From Clostridia bacterium (lineage in GTDB: Bacteria; Bacillota; Clostridia; Oscillospirales; CAG-272): a stretch of DNA of 64,000 bases. Within the stretch, counting starts at the first letter, position 1. Each line of letters begins with the position of its first letter. A program made the position numbers and the translations under genes. Where the stretch lies: assembly GCA_017483305.1 (NCBI GenBank), contig JAFULC010000055.1, positions 2,835 to 66,834 on the forward strand. The letters are read 5' to 3'. Below, one piece after another: positions 1 to 64,000 of the stretch. The notes under the pieces are model-generated. The model searched no databases and was not told the origin of the DNA. It saw only the letters and a program-made list of their open reading frames with translations.

Positions 1-122
1 TATCTGCTCTGCAAGCTTTTCCTAAAATACCGATTTTCTGTCAAATTTAAGATAAAAATGCAACAAAAGACAAATTATATTCAGTAAAATCCACGTTCTA
101 CCAAAAAGAGACTGCATTTATA

Positions 123-151
123 TTGAAAAACTACGTCAAAAATGATATAAT
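123..151 (+). promoter_or_regulatory. SigA-type promoter of the XRE-family gene
   Basis: TTGAAA 123-128, 17-nt spacer, TATAAT 146-151, about 28 nt before ATG 179. Confidence 0.5.
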
Positions 152-178
152 TATTGTGTCAACGAAAGGGGCGAGAAC

Positions 179-1096
179 ATGAATGACTACGCTTTCGGCA
201 ACTTTTTATACACCTTGCGGTCGGAAAAGAATTTGTCTCAAGCCGAGCTTGGAGCAATGCTCGGAGTTACAAATAAAGCCGTATCAAAATGGGAAAACGG
301 CAGCGCAAAGCCGAACACAATTTTGCTTCCCAAAATAGCCGAAATCTTCGGCGTTACTGTAGAGGAGCTTTTTGCCTGCAAAAGATTTGAGAAGAATGAC
401 GAGTACGAAAAGATCAAAGCCTATTTGTCGCGTCAAAAAAGGAAATATGCTATCTTGTCCTCTGTTTTTCTTTCCACAACGGTTACCTTGCCTTTGTTTT
501 TAATTGAATTTATCTGCATTGTGATGGGATTTCAGCTTCCCGACGATATTGCCGGTCCTCTCGGTGCGGTCGGATTTATATTCGCATTTATCATTTCTGT
601 TACTGCTCTGATAATTTACCGCAAAGGCTTCAAGCAAGCACTCGCGCCAACCGAAATTATTCATTCAACTCGCCTTGTAAAAATTATTAAGAACGGTATT
701 GCTTTATCTGCGGTCGCGTGGTGGTACATATTTGCTCTGTTGCTCTCGGTCTATTTGCTGATTTTGTCCTACTCGTCGGGTTTTACTTCAGCCAATATCT
801 TCCTTGCGATAGCATCGTTTATTCTGATCTCCCTTTTTGGCGTATTGGTTTGTTTTGCAAGCATTAAGCGGCTATTAAAGATCAAATTCTCCCAAGCATC
901 GCAAAAAAGTAAAAACAGATTGCAGTTTTCGGCGCTGCCCATATGGGTCAAAGTGTGCTATATTACCGTTATCGTGCTTTTCCCTCTGATTTTAATTCAC
1001 CGTTTAATCCTGCCAAGTCTCATCAAGATCATCTCTTGCATTCTTTGGCTGCTGAGCGCGCTTGTTCTGGTTTATTACGTTACGAAGAAGAAATAA
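179..1096 (+). CDS. XRE-family HTH regulator fused to a multi-pass membrane domain
   Basis: N-terminus LSQAELGAMLGVTNKAVSKWENG is a Cro/C1-type HTH. The remaining ~220 aa are hydrophobic helices. ATG start, TAA stop. Confidence 0.75.
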   Translation: MNDYAFGNFLYTLRSEKNLSQAELGAMLGVTNKAVSKWENGSAKPNTILLPKIAEIFGVTVEELFACKRFEKNDEYEKIKAYLSRQKRKYAILSSVFLSTTVTLPLFLIEFICIVMGFQLPDDIAGPLGAVGFIFAFIISVTALIIYRKGFKQALAPTEIIHSTRLVKIIKNGIALSAVAWWYIFALLLSVYLLILSYSSGFTSANIFLAIASFILISLFGVLVCFASIKRLLKIKFSQASQKSKNRLQFSALPIWVKVCYITVIVLFPLILIHRLILPSLIKIISCILWLLSALVLVYYVTKKK

Positions 1097-1111
1097 TCGT
1101 CGTTAAAACAA

Positions 1112-1140
1112 CAAAAACCGATGCATAGCATCGGTTTTTG
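1112..1140. terminator. bidirectional rho-independent terminator
   Basis: caaaaaccgatgc-ata-gcatcggtttttg, a 13-bp stem flanked by A-run and T-run, between convergent genes. Confidence 0.75.
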
Positions 1141-1161
1141 TTTTATGTAAGGTGAGATAAA

Positions 1162-2634
1162 TTACTCAGCGTCGGTTGCAGGAGCTTCCTCTACGGGAGT
1201 CTCAACAACGGGAGCTTCCTCTACAGGAGTTTCAACTGCGGGGGTTTCCTCAGCGGGAGTTTCAATAGCAGGAGCTTCCTCAACGGGAGTCTCAACTGCG
1301 GGAGCTTCCTCTACAGGAGTTTCAATAACAGGAGCTTCCTCAACGGGAGTCTCAACAACGGGAGCTTCCTCAACGGGAGTCTCAACAACGGGAGCTTCCT
1401 CAACGGGAGTCTCAACAACGGGAGTTTCCTCAACGGGAGTTTCCTCGATGGTAGGAGTTACCTGGGGAGTAGCGTTGTTGTTCATCATGTTTGCGAAGCC
1501 CTGCTGCTGCATCATCTGCTGCATCATCATCTGCATCATCATCTGCTGCTGTTCCTGCATAGCATTTGCCTTCTTCTGAGCTGCAAGCTCTGCTGCCTTT
1601 CTCTCTTCCTCGAGAGCGCGAGCCTTCTCTTCTTCGATTCTGCGCTTTTCCATATCGTACTGGAGAACTGCATCTCTGGTTGCCTCTTCAACCTCTGCAA
1701 GACGAGCGGTCTCAGTAGCAATCTCTACCTGAGCAGCAACCTCAGCCTTGTGAACCTTGGTCATCCAGATAGCAGAAAGGATGTAGTATGCGCCGGTGAT
1801 AACTCCGGAGATACTGGTGACAAGCATACCGGAGAACATGCTCTCAACCATAGGATTTATAATCTCAGCAAGATCAGGAGCCATGCTGTCTACAAGGCCG
1901 GTGATCAAAGCGGGACCTGCAATGGAAAGTGTCAGAGTAGGAATAGCGCTGAGAACACCGCAGATACCGATGAACCAAGAACCAACTACGGGAGCTCTGT
2001 TGATTACGTACTCGCCGGTTGTAGCAGTTCTGTCAAGTCCGAGGAAGAACAATCTTCTGTTCGCATATATAGATCTGTATATGGAAATGAAGGTAATAGC
2101 CAATGCCATAACGAGAAGGAATACAAGCGCGGTGATTGCTCCGCCGCTTGTGAGCTCTTCGGAACCAAGCATCTCAGCGAGGAACTCTGCGCCAAAAAAC
2201 AATGCAACGGCAATAATAACGGTCGCAATAGAAGCCATAACGATGCTGATGGTATACATTACTCTTGTATACGCATCGAAAATGGATGCTTTCTTCAGCG
2301 CCGCCTTGTGAACGTCATCAGCAGACTTAACAGAATAGCTCTTCCAAAGGCCGATAACTGCGATCAGCATAAAGATAAAATCAAAAATTCCTGAAACAAT
2401 TGCTGCAGGGTTACCGGTGAACATAGAACCTATCTTGGTTACAAACATTACCGTAAAGCAGATCGCAACGATCAGGAAGATTACGGAATGCAAGTGAGCC
2501 GCAAGCACGCCCTTGGTTTTGCCCTTAGCTGCAGCGATCTTTTCTTTCTGCTCTGCTACTGCGAACTGATATCCGCACTGCTTACAGAACAATTCTCCCT
2601 CTTGCAAGGGATGACTGCACTTAGTACAATTCAT
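1162..2634 (-). CDS. zinc-ribbon membrane protein with coiled-coil, Q/M-rich tract and C-terminal (ETPVEEAPVV)n repeats
   Basis: N-terminal CxxC...CxxC (CTKCSH...CKQCGY), several TM helices, EEKARALEEERKAAE coiled coil, QEQQQMMMQMMMQQMMQQQ, decapeptide repeats. AAGGAG upstream of ATG 2634. Confidence 0.7.
   Translation of the reverse strand: MNCTKCSHPLQEGELFCKQCGYQFAVAEQKEKIAAAKGKTKGVLAAHLHSVIFLIVAICFTVMFVTKIGSMFTGNPAAIVSGIFDFIFMLIAVIGLWKSYSVKSADDVHKAALKKASIFDAYTRVMYTISIVMASIATVIIAVALFFGAEFLAEMLGSEELTSGGAITALVFLLVMALAITFISIYRSIYANRRLFFLGLDRTATTGEYVINRAPVVGSWFIGICGVLSAIPTLTLSIAGPALITGLVDSMAPDLAEIINPMVESMFSGMLVTSISGVITGAYYILSAIWMTKVHKAEVAAQVEIATETARLAEVEEATRDAVLQYDMEKRRIEEEKARALEEERKAAELAAQKKANAMQEQQQMMMQMMMQQMMQQQGFANMMNNNATPQVTPTIEETPVEETPVVETPVEEAPVVETPVEEAPVVETPVEEAPVIETPVEEAPAVETPVEEAPAIETPAEETPAVETPVEEAPVVETPVEEAPATDAE
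1181..1450 (-). repeat. about 9 tandem copies of a 30-bp coding repeat
   Basis: Units such as ggagcttcctcaacgggagtctcaacaacg repeat head-to-tail, encoding ETPVEEAPVV variants at the C-terminus of CDS 1162-2634. Confidence 0.9.
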
Positions 2635-2765
2635 AAGATATAAATCTCCTTACTAAAAAATGTTGTGCAAATATACACATTTAAATTATACGCTTATTTA
2701 ACAATTTTGTCAAGAGTATTTTACAGATATTTCACCCAATTTACACTTGTTTTGCAAAAACGATC

Positions 2766-2798
2766 AAAAGCCCCTCTCGAAATTCGAGAGGGGCTTTA
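2766..2798 (-). terminator. rho-independent terminator of the lipoprotein gene
   Basis: gcccctctcg-aaatt-cgagaggggc, 10-bp GC stem, U-run on the minus strand. Confidence 0.8.
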
Positions 2799-2816
2799 TT
2801 AATCAAATATTATTGA

Positions 2817-5141
2817 TTAGGGGTTAGTTACGTCTACATCGTAGATGTGGTCGTTCTGAGCATCTGCCCAAACGGTTACCCACTTATTAACTGCTTCAGA
2901 AGTCTCTGCCTGACCTACGTACTCGCAGGTGAGCTCGAACGAGGTGGTAAGATCAGCGATGATCTCAGCCTTTTCTACATCGGTAAGAGTTGTGTCAGCC
3001 TGTACTTCTGCAACAAGTGCCTCGAAAGCAGTTCTGATCTGATCGATTGCGCCATTCTGAGCAATGACGAACTCGCAAGCCTCGAGCTTAGCGTACTCTT
3101 CAGCGGTGATGTAACCTTCATCGCTTCCGCCGTTCATAGTCTTGAATTCCTCGATGGTTGCCACGATAGTTGCAACGGCACTCTCGTCGGGATTCTTCTC
3201 GTCAAGAGCATTGATAGATGTCTTAATGTCATCAACATATCCCTCGAGAATTACGATATAAAACTCTGCATCGTCAAGAGCTACTACATCTACCTCGTAT
3301 GTGGTGTCAGCCAGATCGATCTTATACTGATCCTTAGCATATCCTTCAGGAGCATTGTTACCCGCTACCCATGCATCATATGCTGCACGAGCCGCTACGA
3401 TATTAGCCTTGTCGTTAAGAGTGATCTCATTGTTAGCAGGATCAGCAAAGTCAACGGTTCCAAGAGCTGCGATTGCATCGTTAACTGCCTTGGTCTCAGC
3501 GGTCTTAGCTGCAACAAGTGCATCGCAAGCTTCCTTAACTGCTACGAGAGCAGTGTAGTTAGCCTCGGTAACTGCAAATGCATTGGTGCCGTCCTTGAGA
3601 GGATAGCCGTTGCCAAATACATAAGCCTCGCCGTCAACTACAGCATAGTCCTCATACCACTTAACCATCGTTGCAACAGTTGCTGCATCGTAAATGGTTA
3701 CGGTGCTGGGAGTAAGCTCTACGTATGCATCGAGATATGCCTCGGAAGCCTCAACGATAAGAGCGTTGTACTCGGTTACCTTAGCAACGAACTCGGTGTA
3801 GTATGTACCTGCTGCCTTGCCATCGTATACATAGTCAAGAGCAGAAGCATCTTCAGCGTTGTCGATCCAGAAGAGATATGCTCTCTTAGCAGCCTCGATC
3901 TTGTCAGCGGAGAGAAGGTTGACCTCACCGATAGCTGTGTATGCATCGACAAATGCCTTAAGTGCTGCCTCGAAGTCATAAGAGAGTGCAGCGTATGCGT
4001 CTACGAGTGCCTCGTATGCAGTCCAGTCAACCATCTTGTAGTTAGTGGACTTGATAGCGATCTCAGAAGCGAAGTCGCCGGAGAAATAGGTGGATACCCA
4101 AGTATCAATAGTTGTCTTAAGAGTTGCAAGAGCCGCCTGGTTGCCAGCGGTAACAGCAGTTGCGGTCTCGGTGAGCTCTGCTACAGTTGCGTTGATAGCA
4201 GTAGCCTCAGTCTTAGCGGTCTGAAGTGCAGCCTCACGTGCAACGTACTTAGCAAGAGCAGCTACGTCTGCAGTGTAGTCAACGCCGACCTGGCCGGTAA
4301 CGTCACTATCGGGAAGATGTCCGGCGGTGTGCTCAGCCATATACTCGTTATAGAGAGCATCAAGCTTGTTCTGAGCGGTTGCAAGAAGGATAGCAGCGTC
4401 GTCATCAAGAAGGGACTTGCCAGCCTCACCCTTGTAGTATACTTCAAGAGTAGCAAGCTCGCCAGCCTCGACAGCGTCAAGCTTATCAGCGATCTGCTCG
4501 ATGATGAGCTTAGCAGCATCAGCAGTCTCGGTGAAGGTTGCAATAGCCTTCTCAACAGCCTCTACACTGGGAGCTCTGAGGAGGCAGATCTCTGCGAATG
4601 CAAGTGCATTCTCGATCTTTGCCCACTCTGCGTCAGCATAGTAAACCTTGTTATAAGAAGCATATGCCTCTTCGAGATCCTCGATAGCATCAAGGATAGC
4701 GTCGGTTGCAGCGTTCCAGTCCTCAAGAGCGATAACGGTCTCAAGAGCTGCAGCAACAGCATCATTGAGAGTAGTAACGTCAGCCTCGAGCTTAGCACAG
4801 AGAGTCTGGACGGTTGCGATGGTCTCCAGAATCTCTTGGGTGTTGCCTGCCTTGGTTGCCGCTTCAAGAGCATCAGTTGCAGTCTTTCTAACTGCGTCGA
4901 GCTCAGCGGTTACGTCGCCTTCAACAGCCTTGATTGCGGCATTGAAATCAGCGATTGCAGCATCGATATCTGCTGCATTGGTATCAATTGCAGTCTTCAA
5001 CGCAGCGGTTGCAGACTCCAGGTCAGCTATCTTGGTTGCCTGCTCTTCTACTGCAGCATCGTTGTTGGAGCATCCTACGAACGAAACAACAGAAAGAACC
5101 ATAAGGCATGCCAAAGCCATAGCCAAAATTCTCTTTTTCAT
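2817..5141 (-). CDS. Ala-rich, predicted all-helical surface lipoprotein (774 aa), function unknown
   Basis: Start moved to ATG 5141 (MKKRILAMALACLMVLSVVSFVGC, a lipobox) with AGGAGA 7 nt upstream. The ORF-track extension to 5300 has no SD. Confidence 0.75.
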   Translation of the reverse strand: MKKRILAMALACLMVLSVVSFVGCSNNDAAVEEQATKIADLESATAALKTAIDTNAADIDAAIADFNAAIKAVEGDVTAELDAVRKTATDALEAATKAGNTQEILETIATVQTLCAKLEADVTTLNDAVAAALETVIALEDWNAATDAILDAIEDLEEAYASYNKVYYADAEWAKIENALAFAEICLLRAPSVEAVEKAIATFTETADAAKLIIEQIADKLDAVEAGELATLEVYYKGEAGKSLLDDDAAILLATAQNKLDALYNEYMAEHTAGHLPDSDVTGQVGVDYTADVAALAKYVAREAALQTAKTEATAINATVAELTETATAVTAGNQAALATLKTTIDTWVSTYFSGDFASEIAIKSTNYKMVDWTAYEALVDAYAALSYDFEAALKAFVDAYTAIGEVNLLSADKIEAAKRAYLFWIDNAEDASALDYVYDGKAAGTYYTEFVAKVTEYNALIVEASEAYLDAYVELTPSTVTIYDAATVATMVKWYEDYAVVDGEAYVFGNGYPLKDGTNAFAVTEANYTALVAVKEACDALVAAKTAETKAVNDAIAALGTVDFADPANNEITLNDKANIVAARAAYDAWVAGNNAPEGYAKDQYKIDLADTTYEVDVVALDDAEFYIVILEGYVDDIKTSINALDEKNPDESAVATIVATIEEFKTMNGGSDEGYITAEEYAKLEACEFVIAQNGAIDQIRTAFEALVAEVQADTTLTDVEKAEIIADLTTSFELTCEYVGQAETSEAVNKWVTVWADAQNDHIYDVDVTNP

Positions 5142-5311
5142 GTTTTTTCTCCTCTTTCCATGAATAATTTTTTTGCTTACGTCAACGCTAAAAAGCCTTG
5201 TTTTACAAAGGAAACGCGTGGTGTTGCGGTTTAAAGCTTTTATAAAAAGCGCACGATTCCTTTTAAAAACAGCGACAATTAGGGCGTTGTTAGTGAACAA
5301 TTCACATTGAT

Positions 5312-5340
5312 ATTATACAACATACAATATGATTTGTCAA
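5312..5340 (-). promoter_or_regulatory. SigA-type promoter of the lipoprotein gene
   Basis: Minus strand TTGACA (5340-5335), 17 nt, TATAAT (5317-5312). Implies a leader of about 165 nt. Confidence 0.55.
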
Positions 5341-5541
5341 TGCTTTTTTCGTTTTTTTTAAAAAAATTTTTTCTGTCTGTGTTTAATATGAAATTCCTGC
5401 TAAAATAATAACTTTTTTTATACAAAAAGACCATTTCTTACATATATATTTAAAAATTCATTCTGTTTTTATGTTTTTATGTTTTTAGCAATCAAAAAAG
5501 CTGAAAATTTGCTCAGCACGTAAAAAAATATCAAAAAAGCA

Positions 5542-5570
5542 TTGACAACGCATACGGCAGATGATATAAT
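5542..5570 (+). promoter_or_regulatory. SigA-type promoter of the T-box leader
   Basis: TTGACA 5542-5547, 17-nt spacer, TATAAT 5565-5570, both consensus. Confidence 0.7.
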
Positions 5571-5597
5571 GTTAATAAGCTTTAGTCGACTAAAGTA

Positions 5598-5900
5598 AAC
5601 CGTTGAGGAAGAGTAAGTAAGACTTGCCTCTTTTTTGTTCAGAGAATCGCGGATGGTGTGATCGCGGTAAAAAAGCAAGGCCGAATGGACTTCCGAGGGC
5701 AATCGGAAACAAGACATATATATAAATGTAGGTTTTGGAGTATGTGCGACGGAGCAGACCCTCCGTGATCAAAGGTAAACGCATATCGGATGACGAAAGC
5801 ATCCAAGTGCGAAAGTGGATGTTTTACATCAAGCAGGGTGGCACCGCAGGATATTTTCCTGTCCCGGCATTAATGCTTTGGGACGGGATTTTTGTTTTTA
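5598..5900 (+). promoter_or_regulatory. T-box riboswitch leader with Trp (UGG) specifier
   Basis: Stem I: ggaag 5607-5611 pairs cttcc 5690-5694, with AGTA box, AGAGA 5641-5645 and distal-loop GGTGTGA. Specifier loop is GAA-TGG-A at 5683-5689. T-box motif GGGTGGCACCGC at 5836-5847. Terminator cctgtccc/gggacggg plus T-run at 5858-5899. Confidence 0.8.
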
Positions 5901-5941
5901 TCGCGTCCTGCACAAAACTCGAAGAAAGGAAGGACAGAATT

Positions 5942-7312
5942 ATGTCGAATCAAATCCCTTATAAGATCTATATTGAAGAATCGGAGATGCCGAAGGCGTG
6001 GTACAATCTGCGTGCTGATATGAAAAACAAGCCGGCACCGCTTCTTGATCCCAAAACACTCAAGCCTATGACCAAGGATGACCTTGCAGGCGTGTTCTGC
6101 TCGGAGCTTATCGAGCAGGAGCTTGACGATCAGACTCCATACTTTGAGATCCCCGAGGAAATCAGGAGCTTTTATAAGATGTACCGCCCCGCGCCCCTCG
6201 TTCGCGCGTACTGTCTTGAGGAGAAGCTGAAGACTCCTGCGAAGATATATTACAAATTTGAAGGAAACAACACAAGCGGCAGTCACAAGCTCAATTCAGC
6301 GATCGCGCAGGCTTACTATGCAAAGCAACAAGGCCTCGTGGGCGTGACCACGGAGACCGGCGCAGGTCAGTGGGGCACAGCGCTTTCGATGGCGTGCTCG
6401 TATCTCGGACTTGACTGCAAGGTCTACATGGTAAAATGCTCATACGAGCAAAAGCCTCATCGCCGCGAGGTAATGCGCACTTACGGCGCGTCTGTCACCG
6501 CTTCCCCGTCGACCGAGACCGAGGTTGGAAAGAAAATACTAGCAGAATTCCCAAACACAAGCGGAAGTCTCGGCTGCGCGATCTCCGAAGCGGTCGAAAA
6601 AGCACTTGCAACCGAAGGATACCGCTACGTGCTCGGTAGCGTGCTCAATCAGGTAATGCTTCATCAGTCAATTATCGGTCTTGAGACCAAGATCGCGCTT
6701 GACAAGTACGGCATAAAGCCCGACGTTATCATTGGCTGCGCGGGCGGCGGCTCTAATCTCGGCGGACTGATAGCTCCCTTTATGGGCGAAAAGCTCCGCG
6801 GAGAAGCCGATTATCGAATAATTGCCGTCGAGCCCGAGAGCTGCCCGAGCTTTACGCGAGGAAAATACGCTTACGACTACTGCGACACGGGTATGGTCTG
6901 CCCTCTTTCTAAAATGTATACGCTCGGCAGTAATTTTATGCCCGCCCCTACACACGCGGGCGGATTGAGATACCACGGAATGAACAGCACTCTCTCCCAG
7001 CTCTATCACGACAAGCTGATGGAAGCAATGACCGTCAAGCAAACCGAGGTCTTTGCGGCGGCGGAGGAATTTGCTCGGGTTGAAGGCATCCTCCCCGCGC
7101 CCGAAAGCAGCCACGCGATAAAGGTCGCACTTGATATGGCGAAGGAGTGCGCAAAAACGGGAGAGGAAAAGACCATCGTCTTCGGTCTGACCGGCACGGG
7201 ATATTTCGACATGATGTCCTATGAAAAATTTCACAACGGTGTAATGCAGGACTACGTCCCCACCGACGAGGAGATAAACAAGGCTCTTGAGCGATTGCCC
7301 AAGGTCGAATGA
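5942..7312 (+). CDS. TrpB-like PLP-dependent enzyme (TrpB2-type tryptophan synthase beta-related)
   Basis: KFEGNNTSGSHKLNSA contains the PLP-lysine motif, and the protein is the full 456-aa TrpB2 length. Start at ATG 5942 with AAGGAAGGA upstream; the ORF-track start 5735 lies inside the T-box leader. Confidence 0.85.
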   Translation: MSNQIPYKIYIEESEMPKAWYNLRADMKNKPAPLLDPKTLKPMTKDDLAGVFCSELIEQELDDQTPYFEIPEEIRSFYKMYRPAPLVRAYCLEEKLKTPAKIYYKFEGNNTSGSHKLNSAIAQAYYAKQQGLVGVTTETGAGQWGTALSMACSYLGLDCKVYMVKCSYEQKPHRREVMRTYGASVTASPSTETEVGKKILAEFPNTSGSLGCAISEAVEKALATEGYRYVLGSVLNQVMLHQSIIGLETKIALDKYGIKPDVIIGCAGGGSNLGGLIAPFMGEKLRGEADYRIIAVEPESCPSFTRGKYAYDYCDTGMVCPLSKMYTLGSNFMPAPTHAGGLRYHGMNSTLSQLYHDKLMEAMTVKQTEVFAAAEEFARVEGILPAPESSHAIKVALDMAKECAKTGEEKTIVFGLTGTGYFDMMSYEKFHNGVMQDYVPTDEEINKALERLPKVE

Positions 7313-7313
7313 T

Positions 7314-7352
7314 AAAAAACAGAGCAAAGCTTCACGCTTTGCTCTGTTTTTT
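7314..7352. terminator. bidirectional terminator
   Basis: cagagcaaagc-ttcac-gctttgctctg flanked by A6 and T6, between convergent genes. Confidence 0.8.
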
Positions 7353-7361
7353 GGTTGTAAA

Positions 7362-8687
7362 TTATACTAATTCGATAGAATAGATCTTAGCCTTGCCCTT
7401 GTTCAAAAACTCGAACATCATACGGAAGAAGGGCTTATCAAGCTCACCGATATCGATCTCGTGAACTTTGCGTACGCCGTCGCCCGAGAGCTTAAAAGGA
7501 ATCGATGCAAATGAGCAGGGAGTTCCCTTATGATCGGGTCTTGTGGTCTCCGCGTAGCAACGGAACCCTGCTTTTCCTTCGATCTCTCCGCCCTCAATGC
7601 AAGCATCGATGAGTATCTTTTTACATTCTCCCGCTTTTACGAAGAAGAACGGGGAGCAAAGCATGCCTTCGGGCGCAAAATCAAAGTCAAGGCAGTCCTG
7701 ATTGCCATAGCCCTTGTCGGTAATGCCCCTATAATAGAAATTCTGACGGTCCTTGTCAAAGCAGAATTTTCTGTGATCGACCTTCTTGTCAAGCGCAAGC
7801 GCAGTCTCGCGGATCGAGGCAACGTCACCGACGATCAAGGAATAATAGAAGGTGTAAACTATATTATGGTCAAGAATAACGCTGGTGGTCGGACTTACGG
7901 TTCCCGTCTGTCCGTCCTTTGCTCCGCCAATGCCCATTCTTTCAACTCCGCCCGCAAATCCGCCAACGGCTCCGCAGGTGTGGGGATTGTAAACGCCGAC
8001 ACCGTAATCGTTGTCATCAAGGAGCGCTACCCATCCCTCGGGATAGAGCATAAATTCCGAAGGCCAATGTCTGTCCCCGGTGTTTTTGCTGACTATCTCG
8101 GTCAGCTTGCCGTTCGTGCCGGGCTGCTCGCCTACGTAGGAAACTATCCTATAAAACTCACCGTTGGTGTAGACCGCGGGAAGCTCCTGACCGCAAGCGG
8201 GGTACTGTGTTTTGTCGGAGCGGTTGTTATTAAGTCTGGCAGTTACGTTGACCGTCTTATGATCAAGCGTATACCAAAGCTCGAACGTACACTCGCCGGG
8301 TACGTTATTGAGCGCCCACTGCATAGGAATACACTTTACGTAGAGTGCGTTTCCTTCGATTTTATATTCGAGAACCTTTGCTCGATTGAAGAAGCAGTCG
8401 CCCGTCTGGATAGGATTCCAGCCCGTGTGAGTCCAATGAACACCCATTTCGGTTCCTTCCGGGTGGAATGGCACGGGACCTGAGTAGAAGGAAAGCTGCA
8501 CCTGTCTGCCCCAGTCCCAGCTATTGATAATATTTCTGTTTCCGTGCTCGGCAAGATACGTGATCGCGCCGCCAAGTGCGACGTTTGCGCCGAGCTTGAT
8601 ATATTCATTTTCAATATAAACTACGTTTTCGTCAAGGATCTTGTAATCTTCCTCGAGTGCGAGGTAATGAGGATCTTGGTTTGACAT
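7362..8687 (-). CDS. uncharacterised cytoplasmic protein, paralogue A of a tandem triplet
   Basis: 441 aa starting MSNQDPHYLALEED at ATG 8687, with GGAG 6 nt upstream. No signal peptide. Shares IENEYIKLGANVALGGAITYL, WDWGRQVQ, NPIQTGD and PGECTFELWY with the next two genes. Confidence 0.8.
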   Translation of the reverse strand: MSNQDPHYLALEEDYKILDENVVYIENEYIKLGANVALGGAITYLAEHGNRNIINSWDWGRQVQLSFYSGPVPFHPEGTEMGVHWTHTGWNPIQTGDCFFNRAKVLEYKIEGNALYVKCIPMQWALNNVPGECTFELWYTLDHKTVNVTARLNNNRSDKTQYPACGQELPAVYTNGEFYRIVSYVGEQPGTNGKLTEIVSKNTGDRHWPSEFMLYPEGWVALLDDNDYGVGVYNPHTCGAVGGFAGGVERMGIGGAKDGQTGTVSPTTSVILDHNIVYTFYYSLIVGDVASIRETALALDKKVDHRKFCFDKDRQNFYYRGITDKGYGNQDCLDFDFAPEGMLCSPFFFVKAGECKKILIDACIEGGEIEGKAGFRCYAETTRPDHKGTPCSFASIPFKLSGDGVRKVHEIDIGELDKPFFRMMFEFLNKGKAKIYSIELV

Positions 8688-8815
8688 ATTAAACTCCATT
8701 CCACCGCCAAGGCGGCACAAATAGTACTCGATGACTTTTGCCACGGTAAAATTCGCGCAAAACAGTTAAATTACCTGTAAGCAAGAAGCATCCTTCACGC
8801 CGCTATCCTTTTTTG
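8688..8815 (-). promoter_or_regulatory. conserved structured 5' leader element, copy 1 (copy 2 at 59517-59645)
   Basis: About 120 nt alignable with 59517-59645. The first ~75 nt are roughly 80% identical by eye, with islands gaagca, ttcacgc and tcct beyond. Ends in a GC hairpin plus GGAATGGAG SD. Confidence 0.5.
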
Positions 8816-8873
8816 CGGTCCTGCGTAGCGACGTATACAGAAAACCGAAGCCGATAAGCTAAAAATTCAATAA

Positions 8874-10202
8874 TTACGTTTCGGACAATTCGACAGAATA
8901 TACCTTCGCATGACCGCTGCCCAAAAATTCAAGGCTGAAATCGAAAAACGGCTTGTCAAGAGCGCTGATATCTATCTCATAAATCTTTCTGCCGCAATTT
9001 CCGTCAAGCTTAAAGGGCAATCTTTGCGCTGTGCGGAAGGCTCTCTTATCGCTCTGACGCGTAGGATCGACGTAACAGCTGAATACCACGTTGCCTTCGA
9101 CAACCTCTCCGTCAATCTCCGCATCCAACAAGATCCTCTTGCATTTGCCTGCGGGAACGAATACGTGCGGCGAGCAAAGTGCTGTTTTCGGCTCAAAATC
9201 AAAATCCAAACAATTTTGGTTGCCGTATCCTTTGTCCTTTGTTCCCTTATAATAAAAGTTCTGACGGTCCTCGGTAAAGCTGAACTTTCGATGCTCCGCC
9301 CGAGAATCCAACGCAAGCGCAGTTTTTCTGATCTCGTCAACCTCTCCTACGATGAGAGAATAATTGAACGTATATACGATGTTGTGGTCAAGTATCACTT
9401 TTGTTGTCATAGATATGACACTCGTCTGACCGTCCTTTGCTCCGCCCCAACCCATATCGGACACATTACCTGCAAACCCGGTAATTGCACCGCACGTGTG
9501 GGGATTGTATACGCCGAGACCGTAATTATTGTCATCGACTAACGCCACCCAGCTTTCAGGGTAGAGCACAAACTCCGAGGGCCAGCGTCTTTCGGTCGTC
9601 CTGCCGACGATCTCGGTAAGCTCGCCATCGGTTCCGGGGCGATCTCCAATGTAAGATACGATCTTATAAAACTCACCGTTGGTGTAGACCGCGGGAAGCT
9701 CCTGACCTCGAGCGGGATACTGTGTCTCGTCAGAGCGGTTATTGTTAAGCCTTGCGGTTACGTTGACCGTCTTATGATCAAGCGTATACCAGAGCTCAAA
9801 GGTGCACTCACCGGGCACATTATTAAGTGCCCACTGCATAGGAATGCACTTGACATACATCGTGTTACCCTCGATCTTGTACTCTAAAACCTTCGAGCGA
9901 TTGAAAAAGCAATCTCCCGTCTGTATAGGGTTCCACGGAGTGTGCGTCCAATGTTCTCCCATCTCGGTTCCTTCGGGATGGAATGGCGCCGGACCCGAAT
10001 AAAAGGAAAGCTGCACCTGTCTGCCCCAGTCCCAACTATTTATAATATTTTTGTGTCCGTGCTCGGCAAGATACGTGATCGCGCCGCCAAGTGCGACGTT
10101 TGCGCCGAGCTTGATATATTCATTTTCAATATAAACTACGTTTTCGTCAAGGATCTTGTAATCTTCCTCGAGCGCCAGGTAATGAGGATCTTGGTTTGAC
10201 AT
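8874..10202 (-). CDS. uncharacterised cytoplasmic protein, paralogue B
   Basis: 442 aa, start ATG 10202 with AAGGAGAG upstream. N-terminal half nearly identical to paralogue A. Confidence 0.8.
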   Translation of the reverse strand: MSNQDPHYLALEEDYKILDENVVYIENEYIKLGANVALGGAITYLAEHGHKNIINSWDWGRQVQLSFYSGPAPFHPEGTEMGEHWTHTPWNPIQTGDCFFNRSKVLEYKIEGNTMYVKCIPMQWALNNVPGECTFELWYTLDHKTVNVTARLNNNRSDETQYPARGQELPAVYTNGEFYKIVSYIGDRPGTDGELTEIVGRTTERRWPSEFVLYPESWVALVDDNNYGLGVYNPHTCGAITGFAGNVSDMGWGGAKDGQTSVISMTTKVILDHNIVYTFNYSLIVGEVDEIRKTALALDSRAEHRKFSFTEDRQNFYYKGTKDKGYGNQNCLDFDFEPKTALCSPHVFVPAGKCKRILLDAEIDGEVVEGNVVFSCYVDPTRQSDKRAFRTAQRLPFKLDGNCGRKIYEIDISALDKPFFDFSLEFLGSGHAKVYSVELSET

Positions 10203-10324
10203 AACATAACTCTCCTTTCTTGTATCCATAAAGGATCACAAGGTGATTGTAACACGCCGGGGGATAAAAGTCAATATAAAACGACAATTTTAAGCAAAAA
10301 AAATCGCCGCAAAAAGCACTACTC

Positions 10325-10359
10325 AAAAAGCCTTCAAGCACAATGCTTGAAGGCTTTTT
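10325..10359 (-). terminator. rho-independent terminator after paralogue C
   Basis: aaaaagccttcaagc-acaat-gcttgaaggcttttt, a 15-bp stem with U-run on the minus strand. Confidence 0.75.
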
Positions 10360-10361
10360 AT

Positions 10362-11645
10362 TTATGCCAACTCGACCGAATAAAGCTTCAAATGCCCTTC
10401 ACTTGCAAATCTGAGCGAGAAGCCGACGAAGCAATCGTCGATCTCGCTGATATCGAGGTCAAAAAGCTTTCTTTCGCCGTTTCCAAATATGCCGAACGGC
10501 AGCTTTTTGTGCTCAAGCACAAAGCAGTTCTTTTCATCCAATCCCTTATATATATTGAAGATGATCTCTCCAGAAATCTCGCCGTCAAAGCAAGCGTCAA
10601 GCCGGATCTTCTTACATTCGCCCTTACCGATGAAAACAGCAGGGCTCTTGAGCTCGGAGGCTTTTTTGAAATCAAATTCAAGACAACCGCCCGTTCTCCA
10701 TCCCTTATCGGTGATGTTGTGATAGTAGAACTGGTTTCTATCGTGCTCAAAGCTGTATTTTTTGCGATCGACAAGCTTGTCCTTTTGCTTGGCGACCTCG
10801 CGGATAAAGCTAACGTCGCCCACGATCAAGGAATAATCGTAAGAATATACAATGTCGTGGTCAAGTATCGCGGCGGCAAGCGGCGCAATATAACCCGTCT
10901 GCGAATCCTTGGGGCCACCCCAGCCCTTTTCTCCAAAAAATCCGATCTTTGAAAGGTTGGTCACACCTATATAAACGCCCAAGCCGTAATTATTGTCATC
11001 AACAAGCGCAGACCAATTCTCCGTCGCGATGAAATTAAGCCAAGGCCAGCCAAGACCGTTGTCCTTGGTGACAAGCTCTGTCAATTCTCCGTCTGTAAAC
11101 GGTTCTGTGCCAACGTACGACACTCCCTTATACCATTCGCCGTTAGTATAAACTGCGGGCATCTCCTGATGTCGTGCAGGATACTGAGTGGTGTCGGGGC
11201 GCGCGTTATTGATGCGAGAGGTCACGTTTACGCAATAGCCGTCAAGTCGGTACCAGACCTCAAAGGTGCATTCGCCGGGATAATTGTTTAGTGGCCAATG
11301 CATAGGAATGCATTTTACATAAATTTCATTGTTTTCGCAGCGATAATCAAGCACCCTCGAGCGATTTCTGTAATAATCTCCCGACTGTATCGGATTCCAA
11401 CCGATAAACTTCCAATTTTCCGCCATCTGCACGCCGTCGGGGTGAAAAGGAACGGGGGGCGCGTAAAATGACATTTGTACCTGTCTGCCCCAGTCGGCGC
11501 TGTTGATCAGATTTTCCTTGCCCTTTTCGGCAAGGTAGGTCAACGCGCCACCAAGCGCGAGATTCGCACCAAGCCTCAAATATTCGTTTTCGATATAAAT
11601 GATATTATCGCCCTCAAGATATTTGTCGTAGATCTGTTCTGTCAT
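10362..11645 (-). CDS. uncharacterised cytoplasmic protein, paralogue C (more divergent)
   Basis: 427 aa, start ATG 11645 (MTEQIYDKYL) with GGAGG 7 nt upstream. Has the same motif set: IENEYLRLGANLALGGALTYL, DWGRQVQMSFY, NPIQSGD, PGECTFEVWY. Confidence 0.8.
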   Translation of the reverse strand: MTEQIYDKYLEGDNIIYIENEYLRLGANLALGGALTYLAEKGKENLINSADWGRQVQMSFYAPPVPFHPDGVQMAENWKFIGWNPIQSGDYYRNRSRVLDYRCENNEIYVKCIPMHWPLNNYPGECTFEVWYRLDGYCVNVTSRINNARPDTTQYPARHQEMPAVYTNGEWYKGVSYVGTEPFTDGELTELVTKDNGLGWPWLNFIATENWSALVDDNNYGLGVYIGVTNLSKIGFFGEKGWGGPKDSQTGYIAPLAAAILDHDIVYSYDYSLIVGDVSFIREVAKQKDKLVDRKKYSFEHDRNQFYYHNITDKGWRTGGCLEFDFKKASELKSPAVFIGKGECKKIRLDACFDGEISGEIIFNIYKGLDEKNCFVLEHKKLPFGIFGNGERKLFDLDISEIDDCFVGFSLRFASEGHLKLYSVELA

Positions 11646-11767
11646 AAAAAGCCTCCGTAAATGTATGGGGTACACTTGAATTATATCATTCGTTTTAAAT
11701 TTTGTCAATCAACTACGAAAAATTGTCATAAAAGCATAGGGTGCTGCATATGCAGCACCCTATATTT

Positions 11768-12169
11768 TTATAAATTCGCTCTAATAATGATCGGGATCAC
11801 CGACAAGGCGACGAATACCAATCCTACTACTAGGATAAAACGCGGAGCAGGGCCTCTTTTCTTGGCCTTTGCCTCTTTGTAGTCGTAAAAGGTTCGGCTT
11901 TCAAGCTTGATGAACGGCAAAAGCGAATGCGCACCAACGTTTATCGCATAACTGATCATGTCGAAAAATCCTGTTGATGCGATCCATGCAAGACCGCCAA
12001 CCGAAGCCATCAAGGCACCGGGGAAGAAAAACGCATCACAGAGAATTGCCATTACATCCTTTGTTGACAATCCGGAGGATCGAAACAATCCCTCAAACGC
12101 CATGACAAAAACCGCCAATATAATACCAATGGCACCGCAAACTCCATATTGCAAAAGCTTTTTCTTCAC
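11768..12169 (-). CDS. small membrane protein, DUF3899-like
   Basis: 133 aa with 3-4 TM helices and a FFDMISY...FYDYKEAKAKK segment. GTG start 4 nt after the stop of the upstream ATPase gene. Confidence 0.55.
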   Translation of the reverse strand: MKKKLLQYGVCGAIGIILAVFVMAFEGLFRSSGLSTKDVMAILCDAFFFPGALMASVGGLAWIASTGFFDMISYAINVGAHSLLPFIKLESRTFYDYKEAKAKKRGPAPRFILVVGLVFVALSVIPIIIRANL

Positions 12170-12172
12170 TTT

Positions 12173-13309
12173 TTAGTCCTCTACGCTTTCTCTGTACTTC
12201 TTCTCCTCAGAGTCGGAACAAAGGACAAAGTGTCCGGGCACTACTTCTCTGAAGCTGGGCTTCTCTACCGAATAATCGTGATCACGAAGCGGAGCGTATG
12301 TGATACGCTGTCTGGTCTTCTCGTAGTTCGGGTCGGGCAGAGGAATTGCCGACAGAAGCGAACGGGTGTAGGGATGCATTGGATGACGGAAAAGCTCGTC
12401 TGAATCGGCAAGCTCAACCATCTTTCCGAAATACATAACTCCGATTCGGTCGGAGAAGTACTTAACGACAGACAAATCGTGCGCGATAAAGAGAATGGTA
12501 AGACCAAGCTCCTCACGAAGCTCGTTAAGCAGGTTGATTACCTGCGCCTGAACCGATACGTCAAGTGCGGATACAGGCTCATCGGCAATGATCATCTCAG
12601 GACGCATAACTACCGATCTTGCAATACCGATACGCTGCTTCTGTCCACCCGAGAATTCGTGAGGATATCTGCCCGCATGCTCTCTTACAAGGCCAACCTT
12701 GTCGAGAACGTCGTATACCTGCTCGTCGATATATTTTTTGTCCTTAATTCCCTTGATAACCATACCCTCGGCAATGATCTCGCGAACTGTCATACGGGGG
12801 TTAAGCGATGCAACGGGATCCTGGAAGATCATCTGAATCTGTGTTACGAGATCCCTGTCAACCTTGGAATTCTCGCGCTTAGCGACTGCCATTGCCTTCT
12901 TGTTCTCGGCAACAACATCCTTAATCTTTGAATTAATTTCTGCAATAGCCTTGTCGTTCTCGGCTTTTTTGTTAGGATTAGCATTGCTATCAGCTTCAAG
13001 CGCAGCAATCTGTGCCTTTGCTTCTACCTTTGCGGCCTTTATCGTTTCCTTGTAGCCAAGAGTTCCCGCACCAATACGCTGACCCTTAAAGTAAACGTTA
13101 CCGCCAGTAGGATTATAAAGCTTGATGATAGTACGGCCCGTGGTGGTCTTTCCGCATCCGGACTCTCCAACGAGACCGAACACCTCTCCCTTCTTTACCT
13201 CGAAGGATACCTTGTCAACCGCCTTAAGAGGACCGAAGTGCTGGGAAAGCTCTTCAACCTTAAGAAGAACCTCGCCCGTCTGAATTTCGGGATATTTCTT
13301 ATCAGACAT
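12173..13309 (-). CDS. Opp/Dpp-type ABC ATP-binding protein (OppF-like) with a coiled-coil insertion of about 65 aa
   Basis: Walker A GESGCGKTT, Q-loop IQMIFQDPVASLNPR, signature FSGGQKQR, Walker B IIADEPVSALD. Extra Ala/Lys-rich segment between Walker A and the Q-loop (about 12860-13066). Confidence 0.85.
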   Translation of the reverse strand: MSDKKYPEIQTGEVLLKVEELSQHFGPLKAVDKVSFEVKKGEVFGLVGESGCGKTTTGRTIIKLYNPTGGNVYFKGQRIGAGTLGYKETIKAAKVEAKAQIAALEADSNANPNKKAENDKAIAEINSKIKDVVAENKKAMAVAKRENSKVDRDLVTQIQMIFQDPVASLNPRMTVREIIAEGMVIKGIKDKKYIDEQVYDVLDKVGLVREHAGRYPHEFSGGQKQRIGIARSVVMRPEMIIADEPVSALDVSVQAQVINLLNELREELGLTILFIAHDLSVVKYFSDRIGVMYFGKMVELADSDELFRHPMHPYTRSLLSAIPLPDPNYEKTRQRITYAPLRDHDYSVEKPSFREVVPGHFVLCSDSEEKKYRESVED

Positions 13310-15503
13310 CTTCGTTACCTCCTTTATTGTTCATTCTGGCAATACGCTCTCTGATGATCTTGGGCATTTCAACCTTAGGAGCATCGGGATGGAGCAGCCA
13401 GGTTGCCGCCGAGTGTGTCTCGGAGATCTTGAACATGGGAGGCTGTACCTCAAAGTCCACCTTAAGAGCATATTTATTTCTCTCCGCGAAGGCGTCGCCT
13501 ACGGGAGGATAGATCATATTGGGAGGAGTTCCGGGGATTGCTTCCAGCTTCTCGTTGGTATCAAGGTCAGGCATGGAAGAAAGCAATGCCCAGGTGTAAG
13601 GATGAGCAGGGCTATAGAAGACGTCTTCCGACGTACCGTACTCAACAATCTTACCTGCGTACATAACGCCGATTCTGTCCGCCATATTCGCAACGACACC
13701 AAGGTCGTGGGTGATGAATATGATGGAAAGCTGTCTTTCCTTCTTGATCTTATTGATAAGCTCAAGGATCTGAGACTGTATAGTAACGTCAAGCGCCGTG
13801 GTAGGCTCGTCACAGATAAGAATATCAGGGTTAGCAACGAGAGCAATAGCAATAACGATTCTCTGTCTCATACCGCCAGAGAACTCGAAGGGATACTGAT
13901 TATAACGGGTACGAGGCTCGGGGATACCAACCTCCTCCATCAGCTTGATCGCCTTTTCCTTTGCCATGCGCTTCGTAATGGTATAAACCACCTCGGATGC
14001 GCGTGCCTTCAAGTAATCGATCAATCCAACCGCGTTCTTATCGAAATCGCGGCTCTCAAAGTTCTCGATATCTGCCTTATATTTTCTTTCAAGACGGTTG
14101 ATGACCGAAACGCAGTCATCACGGAGATCTTCAAGATCGTAAACGTTCTTGGGAACGACCTTCCAATCGATCTTCTTTCCTCTTGCGATAAGAGCCTCGC
14201 GCTTTGCGCTCTGACGTGCAAAGCGTTTTTCCTCCTTAGGATTGAGCTTCTCATAAGTGAAGTACTTATTAGTTGCAGTCTTCAGGCTGGAAGAGAAGGT
14301 GTAAGCAATATTGTCCTTGTTATACTCAAGTCTATCGATAGAGCCTTCAACAATCTTACAAAGAGCCGCAACAATCTCCTTGGTCATTCCCTTTTCAAGG
14401 TGGGGAGTGTTGAGGAAGTAATCTCTTGCCTTTGCAAGCTCGCCAAGAACATACTTCTTGCACTCAAGCGATCTCTCTGCAGAATAACGAATTGCCTTTG
14501 TTTCATACTTAATGAATTCAGCCATATAGGTCTCATCGAGATACTTTACAGCCATTTCATTAAGTGCCTCAACATCTCTCTTGTCGAGGACAACACCGGG
14601 ATTCTTGTAAACGTAGTATCCTATACGGAAGAAGTTGGGCTGAGGACGTGCAAGAATTCCTGTGAGAAGGTTCTCAACAAGATCGGTCAGAGTTTTTGCA
14701 AGTTCTTCGGAAAGAACGTAGGTCTGGGGCTTTCCGTCTTCACCGACGGGTGCCTTATATTCACTTCTACACTTTTTAAGGGTTTCAATGGTGGATGCAA
14801 GCTGCGCTTCATATCCTGCAGTGAGAAAATCGTCCTTAACTCTACCAAGAGTCTGGATAAACTCGCCAAGATCACGCTTGACCTCAAGCTTCTGCTTTTT
14901 CTCTGCCATATAGAGGAAGTTTTCAAGCTGAGCCTTAAGCTCCTCGGCATAAGCGCGAGCTGCATTGTAGCTGTTTTCAAGGCGGATAGCAAGAATGTTG
15001 AAATCATCAAAGGTTCTGATCATATCAGCTATCTGCTCTTCTGACTTATCCGTTCTCGCAACAGATGCAAGCATAGCCTCCTTGAGATATCTCAGAGTGG
15101 TATTAAACTCAGCTCTTGCTCTCTTACGGTTGGTCTTATTTTTAAGAAGCATAGCCTCCGTGATCTGCTTACCGATCTTAACGATAGGGTCAAGAGAAGA
15201 AAGCGGATCCTGGAAAATCATAGAAATTTTGTCTCCACGGATTTTGCACATTTCCTCCTCGGTGATTTTGAGAAGGTCGCGTCCGTCGTAAAGGATCTCT
15301 CCGCCCTCAACGATAGAGTTTCCCGCAAGGATTCCAAGTATCGCCTTGGAGGTAACCGATTTACCCGATCCGGATTCACCAACGATCGCAAGGGTTTCTC
15401 CCTTCTGGAGATTGAAGGAAATGTTTCTTACCGCCTTAACGGTACCACTGTTGGTACGGAAGGATATTTTTAAGTTTTTTACTTCAAGAATGTTATTAGA
15501 CAT
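13302..15503 (-). CDS. Opp/Dpp-type ABC ATP-binding protein (OppD-like), 733 aa with an internal insertion of about 380 aa
   Basis: Walker A GESGSGKSV, Q-loop ISMIFQDPLSSLDP at residues 93-106, signature FSGGMRQR only at residues 541-548, Walker B LICDEPTTALD. Overlaps the OppF-like start by 8 nt (ATGTCTGA). Confidence 0.85.
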   Translation of the reverse strand: MSNNILEVKNLKISFRTNSGTVKAVRNISFNLQKGETLAIVGESGSGKSVTSKAILGILAGNSIVEGGEILYDGRDLLKITEEEMCKIRGDKISMIFQDPLSSLDPIVKIGKQITEAMLLKNKTNRKRARAEFNTTLRYLKEAMLASVARTDKSEEQIADMIRTFDDFNILAIRLENSYNAARAYAEELKAQLENFLYMAEKKQKLEVKRDLGEFIQTLGRVKDDFLTAGYEAQLASTIETLKKCRSEYKAPVGEDGKPQTYVLSEELAKTLTDLVENLLTGILARPQPNFFRIGYYVYKNPGVVLDKRDVEALNEMAVKYLDETYMAEFIKYETKAIRYSAERSLECKKYVLGELAKARDYFLNTPHLEKGMTKEIVAALCKIVEGSIDRLEYNKDNIAYTFSSSLKTATNKYFTYEKLNPKEEKRFARQSAKREALIARGKKIDWKVVPKNVYDLEDLRDDCVSVINRLERKYKADIENFESRDFDKNAVGLIDYLKARASEVVYTITKRMAKEKAIKLMEEVGIPEPRTRYNQYPFEFSGGMRQRIVIAIALVANPDILICDEPTTALDVTIQSQILELINKIKKERQLSIIFITHDLGVVANMADRIGVMYAGKIVEYGTSEDVFYSPAHPYTWALLSSMPDLDTNEKLEAIPGTPPNMIYPPVGDAFAERNKYALKVDFEVQPPMFKISETHSAATWLLHPDAPKVEMPKIIRERIARMNNKGGNEDV

Positions 15504-15506
15504 TTA

Positions 15507-17108
15507 TCATTCCTCCGTTCCTCTGAGTGATGGGTTGAATGCATCGCGCAAGCCGTTACCGAACAGATTGAAGCATATCATAAGGAGAGAGATGAACAAT
15601 GCGGGGAACAGCATAACGTGAGGCTTTTCTGTCCAGGTACCCTCTGCCTGCGCAAGAACGGTACCCAAGGAGGTGCTGGTCTTCGAGTTCAGGTTTACGA
15701 TACCGAGGTAGGTAAGCATAGACTCGGAGAAGATAACTCCGGGGATCGCAAGTACTGAGGAGGTAATGATCGTACCGAGAGTGTTGGGGAAGATGTGCTT
15801 CCAGATAATACGTCTGTCCTTAGCTCCAAGAGTTCTTGCAGCCATAACGTACTCCTGGTTCTTGAATCTGTAGAACTGGGTTCTTACAAGACCCGCAGTG
15901 CCTATCCAGCCCGTTAGCACGAATGCAAATAACAAGCTTGGGATAGCGCCAACCTTCGCCGCCAGGTGTATCTGGAACAGCGTAGATACGACGATAAACG
16001 GAACGCCCGAAAGAACGTATACGATAAATTCCATGACAAGGTCGGGAGTGCCGCCGTAATAACCCTCGATCGCACCGTACATAGCTCCGAGGATAAAGTT
16101 AATAGCGAAAATACAAACCGAGAAGAGCAAGCTCAAACGAAGACCCATTGCGATACGCTGAGCGAGGTCGTATCCCGAAACGTCGGTGCCGAAAATAAAT
16201 TCGGGCTCCGCGCCGTCGTGAGTATAACGGTAGTAGTTATAATAAAGAACTCTTACCTGATACTCTGCGGTATCTACAGTATTACCGCCGCCCTGATACT
16301 TCCAGTATCTGAGCTCACCCTTGTTTTCACCGCTGGTATAACGGAGATAGTTATCCTCAAGAACGACCTCGTCAACATTCTCGAACTCGATCTTCTTAAC
16401 CTTGCCGCTCTTGTTGGTATACAAGGGATTTCCCTTTTCGTCGGTCTTATACCACCAGTTCGCATCGGTAGCGCTGTAGCAATATTCCTTGGTGTTGATA
16501 AGAGGATAAAGAACCTGAATTCCGGTCTCCTCTTGCCAAGCAACGATTCTTGCATATTCTTCTTGCGAAACCTGCTTGTAGATAAATCCAACCGAAAGGT
16601 ACTCGTCTACGTTAGCATAGTAAATATTGTTGACGTTCTTACCCTGTTCGGTCTTAACCACCTTTTCAAGATTGGTTACAGGCTGAAGGGGGTTGTCCTG
16701 CTTCAGCGCTTCGCCGAGAGAGGGCATATTTTCGAAATTTCCTGTTGCCGCAATACCCTTTGCGATCTCAAGAATGTACGCGCGCTCGTTGTAGTCCTTG
16801 TTAACGTCGCCCGTGGCAATTCCAATGTTGGAAAGCAGAAGATTTCTGGGGGTTTTCTTTGCGTAATACGTGTCAAAATCGGTACCCGTGCCAGTATCAA
16901 AGAAGGGCATGATTACCGCAAACATAACTATCAAAAGAATAATGATAGCAGCAACGATGGACGCCTTATTTTTGCAGAAGCGACGCCATGCGTCCTTGAA
17001 ATAGCCTATGGGCTTATCGTCGAACTTTTGGTCCTTGATGTGATCGCCGAGATTAGCAAGGGCGAGCTTTTCCTTCGGGATCGAGTTAATATTAATTTCT
17101 TTTGCCAT
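15507..17108 (-). CDS. Opp-type ABC permease (OppC-like) with a large extracytoplasmic loop
   Basis: 533 aa. TM1 is followed by a soluble loop of about 240 aa, then a typical BPD-transporter core ending NPSLRG. Start ATG 17108, 1 nt after the OppB-like stop. Confidence 0.8.
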   Translation of the reverse strand: MAKEININSIPKEKLALANLGDHIKDQKFDDKPIGYFKDAWRRFCKNKASIVAAIIILLIVMFAVIMPFFDTGTGTDFDTYYAKKTPRNLLLSNIGIATGDVNKDYNERAYILEIAKGIAATGNFENMPSLGEALKQDNPLQPVTNLEKVVKTEQGKNVNNIYYANVDEYLSVGFIYKQVSQEEYARIVAWQEETGIQVLYPLINTKEYCYSATDANWWYKTDEKGNPLYTNKSGKVKKIEFENVDEVVLEDNYLRYTSGENKGELRYWKYQGGGNTVDTAEYQVRVLYYNYYRYTHDGAEPEFIFGTDVSGYDLAQRIAMGLRLSLLFSVCIFAINFILGAMYGAIEGYYGGTPDLVMEFIVYVLSGVPFIVVSTLFQIHLAAKVGAIPSLLFAFVLTGWIGTAGLVRTQFYRFKNQEYVMAARTLGAKDRRIIWKHIFPNTLGTIITSSVLAIPGVIFSESMLTYLGIVNLNSKTSTSLGTVLAQAEGTWTEKPHVMLFPALFISLLMICFNLFGNGLRDAFNPSLRGTEE

Positions 17109-17109
17109 A

Positions 17110-18075
17110 TTATCTTTCTCCCATTCTGATTCTAGGATCAATAAATCCGTAGCTGATATCGATTATGATACCCGAAAGCAGACTGATAGCGGTGTAGAAG
17201 ATACAGTCCATCATAAATACGTCGTAGTCTCGGCTGAAAATCGACTGAGTATAGAGCGCGCCAACGCCGGGGATGGAGAATATCTGCTCGATGATGAGCG
17301 AACCGCCAAGGATACCGACAAAGCTTCCCAGAATCGAGGGAAGGATCGGAACCATCGCGTTCTTGAGTGCGTGACGGGTGGTTGCCTGTGAGCGGGTAAG
17401 TCCCTTAGTGCGGGCAAGAAGCATATAGTCGGAGGTCAAGGTCTCGGTAAGCTCCGCTCTGGTGAAACGGCACAGGCCTGCGATCTGACCGAAGGAAAGT
17501 GCAAGGATCGGGGGGATCATACTGTGGAACATAGTCCAAGAGAACCAGGTTCCGCCCGCATCTGCGAGCGAGGAGATTACCGGCGGGAACCAGTCAAGCT
17601 TGAAATACAGGAAATACTGTACTAAGAAAGCATAGACGTAGCTTGGCACCGATACGAACAGTATGACCATAACGCTTATAAGATGGTCCTGCCACTTGTT
17701 CTTCTTGATAGCTGCATAGATACCGAAAAGAATTCCGAGAGGAACCGCAAACAAAAGCGAATACAGGTTTACAAGAACCGTAGGCAGAAGTCTGCCGACA
17801 AGAAGATCCCAAGCGGGAGCCGTCTTCTTGATTACCCATGAGGTTCCAAAATCAAATTCAGTGAAAATTCCCTTGAGGTATATACCGTACTGAACAAGCA
17901 AAGGCTCATCGTAGCCACGTGCGTTCCATATATCCTCAATCTGCTGCTTTTGAGCCTCGGTCGCACCCTCGGGAGGGGACATAGGCAACGCTCTTATGAG
18001 CACGAAGCATATCGTAGTGATACAGAATAATGCCACAAGCATCAGCAATATTCTTTTAAATATATACTTGATCAT
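17110..18075 (-). CDS. Opp-type ABC permease (OppB-like)
   Basis: 321 aa beginning MIKYIFKRILLMLVALF, with an ARTKGL motif. Start ATG 18075 with GAAAGG upstream. Confidence 0.85.
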   Translation of the reverse strand: MIKYIFKRILLMLVALFCITTICFVLIRALPMSPPEGATEAQKQQIEDIWNARGYDEPLLVQYGIYLKGIFTEFDFGTSWVIKKTAPAWDLLVGRLLPTVLVNLYSLLFAVPLGILFGIYAAIKKNKWQDHLISVMVILFVSVPSYVYAFLVQYFLYFKLDWFPPVISSLADAGGTWFSWTMFHSMIPPILALSFGQIAGLCRFTRAELTETLTSDYMLLARTKGLTRSQATTRHALKNAMVPILPSILGSFVGILGGSLIIEQIFSIPGVGALYTQSIFSRDYDVFMMDCIFYTAISLLSGIIIDISYGFIDPRIRMGER

Positions 18076-18126
18076 TTTAACTAACCTTTCAAAATTAGGT
18101 TTCTGATTTACCCATAAGGGCAACCT

Positions 18127-18202
18127 AACCTTGGGAAAATCGAGCCAAAGCCACACCGCACGCCTAACGGATCACTCGCTTTGACGCAATTTTCCCAAGG
18201 TT
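18127..18202 (-). other. 76-nt structured intercistronic element between the binding-protein and permease genes
   Basis: Perfect 14-bp inverted repeat aaccttgggaaaat / attttcccaaggtt enclosing a second 6-bp helix (caaagc/gctttg on the minus strand). Confidence 0.5.
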
Positions 18203-18289
18203 ATAAACAATGTATTACCATTTTTTATAGCTTTTCTTGGGTGATTGTCTGAGCAAATCATGCAAATTAAGAGGTCTTAAAATCGCAAA

Positions 18290-18317
18290 GTAATGGGAGA
18301 ATAAATCCTCCCATTAC
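18290..18317 (-). terminator. intercistronic hairpin / partial terminator after the binding-protein gene
   Basis: gtaatgggag-aataaatc-ctcccattac, a 10-bp stem with a weak U-tract on the minus strand. Confidence 0.5.
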
Positions 18318-18361
18318 CATGCGATGTTTTCAGATTTCTCTAAAATTATTTGCCTGCGGTA

Positions 18362-20962
18362 TTACTTGTAGTTAAGCTCTCCGCCCTGCTCTGCAACGTA
18401 TGCAGCCCATTCAGCATCATTGTAGTTGTAATCCATGATACGGAATCCGCCGAAGCCGTACATAATGTTGTACTCATCGGTGTAGTCCTCTACCTTGTAG
18501 GAGCTGAGTGAGCAAACGGTGGTAACTGCAAGAGGAATTCTGTAGAACTTAGCAAGGAATGCCTCTTCCATCTGAGCTGTGATAGCAAGCTTAACCTTGT
18601 TATCAGCGTTAGCGTATACGCCGGTACCGATCATGGAGTTACCCCATGCCTGCCAGGTCATAGTAACCTCCTCGCCCTCAACTACGAGAGTAAGGGTCTC
18701 GGTGGTAGGATCCCAACAACCAGCCTCGTTGATGTCGTACTGAGTAGGATCGGTGTAAACCTGGAAGTTACGGAAAGGATAGAACGCAGCGCCGCCCCAT
18801 GCACCGTAACCGATAGCATAGAGACCAGCAGCGGTATCGCCGTAACGGTCGTTGATGTTGCCGAGAGGCTCAAGAGTGATGGTGCCGAATCCGGTGCCCT
18901 CAACTGCTGCGTTGAGGTACTTCTGGATAAGCTCGCACTGCTTGGTGTCGTCCTCGGTGAGAGAGCCCTTTGCCCAACCGATCTGGATCTTGATTGCGGA
19001 GCCCTCGGTGTAAAGACCCTCTGCAACGAGCTCCTCGAATGCCTTGGTCATAAGAGCCTTAGCCTCGGTGAGGTTGTAGCCGGTGATGGAGTCGTAAGCA
19101 TCCTCGAGAGTCTCGTAGATCTTACCCTCACCGTACTCTACGCCGTAGAGGTTAACGATAGCCTGCATAGCCTCTTCAGACTTTCTGTAAGAGGAAGAAG
19201 GATCGTTGTAGATATCGTAGTGATAGAGGTGGTTCATAAGCGAGTACGCAGGAGTCCATGCCTGAGTAGCGGTTACGAAGTCTGCTCTATCGATTGCGAA
19301 GGACATAGCCTTACGGAAGTTGTAGTTGTTGAGAACTACGGAGAATGCGTTCTTACCCGAAGCATCGAGAGCCTTGAGGTTATCAAGGTTGGTGTGGAAG
19401 AAGAAGGACATAGTGTATGTCTCATCTACAACCTGGAGTCTCTCGGAAAGCTTATAGTCGTTAAGCTCAGCAGCAGTGGGAGAGTAAGACATAAGCTCAC
19501 CCTTAAGGAACTTCTGCTTTGCAACGTCCTCGGTCATAACGTCGATTACGATCTTGGTGGTGATGTACTGCTGGAGGTACTTGCCGTCAACAGTGAACTG
19601 AGTGAAGGAAACGAGCTTGCCGTCCTCGGTCTTTTCGAAGCCGTACCAGTTCTCGTTCTGCTCGTAAACAACCTGCTTGTTGTCCTCGAATACGGTCATC
19701 TTGTATGTACCGTAGGAGATGGAGGTCGCAAGAGAGGTCATGTAGTCGGTAACAACAAGTCCGTCTACCTCCTTCTTACCTGCCTCGTAAAGGCCCTCGT
19801 GAACGAGCCAGGTGTCGGTGCAGGAGGTGAGGAAGTAGTTGAAGTCGATTGCGGTGTCGCAAACGTAGAGGAAGCTGTAGTCGCCGGTCTTAACGAGACC
19901 AACGCATTCCCAGGTTGCGCCAACATTATCGTTAGCGGTGTAGAGAGCGAGGCAGTATGCAAGATCCTTGCCAACTTCAAAATAAGGACCGTAACCGATG
20001 CCGAGATAGTACTCGTATGCATCCTTAGCGGAGATCTCGTCTACAGGATTGCCATCTTCGTCAAGAAGCTTGTTGCCCTCTGCGTCAACAGCGAAGTAAA
20101 CGGTATCATCGTTCATAGGAAGCCACTGAGGACAATTCTCGCCAGCCTCGTTCTTATAGCCCTTGGTTCCCCAAAGCTCATAGATGTCGACGTAGATAGT
20201 TTCGCCTGCATCAACAGCAGCCTGGTTGGATTCGTACTTAGTAGCAACGCCTACATAGAAGCCCGCATCCTTAGAGTAGTAGTAGTCGAAACCACCTGCA
20301 ATTGCAGACTCGCCGGAGATGTAGAGGTTAGCTCTGTAGTTCTTCATGTCAGGGCTAAGAAGCTGCTGCATGGAGTAAACGTAGGAATCAGCATTGATGA
20401 TGGTGCCGTCTTCCCACTTAGCGTTGGGGTTGAGTGTGAACTCAAATACGTAACCGGACTTAACCTCTTCAGCGGTCTTGCCCTCAGGAAGAGTTACGTT
20501 GTACTTGGTAAGGAGGTCCTGCTTCTGAGCAGTAACGTCCTTGATAGCGGTTGCCATTTCGCCTACCCACTGGTAGAGACCTTCCTCGGTGTCAAGAGCC
20601 TCCATGGTTACAAAAGGAGAGGTAAGGTAACTCAGAATGGACTGGTCAGCATTGGTCTCCCATGCATGGGGGTTCCAGTTGGAACCGAGAGAAATAGCGT
20701 AGCTGTTGTAGGTGTAGTCGCCTACCTTAGCGGTAGGAAGAACTGCATCTGCGGGACGAACGGGAGCGATGAATTCGATCTTTTCGTCTTCTTCACCCGT
20801 GGTTTCGTCAGTGGTTTCATCGCCAACAGTGGTCTCATCATTGTTACCATTGTTAACGGTAGTTTCTTCTCCACCGTTATCGGGGTTCTGGCAAGCTGCG
20901 AGAGTTGCAACTGCTGCGAGCACCATAACAAGCGCGAGAAGAACTGAAATCAGTCTTTTCAT
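18362..20962 (-). CDS. family-5 (peptide/oligosaccharide) ABC substrate-binding lipoprotein, oversized at 866 aa
   Basis: Start ATG 20962 (MKRLISVLLALVMVLAAVATLAAC, a lipobox) with GGAGG upstream. A Thr/Glu/Asn-rich linker precedes an SBP_bac_5-like body. Confidence 0.8.
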   Translation of the reverse strand: MKRLISVLLALVMVLAAVATLAACQNPDNGGEETTVNNGNNDETTVGDETTDETTGEEDEKIEFIAPVRPADAVLPTAKVGDYTYNSYAISLGSNWNPHAWETNADQSILSYLTSPFVTMEALDTEEGLYQWVGEMATAIKDVTAQKQDLLTKYNVTLPEGKTAEEVKSGYVFEFTLNPNAKWEDGTIINADSYVYSMQQLLSPDMKNYRANLYISGESAIAGGFDYYYSKDAGFYVGVATKYESNQAAVDAGETIYVDIYELWGTKGYKNEAGENCPQWLPMNDDTVYFAVDAEGNKLLDEDGNPVDEISAKDAYEYYLGIGYGPYFEVGKDLAYCLALYTANDNVGATWECVGLVKTGDYSFLYVCDTAIDFNYFLTSCTDTWLVHEGLYEAGKKEVDGLVVTDYMTSLATSISYGTYKMTVFEDNKQVVYEQNENWYGFEKTEDGKLVSFTQFTVDGKYLQQYITTKIVIDVMTEDVAKQKFLKGELMSYSPTAAELNDYKLSERLQVVDETYTMSFFFHTNLDNLKALDASGKNAFSVVLNNYNFRKAMSFAIDRADFVTATQAWTPAYSLMNHLYHYDIYNDPSSSYRKSEEAMQAIVNLYGVEYGEGKIYETLEDAYDSITGYNLTEAKALMTKAFEELVAEGLYTEGSAIKIQIGWAKGSLTEDDTKQCELIQKYLNAAVEGTGFGTITLEPLGNINDRYGDTAAGLYAIGYGAWGGAAFYPFRNFQVYTDPTQYDINEAGCWDPTTETLTLVVEGEEVTMTWQAWGNSMIGTGVYANADNKVKLAITAQMEEAFLAKFYRIPLAVTTVCSLSSYKVEDYTDEYNIMYGFGGFRIMDYNYNDAEWAAYVAEQGGELNYK

Positions 20963-21243
20963 GATGAAAATCCTCCAAAAAAATTTTTTATGAGCCAAAG
21001 TGCAAAAAACAAACACTTCAAACTATGACCCATTATACCTCTTTTTTTGAAAATTGTCAAGAGCAACGGCAAAAATCTTTTTTGCTTTGCGCAAAAATGG
21101 GCATTTGGCACATCGAGTTGCAATTAATAAAAATGTTTTTTGTCATTTTTGCACAACTTTCTTGCATAAAAAGATGAATAAAGTTTCATTTTTCCAAACA
21201 AATTTCTTCAATAATTGAATATTTGCGGTTTTCAGAAAAATAT

Positions 21244-21279
21244 TTTTTTGCAATTTACAAATCCAAAAATTGCAAAAAA
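21244..21279. promoter_or_regulatory. perfect 13-bp inverted repeat, candidate operator
   Basis: ttttttgcaattt (21244-21256), 10 nt, aaattgcaaaaaa (21267-21279), in the 423-bp divergent control region. Confidence 0.35.
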
Positions 21280-21359
21280 TAAGCATAATCAGCAAAAAAG
21301 AGGGCTCAGTGCGCAACAATCAGATCCGTCAAATTCACAGCTTTCGGCTTTGTTCACAG

Positions 21360-21385
21360 AATATTAGCATTTTTGTGCTAATATT
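21360..21385. promoter_or_regulatory. perfect 10-bp inverted repeat upstream of the DUF362 gene
   Basis: aatattagca-tttttg-tgctaatatt, 55-80 nt before ATG 21440. Confidence 0.35.
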
Positions 21386-21439
21386 AAGTTATCTGAATTT
21401 ATTATAACCAAATTCCACAATATCAAAACGAGGTAACCG

Positions 21440-22597
21440 ATGCAAAAATACGACGTTTCCATAATTCCCTGCGACAGCTACGACTCGCAAGAGGTCAAAA
21501 GCGCGCTTTTAAGTCTTCTCTCACCCATCGGGGGCTTGGATTGGGTCAAGGAGGGCATGAATATAGTCATAAAAGCCAATCTTGTAACCTTTGCGCATCC
21601 CGACGAGGCAGTTACCACTCACCCCTCGCTTATTTGCGCCCTTATTGAAATGTTATGCGAGCGCGGCGCAAAGGTTATAGTCGGCGACAGTCCCGGAGGA
21701 CTTTATAACGCTGCATTTCTCAATCGTGTGTACAGCGTATGCGGTCTTGGCGCAGTTGAAGCGGCGGGCGGCGAGTTAAATCACGATTTCGGGCACAGTG
21801 AGGCTCATTTTGAGGATGCCAAGGTCGCGCACGACTTCACATACACCGCATATCTCGACAAAGCCGATGCAATAATCAATTTCTGCAAGCTAAAAACCCA
21901 CGGAATGATGGGAATGAGCGCCGCCGCGAAGAATATGTTTGGCGCGATCCCCGGGACTATGAAGCCCGAATATCACTTCAGATACCCCAATTCCGCAGAT
22001 TTTGCGCGTATGATAGTCGACATCGACGAATATTTCGCGCCAAAAATAAAGCTCTGTATCGCGGACGCTATAATAGGAATGGAAGGAAACGGTCCGACAA
22101 AGGGCACTCCCAGAAAGATCGGATGCATTTTAGCCTCCGAAAATCCGCACAAGCTCGATCTGGTCTGCGCCAAGCTGATCGGTCTCTCCTCCGACGAGAT
22201 CCCCACGCTTGGAGCGGCGCGCGAGCGCGGTCTGATCCCCGAAAGCATTGATGAATTAAAGCTTTTCGGCGATCTCGACTCGCTTATCGTACCCGATTAT
22301 CAGAATATTGCAGTCAAAAACAGTCTTCTGTTTGACAACAGATCCAAGCTTTTCGGCAAGATCGCCAAGCTTGCGCTCGAAGCAAAGCCGACTCTCAAGA
22401 GTAAAAAGTGTAAGGGCTGCGAAAAATGCAAGCAGATATGCCCCGCGCAAGCGATAAAAATGGTCAAAAACAAGCCTCAGATAGACCGTAGCAAGTGCAT
22501 AAAATGCTTTTGCTGTCAGGAATTCTGCCCGTTCGGTGCTATGGACGTTCACCGTCCGCTGTTAGCAAAAATACTAACCAAGCAAAAAGGCAAATAA
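21440..22597 (+). CDS. DUF362-family protein with C-terminal 2x[4Fe-4S] ferredoxin domain
   Basis: CKGCEKCKQICP and CIKCFCCQEFCP cluster motifs. The N-terminal 300 aa have the DUF362-like pattern (VIKANL..., VGDSPGG). Confidence 0.7.
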   Translation: MQKYDVSIIPCDSYDSQEVKSALLSLLSPIGGLDWVKEGMNIVIKANLVTFAHPDEAVTTHPSLICALIEMLCERGAKVIVGDSPGGLYNAAFLNRVYSVCGLGAVEAAGGELNHDFGHSEAHFEDAKVAHDFTYTAYLDKADAIINFCKLKTHGMMGMSAAAKNMFGAIPGTMKPEYHFRYPNSADFARMIVDIDEYFAPKIKLCIADAIIGMEGNGPTKGTPRKIGCILASENPHKLDLVCAKLIGLSSDEIPTLGAARERGLIPESIDELKLFGDLDSLIVPDYQNIAVKNSLLFDNRSKLFGKIAKLALEAKPTLKSKKCKGCEKCKQICPAQAIKMVKNKPQIDRSKCIKCFCCQEFCPFGAMDVHRPLLAKILTKQKGK

Positions 22598-22665
22598 TTA
22601 AATTTCAAATATACTTAACAAAAATGCGTATAATATCTGTATCTGAATGAAAGCGAGGAACGGAT

Positions 22666-23418
22666 ATGGGCATTTTACTAAAGCTTTCCTTTTTATTTTG
22701 TATAGGCTGCTCGGTCGGTTGGGTGTTGGAGCTATTCTTCAGAAGATTTTTCTCCAAGGAAAACCCCGAGCGCAAATGGATAAACCCGGGATTTCTTTCG
22801 GGTCCCTGGCTTCCGCTTTACGGCTTCGGGCTCTGCCTTCTCTATCTTTTGGCAGGACTTGAGCAATATATCGCAGGCAACGGATGGCTCGAGAAGGCGT
22901 TTTTGTTTCTGATAATGGCAATTTGCATGACCGCGATCGAATATATTGCAGGCATTTTCTCGATCAAGGTGCTAAAGGTGCATCTTTGGGACTATTCAGG
23001 CGAATGGGGAAATTTGCAAGGGATAATCTGCCCTCGGTTCTCTTTATTTTGGGCAATTCTCGGCGCGATCTACTACTTTTTCATTCACCCAAACATCTTG
23101 TTGGCGCTTGACTGGTTATCAAAAAACCTCGCTTTCTCCTTTGCGATAGGCTTTTACTTCGGTTTTTTCACCGTCGACGTCATTTATTCCTGCAATCTGC
23201 TCTCCAAGCTACGCAGATTTGCAAAGGAGAACAATATCATCGTCAAATATGGCAAATTCAGACGAATTTTGCACGATGCACTGGAGGAACGCCAAAGGAA
23301 AAGAAGCTTTTTCCTACCTCACCGCACAAACAGACCGATCTCCGACCATCTTAGCAGCTATCTCGAATGGATAAAATCAAGCGTTACACCCTCAGATAAA
23401 AACAGCCGAAACCGTTGA
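22666..23418 (+). CDS. polytopic membrane protein (putative ABC-transporter type IV / CmpB-like family)
   Basis: 250 aa, about 6 TM helices, N-terminal GWVLELFFRRF motif typical of that family. Confidence 0.55.
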   Translation: MGILLKLSFLFCIGCSVGWVLELFFRRFFSKENPERKWINPGFLSGPWLPLYGFGLCLLYLLAGLEQYIAGNGWLEKAFLFLIMAICMTAIEYIAGIFSIKVLKVHLWDYSGEWGNLQGIICPRFSLFWAILGAIYYFFIHPNILLALDWLSKNLAFSFAIGFYFGFFTVDVIYSCNLLSKLRRFAKENNIIVKYGKFRRILHDALEERQRKRSFFLPHRTNRPISDHLSSYLEWIKSSVTPSDKNSRNR

Positions 23419-23442
23419 TTTATAACGGTTTCGGCTGTTTTT
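23401..23442. terminator. bidirectional terminator
   Basis: aacagccgaaaccgtt-gatttat-aacggtttcggctgtt, a 16-bp stem between convergent genes. Confidence 0.8.
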
Positions 23443-24124
23443 AACGGCAAGCGTCGATAAACGCGGTAAATATTTTGACCGACGACTCATCCTTATCGTA
23501 GAAGAGCTCGGGATGCCATTGTACACCCAAACAAAACGGGTGCGACGGCGCGTGATACGCCTCAATATAGCCATCCTCGCTCACGGCATCGCAGGCAAGA
23601 GCGTCGGCAAGCCTCTTCACGCACTGATGATGATACGTATTGACAAGTAAATTTTCCTTTCTCATCAAGGCAAACAGCAATCCATTCTTGTCAAGTGCGA
23701 CCGAATGGCATTGTCCGTCTCTCGCTTCGCCTCGGTTTTCGGTGTGATCCTCAATATGCTGATGCAACGTGCCTCCCAAAAGCACGTTTATAATCTGCTC
23801 ACCGCGACAAATACCCAAAATCGGCTTGTTCGTCGGGTAAACGGCACGGAACATTCTGCTTTCAAAAAGGTCTCTTTCCGAACTGATGTTCGCAGTTTTT
23901 GGGTGCTTTTCTTCATTATAGTACTGAGGGTCAACGTCTCCGCCTCCGCAAAACATAAATCCATCGAAAAGCTCCACGTATTCCTGTATCTGAGCATCAT
24001 CCTCCGTATAAGGCAAAACAACCGGCAAGCCGCCGCTTTTCCATATCGCATCGAGGTATTCTTTATTCAAGGACATCAAATACCCCTCTTTGCCGCACAT
24101 AAGCGCTATTCTCGGTCTGTTCAT
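23441..24124 (-). CDS. class-I glutamine amidotransferase / gamma-glutamyl hydrolase (peptidase C26, PuuD-like)
   Basis: ILGICRGEQIIN (nucleophile Cys) and LGVQWHPE (His/Glu). Start ATG 24124 (MNRPRIAL) with GGAG upstream. Confidence 0.8.
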   Translation of the reverse strand: MNRPRIALMCGKEGYLMSLNKEYLDAIWKSGGLPVVLPYTEDDAQIQEYVELFDGFMFCGGGDVDPQYYNEEKHPKTANISSERDLFESRMFRAVYPTNKPILGICRGEQIINVLLGGTLHQHIEDHTENRGEARDGQCHSVALDKNGLLFALMRKENLLVNTYHHQCVKRLADALACDAVSEDGYIEAYHAPSHPFCLGVQWHPELFYDKDESSVKIFTAFIDACR

Positions 24125-24172
24125 TTTTTCTCCATTCTGCCGCATTGACGGCTCTTACTAATAGACAACGAT

Positions 24173-24199
24173 GGGAATGATCCATACTGGATCATTCCC
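24173..24199 (-). terminator. hairpin downstream of CDS 24224-24889
   Basis: gggaatgatcc-atact-ggatcattccc, an 11-bp stem. The U-tract is only moderate on the minus strand. Confidence 0.45.
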
Positions 24200-24223
24200 A
24201 TTTTCTTTGTTGCAAAAGGCAAA

Positions 24224-24889
24224 TCAGCCTCTTCCAACCACAGTGATAAAGTTATCGACCAGCTTTATCGCATCGGGCACGATATAGCACGCAAACGCGC
24301 ACAAGATCAGCGCCGCCAACGAAACGAGAAGCACCGATCCGATGTTGGCACCCTGCTTGTCAAATTTTATCTCCGCAGCATAGGTTTTTTCTTTAGGTAT
24401 ATAAAAATGCATCGTATTGCAGTCGCGTACGAACTCGGGGGCCTTGAATTTGGGAGGTTTCTTTTCGCCCTTGTGCAATTCCTCAAATTCTTCTCGCTTT
24501 TTGTTGATTTCGGTCACAAATTCGTCCTCCTCAACACAGCGAACCCAACGCCAGAGCGTTCCGCCCGTCTTGACCGCGCCACGCACGCCCGGGCTCTTCA
24601 GGTATCCCAGATCATACAAGGTTTTTGCCGAATCCTTATCAAAGCATTCCTCGTAGACTATCTTTCTGACGAAATCACCAAGATAGCGCTTTGAATACAA
24701 CGTACTGATGGATGCAACAATAATTCCGATAGTAATGCCTATAATTACCATCCTGATCGACACCAGAGCGTTACTTTTTACCGTGAAATTCTCGAGATAA
24801 GGAAGGTCGACCGAAAAATAGTTTTCAACAATATACTCCCAAAGCTCCTCGAAAAGGCTCTGATTGCCCGAAAGCGCAATATTCAGCAT
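24224..24889 (-). CDS. hypothetical membrane protein
   Basis: 221 aa with two TM helices flanking a charged soluble domain. No recognisable motif. Confidence 0.6.
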   Translation of the reverse strand: MLNIALSGNQSLFEELWEYIVENYFSVDLPYLENFTVKSNALVSIRMVIIGITIGIIVASISTLYSKRYLGDFVRKIVYEECFDKDSAKTLYDLGYLKSPGVRGAVKTGGTLWRWVRCVEEDEFVTEINKKREEFEELHKGEKKPPKFKAPEFVRDCNTMHFYIPKEKTYAAEIKFDKQGANIGSVLLVSLAALILCAFACYIVPDAIKLVDNFITVVGRG

Positions 24890-24916
24890 ACACAGTCTCC
24901 TTTCGGGTGTTGGATT

Positions 24917-26197
24917 TTATTTTTTGATAACGTCGGTTCCAACGTACTTGCGAAGAACCTCGGGAACGGTTACGCTTCCGTCGGCGTTCTGGTTCTGCTC
25001 TACAAGTGCAGGAAGGATTCTCGACGTCGCAAGACCGGATCCGTTAAGAGTGTGGATGTATTCGATCTTGCCATTTGCACGTCTTACTCTCATCATTCCG
25101 CGTCTTGCCTGATAATCTCTTGCGTTGGATACGGAGCTGACCTCCTTGTAGCCGTCCATAGAGGGAATATTGATCTCAATGTCGTAGGTTCTCGCCATAG
25201 AAGCCGAGCAGTCGCCCGCCGCAAGCTTAACGGTTCTGAAATGGAAGCCAAGACCGCTTACAAGGTTTTCGGCCTTGGTTACAAGCTCATCAAACGCCGC
25301 ATCACTCTGCTCGGGCAGGGTGAACTGGAACATTTCGACCTTGTTGAACTGATGTCCGCGCACCATTCCGCGCTCGTCCGAGCGGTACGAGCCCGCCTCG
25401 CGACGGAAGCAGGGAGTGTAGCTGAACATCTTCTTCGGAAGGTCTGTTTCAGTGAGAATCTCTTTTCTGTAAAGGGATGCAAGCGCCGCCTCCGCGGTAG
25501 GAAGCATATAGTGAATTCTGTCGTCGGTGGGGTTTTCTATCTTGTAAACCTCATCTGCAAACTTGGGGAACTGTCCCGCGGTAACGCCACACTCATATTC
25601 AAGCATGTGGGGAGGAAGAATGAACTCGTAGCCATCGGAAATATGAGTGTCAATAAAGTAATTGAGCAAAGCCCACTCAAGACGCGCGCCCATTCCGCGA
25701 TAGATCCAGAAGCCCGAGCCTGCAAGCTTTGTTCCTCTTTCATAGTCGATAAGACCAAGCGCATTGCAAAGATCAACGTGGTTTTTAGGCTCAAAATCAA
25801 ACTTTCTGGGCTCGGAGAAGAAGCGAATAGACTCGTTATTCTCCTTTCCGCCGGGAAGAAGGTCTCTGTCGGGGAGGTTGGGAAGCCCAAGCATCCAGGA
25901 TGTCAGCTCTGTCTCAACGCCCTTGAGGATCTCGTCGTTCTCCTTTGCCTTTGCGCCAAGCGCTCTGGACTGCGCGAAGATCTCGGAGGGATCCTTTCCT
26001 TCCTTTTTATATTGAGGAATAAGCTTTGTGAGCTTATTCTGCTCCGCCTTGATAGCCTCAGTCTCGGTTATCAACGCTCTTCTTTTTGTGTCAAGCTCAA
26101 GGATCTTGGCAACGTCCTCTGCCGCATCCTTTCCTTTTGCCGCAAGTCTTTCAACGACTTCCGCAGGGTTTTCCTTTATATAATTTATATCAAGCAT
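24917..26197 (-). CDS. serS: seryl-tRNA synthetase
   Basis: N-terminal coiled-coil arm plus class-II core (FRREAGS, GSGLATSR). 426 aa. Confidence 0.95.
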   Translation of the reverse strand: MLDINYIKENPAEVVERLAAKGKDAAEDVAKILELDTKRRALITETEAIKAEQNKLTKLIPQYKKEGKDPSEIFAQSRALGAKAKENDEILKGVETELTSWMLGLPNLPDRDLLPGGKENNESIRFFSEPRKFDFEPKNHVDLCNALGLIDYERGTKLAGSGFWIYRGMGARLEWALLNYFIDTHISDGYEFILPPHMLEYECGVTAGQFPKFADEVYKIENPTDDRIHYMLPTAEAALASLYRKEILTETDLPKKMFSYTPCFRREAGSYRSDERGMVRGHQFNKVEMFQFTLPEQSDAAFDELVTKAENLVSGLGFHFRTVKLAAGDCSASMARTYDIEINIPSMDGYKEVSSVSNARDYQARRGMMRVRRANGKIEYIHTLNGSGLATSRILPALVEQNQNADGSVTVPEVLRKYVGTDVIKK

Positions 26198-26233
26198 TTT
26201 TCTTGTCCTTTCAATGATATGTTATGCGATTTA

Positions 26234-27121
26234 TCAGGAATTAAACAATCCCTTACCGCAGATAAGAGTAAGAAGCTCCTCGAGATCGGCATCATTATCA
26301 AACGTAAGCTCAACCGTCTTCTTCTTGGTCGTCTGATTGATCTTTACCTTTCTTCCGAGCTTATCCATAACTTTTCTTTCAAGGTCACGCATATAAACTC
26401 TTCTCTGTACCGACTCGTCGCCCGTGGATTTAAGGGTTTCAACGTCCTGCTCGGCAATCATTCGTCTTACGATCTTTTCAACCTCGCGCACAGAAAGATC
26501 TCTTTCATGCACCTTTTGAGCGAGATTTATCATCTGATCCTCGTCATCAAGACCAAGAATAGCTCTTGCATGACCGTTTGTGATCTTTCCTTCCTTTAAA
26601 AGAGAGAGCACCTCGTCAGGAAGATCAATAAGTCTGAGCATATTAGCTATCGCAGAGCGCGATTTGCCCACTTCTCTCGAAAGCTGCTCCTGAGTCAAGC
26701 CGAAACGGTCGACCAAAGCCTGATAAGCAAAGGCTTCTTCAACGGGATTAAGGTTTTCGCGCTGAACGTTTTCAACAAGCGCGATCTGCGCAACCTTAAG
26801 ATCATCTCCGTCCACCGTTATCGCGGGAATCTCCGAAAGACCCGCCATTTTGGCAGCTCTCCAACGGCGCTCGCCGGCAATTATCTCGTAAGTGCCAACA
26901 AAATCGGTATTTTCCCTGACAATTATAGGCTGAAGCACGCCGTGAATGGATATAGAATCAGCAAGAAGCTGCAGGCTTTCCTCGTCAAAATCCTTTCTGG
27001 GCTGGTCTCGTCTGGGTTCAATGTCGTTAATTCTTATTTTTGAAACAGAGTCTTTTTTGTCTTCGATCATATTATCGTCGAGAATCGAATAAAAATCTCT
27101 GCCAAGTCCTCCTCTTGCCAT
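26234..27121 (-). CDS. parB: chromosome partitioning protein ParB/Spo0J
   Basis: QPRKDFDEESLQLLADSISIHGVLQPIIV and GERRWRAA ParB boxes, plus an HTH (LTQEQLSREVGKSRSAIAN). Confidence 0.95.
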   Translation of the reverse strand: MARGGLGRDFYSILDDNMIEDKKDSVSKIRINDIEPRRDQPRKDFDEESLQLLADSISIHGVLQPIIVRENTDFVGTYEIIAGERRWRAAKMAGLSEIPAITVDGDDLKVAQIALVENVQRENLNPVEEAFAYQALVDRFGLTQEQLSREVGKSRSAIANMLRLIDLPDEVLSLLKEGKITNGHARAILGLDDEDQMINLAQKVHERDLSVREVEKIVRRMIAEQDVETLKSTGDESVQRRVYMRDLERKVMDKLGRKVKINQTTKKKTVELTFDNDADLEELLTLICGKGLFNS

Positions 27122-27138
27122 TGCAATTCTCCTTTATA

Positions 27139-27900
27139 TTATATTCTGGACGCAAGCTCTTTGGCAACCGACAGATACTCGTCCGCGCCCTTGCATCTCT
27201 TTTCGTGATAGTATACAGGCATACCAAAGCCGGGCGCCTCGGAAACCTTTACTCCCCTGGAGATCTTCGTCTTGAAAAGCTTGTCCGCATAATGCTTATT
27301 AAGCTCGTTTATAACCTGAAGCGACAGCAACAGTCTGGAATTATACATCGTTACAAGTATTCCGGTTATATTAAGCGAATTGTTGTAGTTCGCCTTTATT
27401 CTATTAATAGTAACAGTCAACTGTGAAAGACCCTCGAGCGCATAGAATTCGCACTGCATAGGGATGATGATTCCGTCGCTCGCAACCATAGCGTTTACTG
27501 TAAGCATGCTCAGAGAAGGAGGACAATCGACGATTATATAGTCGTAGTCATCCTTTATTGTTGCCAAAGCATCCTTCATTATTCTTTCAGCGCCGTCTTC
27601 TTGATACAAATTGTACTCCGCACCGGCAAGCGCAATGTTTGCAGGAATGATGCTGAGGTTTTTGTATTCAGTCTCAAGGATCGCATCTTTTGCCTCAATA
27701 TCCCCGAGAAGTATGTCGTTTATAGAGTTTTTTAAGCCTTTTTTTGATATTCCAACGCCGCTTGTAGCATTTCCCTGGGGGTCAAGATCTATCAAAAGAA
27801 CCTTATATCCCAGGATTCCCAACGAGGCCGCAACGTTGACCGCGGATGTGGTTTTTCCAACTCCGCCCTTCTGATTAGAGAAAGAAATTATTTTTCCCAA
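27139..27900 (-). CDS. parA: chromosome partitioning ATPase ParA/Soj
   Basis: Deviant Walker A NQKGGVGKTT. 253 aa. TTG start at 27900 with AGGAGG upstream. Confidence 0.95.
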   Translation of the reverse strand: MGKIISFSNQKGGVGKTTSAVNVAASLGILGYKVLLIDLDPQGNATSGVGISKKGLKNSINDILLGDIEAKDAILETEYKNLSIIPANIALAGAEYNLYQEDGAERIMKDALATIKDDYDYIIVDCPPSLSMLTVNAMVASDGIIIPMQCEFYALEGLSQLTVTINRIKANYNNSLNITGILVTMYNSRLLLSLQVINELNKHYADKLFKTKISRGVKVSEAPGFGMPVYYHEKRCKGADEYLSVAKELASRI

Positions 27901-28029
27901 ATCGGTTTCCTCCTAGATTTTTGTGTGTTTGAATACATTATACTATACTTTTGCAACTTTTGCAAGAGGTTTTGTTAAAATTATTTTGAAATCCGCCAGA
28001 TTTGTCAACTTTTTAAGCGTCGGGCACTT

Positions 28030-28045
28030 TGTTTCACGTGAAACA
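28030..28045. promoter_or_regulatory. parS site (perfect consensus)
   Basis: TGTTTCACGTGAAACA, a 16-bp palindrome matching the Firmicutes parS consensus. Confidence 0.85.
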
Positions 28046-28115
28046 CGTCCACCCGAGCCTTACGTTCGAGGTTGTTTCGCGTGAAGCGCGCCCATGTGAG
28101 CTTCGCGCTCAAGGT

Positions 28116-28131
28116 CGTTTCACGTGAAACG
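28116..28131. promoter_or_regulatory. parS-like site (14/16)
   Basis: CGTTTCACGTGAAACG, a perfect palindrome differing only at the outermost positions. Confidence 0.65.
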
Positions 28132-28198
28132 CTATCTTGGAAATTATCCTTACGCCACCGCTTCACACGAAACGCCCCAAGAAGCCACCTCCGCGCAC

Positions 28199-28214
28199 TG
28201 TTTCACGTGAAACA
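28199..28214. promoter_or_regulatory. parS site (perfect consensus)
   Basis: TGTTTCACGTGAAACA. Confidence 0.85.
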
Positions 28215-28237
28215 CCCAAGAAACCACCTCCGCGCAC

Positions 28238-28253
28238 TGTTTCACGTAAAACA
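28238..28253. promoter_or_regulatory. parS site (15/16)
   Basis: TGTTTCACGTAAAACA. Confidence 0.75.
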
Positions 28254-28260
28254 CCACGCA

Positions 28261-28288
28261 AAAAGCCGCTTGTTACAGCGGCTTTTTT
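28261..28288 (-). terminator. terminator overlapping the rsmG stop codon
   Basis: aaaagccgct-tgttac-agcggctttt. The stop codon lies in the loop, and a U-run follows on the minus strand. Confidence 0.6.
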
Positions 28289-28998
28289 ACTATTTGGGCA
28301 TATTTTCTCGGATACTGCGTAGGGGTTTGGCTCGTTTTCTTATAAATCCTGATTTCTCGATCGATCTCCGTGCCGTCAAGTGCCAGCTTGTGCAAGAATG
28401 TCTCGGTCGGTGTCGCCCCAAGCTTTTTGATTCCATGCTCGGCTTCGCTCGCTTCGTCTATGCCTTTTTCGGATTTCATTGCTATAAACAGCCCACCAAC
28501 CTTAACAAAAGGAACGCACAGCTCCGACAAAACATTGAGCCTCGCAACAGCTCTGCTTGTGCAAACATCGAAGCTTTCGCGTTTGATTTCCGCATATTCT
28601 TCGGCCCTTGCACATATTGCATCAAGATTGCAGAGACCAAGCTTTTCCTTCGCCGTCAATACAAAATTGATCTTTTTTCCTGTGCTGTCAAGCGCAGTCA
28701 CTCGGGCGTCTTCGCGAAGGATCGCGATCGGCACAGACGGGAATCCGGCTCCACAGCCTACGTCCAAAACGAACGAATTGTCAGGAATGTGTTTGACAAC
28801 AGCCGCCGAATCCACGAAGTGCTTTAGTATTATGCCTTCTTCATCCGTAATTGCGGTAAGGTTTGTGTGCTTGTTCGTCTCTATGAGCAGATTCGCAAAG
28901 TCACAGAGCAGGTTTGCCGATCTTTCGCTGAGCAAATCCTTCATTTCGTTTTTTTCAAAGGCTTTATACAGTAAATCAATAAATGCGTTTCTTTCCAT
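28273..28998 (-). CDS. rsmG: 16S rRNA (guanine527-N7)-methyltransferase RsmG/GidB
   Basis: DVGCGAGFPSVPIA SAM motif, 241 aa, conserved position after mnmG. Confidence 0.9.
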   Translation of the reverse strand: MERNAFIDLLYKAFEKNEMKDLLSERSANLLCDFANLLIETNKHTNLTAITDEEGIILKHFVDSAAVVKHIPDNSFVLDVGCGAGFPSVPIAILREDARVTALDSTGKKINFVLTAKEKLGLCNLDAICARAEEYAEIKRESFDVCTSRAVARLNVLSELCVPFVKVGGLFIAMKSEKGIDEASEAEHGIKKLGATPTETFLHKLALDGTEIDREIRIYKKTSQTPTQYPRKYAQIVKKPL

Positions 28999-29005
28999 AC
29001 AAATC

Positions 29006-30889
29006 TCACTTTATTCCAAGATAAATAAGCAAAACAGAGATGTCAGCAGGGTTAACTCCGCTTATTCTGGATGCTTGACCCACGGTTAAAGGTCTTATCT
29101 TATCGAGCTTTTGTGCCGCCTCGATCCTCAATCCCTTTATTTCAAGATATTCAAGGTCTCTTGGCAGAGGCTTAGCCTCTATTTTTTCATATTTTTTGAC
29201 CTCGGCAAGCTGCCTTTTTACGTATCCGGCGTATTTTATGTCGGTGCTTGCAGTCAAAACAACGTCCTTTGGCAAAATTGGGCGGTCGACGTCAAGCTCC
29301 GCAATCTGATCATAATCAAAGTCGGGTCTCCTTATAAGATCGGCAAGCGAAACGCCCGATTTTGCAGGGTCTTGTCCTTTATTTACAAGGAATTCCGAGG
29401 CCTTTTCTTTGGAGATATACGTCGTCTCAAGACGTTCCTTTTCCTTTGCGATCGCATTTCTTTTTGCAAGGAATTTTTCATATTGTCTGTCACTCACAAG
29501 CCCTGCGCGCCTTCCGATCGGGGTAAGTCTTTCATCAGCGTTGTCCTGGCGCAAAAGCAACCTATATTCCGAGCGCGAGGTCATCATGCGGTAAGGCTCG
29601 TTAGTTCCTTTTGTTGTCAAGTCATCGATAAGCGTTCCGATATAGCTTTCCGACCTGCTAAGAACAACAGGATCTTCGCCCTTAGATCTCAACGCGGCGT
29701 TCATTCCGGCGATCAAGCCCTGCGCGGCAGCCTCCTCGTATCCCGAGGTTCCGTTGAACTGTCCTGCGCCGTAAAGACCCGAAACCCCTTTAAATTCAAG
29801 GGTTGCATAGAGCTGCGTGGGGTCTATGCAGTCATATTCGATCGCATACGCATATCTCATTATCTCGGCATTAGCAAAGCCGTCGAGCGAGCGCAGCATT
29901 TCGTACTGAACGGAGGTCGGCAGAGAAGTCGAAAAGCCCTGAATATACATCTCTTCAGTGTCCTCGCCAACCGGCTCGACGAAAAGCTGATGCCTTTCTT
30001 TGTCGGCAAATCTGACCAATTTGTCCTCTATCGACGGGCAATATCTCGGTCCCGTTCCGTGTATCTGACCCGAGTACATCGCCGAACGGTGAATGTTGTC
30101 ACGTATTATCTTGTGCGTTTGCGCGTTAGTATATACGATATAGCACGGAACATCTGTTCTGTTTTCAAAAAGAGCAGTATCTGTTTGCCACGAATAAGGC
30201 GTACATTCTTTCTCGCCCTCCTGAATCTCAAGCTGAGAGAAATCAATCGTGCTTTTTTTGACTCGTACGGGAGTTCCCGTCTTGAATCTCATCAGCCTTA
30301 TGCCGTTTTCGATCAGGGAATTTGAAAGCCGCTTCGCATCAAGAAGACCGTCAGGGCCTGCGGGATAGTTAACGTCACCCACGAATATTCTGCCGTTGAG
30401 AAAGGTTCCTCCGCAGATTATTGCCGCCTCGCAGCCCCAGATCTCTCCAAGGCTTGTCTTTACACCTACAATCCTTTTAGTATAAGGACTTTCAGCGCTT
30501 TCTTCTGTGATGATCTCGACGATCTCGGCTTGTATAAGGCGGAGATTGGGCGTCTTTTCGATCACCGATTTCATTATCTGCTGATACTTTCTTCTGTCTG
30601 CCTGAACGCGTTTGGAGTGTACCGCCGCGCCCTTGCCGAGATTCAACGTCCTCGACTGCAAAGTAACAAGGTCCGCAGAACGTCCCATCTCACCGCCAAG
30701 CGCATCGATCTCGTAAACCAGGTGTCCCTTCGCCGTGCCTCCGATAGACGGATTACACGGCATATTTGCAATACTGTCAAGCGACATAGTGAACAAAACC
30801 GTGTCCACGCCCATTCTCGCCGAAGCGAGCGCGGCTTCAACGCCCGCGTGTCCCGCACCGACTACAGCAACCTGTGTTTTAAGCTCCAT
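29006..30889 (-). CDS. mnmG: tRNA uridine-5-carboxymethylaminomethyl modification enzyme MnmG/GidA
   Basis: VVGAGHAGVEAALASARMG FAD motif, GPRYCPSIEDK. 627 aa. Confidence 0.95.
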   Translation of the reverse strand: MELKTQVAVVGAGHAGVEAALASARMGVDTVLFTMSLDSIANMPCNPSIGGTAKGHLVYEIDALGGEMGRSADLVTLQSRTLNLGKGAAVHSKRVQADRRKYQQIMKSVIEKTPNLRLIQAEIVEIITEESAESPYTKRIVGVKTSLGEIWGCEAAIICGGTFLNGRIFVGDVNYPAGPDGLLDAKRLSNSLIENGIRLMRFKTGTPVRVKKSTIDFSQLEIQEGEKECTPYSWQTDTALFENRTDVPCYIVYTNAQTHKIIRDNIHRSAMYSGQIHGTGPRYCPSIEDKLVRFADKERHQLFVEPVGEDTEEMYIQGFSTSLPTSVQYEMLRSLDGFANAEIMRYAYAIEYDCIDPTQLYATLEFKGVSGLYGAGQFNGTSGYEEAAAQGLIAGMNAALRSKGEDPVVLSRSESYIGTLIDDLTTKGTNEPYRMMTSRSEYRLLLRQDNADERLTPIGRRAGLVSDRQYEKFLAKRNAIAKEKERLETTYISKEKASEFLVNKGQDPAKSGVSLADLIRRPDFDYDQIAELDVDRPILPKDVVLTASTDIKYAGYVKRQLAEVKKYEKIEAKPLPRDLEYLEIKGLRIEAAQKLDKIRPLTVGQASRISGVNPADISVLLIYLGIK

Positions 30890-32130
30890 CAGTCCACCTT
30901 AGAAAGATAGCTTTCTTGCTCAGCGGTAAGCTTGTCTATCTCAATATTCATCGTCTTAAGCTTGAGCTGTGCGACCGCGCGATCGGTCTCCGCAGGCACG
31001 GCGTAAAGCTTCTTTTCGAGCCTTCCGCGGTTTTTTGCAAGATATTCAAGCGATTTTGCCTGAATTGCAAAGCTCATATCCATAATCTCGGCAGGGTGAC
31101 CGTTTCCTGCGGCAAGATTGACAAGTCGACCCTCCGCAAGAAGATTTATTATTCTGCCGTCCGCCATTTCGTAGCCCTTGATGTTGGGCTTTCTGTTCCA
31201 CGTGCGGACCGACATTTCTTCAAGCTGGTTTTTATTGATCTCCACGTCAAAATGACCGCTGTTTGCAAGCAGAACGCCATCCTTCATAACAGAGAAATGC
31301 TTGTCGGTAATGACGTCGGCGCATCCCGTAAGAGTGACGAAAATGTCACCTATCTTCGCCGCCTCATCCATAGGCATTACCGTAAATCCGTCCATTACTG
31401 CCTCGATCGCCTTGATGGGATCGATCTCAGTGATCACGACCACCGCACCCATGCCCTTGGCTCTCATCGCAAGACCCTTTCCGCACCAGCCGTAGCCTGC
31501 GATAACAAAGGTTTTTCCTGCTATCATAAGGTTTGTAGAGTTCATGATACCGTCAAGAGTGGACTGTCCCGTGCCGTATCTGTTGTCGAACAAATGTTTG
31601 CAGTCGGCGTCGTTTACGTCGATCATTGTGTAGTCGAGAAGTCCCGCCTTCTCTCGTGCGATCAGTCTGTGAACTCCAGTAGTCGTCTCCTCGCAGCCGC
31701 CGATGAGATTTTTGCCGTATTCGCGGTATTCGCCGTGCAGAAGGCTCATAAGATCTCCGCCGTCGTCGATCAGAAGATCGGGGGCAAACGAGATCGTATT
31801 TATAAGATCCCTTGTATATCCCTCCGCATCGGTTCTGTGTATCGCGTTTACCTCAAAGCCCTCGTGGACAAGAGCCGCCGCAACGTCGTCCTGAGTGGAC
31901 AGGGGATTGCATCCCGTAACGCGCACCTGCGCACCGCCTGCGCGCAAGATCTTTGCAAGATTTGCAGTCTTCGCTTCAAGATGGATAGACATCGAGATCT
32001 TGAGTCCCGCAAACGGCTGTGTTTTTTTGAATTCCTCCTCAATGGTAGAGAGCAGGGGCATATAGGAACGCACCCATTCAATCTTGTCTCTGCCTGATTC
32101 CCAGAGGCTTATATCCTTGATATTGCTCAT
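30889..32130 (-). CDS. ahcY: adenosylhomocysteinase
   Basis: SMSIHLEAKTANL, an NAD-binding GYGWCGKG motif, HFDVEI. 413 aa. Its TGA overlaps the mnmG ATG (ATGA). Confidence 0.9.
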   Translation of the reverse strand: MSNIKDISLWESGRDKIEWVRSYMPLLSTIEEEFKKTQPFAGLKISMSIHLEAKTANLAKILRAGGAQVRVTGCNPLSTQDDVAAALVHEGFEVNAIHRTDAEGYTRDLINTISFAPDLLIDDGGDLMSLLHGEYREYGKNLIGGCEETTTGVHRLIAREKAGLLDYTMIDVNDADCKHLFDNRYGTGQSTLDGIMNSTNLMIAGKTFVIAGYGWCGKGLAMRAKGMGAVVVITEIDPIKAIEAVMDGFTVMPMDEAAKIGDIFVTLTGCADVITDKHFSVMKDGVLLANSGHFDVEINKNQLEEMSVRTWNRKPNIKGYEMADGRIINLLAEGRLVNLAAGNGHPAEIMDMSFAIQAKSLEYLAKNRGRLEKKLYAVPAETDRAVAQLKLKTMNIEIDKLTAEQESYLSKVD

Positions 32131-32170
32131 AATCGTCTCCTACTTATAAGTGCATATTTTCACAAATACT

Positions 32171-32199
32171 ATTTTATCAAAAAAACCTCGCCTCGTCAA
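32171..32199 (-). promoter_or_regulatory. SigA-type promoter of ahcY-mnmG
   Basis: Minus strand TTGACG (32199-32194), 17 nt, TAAAAT (32176-32171). Confidence 0.5.
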
Positions 32200-32365
32200 G
32201 TGGTTTGCGCCAAATATCAAAAAACACCCGAAGCACACACAAAAATCAAGGTTTGTACGCCTTTTTTGAGTATGTGTTCATTGGTAGTTTACAAATCGGT
32301 GTTATAATGCAATATGTATGCTTACTTTGATTTAATTAAACTGTAAAAGGAACGGTCAGAATCTG

Positions 32366-33463
32366 ATGATTAAAATCGAACGGTTAACCAAAAACTACGG
32401 CTCCAATTGCGCCGTGGACGACATAAGCTTTGAGATTGAAAAGGGAGAGACTGTCGGCTTTCTCGGTCCGAACGGAGCCGGAAAGAGTACGACAATGAAC
32501 ATCCTGACAGGATATCTGTCGGCATCGGCAGGCAGAGTTTCGATCGACGGAATAGACATCCTCGCCGACCCCATCGGAGCAAAAAGGCTTATCGGATATC
32601 TTCCCGAGCAGCCTCCCGTGTATCTCGATATGACGGTCGACGAATACCTTAAGTTCAACTACGAGCTCAAGGGCTGTACGATCGAGCGCGAGCCTCACCT
32701 TGCGGAAATTTGCGAGGTAGTTAAGATCTCGCACGTCAGAAAGAGACTTATCCGCAATCTTTCAAAGGGATACAGACAGAGAGTCGGAGTCGCACAGGCA
32801 CTTATCGGCAACCCACCTGTAATCATATTCGACGAGCCCACGGTCGGCCTCGACCCCAAGCAGATAATCGAGATCAGAAGCCTTATCCGCTCGCTCGGAA
32901 AGGACCATACCGTGCTTCTTTCCACACACATTCTGCAAGAGGTTCAGGCGGTCTGCGACCGAATAATCATCATCAACAAGGGTAAGATCGTTGCGGACGA
33001 GAAGACCGAGAACATCACCCGTGTCGTTGAGGGCAACAGAAGATTCAACGTCAAGATCTGCGGACCGCAAAGAGACGTGCTTGACACGCTCAAGGCCCTG
33101 CCCGGAATCTCCTACGTCGAGCTGCTCGCCCAGAAGGATGGCGACGCTTGCACTTATATGGTAGAGAGCGAATTCGGAGTTGACGTCCGCAAAAAGCTTT
33201 TCTACACCGTCGCCGAGCGCGGTTGGGCAATAATCGGGCTTGAATCCTTGGGAATGAGCCTCGAGGACATCTTTATAACCGTCGTAAACAAGACCGAAGA
33301 GGATATACCCGCCGAGTCGGGCAAGCGCAACAAGCCAAGCGCACCGAAGCGATCCAGACGCACAAGAAACACTCTTGAAAACGATCTTGCGGATACTCTT
33401 GTCAAGGATGCCGAGCAGAGAAGAGCCGAGGCAGCCGACGAGGTTATCGACGAGGACATCTAA
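32366..33463 (+). CDS. ABC transporter ATP-binding protein (ABC-2/GldA-like) with C-terminal domain and charged tail
   Basis: Walker A GPNGAGKST, signature-like LSKGYRQR, Walker B IIFDEPTVGLD. An extra ~140 aa ends in a basic then acidic tail. Confidence 0.85.
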   Translation: MIKIERLTKNYGSNCAVDDISFEIEKGETVGFLGPNGAGKSTTMNILTGYLSASAGRVSIDGIDILADPIGAKRLIGYLPEQPPVYLDMTVDEYLKFNYELKGCTIEREPHLAEICEVVKISHVRKRLIRNLSKGYRQRVGVAQALIGNPPVIIFDEPTVGLDPKQIIEIRSLIRSLGKDHTVLLSTHILQEVQAVCDRIIIINKGKIVADEKTENITRVVEGNRRFNVKICGPQRDVLDTLKALPGISYVELLAQKDGDACTYMVESEFGVDVRKKLFYTVAERGWAIIGLESLGMSLEDIFITVVNKTEEDIPAESGKRNKPSAPKRSRRTRNTLENDLADTLVKDAEQRRAEAADEVIDEDI

Positions 33464-33486
33464 AAACAACTGAAAGGGCAAAAAAC

Positions 33487-34233
33487 ATGCTTGCTATTTA
33501 TAAAAAGGAATTGCGCTCTTATTTTACAAACCCGCTGGGATTTGTTTTCGTGGGAATCTTTCTCGCAGTCTCCGCGCTTCTTTTCTCTTATACTACTTTC
33601 CTTGCTAAAACGTACGATACCTCATCGTACTTTCTTCTGATGATATTCGTTCTTGTGATCCTGCTTCCTCTGCTCACAATGCGACTTTTCGCCGAGGAGA
33701 AGAAGCTTCGCACCGAGCAGCTGCTTCTGACCGCACCGATTTCGCTTACGGGAATGGTTCTTGGAAAATTTTTCGCGGCATTTACGATGTTTTTCGGATG
33801 TATGCTGGTATCCTGCATCAATTTCATACCCTTGTACGCAATAGCAGCGGCGGAAAGAGGCAATCTTTCCTATTCGACCACCTACGTAGGTCCCGTAACA
33901 GCGCAGATCGTGGGCTGTATGATCGCTATCGTGCTTATCGGCGCGGCGTTCATCGCTCTCGGAACGCTTATCTCCACCCTGACCGAAAATCAGCTTGCCG
34001 CGGCAATAATCACCATGGCGGCAATATTCGGACTTATATTCACGAGTCTTATCTCCTCGTTCGTTCCTGTTGCTTGGATCAGAACCGCTCTCAACTGGAT
34101 CTCGGTGCTTGGCAGATTTTCAAATCTCTCCAAGGGTGTGTTTGACATCTCCACCGTCGTTTATTATCTGTCGCTGACCTTCGCGTTCCTTTTCCTCACC
34201 GTCCGCGTTTACGAAAAGCGCCGTTGGAATTGA
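33487..34233 (+). CDS. ABC-2 type permease (GldF-like)
   Basis: 248 aa, 6 TM helices, N-terminal KKELRSYFTNPLGFVF typical of ABC-2 exporter permeases. Confidence 0.8.
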   Translation: MLAIYKKELRSYFTNPLGFVFVGIFLAVSALLFSYTTFLAKTYDTSSYFLLMIFVLVILLPLLTMRLFAEEKKLRTEQLLLTAPISLTGMVLGKFFAAFTMFFGCMLVSCINFIPLYAIAAAERGNLSYSTTYVGPVTAQIVGCMIAIVLIGAAFIALGTLISTLTENQLAAAIITMAAIFGLIFTSLISSFVPVAWIRTALNWISVLGRFSNLSKGVFDISTVVYYLSLTFAFLFLTVRVYEKRRWN

Positions 34234-34259
34234 CCGTTTGAGGTTTTTGAGGTGTTCAG

Positions 34260-35825
34260 ATGAAAAAATTTATCAAAAGCCGAAGATTGCGGTACGGAAG
34301 CACCGCAACGGTGGTAACCTTGCTTGCGCTGGCGCTTGTTGTGATCCTCAACGTGATCCTTTCAACGCTTGCGGGCCGTTACTCGTGGATGTATAAAAAC
34401 ATGAACGTTTCCTACGTGTACGACGTCAGCGAAAACTGCAAAAGCTACGTTGCCGAGCACGTTATCACCGCAATAGACGAGACCAACGAAAAGCTTGAGG
34501 CAAACGGACAAGCCCCTGAGAAGATCACAGTCATATTCTGCGACGAGGAAGAGAATATTATCGCGGAAACGACACAAAAATACGTTCTTGACTCGGTGCT
34601 CGAGCTTTGCCGGCTTTTCGACGGATACATTGAGGTTGAATTTCTTAACGTTTGGGAAAATCCGTCGCTTGCGCGCTCCTACGGAGTTACGGCAACCACC
34701 GACGTTGTCTGCTCGTTTAACGGCAACCACAAGGTAATAAGCCTTACCGATTTTTATATTCTCGATTCTTATAACTCTACGACCGTAACCGCATATAACG
34801 GCGAGAAGGTGCTTGCATCGAGCCTTATGTTCGTCACGCAAAAAGATACTCCTGTGTGCTATTTCACCGCGAATCACGGCGAGACTATGGACGATTACGA
34901 GTTTTTGAGAGCAGTGATCGAGGCGGGATATGCGATCAGCTATCTCGATCTTTCCACCGAAGAGATCCCCGACGACTGCAATCTGCTCGTAACCTTTGAT
35001 CCCAAGCAGGATCTTATCGTCTCAGACAACGTCTCGGCATCATCCGAGGTCGACAAGCTGAACGAATATATGAACAACGGCGGCAAGTATATGATCTTCC
35101 TCTCGGCAGACACCTTTGTCTCGGGTGCGAGAGAAAACCTCGAGGGCTTTATGGCAGATTGGGGCATTGAGTATCAGCACGAGACAGGCTCCGACGGAGT
35201 CGAGAATTGCTATATGATCAAGGACCCGAGCCATTCCTTGTCGGTTGACGGGTATACTGTCCTTGCCGAAAAGGCAATGGCCGGACTCGGTGCAGAAATA
35301 TTCTCCGATATCGACGCGGCAAGTGCGTTTGGCAACACGACTTGCATTGGCTTTGCAGACGGATTTGAGTCCGACGGGAAGGGCAATTACACCAAAATAG
35401 TCGGCAATAAAACGAGAACAGCAAGCCCCTTGATGACCACGTATGCCTCAGCAGAGGCATGGGCGGGCGGCAGAGCCGTAGCAAGAGCGGCCGAGGATCC
35501 CTTTGTTCTGATGGCTATATCTACCCAGAGCTGTGACAACGGCGAGCAGGCTTGCCTTGTTGCCACGGCATCCACGGATTTTGCAAAGGGCGACTCGTTG
35601 AAATCCGCGGCATTGAGCAACAACTCCGCCCTCACTTACGTTTTCAGGCACATGGGTATGGATAAAGCACCCGTCAATCTGACCGTCAAGACGTTTGGAA
35701 GCACTGACATCGAAAGCTTGCCTACAAGCAGAGCAAACACTCTGACCGTGCTTCTGACAGTCATTCCCGCAGTCGCATGCACCGGTGTGGGTATCTTTGT
35801 TCTCGTAAGGAGAAAATATTTATGA
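34260..35825 (+). CDS. GldG-like ABC-transport auxiliary protein, copy 1
   Basis: 521 aa with N- and C-terminal TM anchors and a large extracytoplasmic domain. ANHGE motif; ends VRRKYL. Confidence 0.7.
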   Translation: MKKFIKSRRLRYGSTATVVTLLALALVVILNVILSTLAGRYSWMYKNMNVSYVYDVSENCKSYVAEHVITAIDETNEKLEANGQAPEKITVIFCDEEENIIAETTQKYVLDSVLELCRLFDGYIEVEFLNVWENPSLARSYGVTATTDVVCSFNGNHKVISLTDFYILDSYNSTTVTAYNGEKVLASSLMFVTQKDTPVCYFTANHGETMDDYEFLRAVIEAGYAISYLDLSTEEIPDDCNLLVTFDPKQDLIVSDNVSASSEVDKLNEYMNNGGKYMIFLSADTFVSGARENLEGFMADWGIEYQHETGSDGVENCYMIKDPSHSLSVDGYTVLAEKAMAGLGAEIFSDIDAASAFGNTTCIGFADGFESDGKGNYTKIVGNKTRTASPLMTTYASAEAWAGGRAVARAAEDPFVLMAISTQSCDNGEQACLVATASTDFAKGDSLKSAALSNNSALTYVFRHMGMDKAPVNLTVKTFGSTDIESLPTSRANTLTVLLTVIPAVACTGVGIFVLVRRKYL

Positions 35826-35862
35826 TAACTTGCAAGTCCAACGGAAAGGAGGACACTGTGTG

Positions 35863-37566
35863 ATGAAAAAACAAGAAGATCAGAATAGCAACGCCACGTA
35901 TATACGCAAAAGCCCCAAAAGGCTTTCCGTGATAACCGCGGCTGTAGTTCTTGCGATCATAGTTTTGAATATACTGTTCTCCACCATCGGCGACGGGCAG
36001 ATGCTTTATGTAGACTTAAGCCGCGCGCGTTACAAGAGTAGCGAGTCTAATATGTACACTTTGTCCGACGATTGTAGCGATATGATCGCAGACCGTGTCA
36101 TTCCTATGATCGATCAGGTCAACAAGGAAAGGGAGAGCAGGGGAGAGGAGCCCATAAAGCTCAACATCGTCTTCTGCTCTGATAGAGATATTCTTGAAAA
36201 GGACGGTCTGACGAGATACGTCAGCTATACCGCTCGCGCGATCGAGAAAAATTTTCCCAATCACGTCAACGTGCAGTATATAAACATCGCGACAAATCCG
36301 TCGTCTGTTCAAAAATACAAGGTCAACTCGGCGGCAACCCTTTATAATTCCGACGTTATAGTAGAATTCGGCTCGGAATATCTCGTTCAGGGAATAAATG
36401 CCTTCTACTACACCGAGGACACCGAGGACAAGCCCTGGGCATATAACGGCGAGCAGAGGCTGACCGCAATGATAATGTCGGTTACAAGAGTCGAGTCCCC
36501 TATTTGCTGTCTTACTACCAATCACGGAGAGACCTTGTTTGACGGCAACGGTAATATTAAGGATAAATATTCCACGTTCATCTCGCTTATCGAGAGCGCG
36601 GGATATACCGTGCAGCTTCTCGACCTTGAAAAAGAGGATATACCCGAGGAGTGCAGAATGATAGTAACCTTCGATCCCACCGAGGATTACAGGGCGTTCG
36701 GTGAGCTTACCGAGGGCGAAAAATCCGAGATCGAGAAGCTCGACAAGTATCTCGACGGTTCAAATTCCTTCTTCTATATCTGCAACCCCGACACACCCGT
36801 CTTAAAAAACCTCGAGGAATACCTTGAGGAGTGGGGAGTCGCTGTCAGCAGAGACGAAAGCAATCACAATTACGTCATAGAGGACCGTGTCAACTGCATG
36901 GACGGCGGCACGGGAAGCATTGTTCTCGGAAACTACGCGACCGCAGGTCTTGGCGCGACCTTGACCGAGGATATGCGCAAGAGTGCTTATCCCGCAAAGG
37001 TTGTTTTCGGCAATTCCACGGCGATCTCCCCCGCGGACAACTATATCAAGAGATTTGCCACCGCCACCGATACCACGCCCGCATACGAATATTACGGTTA
37101 CCACAAAAACGGCGTTTCGCGCACTATGCTGGATGTTTTCACCTCGTATAATACCGCAACTGCGTTTGCAGGCGGAAAGCAGTACGAGATCGCAACAGAT
37201 TCGCACCTTTTCAAGCTTATGACAATAACTCACGAGCCAAAGCAGGTTCAGGAAAGCAATCTCACGTCAATAACGCAATCATCCTACGTTCTGGCTCTCG
37301 GATCTACCGAATTTCTCTCCAACGAGGTGCTCGATTCCACCGCATACGGCAATACCGACGTTATCTTGTCGGCTTTGAGAAACACGAGCAACGAAACGGT
37401 TGCAACGAATCTTGCACTCAAGGGAATCTACGTCTACGAGGTCACGGATACCTTCGCGTATAGGGCGTGCAAGCCTACAGTCTGGCTCTATTGTCTGACG
37501 CTTATCCCGCCCGTGCTGATATTCGTGGCAGGCACCGTTATCACGATCCGCAGAAAATACAGATAA
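35863..37566 (+). CDS. GldG-like ABC-transport auxiliary protein, copy 2
   Basis: 567 aa, same topology. Motifs are parallel between copy 2 and copy 1: TNHGE vs ANHGE, IVTFDPTEDY vs LVTFDPKQDL. Ends IRRKYR. Start ATG 35863 with AGGAGG upstream. Confidence 0.7.
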   Translation: MKKQEDQNSNATYIRKSPKRLSVITAAVVLAIIVLNILFSTIGDGQMLYVDLSRARYKSSESNMYTLSDDCSDMIADRVIPMIDQVNKERESRGEEPIKLNIVFCSDRDILEKDGLTRYVSYTARAIEKNFPNHVNVQYINIATNPSSVQKYKVNSAATLYNSDVIVEFGSEYLVQGINAFYYTEDTEDKPWAYNGEQRLTAMIMSVTRVESPICCLTTNHGETLFDGNGNIKDKYSTFISLIESAGYTVQLLDLEKEDIPEECRMIVTFDPTEDYRAFGELTEGEKSEIEKLDKYLDGSNSFFYICNPDTPVLKNLEEYLEEWGVAVSRDESNHNYVIEDRVNCMDGGTGSIVLGNYATAGLGATLTEDMRKSAYPAKVVFGNSTAISPADNYIKRFATATDTTPAYEYYGYHKNGVSRTMLDVFTSYNTATAFAGGKQYEIATDSHLFKLMTITHEPKQVQESNLTSITQSSYVLALGSTEFLSNEVLDSTAYGNTDVILSALRNTSNETVATNLALKGIYVYEVTDTFAYRACKPTVWLYCLTLIPPVLIFVAGTVITIRRKYR

Positions 37567-37603
37567 CTACGCGCAAAAATTTTTCCAATCAGGATTACAA
37601 ATT

Positions 37604-40570
37604 ATGTCAAAAAACAACCTTAACACAACCGTCGAAAATTCGACGATCAAAAAGATCAAAAAGCGTTCCGCGCTCAAAAAGCAACGCTTGGCAATAGCCT
37701 TGATGGTGATTGCCGTGGCTCTGCTTGTCATAGCGCTTATCGCCGTAAATTATTTGGTCGAAATATATACTTATCCCGACGTTGACGGAACGAAGTACTA
37801 TATCAAAAAATTCGACGGCAAATATATGCTTTGCGATAAAAACGGCGAGGTGCTGGACCGAAACACCGACGGTTATTATCAGACCAACGCGGGCACGCAG
37901 GTCAAGATAGACGAAAAGACCGGCGAATACTCGGTATACGCGGTCGTTGACGTTTCGGGCACCGAGGAGGTAGGCTACGCACAGTACGTGCTTATGTTCC
38001 CACAGTGGACCTATGATGCTTACGCCACCAAGGATACCTCCAAGGTCATCAGCTCCATCGAGGTGCACAACGAGTACGGCACCTATACATTCAAAAGACC
38101 GAGCAACAAGAGCAATATTTTCGAGATCGTAGGTCACGAGGATGCTCCTTATAACACAACGCTTTTCGCACAGCTTTCCTCCGCCTGCGGATATACGCTT
38201 TCGTCGATGCGGCTTGAGTCTCCGCTCAGGCTTGAGGACGGCTCGATAGATTACGCCGAGTACGGCTTGGTCAAGGAGACACGTATAGACGAGGAGACAG
38301 GCGAGGAGTACGAATACGAGCCCGCCTGGTTCGTTATAACGAATATGCAGGGCACCAGCCACAAGGTCATCATCGGAGATATGACCGTCAACGGCTCGGG
38401 CTATTACGCGCTCTACGAGGGCAGGGAAACTATATACATTCTGACCTCCTACGGACTTTCCGACACGGTCATGAAGAGCATAGAATCAATGATAACGCCG
38501 ACTATCGTTTATCCTATGGGTATGAATACTCACTTCGACGTTTCAGACTTCATAATATATCAGGACATCGACCACAAGGCGATCCAGCTCGGTCTGGAGG
38601 CAATATACGGCACCGACACCGACAATATGGACGATATCGACCCGGAGAAATTCTGGAAGGATTATATTTCGCTGATGAACTCAAACAGCGACAAGGCATG
38701 TCATTTCTCCTATATTCCCCTCGATCAGCGCACAGGAATGTATCAGTATCTTCCTTACACCTCCGAGCTCGAGTACGCGGACGGATATTATATAAACAGC
38801 GAAAGCGTCTCGAATATGCTGTACAATTTCTATGACACGTCATTTACCGAGGTCATAAAGCTCGCTCCGGATGCGGATGAGCTTGAAAAGTACGGACTTT
38901 CCGACCCCGAATATATCATTTCCTTCAATTATCACACCACCGACGACGAGGGCAAGGATATGCTCGTGCCCAACTTCGTTCAGATCAGCAAAAAGACCGA
39001 GGACGGAGTGTATTACGCTTATTCCGACCTTTACGACATGATCGTCGGAATTCGTGAAAAGAGCCTTTATTTTCTTGAGTGGGATGAGATCGAGTGGTAC
39101 AGCCAAAACTATATCCAGATGGATATCAGCCACATCACCGAGATCTTGATAGAGTCCCCGAAGGTCAATGCCAGCTTCGTGATCGACGATTCCATATCAA
39201 AGTATATGATCTATTCCGAGAGAGTCGGAAATAAGATCAGCGAAGGCAATAATGTGTATAGCATCGTAAAGAACGCCGACGGCAAGTACGTGCTTAAGTG
39301 CAACGGAGAAGATCTTACCGCAACCTACACGGGAGATTATCTGATCACCCCTCTCGTCTATACGAAGGGCGTTGCCGAGGATGCGAGATTTATTTTCGTT
39401 GAAACCAAGGACCACGATCTTGACGGCGACGGAAAGAGCGATGCCACTGCATATTATTTCTATAACCTTGCATACGATCCCGAAAGCGGATATTATCTCT
39501 ACGCGCAGGTATCTGTCGCAGATGACGAGGGTAATGTCCTCGCGTCCGACTTCGTCAAGGGCAAGGCGGCAATGTCCACCGACTTTTTCGTCACTAATAG
39601 CGGATATTTGTATCTGACCGAAAAGACCTCCCACGTGGGTCAGGAGTTGGAAGAAAAATACGCCAAGAACAAGAGGGGAAGCTGGGGATACGGTAGCCTT
39701 TTCATCACTGTAGACGGCAAATACGTGCTCATCAACTCGAAGACGGGCGAATGGAGCGTAATCGACGACCTCTCAAGCGGAATTTACTTCGCCGACGGCC
39801 AAACAAGCCTTTTGGCGCAAGGAGCGGTCGAGATTTCGGCAGCTTACGGCAGCAACGGCAATATAACAAGACACCCCGAGACCTATTACCCCATCACCGA
39901 CAAGAAGCTGCAGTATGACGATGAGTCAGGCGCTCTCCAGGTGTACAACCGAGAAAAAAAGCTCTGGGAAAAAGCAAGCTATAAGGATTGCACCATCGGT
40001 GTGTGGAATACGGGAGCGTATTACGTCACCGAGGGCGGAAATATTATCGTCGTTAACGAGGAAACGGGAAGCTGGGGAGTAGTTGCCGTGGCGACAAACG
40101 AAACCTACGTTGCAAAGGTTATCGCTAACGGCTCGGTTCTCGACTATTATATCAATGCGACCAATTCCGCGGGCAAGGCCGAGGTCTACTCCGCAATGAA
40201 GAACTTCCAGATGCTTTACGGATCTATGCTATACGCTTCGCTTGAGGGCATGGCAGATCTCACCGAAGATGAAATGGCGGCGTTCCGCGCGCTTGACGAC
40301 TCCGAGTGTCAGCTCGTTATTACGATCCGCGCTAAAGATTTGTACGGAAACGAGCGCAATACGGTGTACAGATTCTATCAGTATAGCGAGAGAAAGTCGT
40401 ATATCACCATAGAATCGGTGTATTATGATGAAGCTCTTGGCGAATATGTATCCGACTCCGAAAGGGCTTACGGAAGCTTTTACGTGCTCCGAAGCTATAT
40501 CGACAAAATGATCGCCGATGCACAAAGAGTGCTTGACGGAGAAGAGGTTACTTCGGTTACAAAATATTGA
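37604..40570 (+). CDS. 988-aa single-pass membrane protein, DUF4340-like, much longer than usual for that family
   Basis: N-terminal TM LAIALMVIAVALLVIALIAV. The segment SSIEVHNEYGTYTFKR...FEIVGHEDAPYNTTLFAQLSSACGYTL resembles DUF4340, and the gene sits in the position DUF4340 usually occupies after GldG-like genes. Confidence 0.5.
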   Translation: MSKNNLNTTVENSTIKKIKKRSALKKQRLAIALMVIAVALLVIALIAVNYLVEIYTYPDVDGTKYYIKKFDGKYMLCDKNGEVLDRNTDGYYQTNAGTQVKIDEKTGEYSVYAVVDVSGTEEVGYAQYVLMFPQWTYDAYATKDTSKVISSIEVHNEYGTYTFKRPSNKSNIFEIVGHEDAPYNTTLFAQLSSACGYTLSSMRLESPLRLEDGSIDYAEYGLVKETRIDEETGEEYEYEPAWFVITNMQGTSHKVIIGDMTVNGSGYYALYEGRETIYILTSYGLSDTVMKSIESMITPTIVYPMGMNTHFDVSDFIIYQDIDHKAIQLGLEAIYGTDTDNMDDIDPEKFWKDYISLMNSNSDKACHFSYIPLDQRTGMYQYLPYTSELEYADGYYINSESVSNMLYNFYDTSFTEVIKLAPDADELEKYGLSDPEYIISFNYHTTDDEGKDMLVPNFVQISKKTEDGVYYAYSDLYDMIVGIREKSLYFLEWDEIEWYSQNYIQMDISHITEILIESPKVNASFVIDDSISKYMIYSERVGNKISEGNNVYSIVKNADGKYVLKCNGEDLTATYTGDYLITPLVYTKGVAEDARFIFVETKDHDLDGDGKSDATAYYFYNLAYDPESGYYLYAQVSVADDEGNVLASDFVKGKAAMSTDFFVTNSGYLYLTEKTSHVGQELEEKYAKNKRGSWGYGSLFITVDGKYVLINSKTGEWSVIDDLSSGIYFADGQTSLLAQGAVEISAAYGSNGNITRHPETYYPITDKKLQYDDESGALQVYNREKKLWEKASYKDCTIGVWNTGAYYVTEGGNIIVVNEETGSWGVVAVATNETYVAKVIANGSVLDYYINATNSAGKAEVYSAMKNFQMLYGSMLYASLEGMADLTEDEMAAFRALDDSECQLVITIRAKDLYGNERNTVYRFYQYSERKSYITIESVYYDEALGEYVSDSERAYGSFYVLRSYIDKMIADAQRVLDGEEVTSVTKY

Positions 40571-40581
40571 TATTACCAAAG

Positions 40582-40613
40582 CTAAGCGGTCGGGAATTTG
40601 CCCGACCGCTTAG
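40582..40613 (+). terminator. strong hairpin ending the ABC/GldG operon
   Basis: ctaagcggtcggg-aatttg-cccgaccgcttag, a 13-bp stem with a poor U-tract. Confidence 0.55.
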
Positions 40614-40778
40614 ACCGTAGACAAAGCTGTTCTGCCGCAAGCCAAGAAAAAGCAGAGGCGGAAAGCAGCACAAAAAAGAAAAAGCTCAGAAAATATTGTT
40701 TGCTAAGATGCAATTTTTAAAGTTTTTGTTTCTATTGTGTTAATAAAAAAATAATTTTATAAATTTTGCAAATAAGTG

Positions 40779-40807
40779 TTGACAAGCAAAAGGGTTTGTG
40801 GTATAAT
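40779..40807 (+). promoter_or_regulatory. SigA-type promoter of the tRNA pair
   Basis: TTGACA 40779-40784, 17 nt, TATAAT 40802-40807, preceded by an A/T-rich UP-like tract. Confidence 0.7.
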
Positions 40808-40839
40808 ATCTAAGCGTTCGCAAAACGAACGGAAAATAT

Positions 40840-40916
40840 GGCGGGATAGCTCAGTTGGCTAGAGCAACCGGTTCATACCCGGTAGGTCATGGGTTCAAGT
40901 CCAATTCCCGCTACCA
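40840..40916 (+). tRNA. tRNA with CAU anticodon (elongator Met, or Ile2 if lysidine-modified)
   Basis: Cloverleaf folds by hand: acceptor GGCGGGA/TCCCGCT, D arm GCTC/GAGC, anticodon stem ACCGG/CCGGT with loop TTCATAC, T loop TTCAAGT, encoded CCA. There is no GGG/CCC run in the anticodon stem, so it is not an initiator. Confidence 0.85.
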
Positions 40917-40950
40917 AAATTAAATTTCACTGTTTCAGCAGTGAAATTGC

Positions 40951-41025
40951 GGCCCGTTGGTCAAGCGGTTAAGACACGGCCCTTTCACGGCTGTAACATG
41001 GGTTCGAGTCCCGTACGGGTCACCA
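40951..41025 (+). tRNA. tRNA-Glu (UUC)
   Basis: GGCCCGTTGGTCAAGCGGTTAAGAC...CTTTCAC...GGTTCGAGTCCCGTACGGGTCACCA, close to the Bacillus-type tRNA-Glu as I recall it, with encoded CCA. Confidence 0.9.
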
Positions 41026-41031
41026 GAAAAG

Positions 41032-41059
41032 AAAAAGAGTAGCACCGCTACTCTTTTTC
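41032..41059 (+). terminator. terminator after tRNA-Glu
   Basis: aaaaagagtag-caccg-ctactcttttt. Confidence 0.7.
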
Positions 41060-41100
41060 TTTTTGCGCGATGTGTGCGAGGGATCGAAGCTTTCACCAAA
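41043..41100 (+). repeat. 58-bp outer direct repeat, left copy (right copy 43323-43380)
   Basis: caccgctactctttttctttt...gagggatcgaagctttcaccaaa. Blocks of 21 and 23 nt are identical to the right copy. Confidence 0.85.
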
Positions 41101-41121
41101 CGGCGAAGCCGTTTGTGTAAA

Positions 41122-41147
41122 GGTTCAGATTCCCGTACGGGTCACCA
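41122..41147 (+). repeat. tRNA-Glu 3'-end fragment 1 (att-like)
   Basis: ggttcagattcccgtacgggtcacca. The last 17 nt are identical to the 3' end of the resident tRNA-Glu. Followed by a terminator hairpin at 41151-41183. Confidence 0.85.
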
Positions 41148-41249
41148 AAAACAAAAAAGGAGTGCAGAGCACTCCTTTTTGTTTTTGAAGATCCTGTATC
41201 GGCGCCAATTGAATTCATCGCCAAAAACCGCTTGCGGTTTTTGTGCAAA

Positions 41250-41275
41250 GGTTCAGATTCCCGTACGGGTCACCA
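41250..41275 (+). repeat. tRNA-Glu 3'-end fragment 2 (att-like)
   Basis: Identical 26-mer to fragment 1, followed by a long hairpin at 41281-41336. Confidence 0.85.
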
Positions 41276-41353
41276 AACGTAACAAATCCGAACTATTTCG
41301 TAAATCGAAATTGGTTCAGATTTGTTGTTTACTTTGATTATCCATATTGAAAA

Positions 41354-41392
41354 ATACCGCCGAGAGTAGCCAAATGGTTGCTCTCGGCAATT
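41354..41392 (+). repeat. orphan terminator-like hairpin, inner direct repeat left copy (right copy 43254-43296)
   Basis: ataccgccgagagtagccaaatggttgctctcggc versus ataccgccgagagcgaccaaacggttactctcggc. No gene lies upstream of the left copy. Confidence 0.7.
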
Positions 41393-41435
41393 TTAAACCA
41401 TTGGTTTAATTGATTAGAAATGTATCGAAACACTA

Positions 41436-41464
41436 TTGACAAAAAGTGATTAGATGTGTATAAT
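41436..41464 (+). promoter_or_regulatory. SigA-type promoter of the four-gene cassette
   Basis: TTGACA 41436-41441, 17 nt, TATAAT 41459-41464. Confidence 0.7.
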
Positions 41465-41504
41465 ATCAGTGTAAACAAAAACAACAGAAAGGTGGACATT
41501 CTGC

Positions 41505-41996
41505 ATGAACAAGCAAGAAATATTTAATGGTTTATGGACGATTACCAAAGAAAAGCACGACGCTTGTAACGCGGATGCAGCTTCAGTAGATAAAAGCCAT
41601 CCTACGGAGCGAGGTACTTTGCAATTAAAGTCCGGAATTTATAATGTTGCGATAGCGGCAGGACTTATATCCGGAACAGATCAGGCACTTGAATTGATGA
41701 GCAAAAGATTTAAGAATTTAATCAAACATTTTCCCGAAATTGCAAACTATTATTACGCATTGCCCGAAGATCAAAAAGAACTTATGGAGATTGCGCTCTA
41801 CCCCGAAGTATTCATGAGGGTTAACTTTTATAACACCTATAATACCGATCTTGAGCAAGCAGAAAAGGACGGAAATCCGCAAATAATCTTCAAGGCAAAA
41901 ATCAAAAAAGAAGTGTTGGACGATATTTTGAATATGTGGCGAGATTACAGAATTGAAAAAGATTTATTTGTTTTTGCATTTGACGAGGAGGTATGA
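41505..41996 (+). CDS. hypothetical protein (163 aa), no recognisable domain
   Basis: ATG with AAAGGTGG upstream. AT-rich relative to flanking genes. First gene of a tightly packed operon. Confidence 0.6.
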   Translation: MNKQEIFNGLWTITKEKHDACNADAASVDKSHPTERGTLQLKSGIYNVAIAAGLISGTDQALELMSKRFKNLIKHFPEIANYYYALPEDQKELMEIALYPEVFMRVNFYNTYNTDLEQAEKDGNPQIIFKAKIKKEVLDDILNMWRDYRIEKDLFVFAFDEEV

Positions 41997-41997
41997 T

Positions 41998-42486
41998 ATG
42001 GGGAATTCACGTTTTTTTGAAATTGCGCTTGAAATGATAAATACAGAAACAAAAAAGTTGGAGAACTTTTGTGATGTGTTAGATAAGGATCCAGTTGCAA
42101 AGAAAAATAAAATTGCAGAATACAAATGCGCAAAATACAGATATGCCGGAGCAACAAATGTATGGTGTAGGTTCTTTCACAGCCATCGAGTAGCCGGAAG
42201 AAACGCAGAAACACATTATTTAATTCCTCAATTGAACGATATTTTTATTCTAATACCGGAATATGTAGCACTATATGAAAATGCTCCTGATTGTGAAAAG
42301 CAAGATTATGCGTTGTACTATGGAACCGTTGCATTTGCCGATTCAGAGATTGCGGAACTTAAGGCAAAGTTTGAAAATGCTACCGATTGGCAAAAGATAG
42401 AACTTGAGGAACGCATTGGCGGCTTGGAATTTGCCAAAGAATGTCTTGACGAGGCTTGGCAAAGACGAAAGGACGTGATCGCGTGA
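41998..42486 (+). CDS. hypothetical protein (162 aa), no recognisable domain
   Basis: ATG 41998 lies 1 nt after the previous stop, with GAGGAGG 6 nt upstream. The ORF-track start 41953 would overlap the previous gene and has no SD. Confidence 0.6.
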   Translation: MGNSRFFEIALEMINTETKKLENFCDVLDKDPVAKKNKIAEYKCAKYRYAGATNVWCRFFHSHRVAGRNAETHYLIPQLNDIFILIPEYVALYENAPDCEKQDYALYYGTVAFADSEIAELKAKFENATDWQKIELEERIGGLEFAKECLDEAWQRRKDVIA

Positions 42487-43016
42487 AAGAAAAACTTGAA
42501 CTTTTAAAGCTTCTTGCCGATCAAACGCGCCTTGAAATTCTCAACATTCTTTTGAAAGAAGATTCTTACGTTGAAAAAATCGCTTGCGAGCTGTCTCTAA
42601 CTCCGGCAACCATTTGCTATCACCTCAAAAAAATGGAGTCGGCAGGCGTGGTCAATTGCTCTCGCTCGCAATTCTATATCATCTACTCTCTTAACCGCGA
42701 TATTTTTGAAAAGCCGCTTTATGAGCTGATCAAAAAGGATGACGTGGTAATTGATACCGAGGAAAAATACAAAAAAGAGGTCATTTCCAATTTCTTTAAG
42801 TACGGCAGGCTGACACAGATTCCCACACAACGCAAAAAACGAGAGATCGTATTGTTTGAGATACTAAAGCAGTTTGAAATAGACCGAGAATATGGCGAAA
42901 AAGAGGTCAATGAGATCATTTTGCGCTATCACGAGGATTTTTGTACGATCAGACGTGAAATGATTGCATTCGGTATGATGACCCGAGATCACGAGATATA
43001 TAAGCGAGTAAAATGA
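42483..43016 (+). CDS. ArsR-family winged-helix regulator with DUF2087-like C-terminal domain
   Basis: LLKLLADQTRLEILNILLKEDSYVEKIACELSLTPATICYHLKKMESAGVV is an ArsR HTH. GTG 42483 overlaps the previous stop (GTGA). TTG 42456 is an alternative start. Confidence 0.7.
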   Translation: MKEKLELLKLLADQTRLEILNILLKEDSYVEKIACELSLTPATICYHLKKMESAGVVNCSRSQFYIIYSLNRDIFEKPLYELIKKDDVVIDTEEKYKKEVISNFFKYGRLTQIPTQRKKREIVLFEILKQFEIDREYGEKEVNEIILRYHEDFCTIRREMIAFGMMTRDHEIYKRVK

Positions 43017-43222
43017 AAAATAAAATCCGTATAGGCGAATATATCAAAAAGTACCGCAAGGAACGAGGGCTGTCCCAAACTGCGTTCGGAGAGCTTTTGG
43101 GAGTTAGCGCATTTGCCGTATCCAAATGGGAGCGAGAGCTTTGTTATCCTGATATCTTTTTGCTCCCCGATATTTCTAATCTTATAGGTGTTTCTATAGA
43201 CGAAATGATGAAACAAGAATAA
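43013..43222 (+). CDS. small XRE-family HTH protein (69 aa)
   Basis: RKERGLSQTAFGELLGVSAFAVSKWERE. ATGA overlap with the preceding gene. Confidence 0.75.
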   Translation: MKNKIRIGEYIKKYRKERGLSQTAFGELLGVSAFAVSKWERELCYPDIFLLPDISNLIGVSIDEMMKQE

Positions 43223-43256
43223 ATTGGCTCAAAAGATAATTACGATTAATAATGAT

Positions 43257-43292
43257 ACCGCCGAGAGCGACCAAACGGTTACTCTCGGCGGT
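43257..43292 (+). terminator. terminator of the four-gene cassette (inner direct repeat, right copy)
   Basis: accgccgagag...ctctcggcggt, an 11-bp stem with a T-run shortly after. Confidence 0.7.
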
Positions 43293-43322
43293 GATTCAAT
43301 TTTTTGATTACGGCATATTAAA

Positions 43323-43380
43323 CACCGCTACTCTTTTTCTTTTCTGCAATTTTGTACGAGGGATCGAAGCTTTCACCAAA
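43323..43380 (+). repeat. 58-bp outer direct repeat, right copy
   Basis: See 41043-41100. This copy holds only the 3' half of the tRNA-Glu terminator. Confidence 0.85.
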
Positions 43381-43487
43381 AGCACTTTTCAAAAAATTAA
43401 TACCTAGTTAATAAAATCTTGTTAAAATGTAAAAGATAGGTATATTCGACAATCAAACCGCAATTTAACACCAAGAAAGGGTAGCCT

Positions 43488-44540
43488 ATGGAATTTTTAG
43501 AATTTTGGGGACAAATGACGGCAAATCCGCTCTTGTTTATCGCGGTGACGCTGACACTCGGCGTCATTTTGGTAAACGGCTGGACGGATGCGCCCAACGC
43601 TATTGCCACCTGCGTCGTTACACGGTGTATGCCACCGAAGGCGGCGATACTTATGGCGGCAGTTTTCAATTTCCTCGGAGTTTTCGTAATGACTCAGATC
43701 AGCAACAAGGTTGCGGTGACCATTACAAGCATGGTTCACTTCGGTGAAAACTCAGGAGAAACAATTATTATCGTTTTGTGTGCGGCAATGCTCGCTATCG
43801 TTATCTGGGCAACGCTTGCGTGGGTGTTCGGCATCCCGACCAGCGAAAGCCACGCGCTCATCGCAGGTCTTACGGGCGGTGCAATGGCACTCAACGGACT
43901 TGATGCGATTGTCTGGGGCGAATGGAGCAAGGTGCTCATCGGAATAGTGATCTCGGTCGTGCTCGGCTTCGGTCTGGCTTGGCTGATAGGTAAGCTTGTC
44001 ACGCTGATCTGCTACAAGATGAACAGACCCAAAACAGAGCCGTTTTTCAAGGGCGCACAGATAGTCGGTGCTGCGGCAATGGCTTTCATGCACGGAGCGC
44101 AGGACGGTCAGAAATTTATGGGAATCATTCTCCTTTGCGTGTTTACATTGCAGGGAGCAGGCGTTTCGGCGGCAACCTTCGCGATCCCGACCTGGCTTAT
44201 GGTCGTCTGCTCGCTCGTTATGGCGGCAGGAACGGCAATAGGCGGCAAGAAGATCATCAAATCGGTCGGCATGGACATGGTAAAGCTTGAAAAGTATCAG
44301 GGCTTTTCGGCAGATATCGCATCCGCGATCTCGCTCGTCTTTTGCTCGGTGTTTGGTCTTCCCGTATCCACAACTCACGTAAAGACCACCTCTATTATGG
44401 GTGTCGGTGCGGTCAAGCGCGTATCCGCGATCAACTTCGGCGTCGTAAAGGAAATGGTTATGACCTGGATCCTCACCTTCCCCGGATGCGGACTGCTTGC
44501 ATTCCTTGTAACTAAACTGTTCTTGCTTATATTCAATTAA
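43488..44540 (+). CDS. pit: inorganic phosphate transporter, PiT family
   Basis: GWTDAPNAIATCV and FMHGAQDGQKFMG PHO4 signature pair. 350 aa, polytopic. Confidence 0.9.
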   Translation: MEFLEFWGQMTANPLLFIAVTLTLGVILVNGWTDAPNAIATCVVTRCMPPKAAILMAAVFNFLGVFVMTQISNKVAVTITSMVHFGENSGETIIIVLCAAMLAIVIWATLAWVFGIPTSESHALIAGLTGGAMALNGLDAIVWGEWSKVLIGIVISVVLGFGLAWLIGKLVTLICYKMNRPKTEPFFKGAQIVGAAAMAFMHGAQDGQKFMGIILLCVFTLQGAGVSAATFAIPTWLMVVCSLVMAAGTAIGGKKIIKSVGMDMVKLEKYQGFSADIASAISLVFCSVFGLPVSTTHVKTTSIMGVGAVKRVSAINFGVVKEMVMTWILTFPGCGLLAFLVTKLFLLIFN

Positions 44541-44559
44541 ATGAAAGGAAACTTGTAAA

Positions 44560-45180
44560 ATGGCTAAAGGTGATAAATTATATTACGAAAATTTCGCAGA
44601 GTGCGCCACTCTGGCAAAGAAGGCGGCGGCTTACCTCGTAGAGTGTCTTGAAAATTACGACCACGAAAAGCTCGAGGATATGCTCAGGGAAATGCACACC
44701 TTCGAGCACAGCGCAGATATGAAGAAGCACGAAATGAACGGAATGCTTGCAAAGGCGTTCGTAACTCCCGTCGATCGCGAGGACCTCGATATGCTGAGCC
44801 AGCAGCTCGACACCGTTCTCGATCTTATCGAGGAGGTTCTTCAGAAGCTCTACATTTACAACATCAAGTCCATAGAGCCCGCCGCGATCGATTACGCCAA
44901 GCTCCTTGTCAGAGCTTGCGATATTTTGGGCGAGATCGTTGCCGAATTTGAAAACTTCAAGAAATCGAAAAAGCTTCACTCTCTCATCGTTGCCGCAAAC
45001 GACGTTGAGGAGGAGTGCGACAAGCTTTATCTTGCATCGATGCACGAGCTTACCAAGAATTCAACCGACGTTCTTGCAACTCTGTCTTGGTACAAGATAT
45101 ACGATTGCTTCGAGGCTTGCTCGGATGCCTGCGAGCACGTCAGCGAATGCGTCGGCTCTATCGTAATGAAGAATACATGA
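44560..45180 (+). CDS. DUF47 / PhoU-like Pit accessory protein
   Basis: 206 aa helical protein with the HxxEHxADxxxH pattern, in the conserved pairing downstream of pit. Confidence 0.8.
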   Translation: MAKGDKLYYENFAECATLAKKAAAYLVECLENYDHEKLEDMLREMHTFEHSADMKKHEMNGMLAKAFVTPVDREDLDMLSQQLDTVLDLIEEVLQKLYIYNIKSIEPAAIDYAKLLVRACDILGEIVAEFENFKKSKKLHSLIVAANDVEEECDKLYLASMHELTKNSTDVLATLSWYKIYDCFEACSDACEHVSECVGSIVMKNT

Positions 45181-45186
45181 TTATTC

Positions 45187-45225
45187 AAAGAGTGCATATT
45201 CGTTTGGATATGCGCTCTTTTATTT
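45187..45225 (+). terminator. rho-independent terminator
   Basis: aaagagtgcatat-tcgtttgg-atatgcgctcttt plus T-run. Confidence 0.7.
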
Positions 45226-45312
45226 TATAAAACCGCTCTGCACACTTGCGCTCGGAGCAAGTTTATGGTAAAATAAAACAAGCCACATCTGAAAAATCGA
45301 GGTTTATAAATT

Positions 45313-46611
45313 ATGAAAACAAATTGTCGCAAAACGTTCGTGCGAGTTATATGCTTCGCATTGTTTCTCTGCCTCGTCCTGCCGTTTTCGTCCTGCAAGA
45401 AGGGAATTACGCCCGAAAATAAGGAAACCACCGTCTATATTGCAACCGACATTCATCTTTTTTCGGACACTCTTGTAGGAGAGGATAATCAGGTCTATCT
45501 TAAAGACAAATTCACGAGCGACGGACGCATTCAAGAGTATGATTACGAGCTCGTAAAGGCTCTGGTTGATAAGGTAAATGATTCACAGCCCGACTTTTTG
45601 GTGCTCACGGGAGACCTGAGCTTCAACGGCGAGAAGGACTCGCATACCGAGCTTGCCCGACTTCTCGGAGAGGTAAACGATAGCACTCAGGTGCTCGTTA
45701 TCCCCGGCAATCATGACGTCTATTCGCTTGATGCCGTATCGGTGCTGAATGACACCATAGAATCGATACCGGGTATCAGCGCGGATGAATTCAGAAAAAT
45801 TTACGCCGATTTCGGCTACTCGGGAGCGTTATCCTGCGACGAAAGCTCGCTCAGCTACATTTACGAGCTTGACGACGACAAATGGGCGCTTATGCTCGAC
45901 ACCACACAGTCAAAATATAACGAGCAGAACGGTCAAGGGATCGTTGGCGGCTTTCTCGAGAGCGAAACACTCCGTTGGCTCGAGGAAAAGCTTGCATACG
46001 CCAAGGAAAACAATATTACTGTTATATCCTTTACCCACCACAATCTGACCGTACATAACGAGCTTTTCAAAACGAGCTATACCCTCGGCAACTACGAGCA
46101 AATTCTCGCGCTTTATGCGAAATACGGCGTAAAGCTTAACTTTTCGGGCCATTTGCATATTCAGAGTATCAAGAGTGAGAAAATAGACGGCGAGCAGATA
46201 TACGATATCTGCGGAGGCTCCTTGCTTGACTATGGCAACCGCTACGGAGTGCTGGAGATCTACGAAAATTGCTACTCCTACGAGTCCTTCAAGCTTGATG
46301 TGAGCACATACGCAGAGGATCTCGAGCAATATTCCTTCGACGTGTTCTGCAAAAAATATTACAATAAAACTCTCTGGAGCTATCTCGGCAGTATGGGAGA
46401 GGAGCAGGGAACAAAAGCGGTGAAGCTGCTCAGTGAAATAAACTCATATTACTTCGACGGCGATTACGAAAAAATATCCGCACTCGTAAAGAAAAACAAA
46501 AAGCTTGTCCGTCAGATCAAGGAGAATACCCCTTACTACGAAACCTCTTACGTCAAATCGATAATCGAGGTGGAGAAAAAGAACCAGCACAAGCTTATAA
46601 TTGAACGGTAA
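45313..46611 (+). CDS. calcineurin-like metallophosphoesterase, predicted lipoprotein
   Basis: Lipobox LPFSSC; motifs TDIH, LTGDLSFNG, PGNHD, FTHHNL, SGHLH. Confidence 0.8.
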   Translation: MKTNCRKTFVRVICFALFLCLVLPFSSCKKGITPENKETTVYIATDIHLFSDTLVGEDNQVYLKDKFTSDGRIQEYDYELVKALVDKVNDSQPDFLVLTGDLSFNGEKDSHTELARLLGEVNDSTQVLVIPGNHDVYSLDAVSVLNDTIESIPGISADEFRKIYADFGYSGALSCDESSLSYIYELDDDKWALMLDTTQSKYNEQNGQGIVGGFLESETLRWLEEKLAYAKENNITVISFTHHNLTVHNELFKTSYTLGNYEQILALYAKYGVKLNFSGHLHIQSIKSEKIDGEQIYDICGGSLLDYGNRYGVLEIYENCYSYESFKLDVSTYAEDLEQYSFDVFCKKYYNKTLWSYLGSMGEEQGTKAVKLLSEINSYYFDGDYEKISALVKKNKKLVRQIKENTPYYETSYVKSIIEVEKKNQHKLIIER

Positions 46612-46619
46612 TCATTAAT

Positions 46620-46650
46620 AGAAATCCCGCGGCATAGCCGCGGGATTTCT
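46620..46650. terminator. bidirectional terminator
   Basis: gaaatcccgcgg-catag-ccgcgggatttc between convergent genes. Confidence 0.75.
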
Positions 46651-46665
46651 ATATAGCAAAACAGA

Positions 46666-46896
46666 TCACTTTTCCTCGAGCTCCCAGATATATCCGCAGC
46701 CCGTAAGAAAATCGTATTTTCTCTCACAGTTTTTGCACTCAAACCAGACCGAGTAGTCGCCAAATCCTACAACACGCTCGTCGATGATCCTGCCCTTACC
46801 GCAGGGACAGGCGTATTCGATGTGGAGCGTGGGATGGTTTGCACCCTTTGGGTAGCGATCCTCGCGTAGCAAAACCTTTGCATTTCTGTCGTTCAT
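46666..46896 (-). CDS. small Cys-rich (zinc-ribbon-like) protein, 76 aa
   Basis: CPCG...CKNC pairs. Lies 29 nt downstream of pepF on the same strand. Confidence 0.55.
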   Translation of the reverse strand: MNDRNAKVLLREDRYPKGANHPTLHIEYACPCGKGRIIDERVVGFGDYSVWFECKNCERKYDFLTGCGYIWELEEK

Positions 46897-46925
46897 ATCG
46901 GTCTCCTTTGTGTATTTCTTGGCGA

Positions 46926-48686
46926 TTATTTGCTCGTTTCTGCAATGAACTCGTCGATCTTGTCGGCTATTACCTGAAGGCTCTTTCTCCAGAACTCAGG
47001 CTTGGTAAGATCGATTCCCGCGATCTTTGCTACGTTTTCAATCGTGTCAACCGTAGTAGCCTTAAGCAAAGCACGGTACTTGGGGAGAAATTCTTCCCCC
47101 TCCTCGAGATATTTTGCATAAAGTCCGCGAGAAAAGAGTCCGCCGAATGCGTAGGGGAAGTTGTAGTAGCTCAATCCTGCACTATAGTAGTGACTCTTGC
47201 AGCACCACATATACGGATGAAGATATTCGGGATCAAGAGCATCGCCAAACGCCTCCTTTTGCGCGTTGATCATAATGCCTTCAAGATCCTTTGCAAACAT
47301 AAAGGTGCTCTTGCGGCGACGAATCACCTCGTCTTCAAAGAGGAAGCGAGAGTAAATATCAACAATAGTTTGTGTGCAATCCTGAATCTGACTCTCGATA
47401 AGCTGAATCTTTTCCTCGCCCGATGACTTCGCGATAGCGTTATTAACGATTATAAGTTCGTTGAAATTGGATGCGGTCTCGGCAACGGGCATAGTATAGC
47501 CGGTGTTAAGCGGACGATGATCCTGAATCATCATTCCGTGGTAGGCGTGACCGAGCTCGTGAGCGAGAGTTACAACCGAGCCAAAGCTTCCCGAGAAGTT
47601 TGTGAGAATTCGGCTCTGCTTGAGGAAGGGAAGGTTGGAGCAGAATGCGCCGCCGACCTTTCCGGGACGGGAATAGAAATCGATCCACTCGTTCTTGAAC
47701 GCCTCGTCAACCATCTCGGCAAGATCGGGAGCAAAGCTTTCGAAATGCTCAACAAGGTATTTGTGGGCCTCCTCGGCAGTAAAGATCTTTTCGCTTGCAT
47801 TGCCCATAGGAGCCAATATTTCGTACCAAGGCAAACCGTTATTATATCCAAGCAAGCTTGCCTTGTGCTTGAGGTACTGACGGAACTTGGGCAGATACTC
47901 GCGCATAGCTTCAAGCATTGCATCAAGCGTTGCCCTTTGCATTCTGGAATGCTCAAGGGTCATATCAAGAGGACTTTCATATCCTCGCAGCTCTGCCTCG
48001 GTGTTGACCTGAGCCTTTATGCTGTTAAGTGCAAATGCAACCGAGTCCTTATACTTACCGTAGCAGGCAAGCTCCGCCTCGTAAGCTGCCTTTCTCTCCT
48101 CCGCATCGTTACTTTCCGCGAGACCGCGAATCGCCGCCAGAGTGGTTTTTTCGCCCTTGTAATCGACCTCAACGGTAGCAGTTAGATAGGAGAAAAGATC
48201 TCCCCACGCGCGGCCGCCCGAAACATTCAGCTTAGCGAATACAGCCTCGGCCTCGTCGCTCATGTTATGAGAAACCGCCTGCTTTATTTCTCCGAAATAG
48301 AACGCGTATTCCGAAAGCACCTCGTCATTGGCAATGACCTCGTCAATATTTTTTATGCTGCCAACGTACTTTTCAAACATAACGTTTTCCTTCGCCATGC
48401 CCGACATAAGCATCTGGATCTTGGTCTGAGGAACCGAGACCTCCGAGTCAGCGCTGTTGGTAGAGCGACGGAGACTAAAATATCCTGCCAGACGGCGCAC
48501 AAGAAGGTAGGTCGCTTCCTTCAGATCAATAATTTTACGAAGAGTGCCTACGGTGTCATCGTATGACAGGCACGCAATGGCGGCTTTATACTCCGCTACG
48601 TTTTTTTCAAGCTTTTCCATATCGCACTGAAGCGCGGGATCATTCATTCCCTTGTAAAAGACATCAAGTGACCATTCGTTATACAT
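46926..48686 (-). CDS. pepF: oligoendopeptidase F family (M3B) metallopeptidase
   Basis: HELGHAYH zinc motif. 586 aa from ATG 48686 with AAGGAGA upstream. Confidence 0.9.
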   Translation of the reverse strand: MYNEWSLDVFYKGMNDPALQCDMEKLEKNVAEYKAAIACLSYDDTVGTLRKIIDLKEATYLLVRRLAGYFSLRRSTNSADSEVSVPQTKIQMLMSGMAKENVMFEKYVGSIKNIDEVIANDEVLSEYAFYFGEIKQAVSHNMSDEAEAVFAKLNVSGGRAWGDLFSYLTATVEVDYKGEKTTLAAIRGLAESNDAEERKAAYEAELACYGKYKDSVAFALNSIKAQVNTEAELRGYESPLDMTLEHSRMQRATLDAMLEAMREYLPKFRQYLKHKASLLGYNNGLPWYEILAPMGNASEKIFTAEEAHKYLVEHFESFAPDLAEMVDEAFKNEWIDFYSRPGKVGGAFCSNLPFLKQSRILTNFSGSFGSVVTLAHELGHAYHGMMIQDHRPLNTGYTMPVAETASNFNELIIVNNAIAKSSGEEKIQLIESQIQDCTQTIVDIYSRFLFEDEVIRRRKSTFMFAKDLEGIMINAQKEAFGDALDPEYLHPYMWCCKSHYYSAGLSYYNFPYAFGGLFSRGLYAKYLEEGEEFLPKYRALLKATTVDTIENVAKIAGIDLTKPEFWRKSLQVIADKIDEFIAETSK

Positions 48687-48718
48687 TTGATTTCTCCTTA
48701 ATTTATATGTTTTAATTT

Positions 48719-49480
48719 TCAATCCGCTATTACAATATACGCCACATTGATGCAGGGCGCAGATATCGGCGCGTATTCGGTGTCATATACCGTTTTTTCG
48801 TCCGTGCCCTCGCCGTATATGATGATAATATCGCCCGCAATATAGTTGCTGACCTCATCCTGCGAACAGTCGCGAATCAGTATCTGATATTTTCCCTCGG
48901 TATCGGAGCACAGATAATAGGTGTTGTATTTGCTTTGCTCCCAATCGGTAAATTTTTCCTTAACGATCAGACTCGCCGTTAAAAAATCACCTTCATACCG
49001 CTCGGAATGTCTGTAATAATCCTCAACGCTGACACTGTCGCACTCCGCGATATATTCCTCGCGGGATAGCGAGGTATTGACCGGCTTGTCAAAAAGATCA
49101 AATATTCCCGATAAAAGCGAAAAACCGAACGTCGAGAGCAACAGCCACGCAACTCCGATCGCCACCACGGCGAGCTTTTGAGACTTTTTGTGAGGACTTG
49201 TAACAAGCAGGATAATTCCAATAATCGGCGCAAATATAAGCGCGAGAATTATGCACCACCAGCTATGATACCAGGATACAAAAATAACTCTTCCCGAGTC
49301 GCCGGAGCGCCGCCTCTGCGGCTTGACCTTCGCTCTGTTTCCCGCGCGCATTTCCTCGGGACACTCCTTACCGCAAAGAGGGCAGTTATCTCCATCGAAA
49401 AAGCATCTGCAATCGGGGCATTTATTAAGATCGGGTCTGTCAAGCTCACTTGAATCGTGAGCGCCAAGCATACGTCCCAT
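48719..49480 (-). CDS. zinc-ribbon membrane protein, function unknown
   Basis: CPDCRC...CPLCGKEC, then two TM helices and a soluble C-terminal domain. 253 aa. Confidence 0.65.
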   Translation of the reverse strand: MGRMLGAHDSSELDRPDLNKCPDCRCFFDGDNCPLCGKECPEEMRAGNRAKVKPQRRRSGDSGRVIFVSWYHSWWCIILALIFAPIIGIILLVTSPHKKSQKLAVVAIGVAWLLLSTFGFSLLSGIFDLFDKPVNTSLSREEYIAECDSVSVEDYYRHSERYEGDFLTASLIVKEKFTDWEQSKYNTYYLCSDTEGKYQILIRDCSQDEVSNYIAGDIIIIYGEGTDEKTVYDTEYAPISAPCINVAYIVIAD

Positions 49481-49585
49481 ATATTTCTCCCTTTCTCCGC
49501 TCGCGGCGGCACAAAAAACAATCCGTTAACAAGCGCATATTGCCGATAAAAAACTTGCCCTGCACCTGTTGTCCTTGCAAAAATA

Positions 49586-50353
49586 TCAGAATCTTATTCT
49601 TGAGATCTTCGTCATTTTCGTCCCGTCGGTCTCAAAAATGACGGCATCGGACTTTATTTCTCCGTCCGCAACAATAAATTGAGACGGCATATGCATTCTC
49701 ATCTTGCGAAGCACACGCTCGCTGTCGGTTCCAAGAATTCCGTTTACAGGACCGGTCATTCCAAGATCGGTGACGTAGGCGGTGCCCCCGGGCAATATCT
49801 GACAGTCCGAAGTCGGAACGTGAGTGTGTGTGCCGAAGATCATATCGATCCTTCCGTCGAAAACTCGTGCCATCGCGTATTTTTCCGAGGTCGCCTCGGC
49901 GTGAAAATCGAGCAGGGAAAGATCGTATTCGCCCTCCTCGCGCGCAAGTATGTATTCGATCGCCTCAAAGGGATCGGCAAGCGGCTCCATAAAGGCAACG
50001 CCCTGCGCGTTCATGCAGAGAAGCCTGTATCCGCAAATGTCCACGGTCGTGTACGAGCAACCGGGCGCGTTTCCCGGGTAGTTTGCGGGTCTGATGATCT
50101 TGTCGGGGTTGTCGTCAAGAAAATTATACAGATCGCGCTTCGACCAGGTGTGATTTCCCATTGTGATAAGGTCCACGCCCGAATCAAGTATCTTTTGGGC
50201 ATCGGATGCGCCAAGACCGTGTATTTCGGTGGCGTTTTCGCCGTTAGCAACAACGAAATCAATGCCGAGCTTACGCCGCAGACTCCACAAATTCTGTTTC
50301 AAATGCTCTATCGCCCGAACACCGACGATATCGCCTATTGCAAGTATCTTCAT
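49586..50353 (-). CDS. ymdB: YmdB-like metallophosphoesterase (TIGR00282 family)
   Basis: MKILAIGDIVG, VVANGENA, GNHTW, GTHTHVPT motifs. 255 aa. Confidence 0.9.
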   Translation of the reverse strand: MKILAIGDIVGVRAIEHLKQNLWSLRRKLGIDFVVANGENATEIHGLGASDAQKILDSGVDLITMGNHTWSKRDLYNFLDDNPDKIIRPANYPGNAPGCSYTTVDICGYRLLCMNAQGVAFMEPLADPFEAIEYILAREEGEYDLSLLDFHAEATSEKYAMARVFDGRIDMIFGTHTHVPTSDCQILPGGTAYVTDLGMTGPVNGILGTDSERVLRKMRMHMPSQFIVADGEIKSDAVIFETDGTKMTKISRIRF

Positions 50354-50373
50354 TTCAAAATCTTTCTATATAT

Positions 50374-51765
50374 TTATTTTCCTACGCAGAAGTTAGCAAA
50401 TATCCGCGAGACTATGTCCTCAGAAACGGTCCTGCCGTCAAGCTCGCCGAGTACAGAGAGGGTGTTTTCGATCTCGGCACAGCAGATCTCAAGAGGGAGG
50501 TCTGCCGAAATCGCATTGATCGCGATCTCAAGTGCCTCAATAGCCGATCCAACCGATGCCGCTTGACGCGCGTTAGATATGATAGCATCGCTGCCCGTGT
50601 CGAGATCGTTGTCGATATATAATTGCTCTATCAAAAAAGCAAGCCTGTCGAACCCGTCGCCCGACTCCGCAGAGACCTGACAAATATGATCGAATTTCGA
50701 CAAAAGACCGTTAACCTCGGGCAATATTCCAAGATCGCTCTTGTTGACTATAGCTACCTTGACCCCACTCAGATTATTCAGATATTCAACAAAATCCATA
50801 TCCTTTTCATCGGGTACTCGACTTCCGTCAAACACCGCCAATATAAGCTCCGCAGACTCTGCCGTCTGGCGAGCTCGGTCTATTCCGATCCTTTCAACCG
50901 CGTCTCCCGATTCTCGAAGGCCCGCGGTGTCGGAAAGACGAAGAATAACTCTGCCAAGCTTTGCGGTCTCGGTCAGCACGTCGCGCGTCGTTCCCTCGAT
51001 ATCGGTAACTATTGCCGCATCTCTACCGACTATTCGATTGTAAAGCGAGCTTTTGCCCGCGTTGGTTCTGCCTAAAATTACGGTCGGTATACCGCTCATA
51101 ACGGCGCGACCCGTAGAATAGGTTTTAGAAAGCCTTTTGAGTCGGTCTATATTTTTGATCGCAACCGCCAACGCTTCCTCGTGGTTGATCTCGGCAAGAT
51201 CCTCGTCGGGATAGTCGATATGAGCGTAAATTGCCGCAAGCACGTTGCAAAGAGAATCGTATATCTCTCCGACCTCACCCGACAAAACGCCCTTCATTCC
51301 CGAACGAGCAAGCATTATTTGCTCGTCGGTCTGTGCCTCGAGAAGATCGCCCAGCGCCTCCGCGCTCGTAAGACTCATTTTGCCGTTTATAAATGATCTT
51401 TTCGTAAACTCTCCGGGCAAAGCCATCCTCGCCCCCGCCATCAGCAGAGCGGACAGCACCTTTTGTGTCACAAGCACACCGCCATGACAGGAGATCTCCA
51501 CAGTATCCTCGCCCGTAAACGAGCTCGGCGCACGGAAGCAGACGGCGATTCCGTCGTCTATCGGTATCCTTTTGCCGTCTTTTGTCTCGAAAATGCCGCC
51601 GTATACCGCCCTTGAGCTTGCGATTTCGCCAAGATGCTTGCCATTTTTGGGCTCAAACACTCTTGAAGCGACACTGATCGCATCCTCACCCGAAACGCGA
51701 AGCACGGCAATGCCGCCCTAGCCGTAAGGCGTGCTGATAGCGGCTATCGTATCAAGCTGATTCAT
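50374..51765 (-). CDS. mnmE: tRNA modification GTPase MnmE, reading frame interrupted by one in-frame TAG at codon 16
   Basis: ATG 51765 with GGAG upstream. The frame reads MNQLDTIAAISTPYG-TAG(51720-51718)-GGIAVLRVSGEDA, and continues through G1 GRTNAGKSS to the C-terminal FCVGK. Under the standard code the ORF restarts only at GTG 51705, so the gene would be annotated as a pseudogene or as N-terminally truncated. Confidence 0.85.
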
Positions 51766-51845
51766 AGAAATCTCCATTCCGCCGCTTGCGGCGGCATCAA
51801 TCTGTTTAAGCTCGGAAAAAGAAGTTTTCCTTGCTCCTCTTAACG

Positions 51846-51870
51846 ACAAAAGGCGGCTTGCGCCGCCCTC
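51846..51870 (-). terminator. rho-independent terminator after the HPr-like gene
   Basis: Minus strand ggcggc-gcaa-gccgcc followed by ttttg. Confidence 0.7.
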
Positions 51871-51882
51871 TGACTTTAATAA

Positions 51883-52113
51883 TTACTCAACGATAAAGGG
51901 CTTGAGCTGCTCGTGGAGCTTATCCGCGCCTTTTTCAGAATCATAGGTCAGCTTAATGGGCTGACGAAGATCAAGGCTGAAGATACCGAGAATGGACTTT
52001 CCGTCAACCTTGTATTTGCCGGACTCGAGGTCAACGTCTCCGTCAAATCCTACGAGAATATTAACAAGCTTATAAACGTCGTTGATTTCTTTTAACTGAA
52101 TATTGAGTGTCAT
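51883..52113 (-). CDS. HPr-family-like small protein lacking the His15 site
   Basis: VDGKSILGIFSLDL aligns with the HPr Ser46 region (KSIMGVMSLG). There is no His in the N-terminal 60 aa. 76 aa. Confidence 0.6.
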   Translation of the reverse strand: MTLNIQLKEINDVYKLVNILVGFDGDVDLESGKYKVDGKSILGIFSLDLRQPIKLTYDSEKGADKLHEQLKPFIVE

Positions 52114-52173
52114 TTGTTTCTTCCTTTCTTCATTGTGTTAATCTCTATATCCGTAAACGGATCCTACAAAATA

Positions 52174-52202
52174 ATTATATACTATTATTAAAAGTTTGTC
52201 AA
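52174..52202 (-). promoter_or_regulatory. SigA-type promoter of the HPr-like gene
   Basis: Minus strand TTGACA (52202-52197), 17 nt, TATAAT (52179-52174). Confidence 0.65.
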
Positions 52203-52454
52203 TAGATAAATTGTGCCGATATTAGTGCTTATTCGACGCCTTAAAATAAGCAAATTATGCAAATTGTTATTCGACTGAAAAAGTGCACAAAGAACAAAAC
52301 CTTTTATGCGCAAGGAAAATCGAAAGCAGTCGATATTATGCCGAAAAAGGAGAAAATTGCCCAAAAGCCTAATGGGGTATGGCTTTGGGAGATTTTGCCT
52401 GTTGAAATCTCTGTTGAAAATGTGGAAAACTCTTGGTCAATATCCACAAAAGAC

Positions 52455-53480
52455 TCAGATAACGCAGATCAGCTTCTCAAGAACGGCGTATCCGTCGCGC
52501 GTGCTTTTCACCTCAAGATCGGCGTCGCGGCATCGGCGCACCATGGTCCTGCACGCTTCTACTCTCGGACAGCCTCGCAGAGTCAGAGTAACTCTGTATT
52601 CGTGGATTCCGAGCACCCTTGATATCTCGCCCACGGTCAATCCGTCCGCGCTCAGTGATGAGATTGCCAGCATATCGCAGGCGGTTTTTGTGATCTCGCC
52701 CATGATCACTATTGGATCGGTCCTTCTTTGCTTGAGATCGGCAAGGATACTTAACGCCTCCTCCTTGCGCCCCGCTCCGATCGCGTTCGTAAAGGCAAAG
52801 GCATCGTATTCGGTGGCAGGCACCGCAATATTCTCAACGTCGCTCGTTGAAACCTCGTTCCGACCCATTGAAAGCACGTAGTAAGAAAGCTTGTCGGTCT
52901 CAGAAGCCAGCGCAAACATATCTCTTCCGCATCGCTCAACTACAAAAGCGCAGACCTCGGGGGATGCCGAGACTCCGTTGTGCTCAAAGTGCTTACCTAC
53001 CCATACGGCAAGGCGGTGCGGCGTGTTTTTCTCAAAAATGACGGGCTTGAGATATTCGCCGAGCTTTTTGAGCAGGGAAGACGGCTTTTTGGGAAGCATG
53101 CCCGGGTCAAATCGGTCTGCCGCCACGCTTATTATCACTGTATTGTAATCGTACTCATCAAGCTGCGCCAGAACCGCGCACAAGGCATCGGCATCCGTCG
53201 GCTTCATCGCACCGAGATCAATACCCGAAACGATAATGATCTTTCTCTCCGCCATCATAGGCAGAGGCATCATCGCGTCAAGCAAAGCATCGGGGGAGTA
53301 GGTAAAGGAGTCGAATTTTATTTCATTGAAAAAGGCAAGTGAGGGGTCGGGCGATATGGCCTCCGTTGCCGTATTCAGAGCAAAGCTCTTCATATAGTCC
53401 TCTTCGCCGAAAAACAGATATGCTTTGTCGGGATTAGTCTTTATCTCCTTTCGGAAATCCGCTTCCTTCATAATCTCCAT
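52455..53480 (-). CDS. holA: DNA polymerase III delta subunit
   Basis: 341 aa. The N-terminal AYLFFGEEDYMK pattern and the length match HolA. AGGAGG upstream of ATG 53480. Confidence 0.75.
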   Translation of the reverse strand: MEIMKEADFRKEIKTNPDKAYLFFGEEDYMKSFALNTATEAISPDPSLAFFNEIKFDSFTYSPDALLDAMMPLPMMAERKIIIVSGIDLGAMKPTDADALCAVLAQLDEYDYNTVIISVAADRFDPGMLPKKPSSLLKKLGEYLKPVIFEKNTPHRLAVWVGKHFEHNGVSASPEVCAFVVERCGRDMFALASETDKLSYYVLSMGRNEVSTSDVENIAVPATEYDAFAFTNAIGAGRKEEALSILADLKQRRTDPIVIMGEITKTACDMLAISSLSADGLTVGEISRVLGIHEYRVTLTLRGCPRVEACRTMVRRCRDADLEVKSTRDGYAVLEKLICVI

Positions 53481-53589
53481 AGGGCTCGTCCTCCTTTCCC
53501 GATAAGATGTAAGTTAATTATATCAGTTTTTATTCTCCAAGTCAAGCAATTTTAAAAATGTTAATAAAGAGCAAAATTTGATTATACTA

Positions 53590-53618
53590 TTGACTTTCGG
53601 GTCAAAAAATGTTATTAT
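53590..53618 (+). promoter_or_regulatory. SigA-type promoter of the MATE gene
   Basis: TTGACT 53590-53595, 17 nt, TATTAT 53613-53618. Confidence 0.5.
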
Positions 53619-53668
53619 AGTCCTGTTTGCGACAAAAATTAAGATTGTTATATAAAATTGGAGAAAAA

Positions 53669-55087
53669 ATGTTCAAAAAGAAGGTGACCGCGGCAGCAAA
53701 CGGTGCTCCCGCAGAAAACAAAATGGGTACCATGCCCATAAACAAGCTGCTTTTGAGCATGTCGTTGCCTATGGTGGCATCGATGCTTGTTCAGGCGCTT
53801 TATAACATAGTAGACAGCTTGTTCGTTGCAAGAATATCCGAGACACAGAACGAGCTGACCGCGATCTCGCTTGCCTTTGCGGCGCAGAACTTCATAATCG
53901 CCGTTGCAACAGGCACGGGCGTTGGCATAAACGCGCTTTTGTCCAAAAGCCTTGGTGAAAAGGATCACGAAAAGGCGAACAAGATCGCCGCAAACGGAGT
54001 TTTCCTCGCGCTTTGCAGCTACGTCGTGTTTCTCGTCCTCGGTCTGACCTGCATCAGAGGCTATATGGGCTGGATGACCTCCAACGAGGCAGTCATCGGC
54101 TTTGGCGAGGATTATCTTTCGGTCTGCTATATATGGTCGTTCGGCGTCTTCGGTCAGATAGTTATGGAAAGACTGATGATCTCAACGGGAAAGACCGGAC
54201 TTGCAATGGTGACGCAGGGAATAGGTGCTGTAATCAATATAATTCTTGACCCCATTTTCATCTTCACGCTCGGCATGGGCATCAAGGGCGCGGCAATAGC
54301 AACCGTTATCGGACAGATTGCGGCGTTTGTCCTCGGCATCTTCCTCAACGTAAAACATAACACCGACATAAAGCTCTCGTTCAAAAAATTCCGTCCCGAC
54401 GGAAAAATAATCGGCAAAATATACGCCATCGGTGTTCCCTCGATAGTTATGGCGTCGATCGGATCGGTCATGAACGTAATGTTCAACAGGGTGCTTGACA
54501 GCTTTACAACGCTCGTCAAGGGAACAGAGCAGACGATCGGTCAGATAGCTCAAAACGCGTTCGGAGTCTACTTCAAGCTCCAGAGCTTCATCTTTATGCC
54601 GGTATTCGGTCTCAATAACGGAATCGTTCCGATAGTTGCCTTCAACTACGGCGCGCAAAAGAGAAGAAGGATGACAAAGACGGTAAGACTCGGAATCACA
54701 TACGCCGTCGCCTATATGGCACTCGGTCTGCTTGCCTTCCAGCTCTTCCCCGAGCTCTTGCTTGGCTTCTTCAACATGCACGACCCCACCTCTCTTTCGA
54801 TTGCCGTGCCTTGCCTGAGAATAATCTCGATCTCCTTTGTTTTCGCGGGATTCTGTATCATTATCGGCTCGGTTTTCCAGGCACTTGGAAAGAGCATATA
54901 TTCAATGTTCGTATCGATCGCGCGTCAGCTTGTCGTGCTCGTCCCCGTAGCAATATTGCTCGCACGTCTTGGAAACGTAAGCGCGGTTTGGTGGGCTTTC
55001 CCCATAGCAGAGGTGATGTCGGTTATCGTCAGCACGGTATTTTTTGTGATCGTTTACAAAACCACGATCGCCAAAATTCCCGAATAA
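53669..55087 (+). CDS. MATE family efflux transporter
   Basis: 472 aa, 12 TM, N-terminal PINKLLLSMSLPMVASMLVQALYNIVDSLFVA typical of MATE. Start ATG 53669 with GGAGA upstream. Confidence 0.85.
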   Translation: MFKKKVTAAANGAPAENKMGTMPINKLLLSMSLPMVASMLVQALYNIVDSLFVARISETQNELTAISLAFAAQNFIIAVATGTGVGINALLSKSLGEKDHEKANKIAANGVFLALCSYVVFLVLGLTCIRGYMGWMTSNEAVIGFGEDYLSVCYIWSFGVFGQIVMERLMISTGKTGLAMVTQGIGAVINIILDPIFIFTLGMGIKGAAIATVIGQIAAFVLGIFLNVKHNTDIKLSFKKFRPDGKIIGKIYAIGVPSIVMASIGSVMNVMFNRVLDSFTTLVKGTEQTIGQIAQNAFGVYFKLQSFIFMPVFGLNNGIVPIVAFNYGAQKRRRMTKTVRLGITYAVAYMALGLLAFQLFPELLLGFFNMHDPTSLSIAVPCLRIISISFVFAGFCIIIGSVFQALGKSIYSMFVSIARQLVVLVPVAILLARLGNVSAVWWAFPIAEVMSVIVSTVFFVIVYKTTIAKIPE

Positions 55088-55174
55088 TCACTCAAAATTA
55101 ATTAAAAACCACGAAAAAAGTCCGAAGTTTGCTTAAAACTAGCGAAAAAAAGCAAGAAAAATTTTCAAAAGCCC

Positions 55175-55204
55175 TTGACAACGGACTAACTTATCGTGTA
55201 TAAT
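55175..55204 (+). promoter_or_regulatory. SigA-type promoter of rpmH
   Basis: TTGACA 55175-55180, 18 nt, TATAAT 55199-55204. Implies a leader of about 100 nt. Confidence 0.6.
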
Positions 55205-55311
55205 ATAGGATGTCATTGTGTAAAAGCGTAAAAATAGCCTACGTGCTGTTTCGGTTCGCAAGTGCGAGCTGTGACAAACGCTTCCGATTATTACTTAAGG
55301 AGGTGCAGCAA

Positions 55312-55446
55312 ATGCTCAGAACTTATCAACCCAAGAAGCGTCAGAGAAAAAAGGAGCATGGCTTCAGAAAGAGAATGAAGACCTCGGACGGCAGAGCCGT
55401 TTTGAAGAGACGCCGTGCAAAGGGCAGAAAGAGACTGACCCACTGA
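55312..55446 (+). CDS. rpmH: 50S ribosomal protein L34
   Basis: [44 protein letters not shown], with AAGGAGGTG upstream. The ORF-track start 55210 is rejected. Confidence 0.95.
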
Positions 55447-55644
55447 TCTCATTGTTTAAAACAACTTGTTTTTGACAAATTGGCAAAATAAAAACCGCCG
55501 ATGACCGTTTCATTTCAAGATGATCTTGTATGTATGGGCATCGGGGTTTTTAGCGTTAAAGCAAAATCAAAAAATCGCCGAGCAAAATCGGCACAAAACT
55601 GACGGAAGCAACACACAAGCACAAGCCAAAAAAGAGGTAAGTCA

Positions 55645-56040
55645 ATGAAATTCCCTGCAATAAAAGAGCATCATCTTTACAATAAAGCGTATCGCTCGGG
55701 CAAGCATTTCTTCGGCAGATACGTCTGCGTGTACGTCTTAAAGGATCTTCACGCCAAAAGGCTCAGAAAGGAGCACCCTCAAAAGCTTCTCGTAAACCGA
55801 TTGGGACTTTCGGTCTCCAAGAAGGTCGGGGGAGCAGTGCGCCGTAACCGTGCAAAGCGCATCATAAGAGCCGCGTATGCCGCAAACAAGGATAGCTTGA
55901 AAAAGGGATTTTTAATAGTCATCAGCGCAAAGCCCGAGATAGTCGGCAAAAAGAGCGTTGATATAGCAAGGGAATTGAAATATGCATTTTCCAAGCTTGA
56001 AATGCTTGACGACAGCCTCAAGAAAACCGAACGAAAATGA
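55645..56040 (+). CDS. rnpA: ribonuclease P protein component
   Basis: Basic 131-aa protein with the RNR motif (AVRRNRAKRIIR). Confidence 0.9.
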   Translation: MKFPAIKEHHLYNKAYRSGKHFFGRYVCVYVLKDLHAKRLRKEHPQKLLVNRLGLSVSKKVGGAVRRNRAKRIIRAAYAANKDSLKKGFLIVISAKPEIVGKKSVDIARELKYAFSKLEMLDDSLKKTERK

Positions 56041-56393
56041 AATACGTCTGTATAGCACTCGTCCGCTTTTACCGTAAATTCCTGTCTCCACTTAAACGAA
56101 GACCGTGCTGTAGGTTCACACCTTCATGCTCAGCCTATGCTCTCGAAGCATTTCAGAAACGAGGCTTTTTTGTGGGATTTATCCTGACGGTCGGCCGCAT
56201 CGCAAGATGCCAGCCCTTGTGTCCGGGAGGATATGACCCCGTTCCGAAAACGGGATTCCGCAACGTAAAAATCGGTCGGAACAGAGAACACGTATATGAC
56301 AGCGGCTATATGGCAGAAAAAAACTTCGTGTTTTTTTACGATCTGCCCTACGAAGACCGCAAGGAGAAGTCCAAAAAAGAAAAAACAAATTGA
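56037..56393 (+). CDS. yidD: membrane protein insertion efficiency factor YidD with a C-terminal extension of about 40 aa
   Basis: FYRKFLSPLKRRPCCRFTPSCSAYALEAF...GGYDPVP. ATGA overlap with rnpA. Confidence 0.85.
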   Translation: MKYVCIALVRFYRKFLSPLKRRPCCRFTPSCSAYALEAFQKRGFFVGFILTVGRIARCQPLCPGGYDPVPKTGFRNVKIGRNREHVYDSGYMAEKNFVFFYDLPYEDRKEKSKKEKTN

Positions 56394-56408
56394 GAGGACT
56401 AATTCGTA

Positions 56409-57809
56409 ATGAATAAGAAAAAAACAATCGCTAAAATTTTGCCCAAGATAGCGTTACTTCTGGCAATGGTGACGATCCTGGCAGTCGTGCTTTCGGGATG
56501 CGGAAGCCAGACTGTCATCAACACCACGACCCCCGAGAAGGGTTGGGCAGATACCGAGGTCAACCTCACCGCAGACTCCGGCTTTCTCAACAAGATCCTT
56601 TCCTGGATCGGTATATTCCTCGGCTGGATAACCCGCGTAATGCCCGCAAACAGCTACGTTCTTACGCTGTTTATCTTCGCTATCATTATGGAGCTCATTC
56701 TTCTGCCCTTCTCTATCAATCAGCAGAAGAACACCATCAAGCAGTCGATGCTTCGTCCCAAGGAAATGGCTATCCGCAAAAAGTATGCGGGCAGAAACGA
56801 CCAGGCGACCCAGCAGAAGATGTCTCAAGAGGTTCAGGAGCTTTACCAGAAGGAAAATTACAACCCCATGTCGGGTTGTCTGCCCCTTCTTATCCAGCTC
56901 CCGATCATCATGATCCTTTACTGGTTGGTAATCGACCCTATCCTCTATATGTTCAACGGCTCTGCGGAGTTCAAGAACGTTCTGTACGCGTATATCACCA
57001 CCGCGGCAGACAACGGCGGTCTTGGTATGAAGCTCAGCTCCACCAACGGCTCTATCGAAATACTCAGTAAGATCAACGAGCTCGGAATCGAAGCGTTCGA
57101 GGGAATAAAGACCTTCTGCGCAAACGGCGAAGCAGTATTTGCTCAGATCGAGGACATCGCCACTCAATCGCTCAACTTCAACATCGGACCCGTAAATCTC
57201 GGAATCACACCCAGCTTTAATCCTGCCGACAAGGTACAGTATTGGCTGCTGGTGATCCCTGTTCTTACCTTCGTTTCCTACTTCTTCAGCATGAAGATCT
57301 CGAGAAAGCTGTCCTATCAGCCTGGTCAGGACTCGGGCGACAAGCAGATGGCTTGCTCAAATAAGATGATGGATTTCACAATGCCCGCAATGAGCGTGTG
57401 GATGACCTTCATCGTGCCCGGTGCGGTTGGTATCTACTGGATATTCAAGAGCGTGCTCGGCGTTGTAAAGCAGGTTATCATGAGCAAGGCTATGCCTCTG
57501 CCCAAGTTCACCGAGGAGGACTACAAGGCGGCTGAAAGAGAGCTTCTCGGCAAGCAGCCCAAGAAGGTCCAGAAATCCGAGAACGTAGGAAAGGTCCGCT
57601 CGCTCCACCACATCGACGATGAGGATTACGACGAGCACGGCAACTACGTTCCCAAGGTTGAGGAAACTCCCGAGGAGACCGTAGAGGAACAGACGACCAA
57701 GCTTCCCGAAAACAGCATGACCGAAGGCGCGTCCTTAAAGGACGATTCCGACAAGGCAGAAACCAAAAAGAAATCCTCCCTGTTCGGCAAAAAAGATAAA
57801 AAAGACTGA
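56409..57809 (+). CDS. yidC: membrane insertase YidC/SpoIIIJ family, lipoprotein form with a long charged C-terminal tail
   Basis: Lipobox LSGC, a 60-kDa insertase core (NPMSGCLPLLIQLPI), and about 100 aa of acidic then basic tail. Confidence 0.9.
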   Translation: MNKKKTIAKILPKIALLLAMVTILAVVLSGCGSQTVINTTTPEKGWADTEVNLTADSGFLNKILSWIGIFLGWITRVMPANSYVLTLFIFAIIMELILLPFSINQQKNTIKQSMLRPKEMAIRKKYAGRNDQATQQKMSQEVQELYQKENYNPMSGCLPLLIQLPIIMILYWLVIDPILYMFNGSAEFKNVLYAYITTAADNGGLGMKLSSTNGSIEILSKINELGIEAFEGIKTFCANGEAVFAQIEDIATQSLNFNIGPVNLGITPSFNPADKVQYWLLVIPVLTFVSYFFSMKISRKLSYQPGQDSGDKQMACSNKMMDFTMPAMSVWMTFIVPGAVGIYWIFKSVLGVVKQVIMSKAMPLPKFTEEDYKAAERELLGKQPKKVQKSENVGKVRSLHHIDDEDYDEHGNYVPKVEETPEETVEEQTTKLPENSMTEGASLKDDSDKAETKKKSSLFGKKDKKD

Positions 57810-57835
57810 CACTAATCAAAAACGGAGACATTAAC

Positions 57836-58486
57836 GTGAATAAAGAAATTATTACAACAGGAAAAACCATCGACGACGCCGTCGCGGCAGCTGTTGCCGA
57901 GCTTGGCGTTCCGTCCAGAGAAAATATTGAATACACCGTACTTGAGGAGCCCAAGAAGGGACTTTTCGGAATCGGAGCAGCTCCCGCAAAGATCTCCGCG
58001 AAGGCAGTATTCAAGGGTGAGCTCTTCGCTCTCAACTTCATCAACCAGCTCGTTAAGGATATGAACCTTGACGTAACCGTTGAAATGAAGGACGTAGAGG
58101 GCTCCGACAAGGACTGCAAGCTTATCGACATCACCGGCGAGGGCGCAGGCGCACTCATCGGTCACCACGGTGACACGCTTGACAGCATCCAGTATCTTGC
58201 AAACCTTGCGGCAAACAAGAGAGTTAACGGAGTAAAGCCCGACTACGTAAAGATCACCGTAGACGCAGAGAACTACCGCGCGAAGAGAGAGAACACCCTT
58301 CGCGAGCTTGCAAGAAGAATGGCAGATAAGGTTCTTAAGCAGAAGAGAAGCGTTATGCTCGAGCCTATGAATCCTTACGAGAGAAGAATCATCCACTCCG
58401 AGATCCAGAACATCGAGGGTGTTTCGACCAACTCCATCGGTTCCGAGAACAACCGCAAGATCGTTATCTATCTCGAAGAAAAGTAA
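57836..58486 (+). CDS. jag: Jag/KhpB RNA-binding protein (Jag_N, KH, R3H)
   Basis: GTG start with GGAG upstream. R3H region ERRIIHSEIQ. Conserved position after yidC. Confidence 0.9.
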   Translation: MNKEIITTGKTIDDAVAAAVAELGVPSRENIEYTVLEEPKKGLFGIGAAPAKISAKAVFKGELFALNFINQLVKDMNLDVTVEMKDVEGSDKDCKLIDITGEGAGALIGHHGDTLDSIQYLANLAANKRVNGVKPDYVKITVDAENYRAKRENTLRELARRMADKVLKQKRSVMLEPMNPYERRIIHSEIQNIEGVSTNSIGSENNRKIVIYLEEK

Positions 58487-58496
58487 TTTAAAGCAC

Positions 58497-58531
58497 AAAA
58501 AAACGGAGTCCGCAAGGGACTCCGTTTTTTC
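58497..58531. terminator. bidirectional terminator
   Basis: aaaaaaacggagtcc-gcaag-ggactccgtttttt. Confidence 0.85.
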
Positions 58532-58541
58532 TTATGTTCAA

Positions 58542-59516
58542 TTAGATCTTGGTAAGAGAAGCAAGTGTTCTCTCGACAAGAGTGATGGTAGCCTTCGCGC
58601 TCTCATCAGTAACCAGGCTGTTAGGCTCGCCGCTTCTGATGCAATCGATAAAGTACTTGATCTCGCCGGCGTAGCCGTCTACGTTGGAAATGTTGATGCC
58701 GGTCTCGCCAATAGACTCAACAGCATCGAAATCAACGGGAGCGTTGCAATCAAGAAGCTTGCCGTCTGCACCGAGACGTACGTTTCCGTTCTCGAAAACA
58801 GCCTTGAAGGTTGCCATAAAGGGAAGCTTTTCGTCGTTATACCATCCGCCTTCGATAGCAACGACAAAACCGTCGTAGATATAGTTTGCAAAGGCATAGT
58901 TTGAAAGGTTGCCCTGCATGGGGTGGTAAACACCGGTGATAGCCTTGGGCTCACCGAACACGGACTGCATATAATCAACGTCATGGATCATCATATCCAG
59001 AGCAACGTGACCGCTTCTCTTTTCGTCGAGGAACCAGTTGTCCCAGCTCCAACGGGGTGTGGGGCTGACTCTCTTCATATGGAGGCTTTCAAGCTTGCCG
59101 TACTTTCCGCTCTCAATAACTCCGCGGAGATATTTGTATGCGTTCATAAAGCGAACGACCTGCGCGGTCATATATCTCTTGCCGGTGCGCTTGATAGCCG
59201 CAAGCAGGGTCTCACAATCCTCGGTCTTGAGCGCCATGGGCTTCTCGGAAAGAACGTGGCAACCGAATTCCATAGCCTTGATAGCCTGCTCAACGTGCAT
59301 ATAGGTGGGAGTGCAGAGGTCGACCAGATCGGGCTTCTCTGCCGCAAGCATCTCGTCCATATCTGCGTAAAGACGGATGGGATAGTCGCCAACCTTTTCC
59401 TTGAGCATATCCATACGGATATCACAAGCCGCAACGAATTCAATATCTGTCATATTTCTGTATACGCTGAAGTGAACGCTGCCCATTCCTCCAACGCCGA
59501 CTAATGCTACTTTCAT
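58542..59516 (-). CDS. Gfo/Idh/MocA family NAD(P)-dependent oxidoreductase
   Basis: MKVALVGVGGMGSVH Rossmann start at ATG 59516, with GGAG 6 nt upstream. EKPMA motif. 324 aa. Confidence 0.85.
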   Translation of the reverse strand: MKVALVGVGGMGSVHFSVYRNMTDIEFVAACDIRMDMLKEKVGDYPIRLYADMDEMLAAEKPDLVDLCTPTYMHVEQAIKAMEFGCHVLSEKPMALKTEDCETLLAAIKRTGKRYMTAQVVRFMNAYKYLRGVIESGKYGKLESLHMKRVSPTPRWSWDNWFLDEKRSGHVALDMMIHDVDYMQSVFGEPKAITGVYHPMQGNLSNYAFANYIYDGFVVAIEGGWYNDEKLPFMATFKAVFENGNVRLGADGKLLDCNAPVDFDAVESIGETGINISNVDGYAGEIKYFIDCIRSGEPNSLVTDESAKATITLVERTLASLTKI

Positions 59517-59645
59517 TTTAATCTCCATTCCGCCGCCAACGGCGGCACAAATAATAATCTATGAAATTTGCCATCGGCAAAATTCATGCTTGAAACAGTT
59601 TACTTCATGTTTGGGCGGAAGCAGCTTTCACGCTGTCCTCCTGAA
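59517..59645 (-). promoter_or_regulatory. conserved structured 5' leader element, copy 2
   Basis: Aligns with 8688-8815. Contains a 12-bp hairpin atgaattttgcc/ggcaaatttcat and a GC hairpin gccgcc-gtt-ggcggc directly before GGAATGGAG. Confidence 0.5.
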
Positions 59646-59650
59646 AAAAA

Positions 59651-60463
59651 TCAGATCAGCTTCTCAAGGTAAGCCTTGGTTTCGATAATGTCCTTAAGCT
59701 GCTGCTCACCCGAGATCTCACGCTCGATGGTAAGCGAGCCGTCGTAACCGACCTCCTTAAGCTTAGCAACGAATACGGGGAAGTTTACCTTGCCCTCTCC
59801 AACCTTTACCTCGCGACCAAGCTCCATACCGTTTGTGGGATAGAAGCCGTCCTTCGCGTGGATACCGCGAACGTATTTGCCGATAACATCAAGCGCGTCT
59901 ACGGGATTTGCCTTTCCGTAAAGGATAAGGTTAGCGGAGTCAAGGTTAATACCGATATTTCCGGTTCCGCACGCCTCGATAAAGCGAAGCAGAGTGGTGG
60001 GGGTTTCCTGTCCCGACTCAAGCAGGAAGTACTGACCCTGATCCTTCATATACTGAGCGAGCCCGCGCATCGTCTCAAGGATCTCGGGATAAGTAGGATC
60101 CGTGGGGCACTCGGGGAGGAAGCCTGCGTGAGTTATAACGTCGGTAACGCCGATCTTCTTTGCGAAGTCAGCACCTTTTTTAAGCTGTGCAACGCGCATC
60201 TCTCTGTACTCGCGGGGAACGATTCCGAGCGTGATAGGACCCTCGGTGAAGTTCCAAGCGGAAGGACCGCTCCAGCCGACCCAGTGTGCTGTGATAGTGA
60301 TACCGTATTCCTTTGCGGCAGCATTTACAAGCTCCGCCATTTCGTCAGTATGAAGAGACTCGTCCCAGTTTGTCATCTGGCAGTTGTCGAATCCCATATC
60401 TCTCATTTTCTTGAATTTCTCTCTCATGTCGGGCGCGAGAAAAGTTTGTACGCCTATTTTCAT
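59651..60463 (-). CDS. sugar phosphate isomerase/epimerase (xylose isomerase-like TIM barrel)
   Basis: 270 aa from ATG 60463 (MKIGVQTF) with GGAAGGA upstream. Metal-ligand pattern ...THAGF...LESGQE...NLDSANL... typical of AP-endonuclease-2/TIM family proteins. Confidence 0.8.
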   Translation of the reverse strand: MKIGVQTFLAPDMREKFKKMRDMGFDNCQMTNWDESLHTDEMAELVNAAAKEYGITITAHWVGWSGPSAWNFTEGPITLGIVPREYREMRVAQLKKGADFAKKIGVTDVITHAGFLPECPTDPTYPEILETMRGLAQYMKDQGQYFLLESGQETPTTLLRFIEACGTGNIGINLDSANLILYGKANPVDALDVIGKYVRGIHAKDGFYPTNGMELGREVKVGEGKVNFPVFVAKLKEVGYDGSLTIEREISGEQQLKDIIETKAYLEKLI

Positions 60464-60605
60464 AAAAAAGTCCTTCCTTTCTCTTGACTTGTTGGTAATT
60501 TTATTATATAATAAAAATCGGACGGAGTCAATAAGATTTTTAATTTTTATATAGCACAAAATTAATTTTATTCAAAAAACAGGCCAAAAAAGAAGGAGGA
60601 CATCT

Positions 60606-61424
60606 ATGAACGACATAAGTTTGTATGAAAAGATACCCCTGCAACAGTATCCTATACGAATTCACGTGCGCAAGGAATACAAGGTCGATTTTCCTCCGCA
60701 CTGGCACGAGCACACCGAAATTCATTATATTTTCAGGGGCTCCTGCAATATTAAATGCGGCGAGGAGGAGATCAATCTTTCCGCCGACGATTGCGCCATC
60801 ATAAACACCAACGAGCTTCACGAGGGCGCGGGCGGTCTTTGCGATTCCATCTGCATAATACTGCCTCCGAACTTCGTCGAGCAGAATCACATAATCTTCA
60901 AAAGGATCGTAAAGGACGAATACGTATCCGAGATGGTGCACAACATATACGAAAGATACTGCACCGGCTCACCTATCGATCTTCTCGAAATAAAAGGATA
61001 TTCCTACCTTCTCATATCACATCTGATCAAGAAGTATGCCGTTCGCTCGCTCAACGACACCGTTTATTCAAAGTACTTCAATAAGCTGAACAAGGTCAAC
61101 GACGCCATTCGCTTCATCAGTGAGAACTACGACAAGCCGCTTACGACCAAGGCCCTTGCCGAAAAGGTGCATCTGAGCGAGGGTTATTTCTGCCAGGTCT
61201 TCAAGGAGGTAACAGGCAAGACCGCCGTAGAGTATATAAACAATCTGAGAATCGACAAGGCAGAGAAGATGCTTGTTACAACCGACGTGTCAATCGCAGA
61301 GGTAGCCTTCTGCTGTGGCTTTGACGATGCGAATTATTTTTCCAGAACGTATAAAAAGATCAAAGGAGAAACTCCCCACTCGACAAGATCTGCGGGTGGT
61401 CAGACTAAAAATGAGATCAGTTAA
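60606..61424 (+). CDS. AraC-family transcriptional regulator (cupin sensor plus HTH)
   Basis: N-terminal cupin (HWHEHTEIHYI). C-terminal AraC HTH pair (LAEKVHLSEGYFCQVFK, IAEVAFCCGFDDANYFSRTYKK). Divergent from the sugar operon. Confidence 0.9.
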   Translation: MNDISLYEKIPLQQYPIRIHVRKEYKVDFPPHWHEHTEIHYIFRGSCNIKCGEEEINLSADDCAIINTNELHEGAGGLCDSICIILPPNFVEQNHIIFKRIVKDEYVSEMVHNIYERYCTGSPIDLLEIKGYSYLLISHLIKKYAVRSLNDTVYSKYFNKLNKVNDAIRFISENYDKPLTTKALAEKVHLSEGYFCQVFKEVTGKTAVEYINNLRIDKAEKMLVTTDVSIAEVAFCCGFDDANYFSRTYKKIKGETPHSTRSAGGQTKNEIS

Positions 61425-62619
61425 AAACATCTACAAAATAGGGATCGGACCGTCAAGCTCTCATACTATGGGTCCCGCGTTCGCGGCAAAAAGATTTATC
61501 GAGCAGTTTCCCGAAGCGGATTTTGTCAAGGTAACGCTCTTTGGATCCTTGTCAAAAACGGGAAGGGGACACGGAACCGACCGCGCCATAATCGAGGCAC
61601 TTTCTCCCATACAAGCTGAGATAATATTCAACACCGACGACAACATCGTCCTCGAGCACCCCAACACCATGCTTGTCGAGGGCTATAAGGACGAAAAAAA
61701 GCTCGGTGAGACCACCTTTTTGTCGATCGGCGGTGGAGAGATCCGCGTAAAAGGCGAGATAGCAGAGAGCGAGAGCAAGGAGCTTTACGCCGAAAACAGC
61801 CTTTCCGAGATCGCCTCGATCTGTAAAGAGAGAAATATCAGACTTTCCGACTACGTATTCGAGCACGAAGCTCCCGATTTCCGCGACTTTCTCGGTCACG
61901 TCTGGCATACTATGCAGGCGGCGATAAGAGACGGACTTTCTCACACGGGAACGCTTCCCGGAGGTCTCGGAGTCAAAAGAAAGGCGCAAAAGCTCTATAA
62001 TCAAAGGCATATCGACGAAAGCCCGCAGACAAGAGAGAACAGACTCGTCTGCGCCTACGCCTTTGCCGTAAGCGAGCAAAATGCGGACTGCGGCATCATA
62101 GTTACCGCGCCCACCTGCGGCTCCTGCGGCGTTTTGCCCGCGGTGCTCAAATATATGCAGGAAAAGAACTCTTTTTCGGACAACGACGTCATCAGAGCGC
62201 TCGCAGTCGCGGGTCTTATCGGTCAGATAGTCTCGACCAACGCGTCGATAAGCGGTGCGGAATGCGGCTGTCAGGCAGAGATCGGCACGGCGTGCTCTAT
62301 GGCGGCGGCAGCACTTGCCGAGCTGTTTGAAATGGGTATAGATCAGATCGAATATGCCGCGGAGATCTCTCTCGAGCATCACCTCGGTCTCACCTGCGAC
62401 CCTGTGTGCGGTCTCGTGCAGATACCCTGCATCGAAAGAAATGCGGTCGCGGCGATGAGAGCTATAAACGCGCTCAGCCTTGCAAACTTTTTGTCGGATA
62501 GCAGAAAAATATCCTTCGACCTCGTGGTTGAAACGATGTATCAGACGGGAATAGACCTCTCGCATATTTACCGCGAAACAGGAGAGGGCGGACTTGCAAA
62601 GCTTTACCGTCACAAATAA
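61411..62619 (+). CDS. sdaA: L-serine ammonia-lyase, iron-sulfur dependent, single-chain form
   Basis: IGIGPSSSHTMGP and the Cys cluster region TAPTCGSCG...ECGCQAE. Start ATG 61411 overlaps the AraC gene by 14 nt. Confidence 0.85.
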   Translation: MRSVKNIYKIGIGPSSSHTMGPAFAAKRFIEQFPEADFVKVTLFGSLSKTGRGHGTDRAIIEALSPIQAEIIFNTDDNIVLEHPNTMLVEGYKDEKKLGETTFLSIGGGEIRVKGEIAESESKELYAENSLSEIASICKERNIRLSDYVFEHEAPDFRDFLGHVWHTMQAAIRDGLSHTGTLPGGLGVKRKAQKLYNQRHIDESPQTRENRLVCAYAFAVSEQNADCGIIVTAPTCGSCGVLPAVLKYMQEKNSFSDNDVIRALAVAGLIGQIVSTNASISGAECGCQAEIGTACSMAAAALAELFEMGIDQIEYAAEISLEHHLGLTCDPVCGLVQIPCIERNAVAAMRAINALSLANFLSDSRKISFDLVVETMYQTGIDLSHIYRETGEGGLAKLYRHK

Positions 62620-62632
62620 CAAAAAAAGCCCA

Positions 62633-62658
62633 ATACGGTCGGATTACTCCGGCCGTAT
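62633..62658. terminator. hairpin between sdaA and the convergent MarR gene
   Basis: atacggtcgg-attact-ccggccgtat, a 10-bp stem with weak U-tracts. Confidence 0.4.
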
Positions 62659-62732
62659 CAGACTTTAAGAGGAGATATGGCAGATGCTTTTGCATCTGCC
62701 TTTTTCGTCTTTACAGACGAATTTATCGGTAG

Positions 62733-63206
62733 TTATTCCTGCTTTCTGCAGGCTCTGTCGGGAATACCGTCGCGGCTGATGCGCCTTAAATTTGTCTCGA
62801 TTATTGCAAGCGAGCCGTACATTATTCCTCTTTCCTCTTCGCCGAGGTTTCCGCCCGCAAGAGCGACCGCGCGGGTAGCCTTTTCACAGACGTATTCTGC
62901 CGCCTTGACTCCCTCGTCAGTGAGAACGAGCCTTGCCCTGTAAAGATTATCCTTGTCCGTCCTTCTGACGAGCAGACCCTTGTCCTCCATCTCTGCAACT
63001 ATGCGCGAGATCGCCGCCTTGTCCTTGTCGCAGATCTCGCTGAGCTTCGAGGAGGTGATCCCCTCGGGAAAACGGCTCATTATTACCAGATATTGAGCGT
63101 ATGCGCCGCGCAGACCGTATTTTTCCATCACGTCGCGCTCTATTTTCGTTATGTACTTGTATATGTTATGTATTGAATAAGAAAATTGTTCAAATCTGTC
63201 AAGCAT
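62733..63206 (-). CDS. MarR-family transcriptional regulator
   Basis: 157 aa from ATG 63206 with GGGAGA upstream. Winged helix SSKLSEICDKDKAAISRIVAEMEDKGLLVR. Confidence 0.85.
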   Translation of the reverse strand: MLDRFEQFSYSIHNIYKYITKIERDVMEKYGLRGAYAQYLVIMSRFPEGITSSKLSEICDKDKAAISRIVAEMEDKGLLVRRTDKDNLYRARLVLTDEGVKAAEYVCEKATRAVALAGGNLGEEERGIMYGSLAIIETNLRRISRDGIPDRACRKQE

Positions 63207-63241
63207 GGCTTGTCTCCCTTCAAATCCATCAAAAGTTGACC

Positions 63242-63265
63242 GAGTTGTTGCCAAATCAACAACTC
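63242..63265. promoter_or_regulatory. perfect 9-bp inverted repeat, candidate MarR operator
   Basis: gagttgttg-ccaaat-caacaactc, located between the -10 box and the MarR start codon. Confidence 0.5.
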
Positions 63266-63273
63266 ACCTCTGT

Positions 63274-63302
63274 ATTATACACCAAAAAATCCCTTTTGTC
63301 AA
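63274..63302 (-). promoter_or_regulatory. SigA-type promoter of the MarR gene
   Basis: Minus strand TTGACA (63302-63297), 17 nt, TATAAT (63279-63274). Confidence 0.65.
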
Positions 63303-63325
63303 CAGATTTTGGCAAAAAACAACCC

Positions 63326-63377
63326 AAAAAGAGCTTTTTGTCAAGGGTGTTTTCCCCCACAAAAAGCTCTTTTTTTC
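63326..63377 (-). terminator. terminator of the Sel1-repeat gene
   Basis: aaaaagagctttttgt / acaaaaagctcttttt, a 16-bp stem with a 17-nt loop and a U-run on the minus strand. Confidence 0.7.
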
Positions 63378-63379
63378 AA

Positions 63380-64000
63380 TTATTCCTTTGCGGTAAGCAT
63401 CATATAACGCTTCGCTGCATCGGCGTGTCCTGCCGCGGCGGCAATTCTGTAATAGAAAAGCGCCTCTCTCTTGTTTTTGACTCCAGAGCCCGCACCCTCC
63501 TCACAGCAAAGTCCGTAGCTGTAGGCGGCGTTGCTGTTGCCTCGGTCAGCGGCAAGCTTCAGCCACTTGATCGCCTCAGCATCGTTTTCATAAACGCCGA
63601 CTCCGTGGCGCAAGCACCAGCCGTAATTGTAGCAAGCATCGGTGTTTCCAAGCTCCGCGGCGATCTTATAGCATCTCGCGGCTGCGCCCTCGTTCTTTTT
63701 GACCATGCTCTTGCCGTCGTACAGGGCATCACCGAGCTTGTTCATCGCCGCTCCCAGCGTTGCCTTGTCGGGAGTTGCCTCGCCGTCCTCGAACAGCGCA
63801 TCCTTTCTCGAGAAGGGACTTTCAAAATAGCTCTTGAGGTCTCCGCCGTGAACGTATATCTTCGACATCTCGGTCTGCGCGTCCTCATGCCCGAGCGATG
63901 CCGCCATAGCAATATGCTCAACAGAGGAAATGTAGGACTGAGCAGTCGGCTCGTTTCTCACCATAAGCATACCGAGTCTGTATCTCGCCTCAATTTCGGC
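63380..64000 (-). CDS. Sel1/SLR-repeat protein, 5' end outside the window
   Basis: Repeated A..Y..G.C...G.G pattern (NTDACYNYGWCLRHGVGV, NSNAAYSYGLCCEEGAG). The frame stays open to position 64000. Confidence 0.75.
   Translation of the reverse strand, partial: AEIEARYRLGMLMVRNEPTAQSYISSVEHIAMAASLGHEDAQTEMSKIYVHGGDLKSYFESPFSRKDALFEDGEATPDKATLGAAMNKLGDALYDGKSMVKKNEGAAARCYKIAAELGNTDACYNYGWCLRHGVGVYENDAEAIKWLKLAADRGNSNAAYSYGLCCEEGAGSGVKNKREALFYYRIAAAAGHADAAKRYMMLTAKE

Follow-up and report, generated by a model that had tools for sequence, protein, structure and literature searches.

The GTPase MnmE (TrmE) takes part in carboxymethylaminomethyl synthesis at U34 of tRNAs, with MnmG (GidA) as its obligate partner. 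Genetics in Escherichia coli and Bacillus subtilis showed that cells without MnmE lack xm5U34 modification and survive, but at a cost; the gene is dispensable in model bacteria. Members of the family – such as those of T. maritima (PDB 1XZP), C. tepidum (3GEE) and E. coli – share a three-part architecture, the G1–G4 motifs and a C-terminal CVGK, and each of those we examined is encoded by an unbroken frame.

The mnmE gene described here, located within a window of 64,000 nucleotides (the whole stretch of DNA that was analysed), differs from these members in that its frame is broken by an in-frame TAG at codon 16. Two kinds of described system come closest to this arrangement. With programmed stops and recoding – the frameshift site of prfB, pyrrolysine-encoding UAG codons and TAG-recoded phages – the locus shares only that a conserved gene carries a stop in frame close to its 5′ end: programmed stops are kept among relatives and recoding affects many genes, whereas the mnmE TAG is absent from every relative and the other genes of the window contain no in-frame TAG. 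With ordinary amber loss-of-function alleles, or young pseudogenes, it shares a one-base change from sense to stop, a gene that is otherwise intact and under purifying selection, and restriction to one assembly. We regard it as very probable that the codon is an isolated AAG→TAG lesion at Lys-16, read under the standard code with no unusual code behind it, and that it reflects either a null mutation of very recent date or an error in the assembly or in the base itself. The type of lesion is ordinary and already known, and nothing marks it off from other nonsense alleles, save that short of reads it can be confused with a consensus error.

The gene occupies positions 50374–51765 of the minus strand and comprises 463 codons followed by TAA, with codon 16 as its sole interruption. 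Sequence and translation together place its start at ATG 51765–51763 (minus strand), preceded after a 6-nt spacer by the Shine–Dalgarno (SD) motif GGAG (51775–51772, minus strand), whose duplex with the anti-SD is predicted at −6.4 kcal/mol. From this start the frame reads MNQLDTIAAISTPYG, meets TAG at 51720–51718, resumes with GGIAVLRVSGED and then stays open throughout, ending in FCVGK and TAA 50376–50374. The central observation of the initial annotation, a TAG at codon 16 of an otherwise open 463-codon frame, is thereby borne out. Some automatic gene calls prefer an upstream start at ATG 51777, giving a protein of 467 residues that begins MEISMNQ; this choice has no bearing on the TAG.

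The intergenic region upstream has features of its own. Between a gene for a 76-residue HPr-like protein and mnmE lie two GC-rich hairpins with GCAA loops (51781–51797 and approximately 51845–51866, both on the minus strand). One, with TTTTGT after it, resembles a terminator, although it was not picked up by a consensus scan; the other, GCCGCCGCAAGCGGCGG, directly adjoins the SD of mnmE and lacks a following T run. Upstream of the HPr-like gene, 52202–52174 (minus strand) is a perfect TTGACA-17-TATAAT promoter match.

The identification of the gene as mnmE, likewise made at the outset, is upheld by several comparisons. With residue 16 entered as X, the product scores 321.9 bits against the NCBIfam equivalog TIGR00450 (cut-off 252.6), and 346.6 against NF003661, which is below that model's cut-off of 380. 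Pfam places TrmE_N at residues 6–129 (profile positions 1–117 of 117), MnmE_helical at 132–460 and MMR_HSR1 at 229–341, all above gathering scores, so that the order typical of the family – an N-terminal TrmE_N followed by a helical domain with an inserted G domain – is preserved. The translation contains the motifs GRTNAGKS (G1), DTAG (G3), NKSD (G4) and the C-terminal CVGK, and it aligns end to end with the sequence of the T. maritima TrmE crystal structure (1XZP; E = 2.7e-92). Because the product passes TIGR00450 and three Pfam models, and because a database protein of 463 residues (P0001) is identical to it at all residues but 16, where it has Lys, the frame is no chance ORF. Judged by its sequence, the gene is unambiguously a member of the MnmE family by descent, though one whose frame TAG interrupts and which, as written, is a disrupted allele. 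The gene for its partner, mnmG (29006–30889, minus strand), is intact, scoring 819 bits against TIGR00136 (cut-off 525) and matching Pfam GIDA.

What the codon was before it became a stop can be read directly from related assemblies, which derive from Illumina metagenomes of the ruminant gastrointestinal tract (Xie et al. 2021, PMC8199421). Contigs that encode P0001 were compared base by base with the window. In three of them – L001 (7,590 bp), L006 (9,026 bp) and L008 (3,222 bp), the last from an independent Logan assembly of run SRR12529367 – the single mismatch is position 51720, and in a fourth (L002) this mismatch is accompanied by two more elsewhere. AAG is also found in the two contigs of a 98%-identical sister strain that cover codon 16 (L003 and L004), so that AAG stands in each of the six further metagenome assemblies, from this strain or the 98%-identical one, that span the codon, as it does in an 86%-identical relative, the metagenome-assembled genome RGIG6414 from sheep rectum (L005). 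In every other assembly, then, codon 16 (51718–51720, minus strand) is AAG for Lys, the ancestral codon, and the window differs by A→T at 51720 on the coding strand. Pooling of the near-identical loci gives two or more other assemblies at 23,686 positions of the window, and at only one of these, 51720, does the window stand apart from all of them. A search with a 29-mer in which the mutated base was replaced by N gave no match in metagenome contigs and, among genome contigs, RGIG6414 alone, again with AAG.

The annotation had pointed out that TAG lies one substitution away from a sense codon, and AAG in the sister assemblies is just such a codon. Of the three origins it proposed, a recent nonsense mutation and a sequencing error both stand, and read-through of UAG is strongly disfavoured by the sisters' AAG. 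Its proposal that sister strains with a sense codon, combined with normal use of TAG as a stop, would mark an isolated lesion finds its first half in the six AAG assemblies; the second half holds in part, as TAG does end one gene of this strain and yet is strikingly rare as a stop.

The annotation had also held that the TAG sits at a variable position of the protein, which is true of the family at large but not of this clade, where the position is invariantly Lys, encoded by AAG. Among the 120 best homologues (70–100% identity), at least 117 have Lys at the site; of the remaining three, two are fragments without the N-terminus and one has a long N-terminal extension and was left unscored. In an alignment of 31 homologues nearly all positions from D5 to G18 are invariant, namely D5, T6, I7, A8, A9, S11, P13, Y14, G15, K16, G17 and G18. 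More distant metagenomic MnmE loci show Lys (20), Asn (20), Arg (15), Ala (1) or Gln (1) at the site and in no case a stop, and T. maritima (1XZP) has Lys. Nei–Gojobori dN/dS ratios of the window gene are approximately 0.11 against the sister strain (L003), 0.07 against L010 and 0.09 against L017; mnmE is therefore maintained by selection in the clade, where it is under strong purifying selection.

Whether the T at 51720 exists in the organism is a separate question, and we put the chance that it is a real mutation at about even. A real mutation and a consensus error can be separated by the reads only, not by the sequence alone. The artefact reading, a sub-case of the isolated lesion, supposes that the organism has AAG and that the T arose in sequencing, in assembly (for example, along the path of a minority variant), in polishing or at a later step of data handling, and it would mean that there is no biology in the codon; we consider it a serious contender, though somewhat short of an even chance. 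It draws on the AAG found in all other assemblies of the strain, on the strong purifying selection on mnmE and on the state of the pathway, mnmE having no second lesion and mnmG being intact. It draws also on the fact that the truncated product of 443 residues, with either Val or Met as its first residue, has no exact match among the 153 billion gene positions of the collection searched. Against it stands the quality of the sequence: apart from a 30-base length difference to two contigs (L013 and L016), the window matches independent assemblies base for base elsewhere and is therefore not error-prone, and three other single-assembly differences resemble natural polymorphisms. Nonsense alleles, moreover, do occur in this population, and the known dispensability of mnmE in model bacteria speaks for a real mutation as well. 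Of all the single-base changes that mnmE can undergo, approximately 3.3% produce a stop.

The nonsense allele just mentioned, a second ordinary example from the same population, lies in the gene for a CoA-disulfide reductase/rhodanese (CoADR-RHD), which lies outside the window, approximately 200 bp to its left. In one contig (L014; ERZ28018951 k141_679702, at approximately 964–966), GGA has become TGA in the active-site loop of the rhodanese domain, turning CQSG into CQS followed by a stop, and three other assemblies have GGA at this codon. The three single-assembly differences are those between the window and the one contig covering the positions concerned (L009). They consist of a G/T polymorphism at 41008 in the T-loop of tRNA-Glu(TTC) (40951–41025, plus strand) and, at 32681 and 41570, of one Ile/Leu exchange in an ABC ATPase and one Asn/Lys exchange in a small ORF; all three look neutral. 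The length difference to L013 and L016 is a 30-nt indel in the gene for an extensin-like repeat protein (1162–2634, minus strand), whose product has 470, 480 or 490 residues among assemblies of the same strain. L013 itself, from sample SAMN15829983 of the ruminant gut study, has not one base mismatch with the window.

A different proposal is that this organism makes full-length MnmE from the gene as it stands, UAG being reassigned or read through with the help of a suppressor or pyrrolysine tRNA, or owing to a weak or lost RF1. Recoding of this kind was examined by comparing stop-to-stop ORFs under alternative stop sets and listing every frame bounded by TAA or TGA that contains TAG. Among the approximately 53 real genes of the window, none besides mnmE has an in-frame TAG. 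The other candidates were rejected: TAG-containing frames opposite rsmG, jag, holA and pepF are antisense shadows, with Pfam matches on the other strand only, and the rest lie in a 5′ leader or in the frame of the preceding gene, only a few codons before the genuine start. At 21025, for example, the TAG has a promoter-like TTGACA/TATAAT pair on one side and, on the other, ATG 20962, the genuine start of a lipoprotein gene.

The machinery that recoding would call for was looked for as well. No tRNA with a CUA anticodon was seen in the 64-kb window and approximately 40–110 kb of related loci, where tRNA-Met(CAT) and tRNA-Glu(TTC) are the only tRNAs and an Rfam scan yielded nothing else; nor did Pfam reveal pyrrolysine-related genes among the annotated ORFs. 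TAG also serves as a terminator in the same strain, as three assemblies (L013, L015 and L016) show CoADR-RHD ending in TAG. The alignment of this protein to PDB 3ICR reaches within 2 residues of the C-terminus of the chain, so TAG ends the gene at the usual C-terminus of the family and is therefore a working stop in this organism. Where UAG is reassigned, TAG appears at conserved sense positions in many genes, the same TAG is kept in close relatives and TAG is unused as a terminator; here it interrupts a single gene, all relatives have AAG and CoADR-RHD uses it as a stop, although such stops are very rare.

Two points nonetheless favour read-through: the near-absence of TAG stops from the window and two relatives, compared with a baseline of 17%, and the fact that the ancestral residue is Lys, tRNA-Lys being a near-cognate reader of UAG. 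However, assemblies that are 99.96–99.99% identical to the window have AAG, so that recoding at the level of the lineage does not explain the codon. Taken together with the tests on TAG described above, this leaves very little room for recoding, and we hold that the organism uses the standard bacterial code. Read-through or reassignment that yields full-length MnmE seems to us highly improbable, and read-through of any kind is, at the very most, a slight prospect.

The rarity of TAG as a stop codon is an observation in its own right. TAG ends none of the approximately 53 real genes in the window (1–64000), none of 18 in a 90% relative (L010, 1–21392) and none of 17 in a 68% relative (L019, 1–21389), whereas the same crude ORF caller, applied to the surroundings of mnmE in distant bacteria, finds TAG at 17% of stops (83 of 488). 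The lineage uses TAG for at most one in approximately 60 genes. Published surveys (PMC3549826) describe TAG frequency as independent of GC content and TAG as a universally suboptimal stop codon in bacteria. A usage near 1–2% would sit at the low extreme, and the verdict on the mnmE codon would be unchanged by it. Given this near-absence it stays conceivable that termination at UAG is weak throughout the lineage, comprising the species and its 90% and 68% MnmE relatives: RF1 activity might be low and the codon on its way to becoming unassigned, in which case AAG→TAG could be tolerated, near-cognate Lys, Gln or Tyr tRNAs supplying a working MnmE. We rate this as the faintest of the readings considered here. 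The nearly unused terminator is the only item of this analysis that is perhaps worth more work.

A last way in which the gene might retain a product is a new start of translation downstream of the stop. Bacterial genes with an early nonsense codon offer classical cases of such restarts, lacI among them. The in-frame starts 3′ of the TAG are GTG at codon 21, GTG at codon 36 and ATG at codon 109, and the first of these (51703–51705, minus strand), 12 nt past the stop, is indeed the earliest possible restart, as the initial annotation had claimed. An SD-like sequence, UAGGGCGG (51713–51720, minus strand), takes in the stop codon itself and, in the predicted duplex, ends 6 nt from GTG 51705; the duplex with the anti-SD is predicted at −7.2 kcal/mol, compared with −6.4 for the native mnmE site. 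Low-level termination–reinitiation at GTG 51705 is plausible, since the pairing predicted for UAGGGCGG and the anti-SD is comparable in strength to that of the native site and restarts of this kind have precedent.

The protein made in this way would probably be inactive. It would keep 443 residues and lack residues 1–20, including the conserved DTIAAISTPxGxGG of the N-terminal dimerisation/folate domain, and the Pfam comparison shows that positions 1–16 of the 117 in the TrmE_N profile would be missing. Inactivity is expected because no other part of the N-terminal dimerisation/folate-binding domain is as conserved as the stretch that is lost. A structural model adds little on this point: AlphaFold2, run with an alignment of 31 sequences, gave a mean pLDDT of 67, with residues 1–17 below 50, which is too poor for an argument about the N-terminus or the first β-strand.

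If the mutation is real, reinitiation at GTG 51705 might conversely provide enough of the shortened MnmE to keep function, making the allele nearly neutral. The short distance from stop to GTG, the pairing of UAGGGCGG at least as good as that of the native site and the classical precedents are all in keeping with such a rescue. The lost profile positions, however, include twelve residues that are invariant in the 31 homologues, and no homologue we checked begins at codon 21, two shorter ones being fragments that start much further in. We consider functional rescue by a restart very unlikely.

On the preferred reading of an isolated nonsense lesion, a single A→T private to this assembly would have turned Lys-16 of mnmE from AAG into TAG. 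Translation from ATG 51765 would then halt after 15 residues, leaving a null or severely hypomorphic allele, and MnmE would be absent or present in trace amounts, which a restart at GTG 51705 or rare near-cognate read-through could supply. In such a cell the tRNAs for Lys, Glu, Gln, Leu, Arg and Gly would be expected to lack the xm5U34 modification. The lesion may also have a polar effect on the ymdB-like gene downstream (49586–50353). Provided that the base is real, the mutation would be a very young loss of function in one strain or sample; there is no decay elsewhere in mnmE or in mnmG. Phase variation was considered and rejected, as the site contains no repeat or homopolymer, and a literature search for natural nonsense alleles of mnmE returned irrelevant matches only.

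If the mutation is real, it joins the young loss-of-function alleles that segregate in populations of gut bacteria, this one in a gene for tRNA modification that cells can lose at a cost and still survive. If it is an artefact, it shows how one wrong consensus base can pass for recoding. In practice, an in-frame stop calls for a comparison with near-identical assemblies before read-through is invoked.

Several further features of the window deserve mention. The genes usually associated with the replication origin are split and rearranged (24917–30889, minus strand, and 55200–58486, plus strand): serS-parB-parA-rsmG-mnmG form one group on the minus strand, mnmE stands by itself on that strand at a distance of 20 kb, and rpmH-rnpA-yidD-yidC-jag are on the plus strand. 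No dnaA was found among the annotated ORFs of the window, and the GC-skew profile of the window has no single clear switch.

An operon for an Opp-type peptide ABC transporter (13302–21016, minus strand) encodes unusually long components: an ATPase of 733 residues, in which a large insert splits the ABC domain, a permease of 544 residues and a solute-binding lipoprotein of 866 residues. Just downstream of the tRNA-Met/tRNA-Glu pair, the region of lowest GC content in the window (0.42; 41505–43016, plus strand) holds three consecutive ORFs of approximately 160–190 residues with no Pfam match. This stretch of small ORFs is identical in L009 up to the end of that contig (window position 42594), and the short ORFs are therefore not frameshift artefacts.
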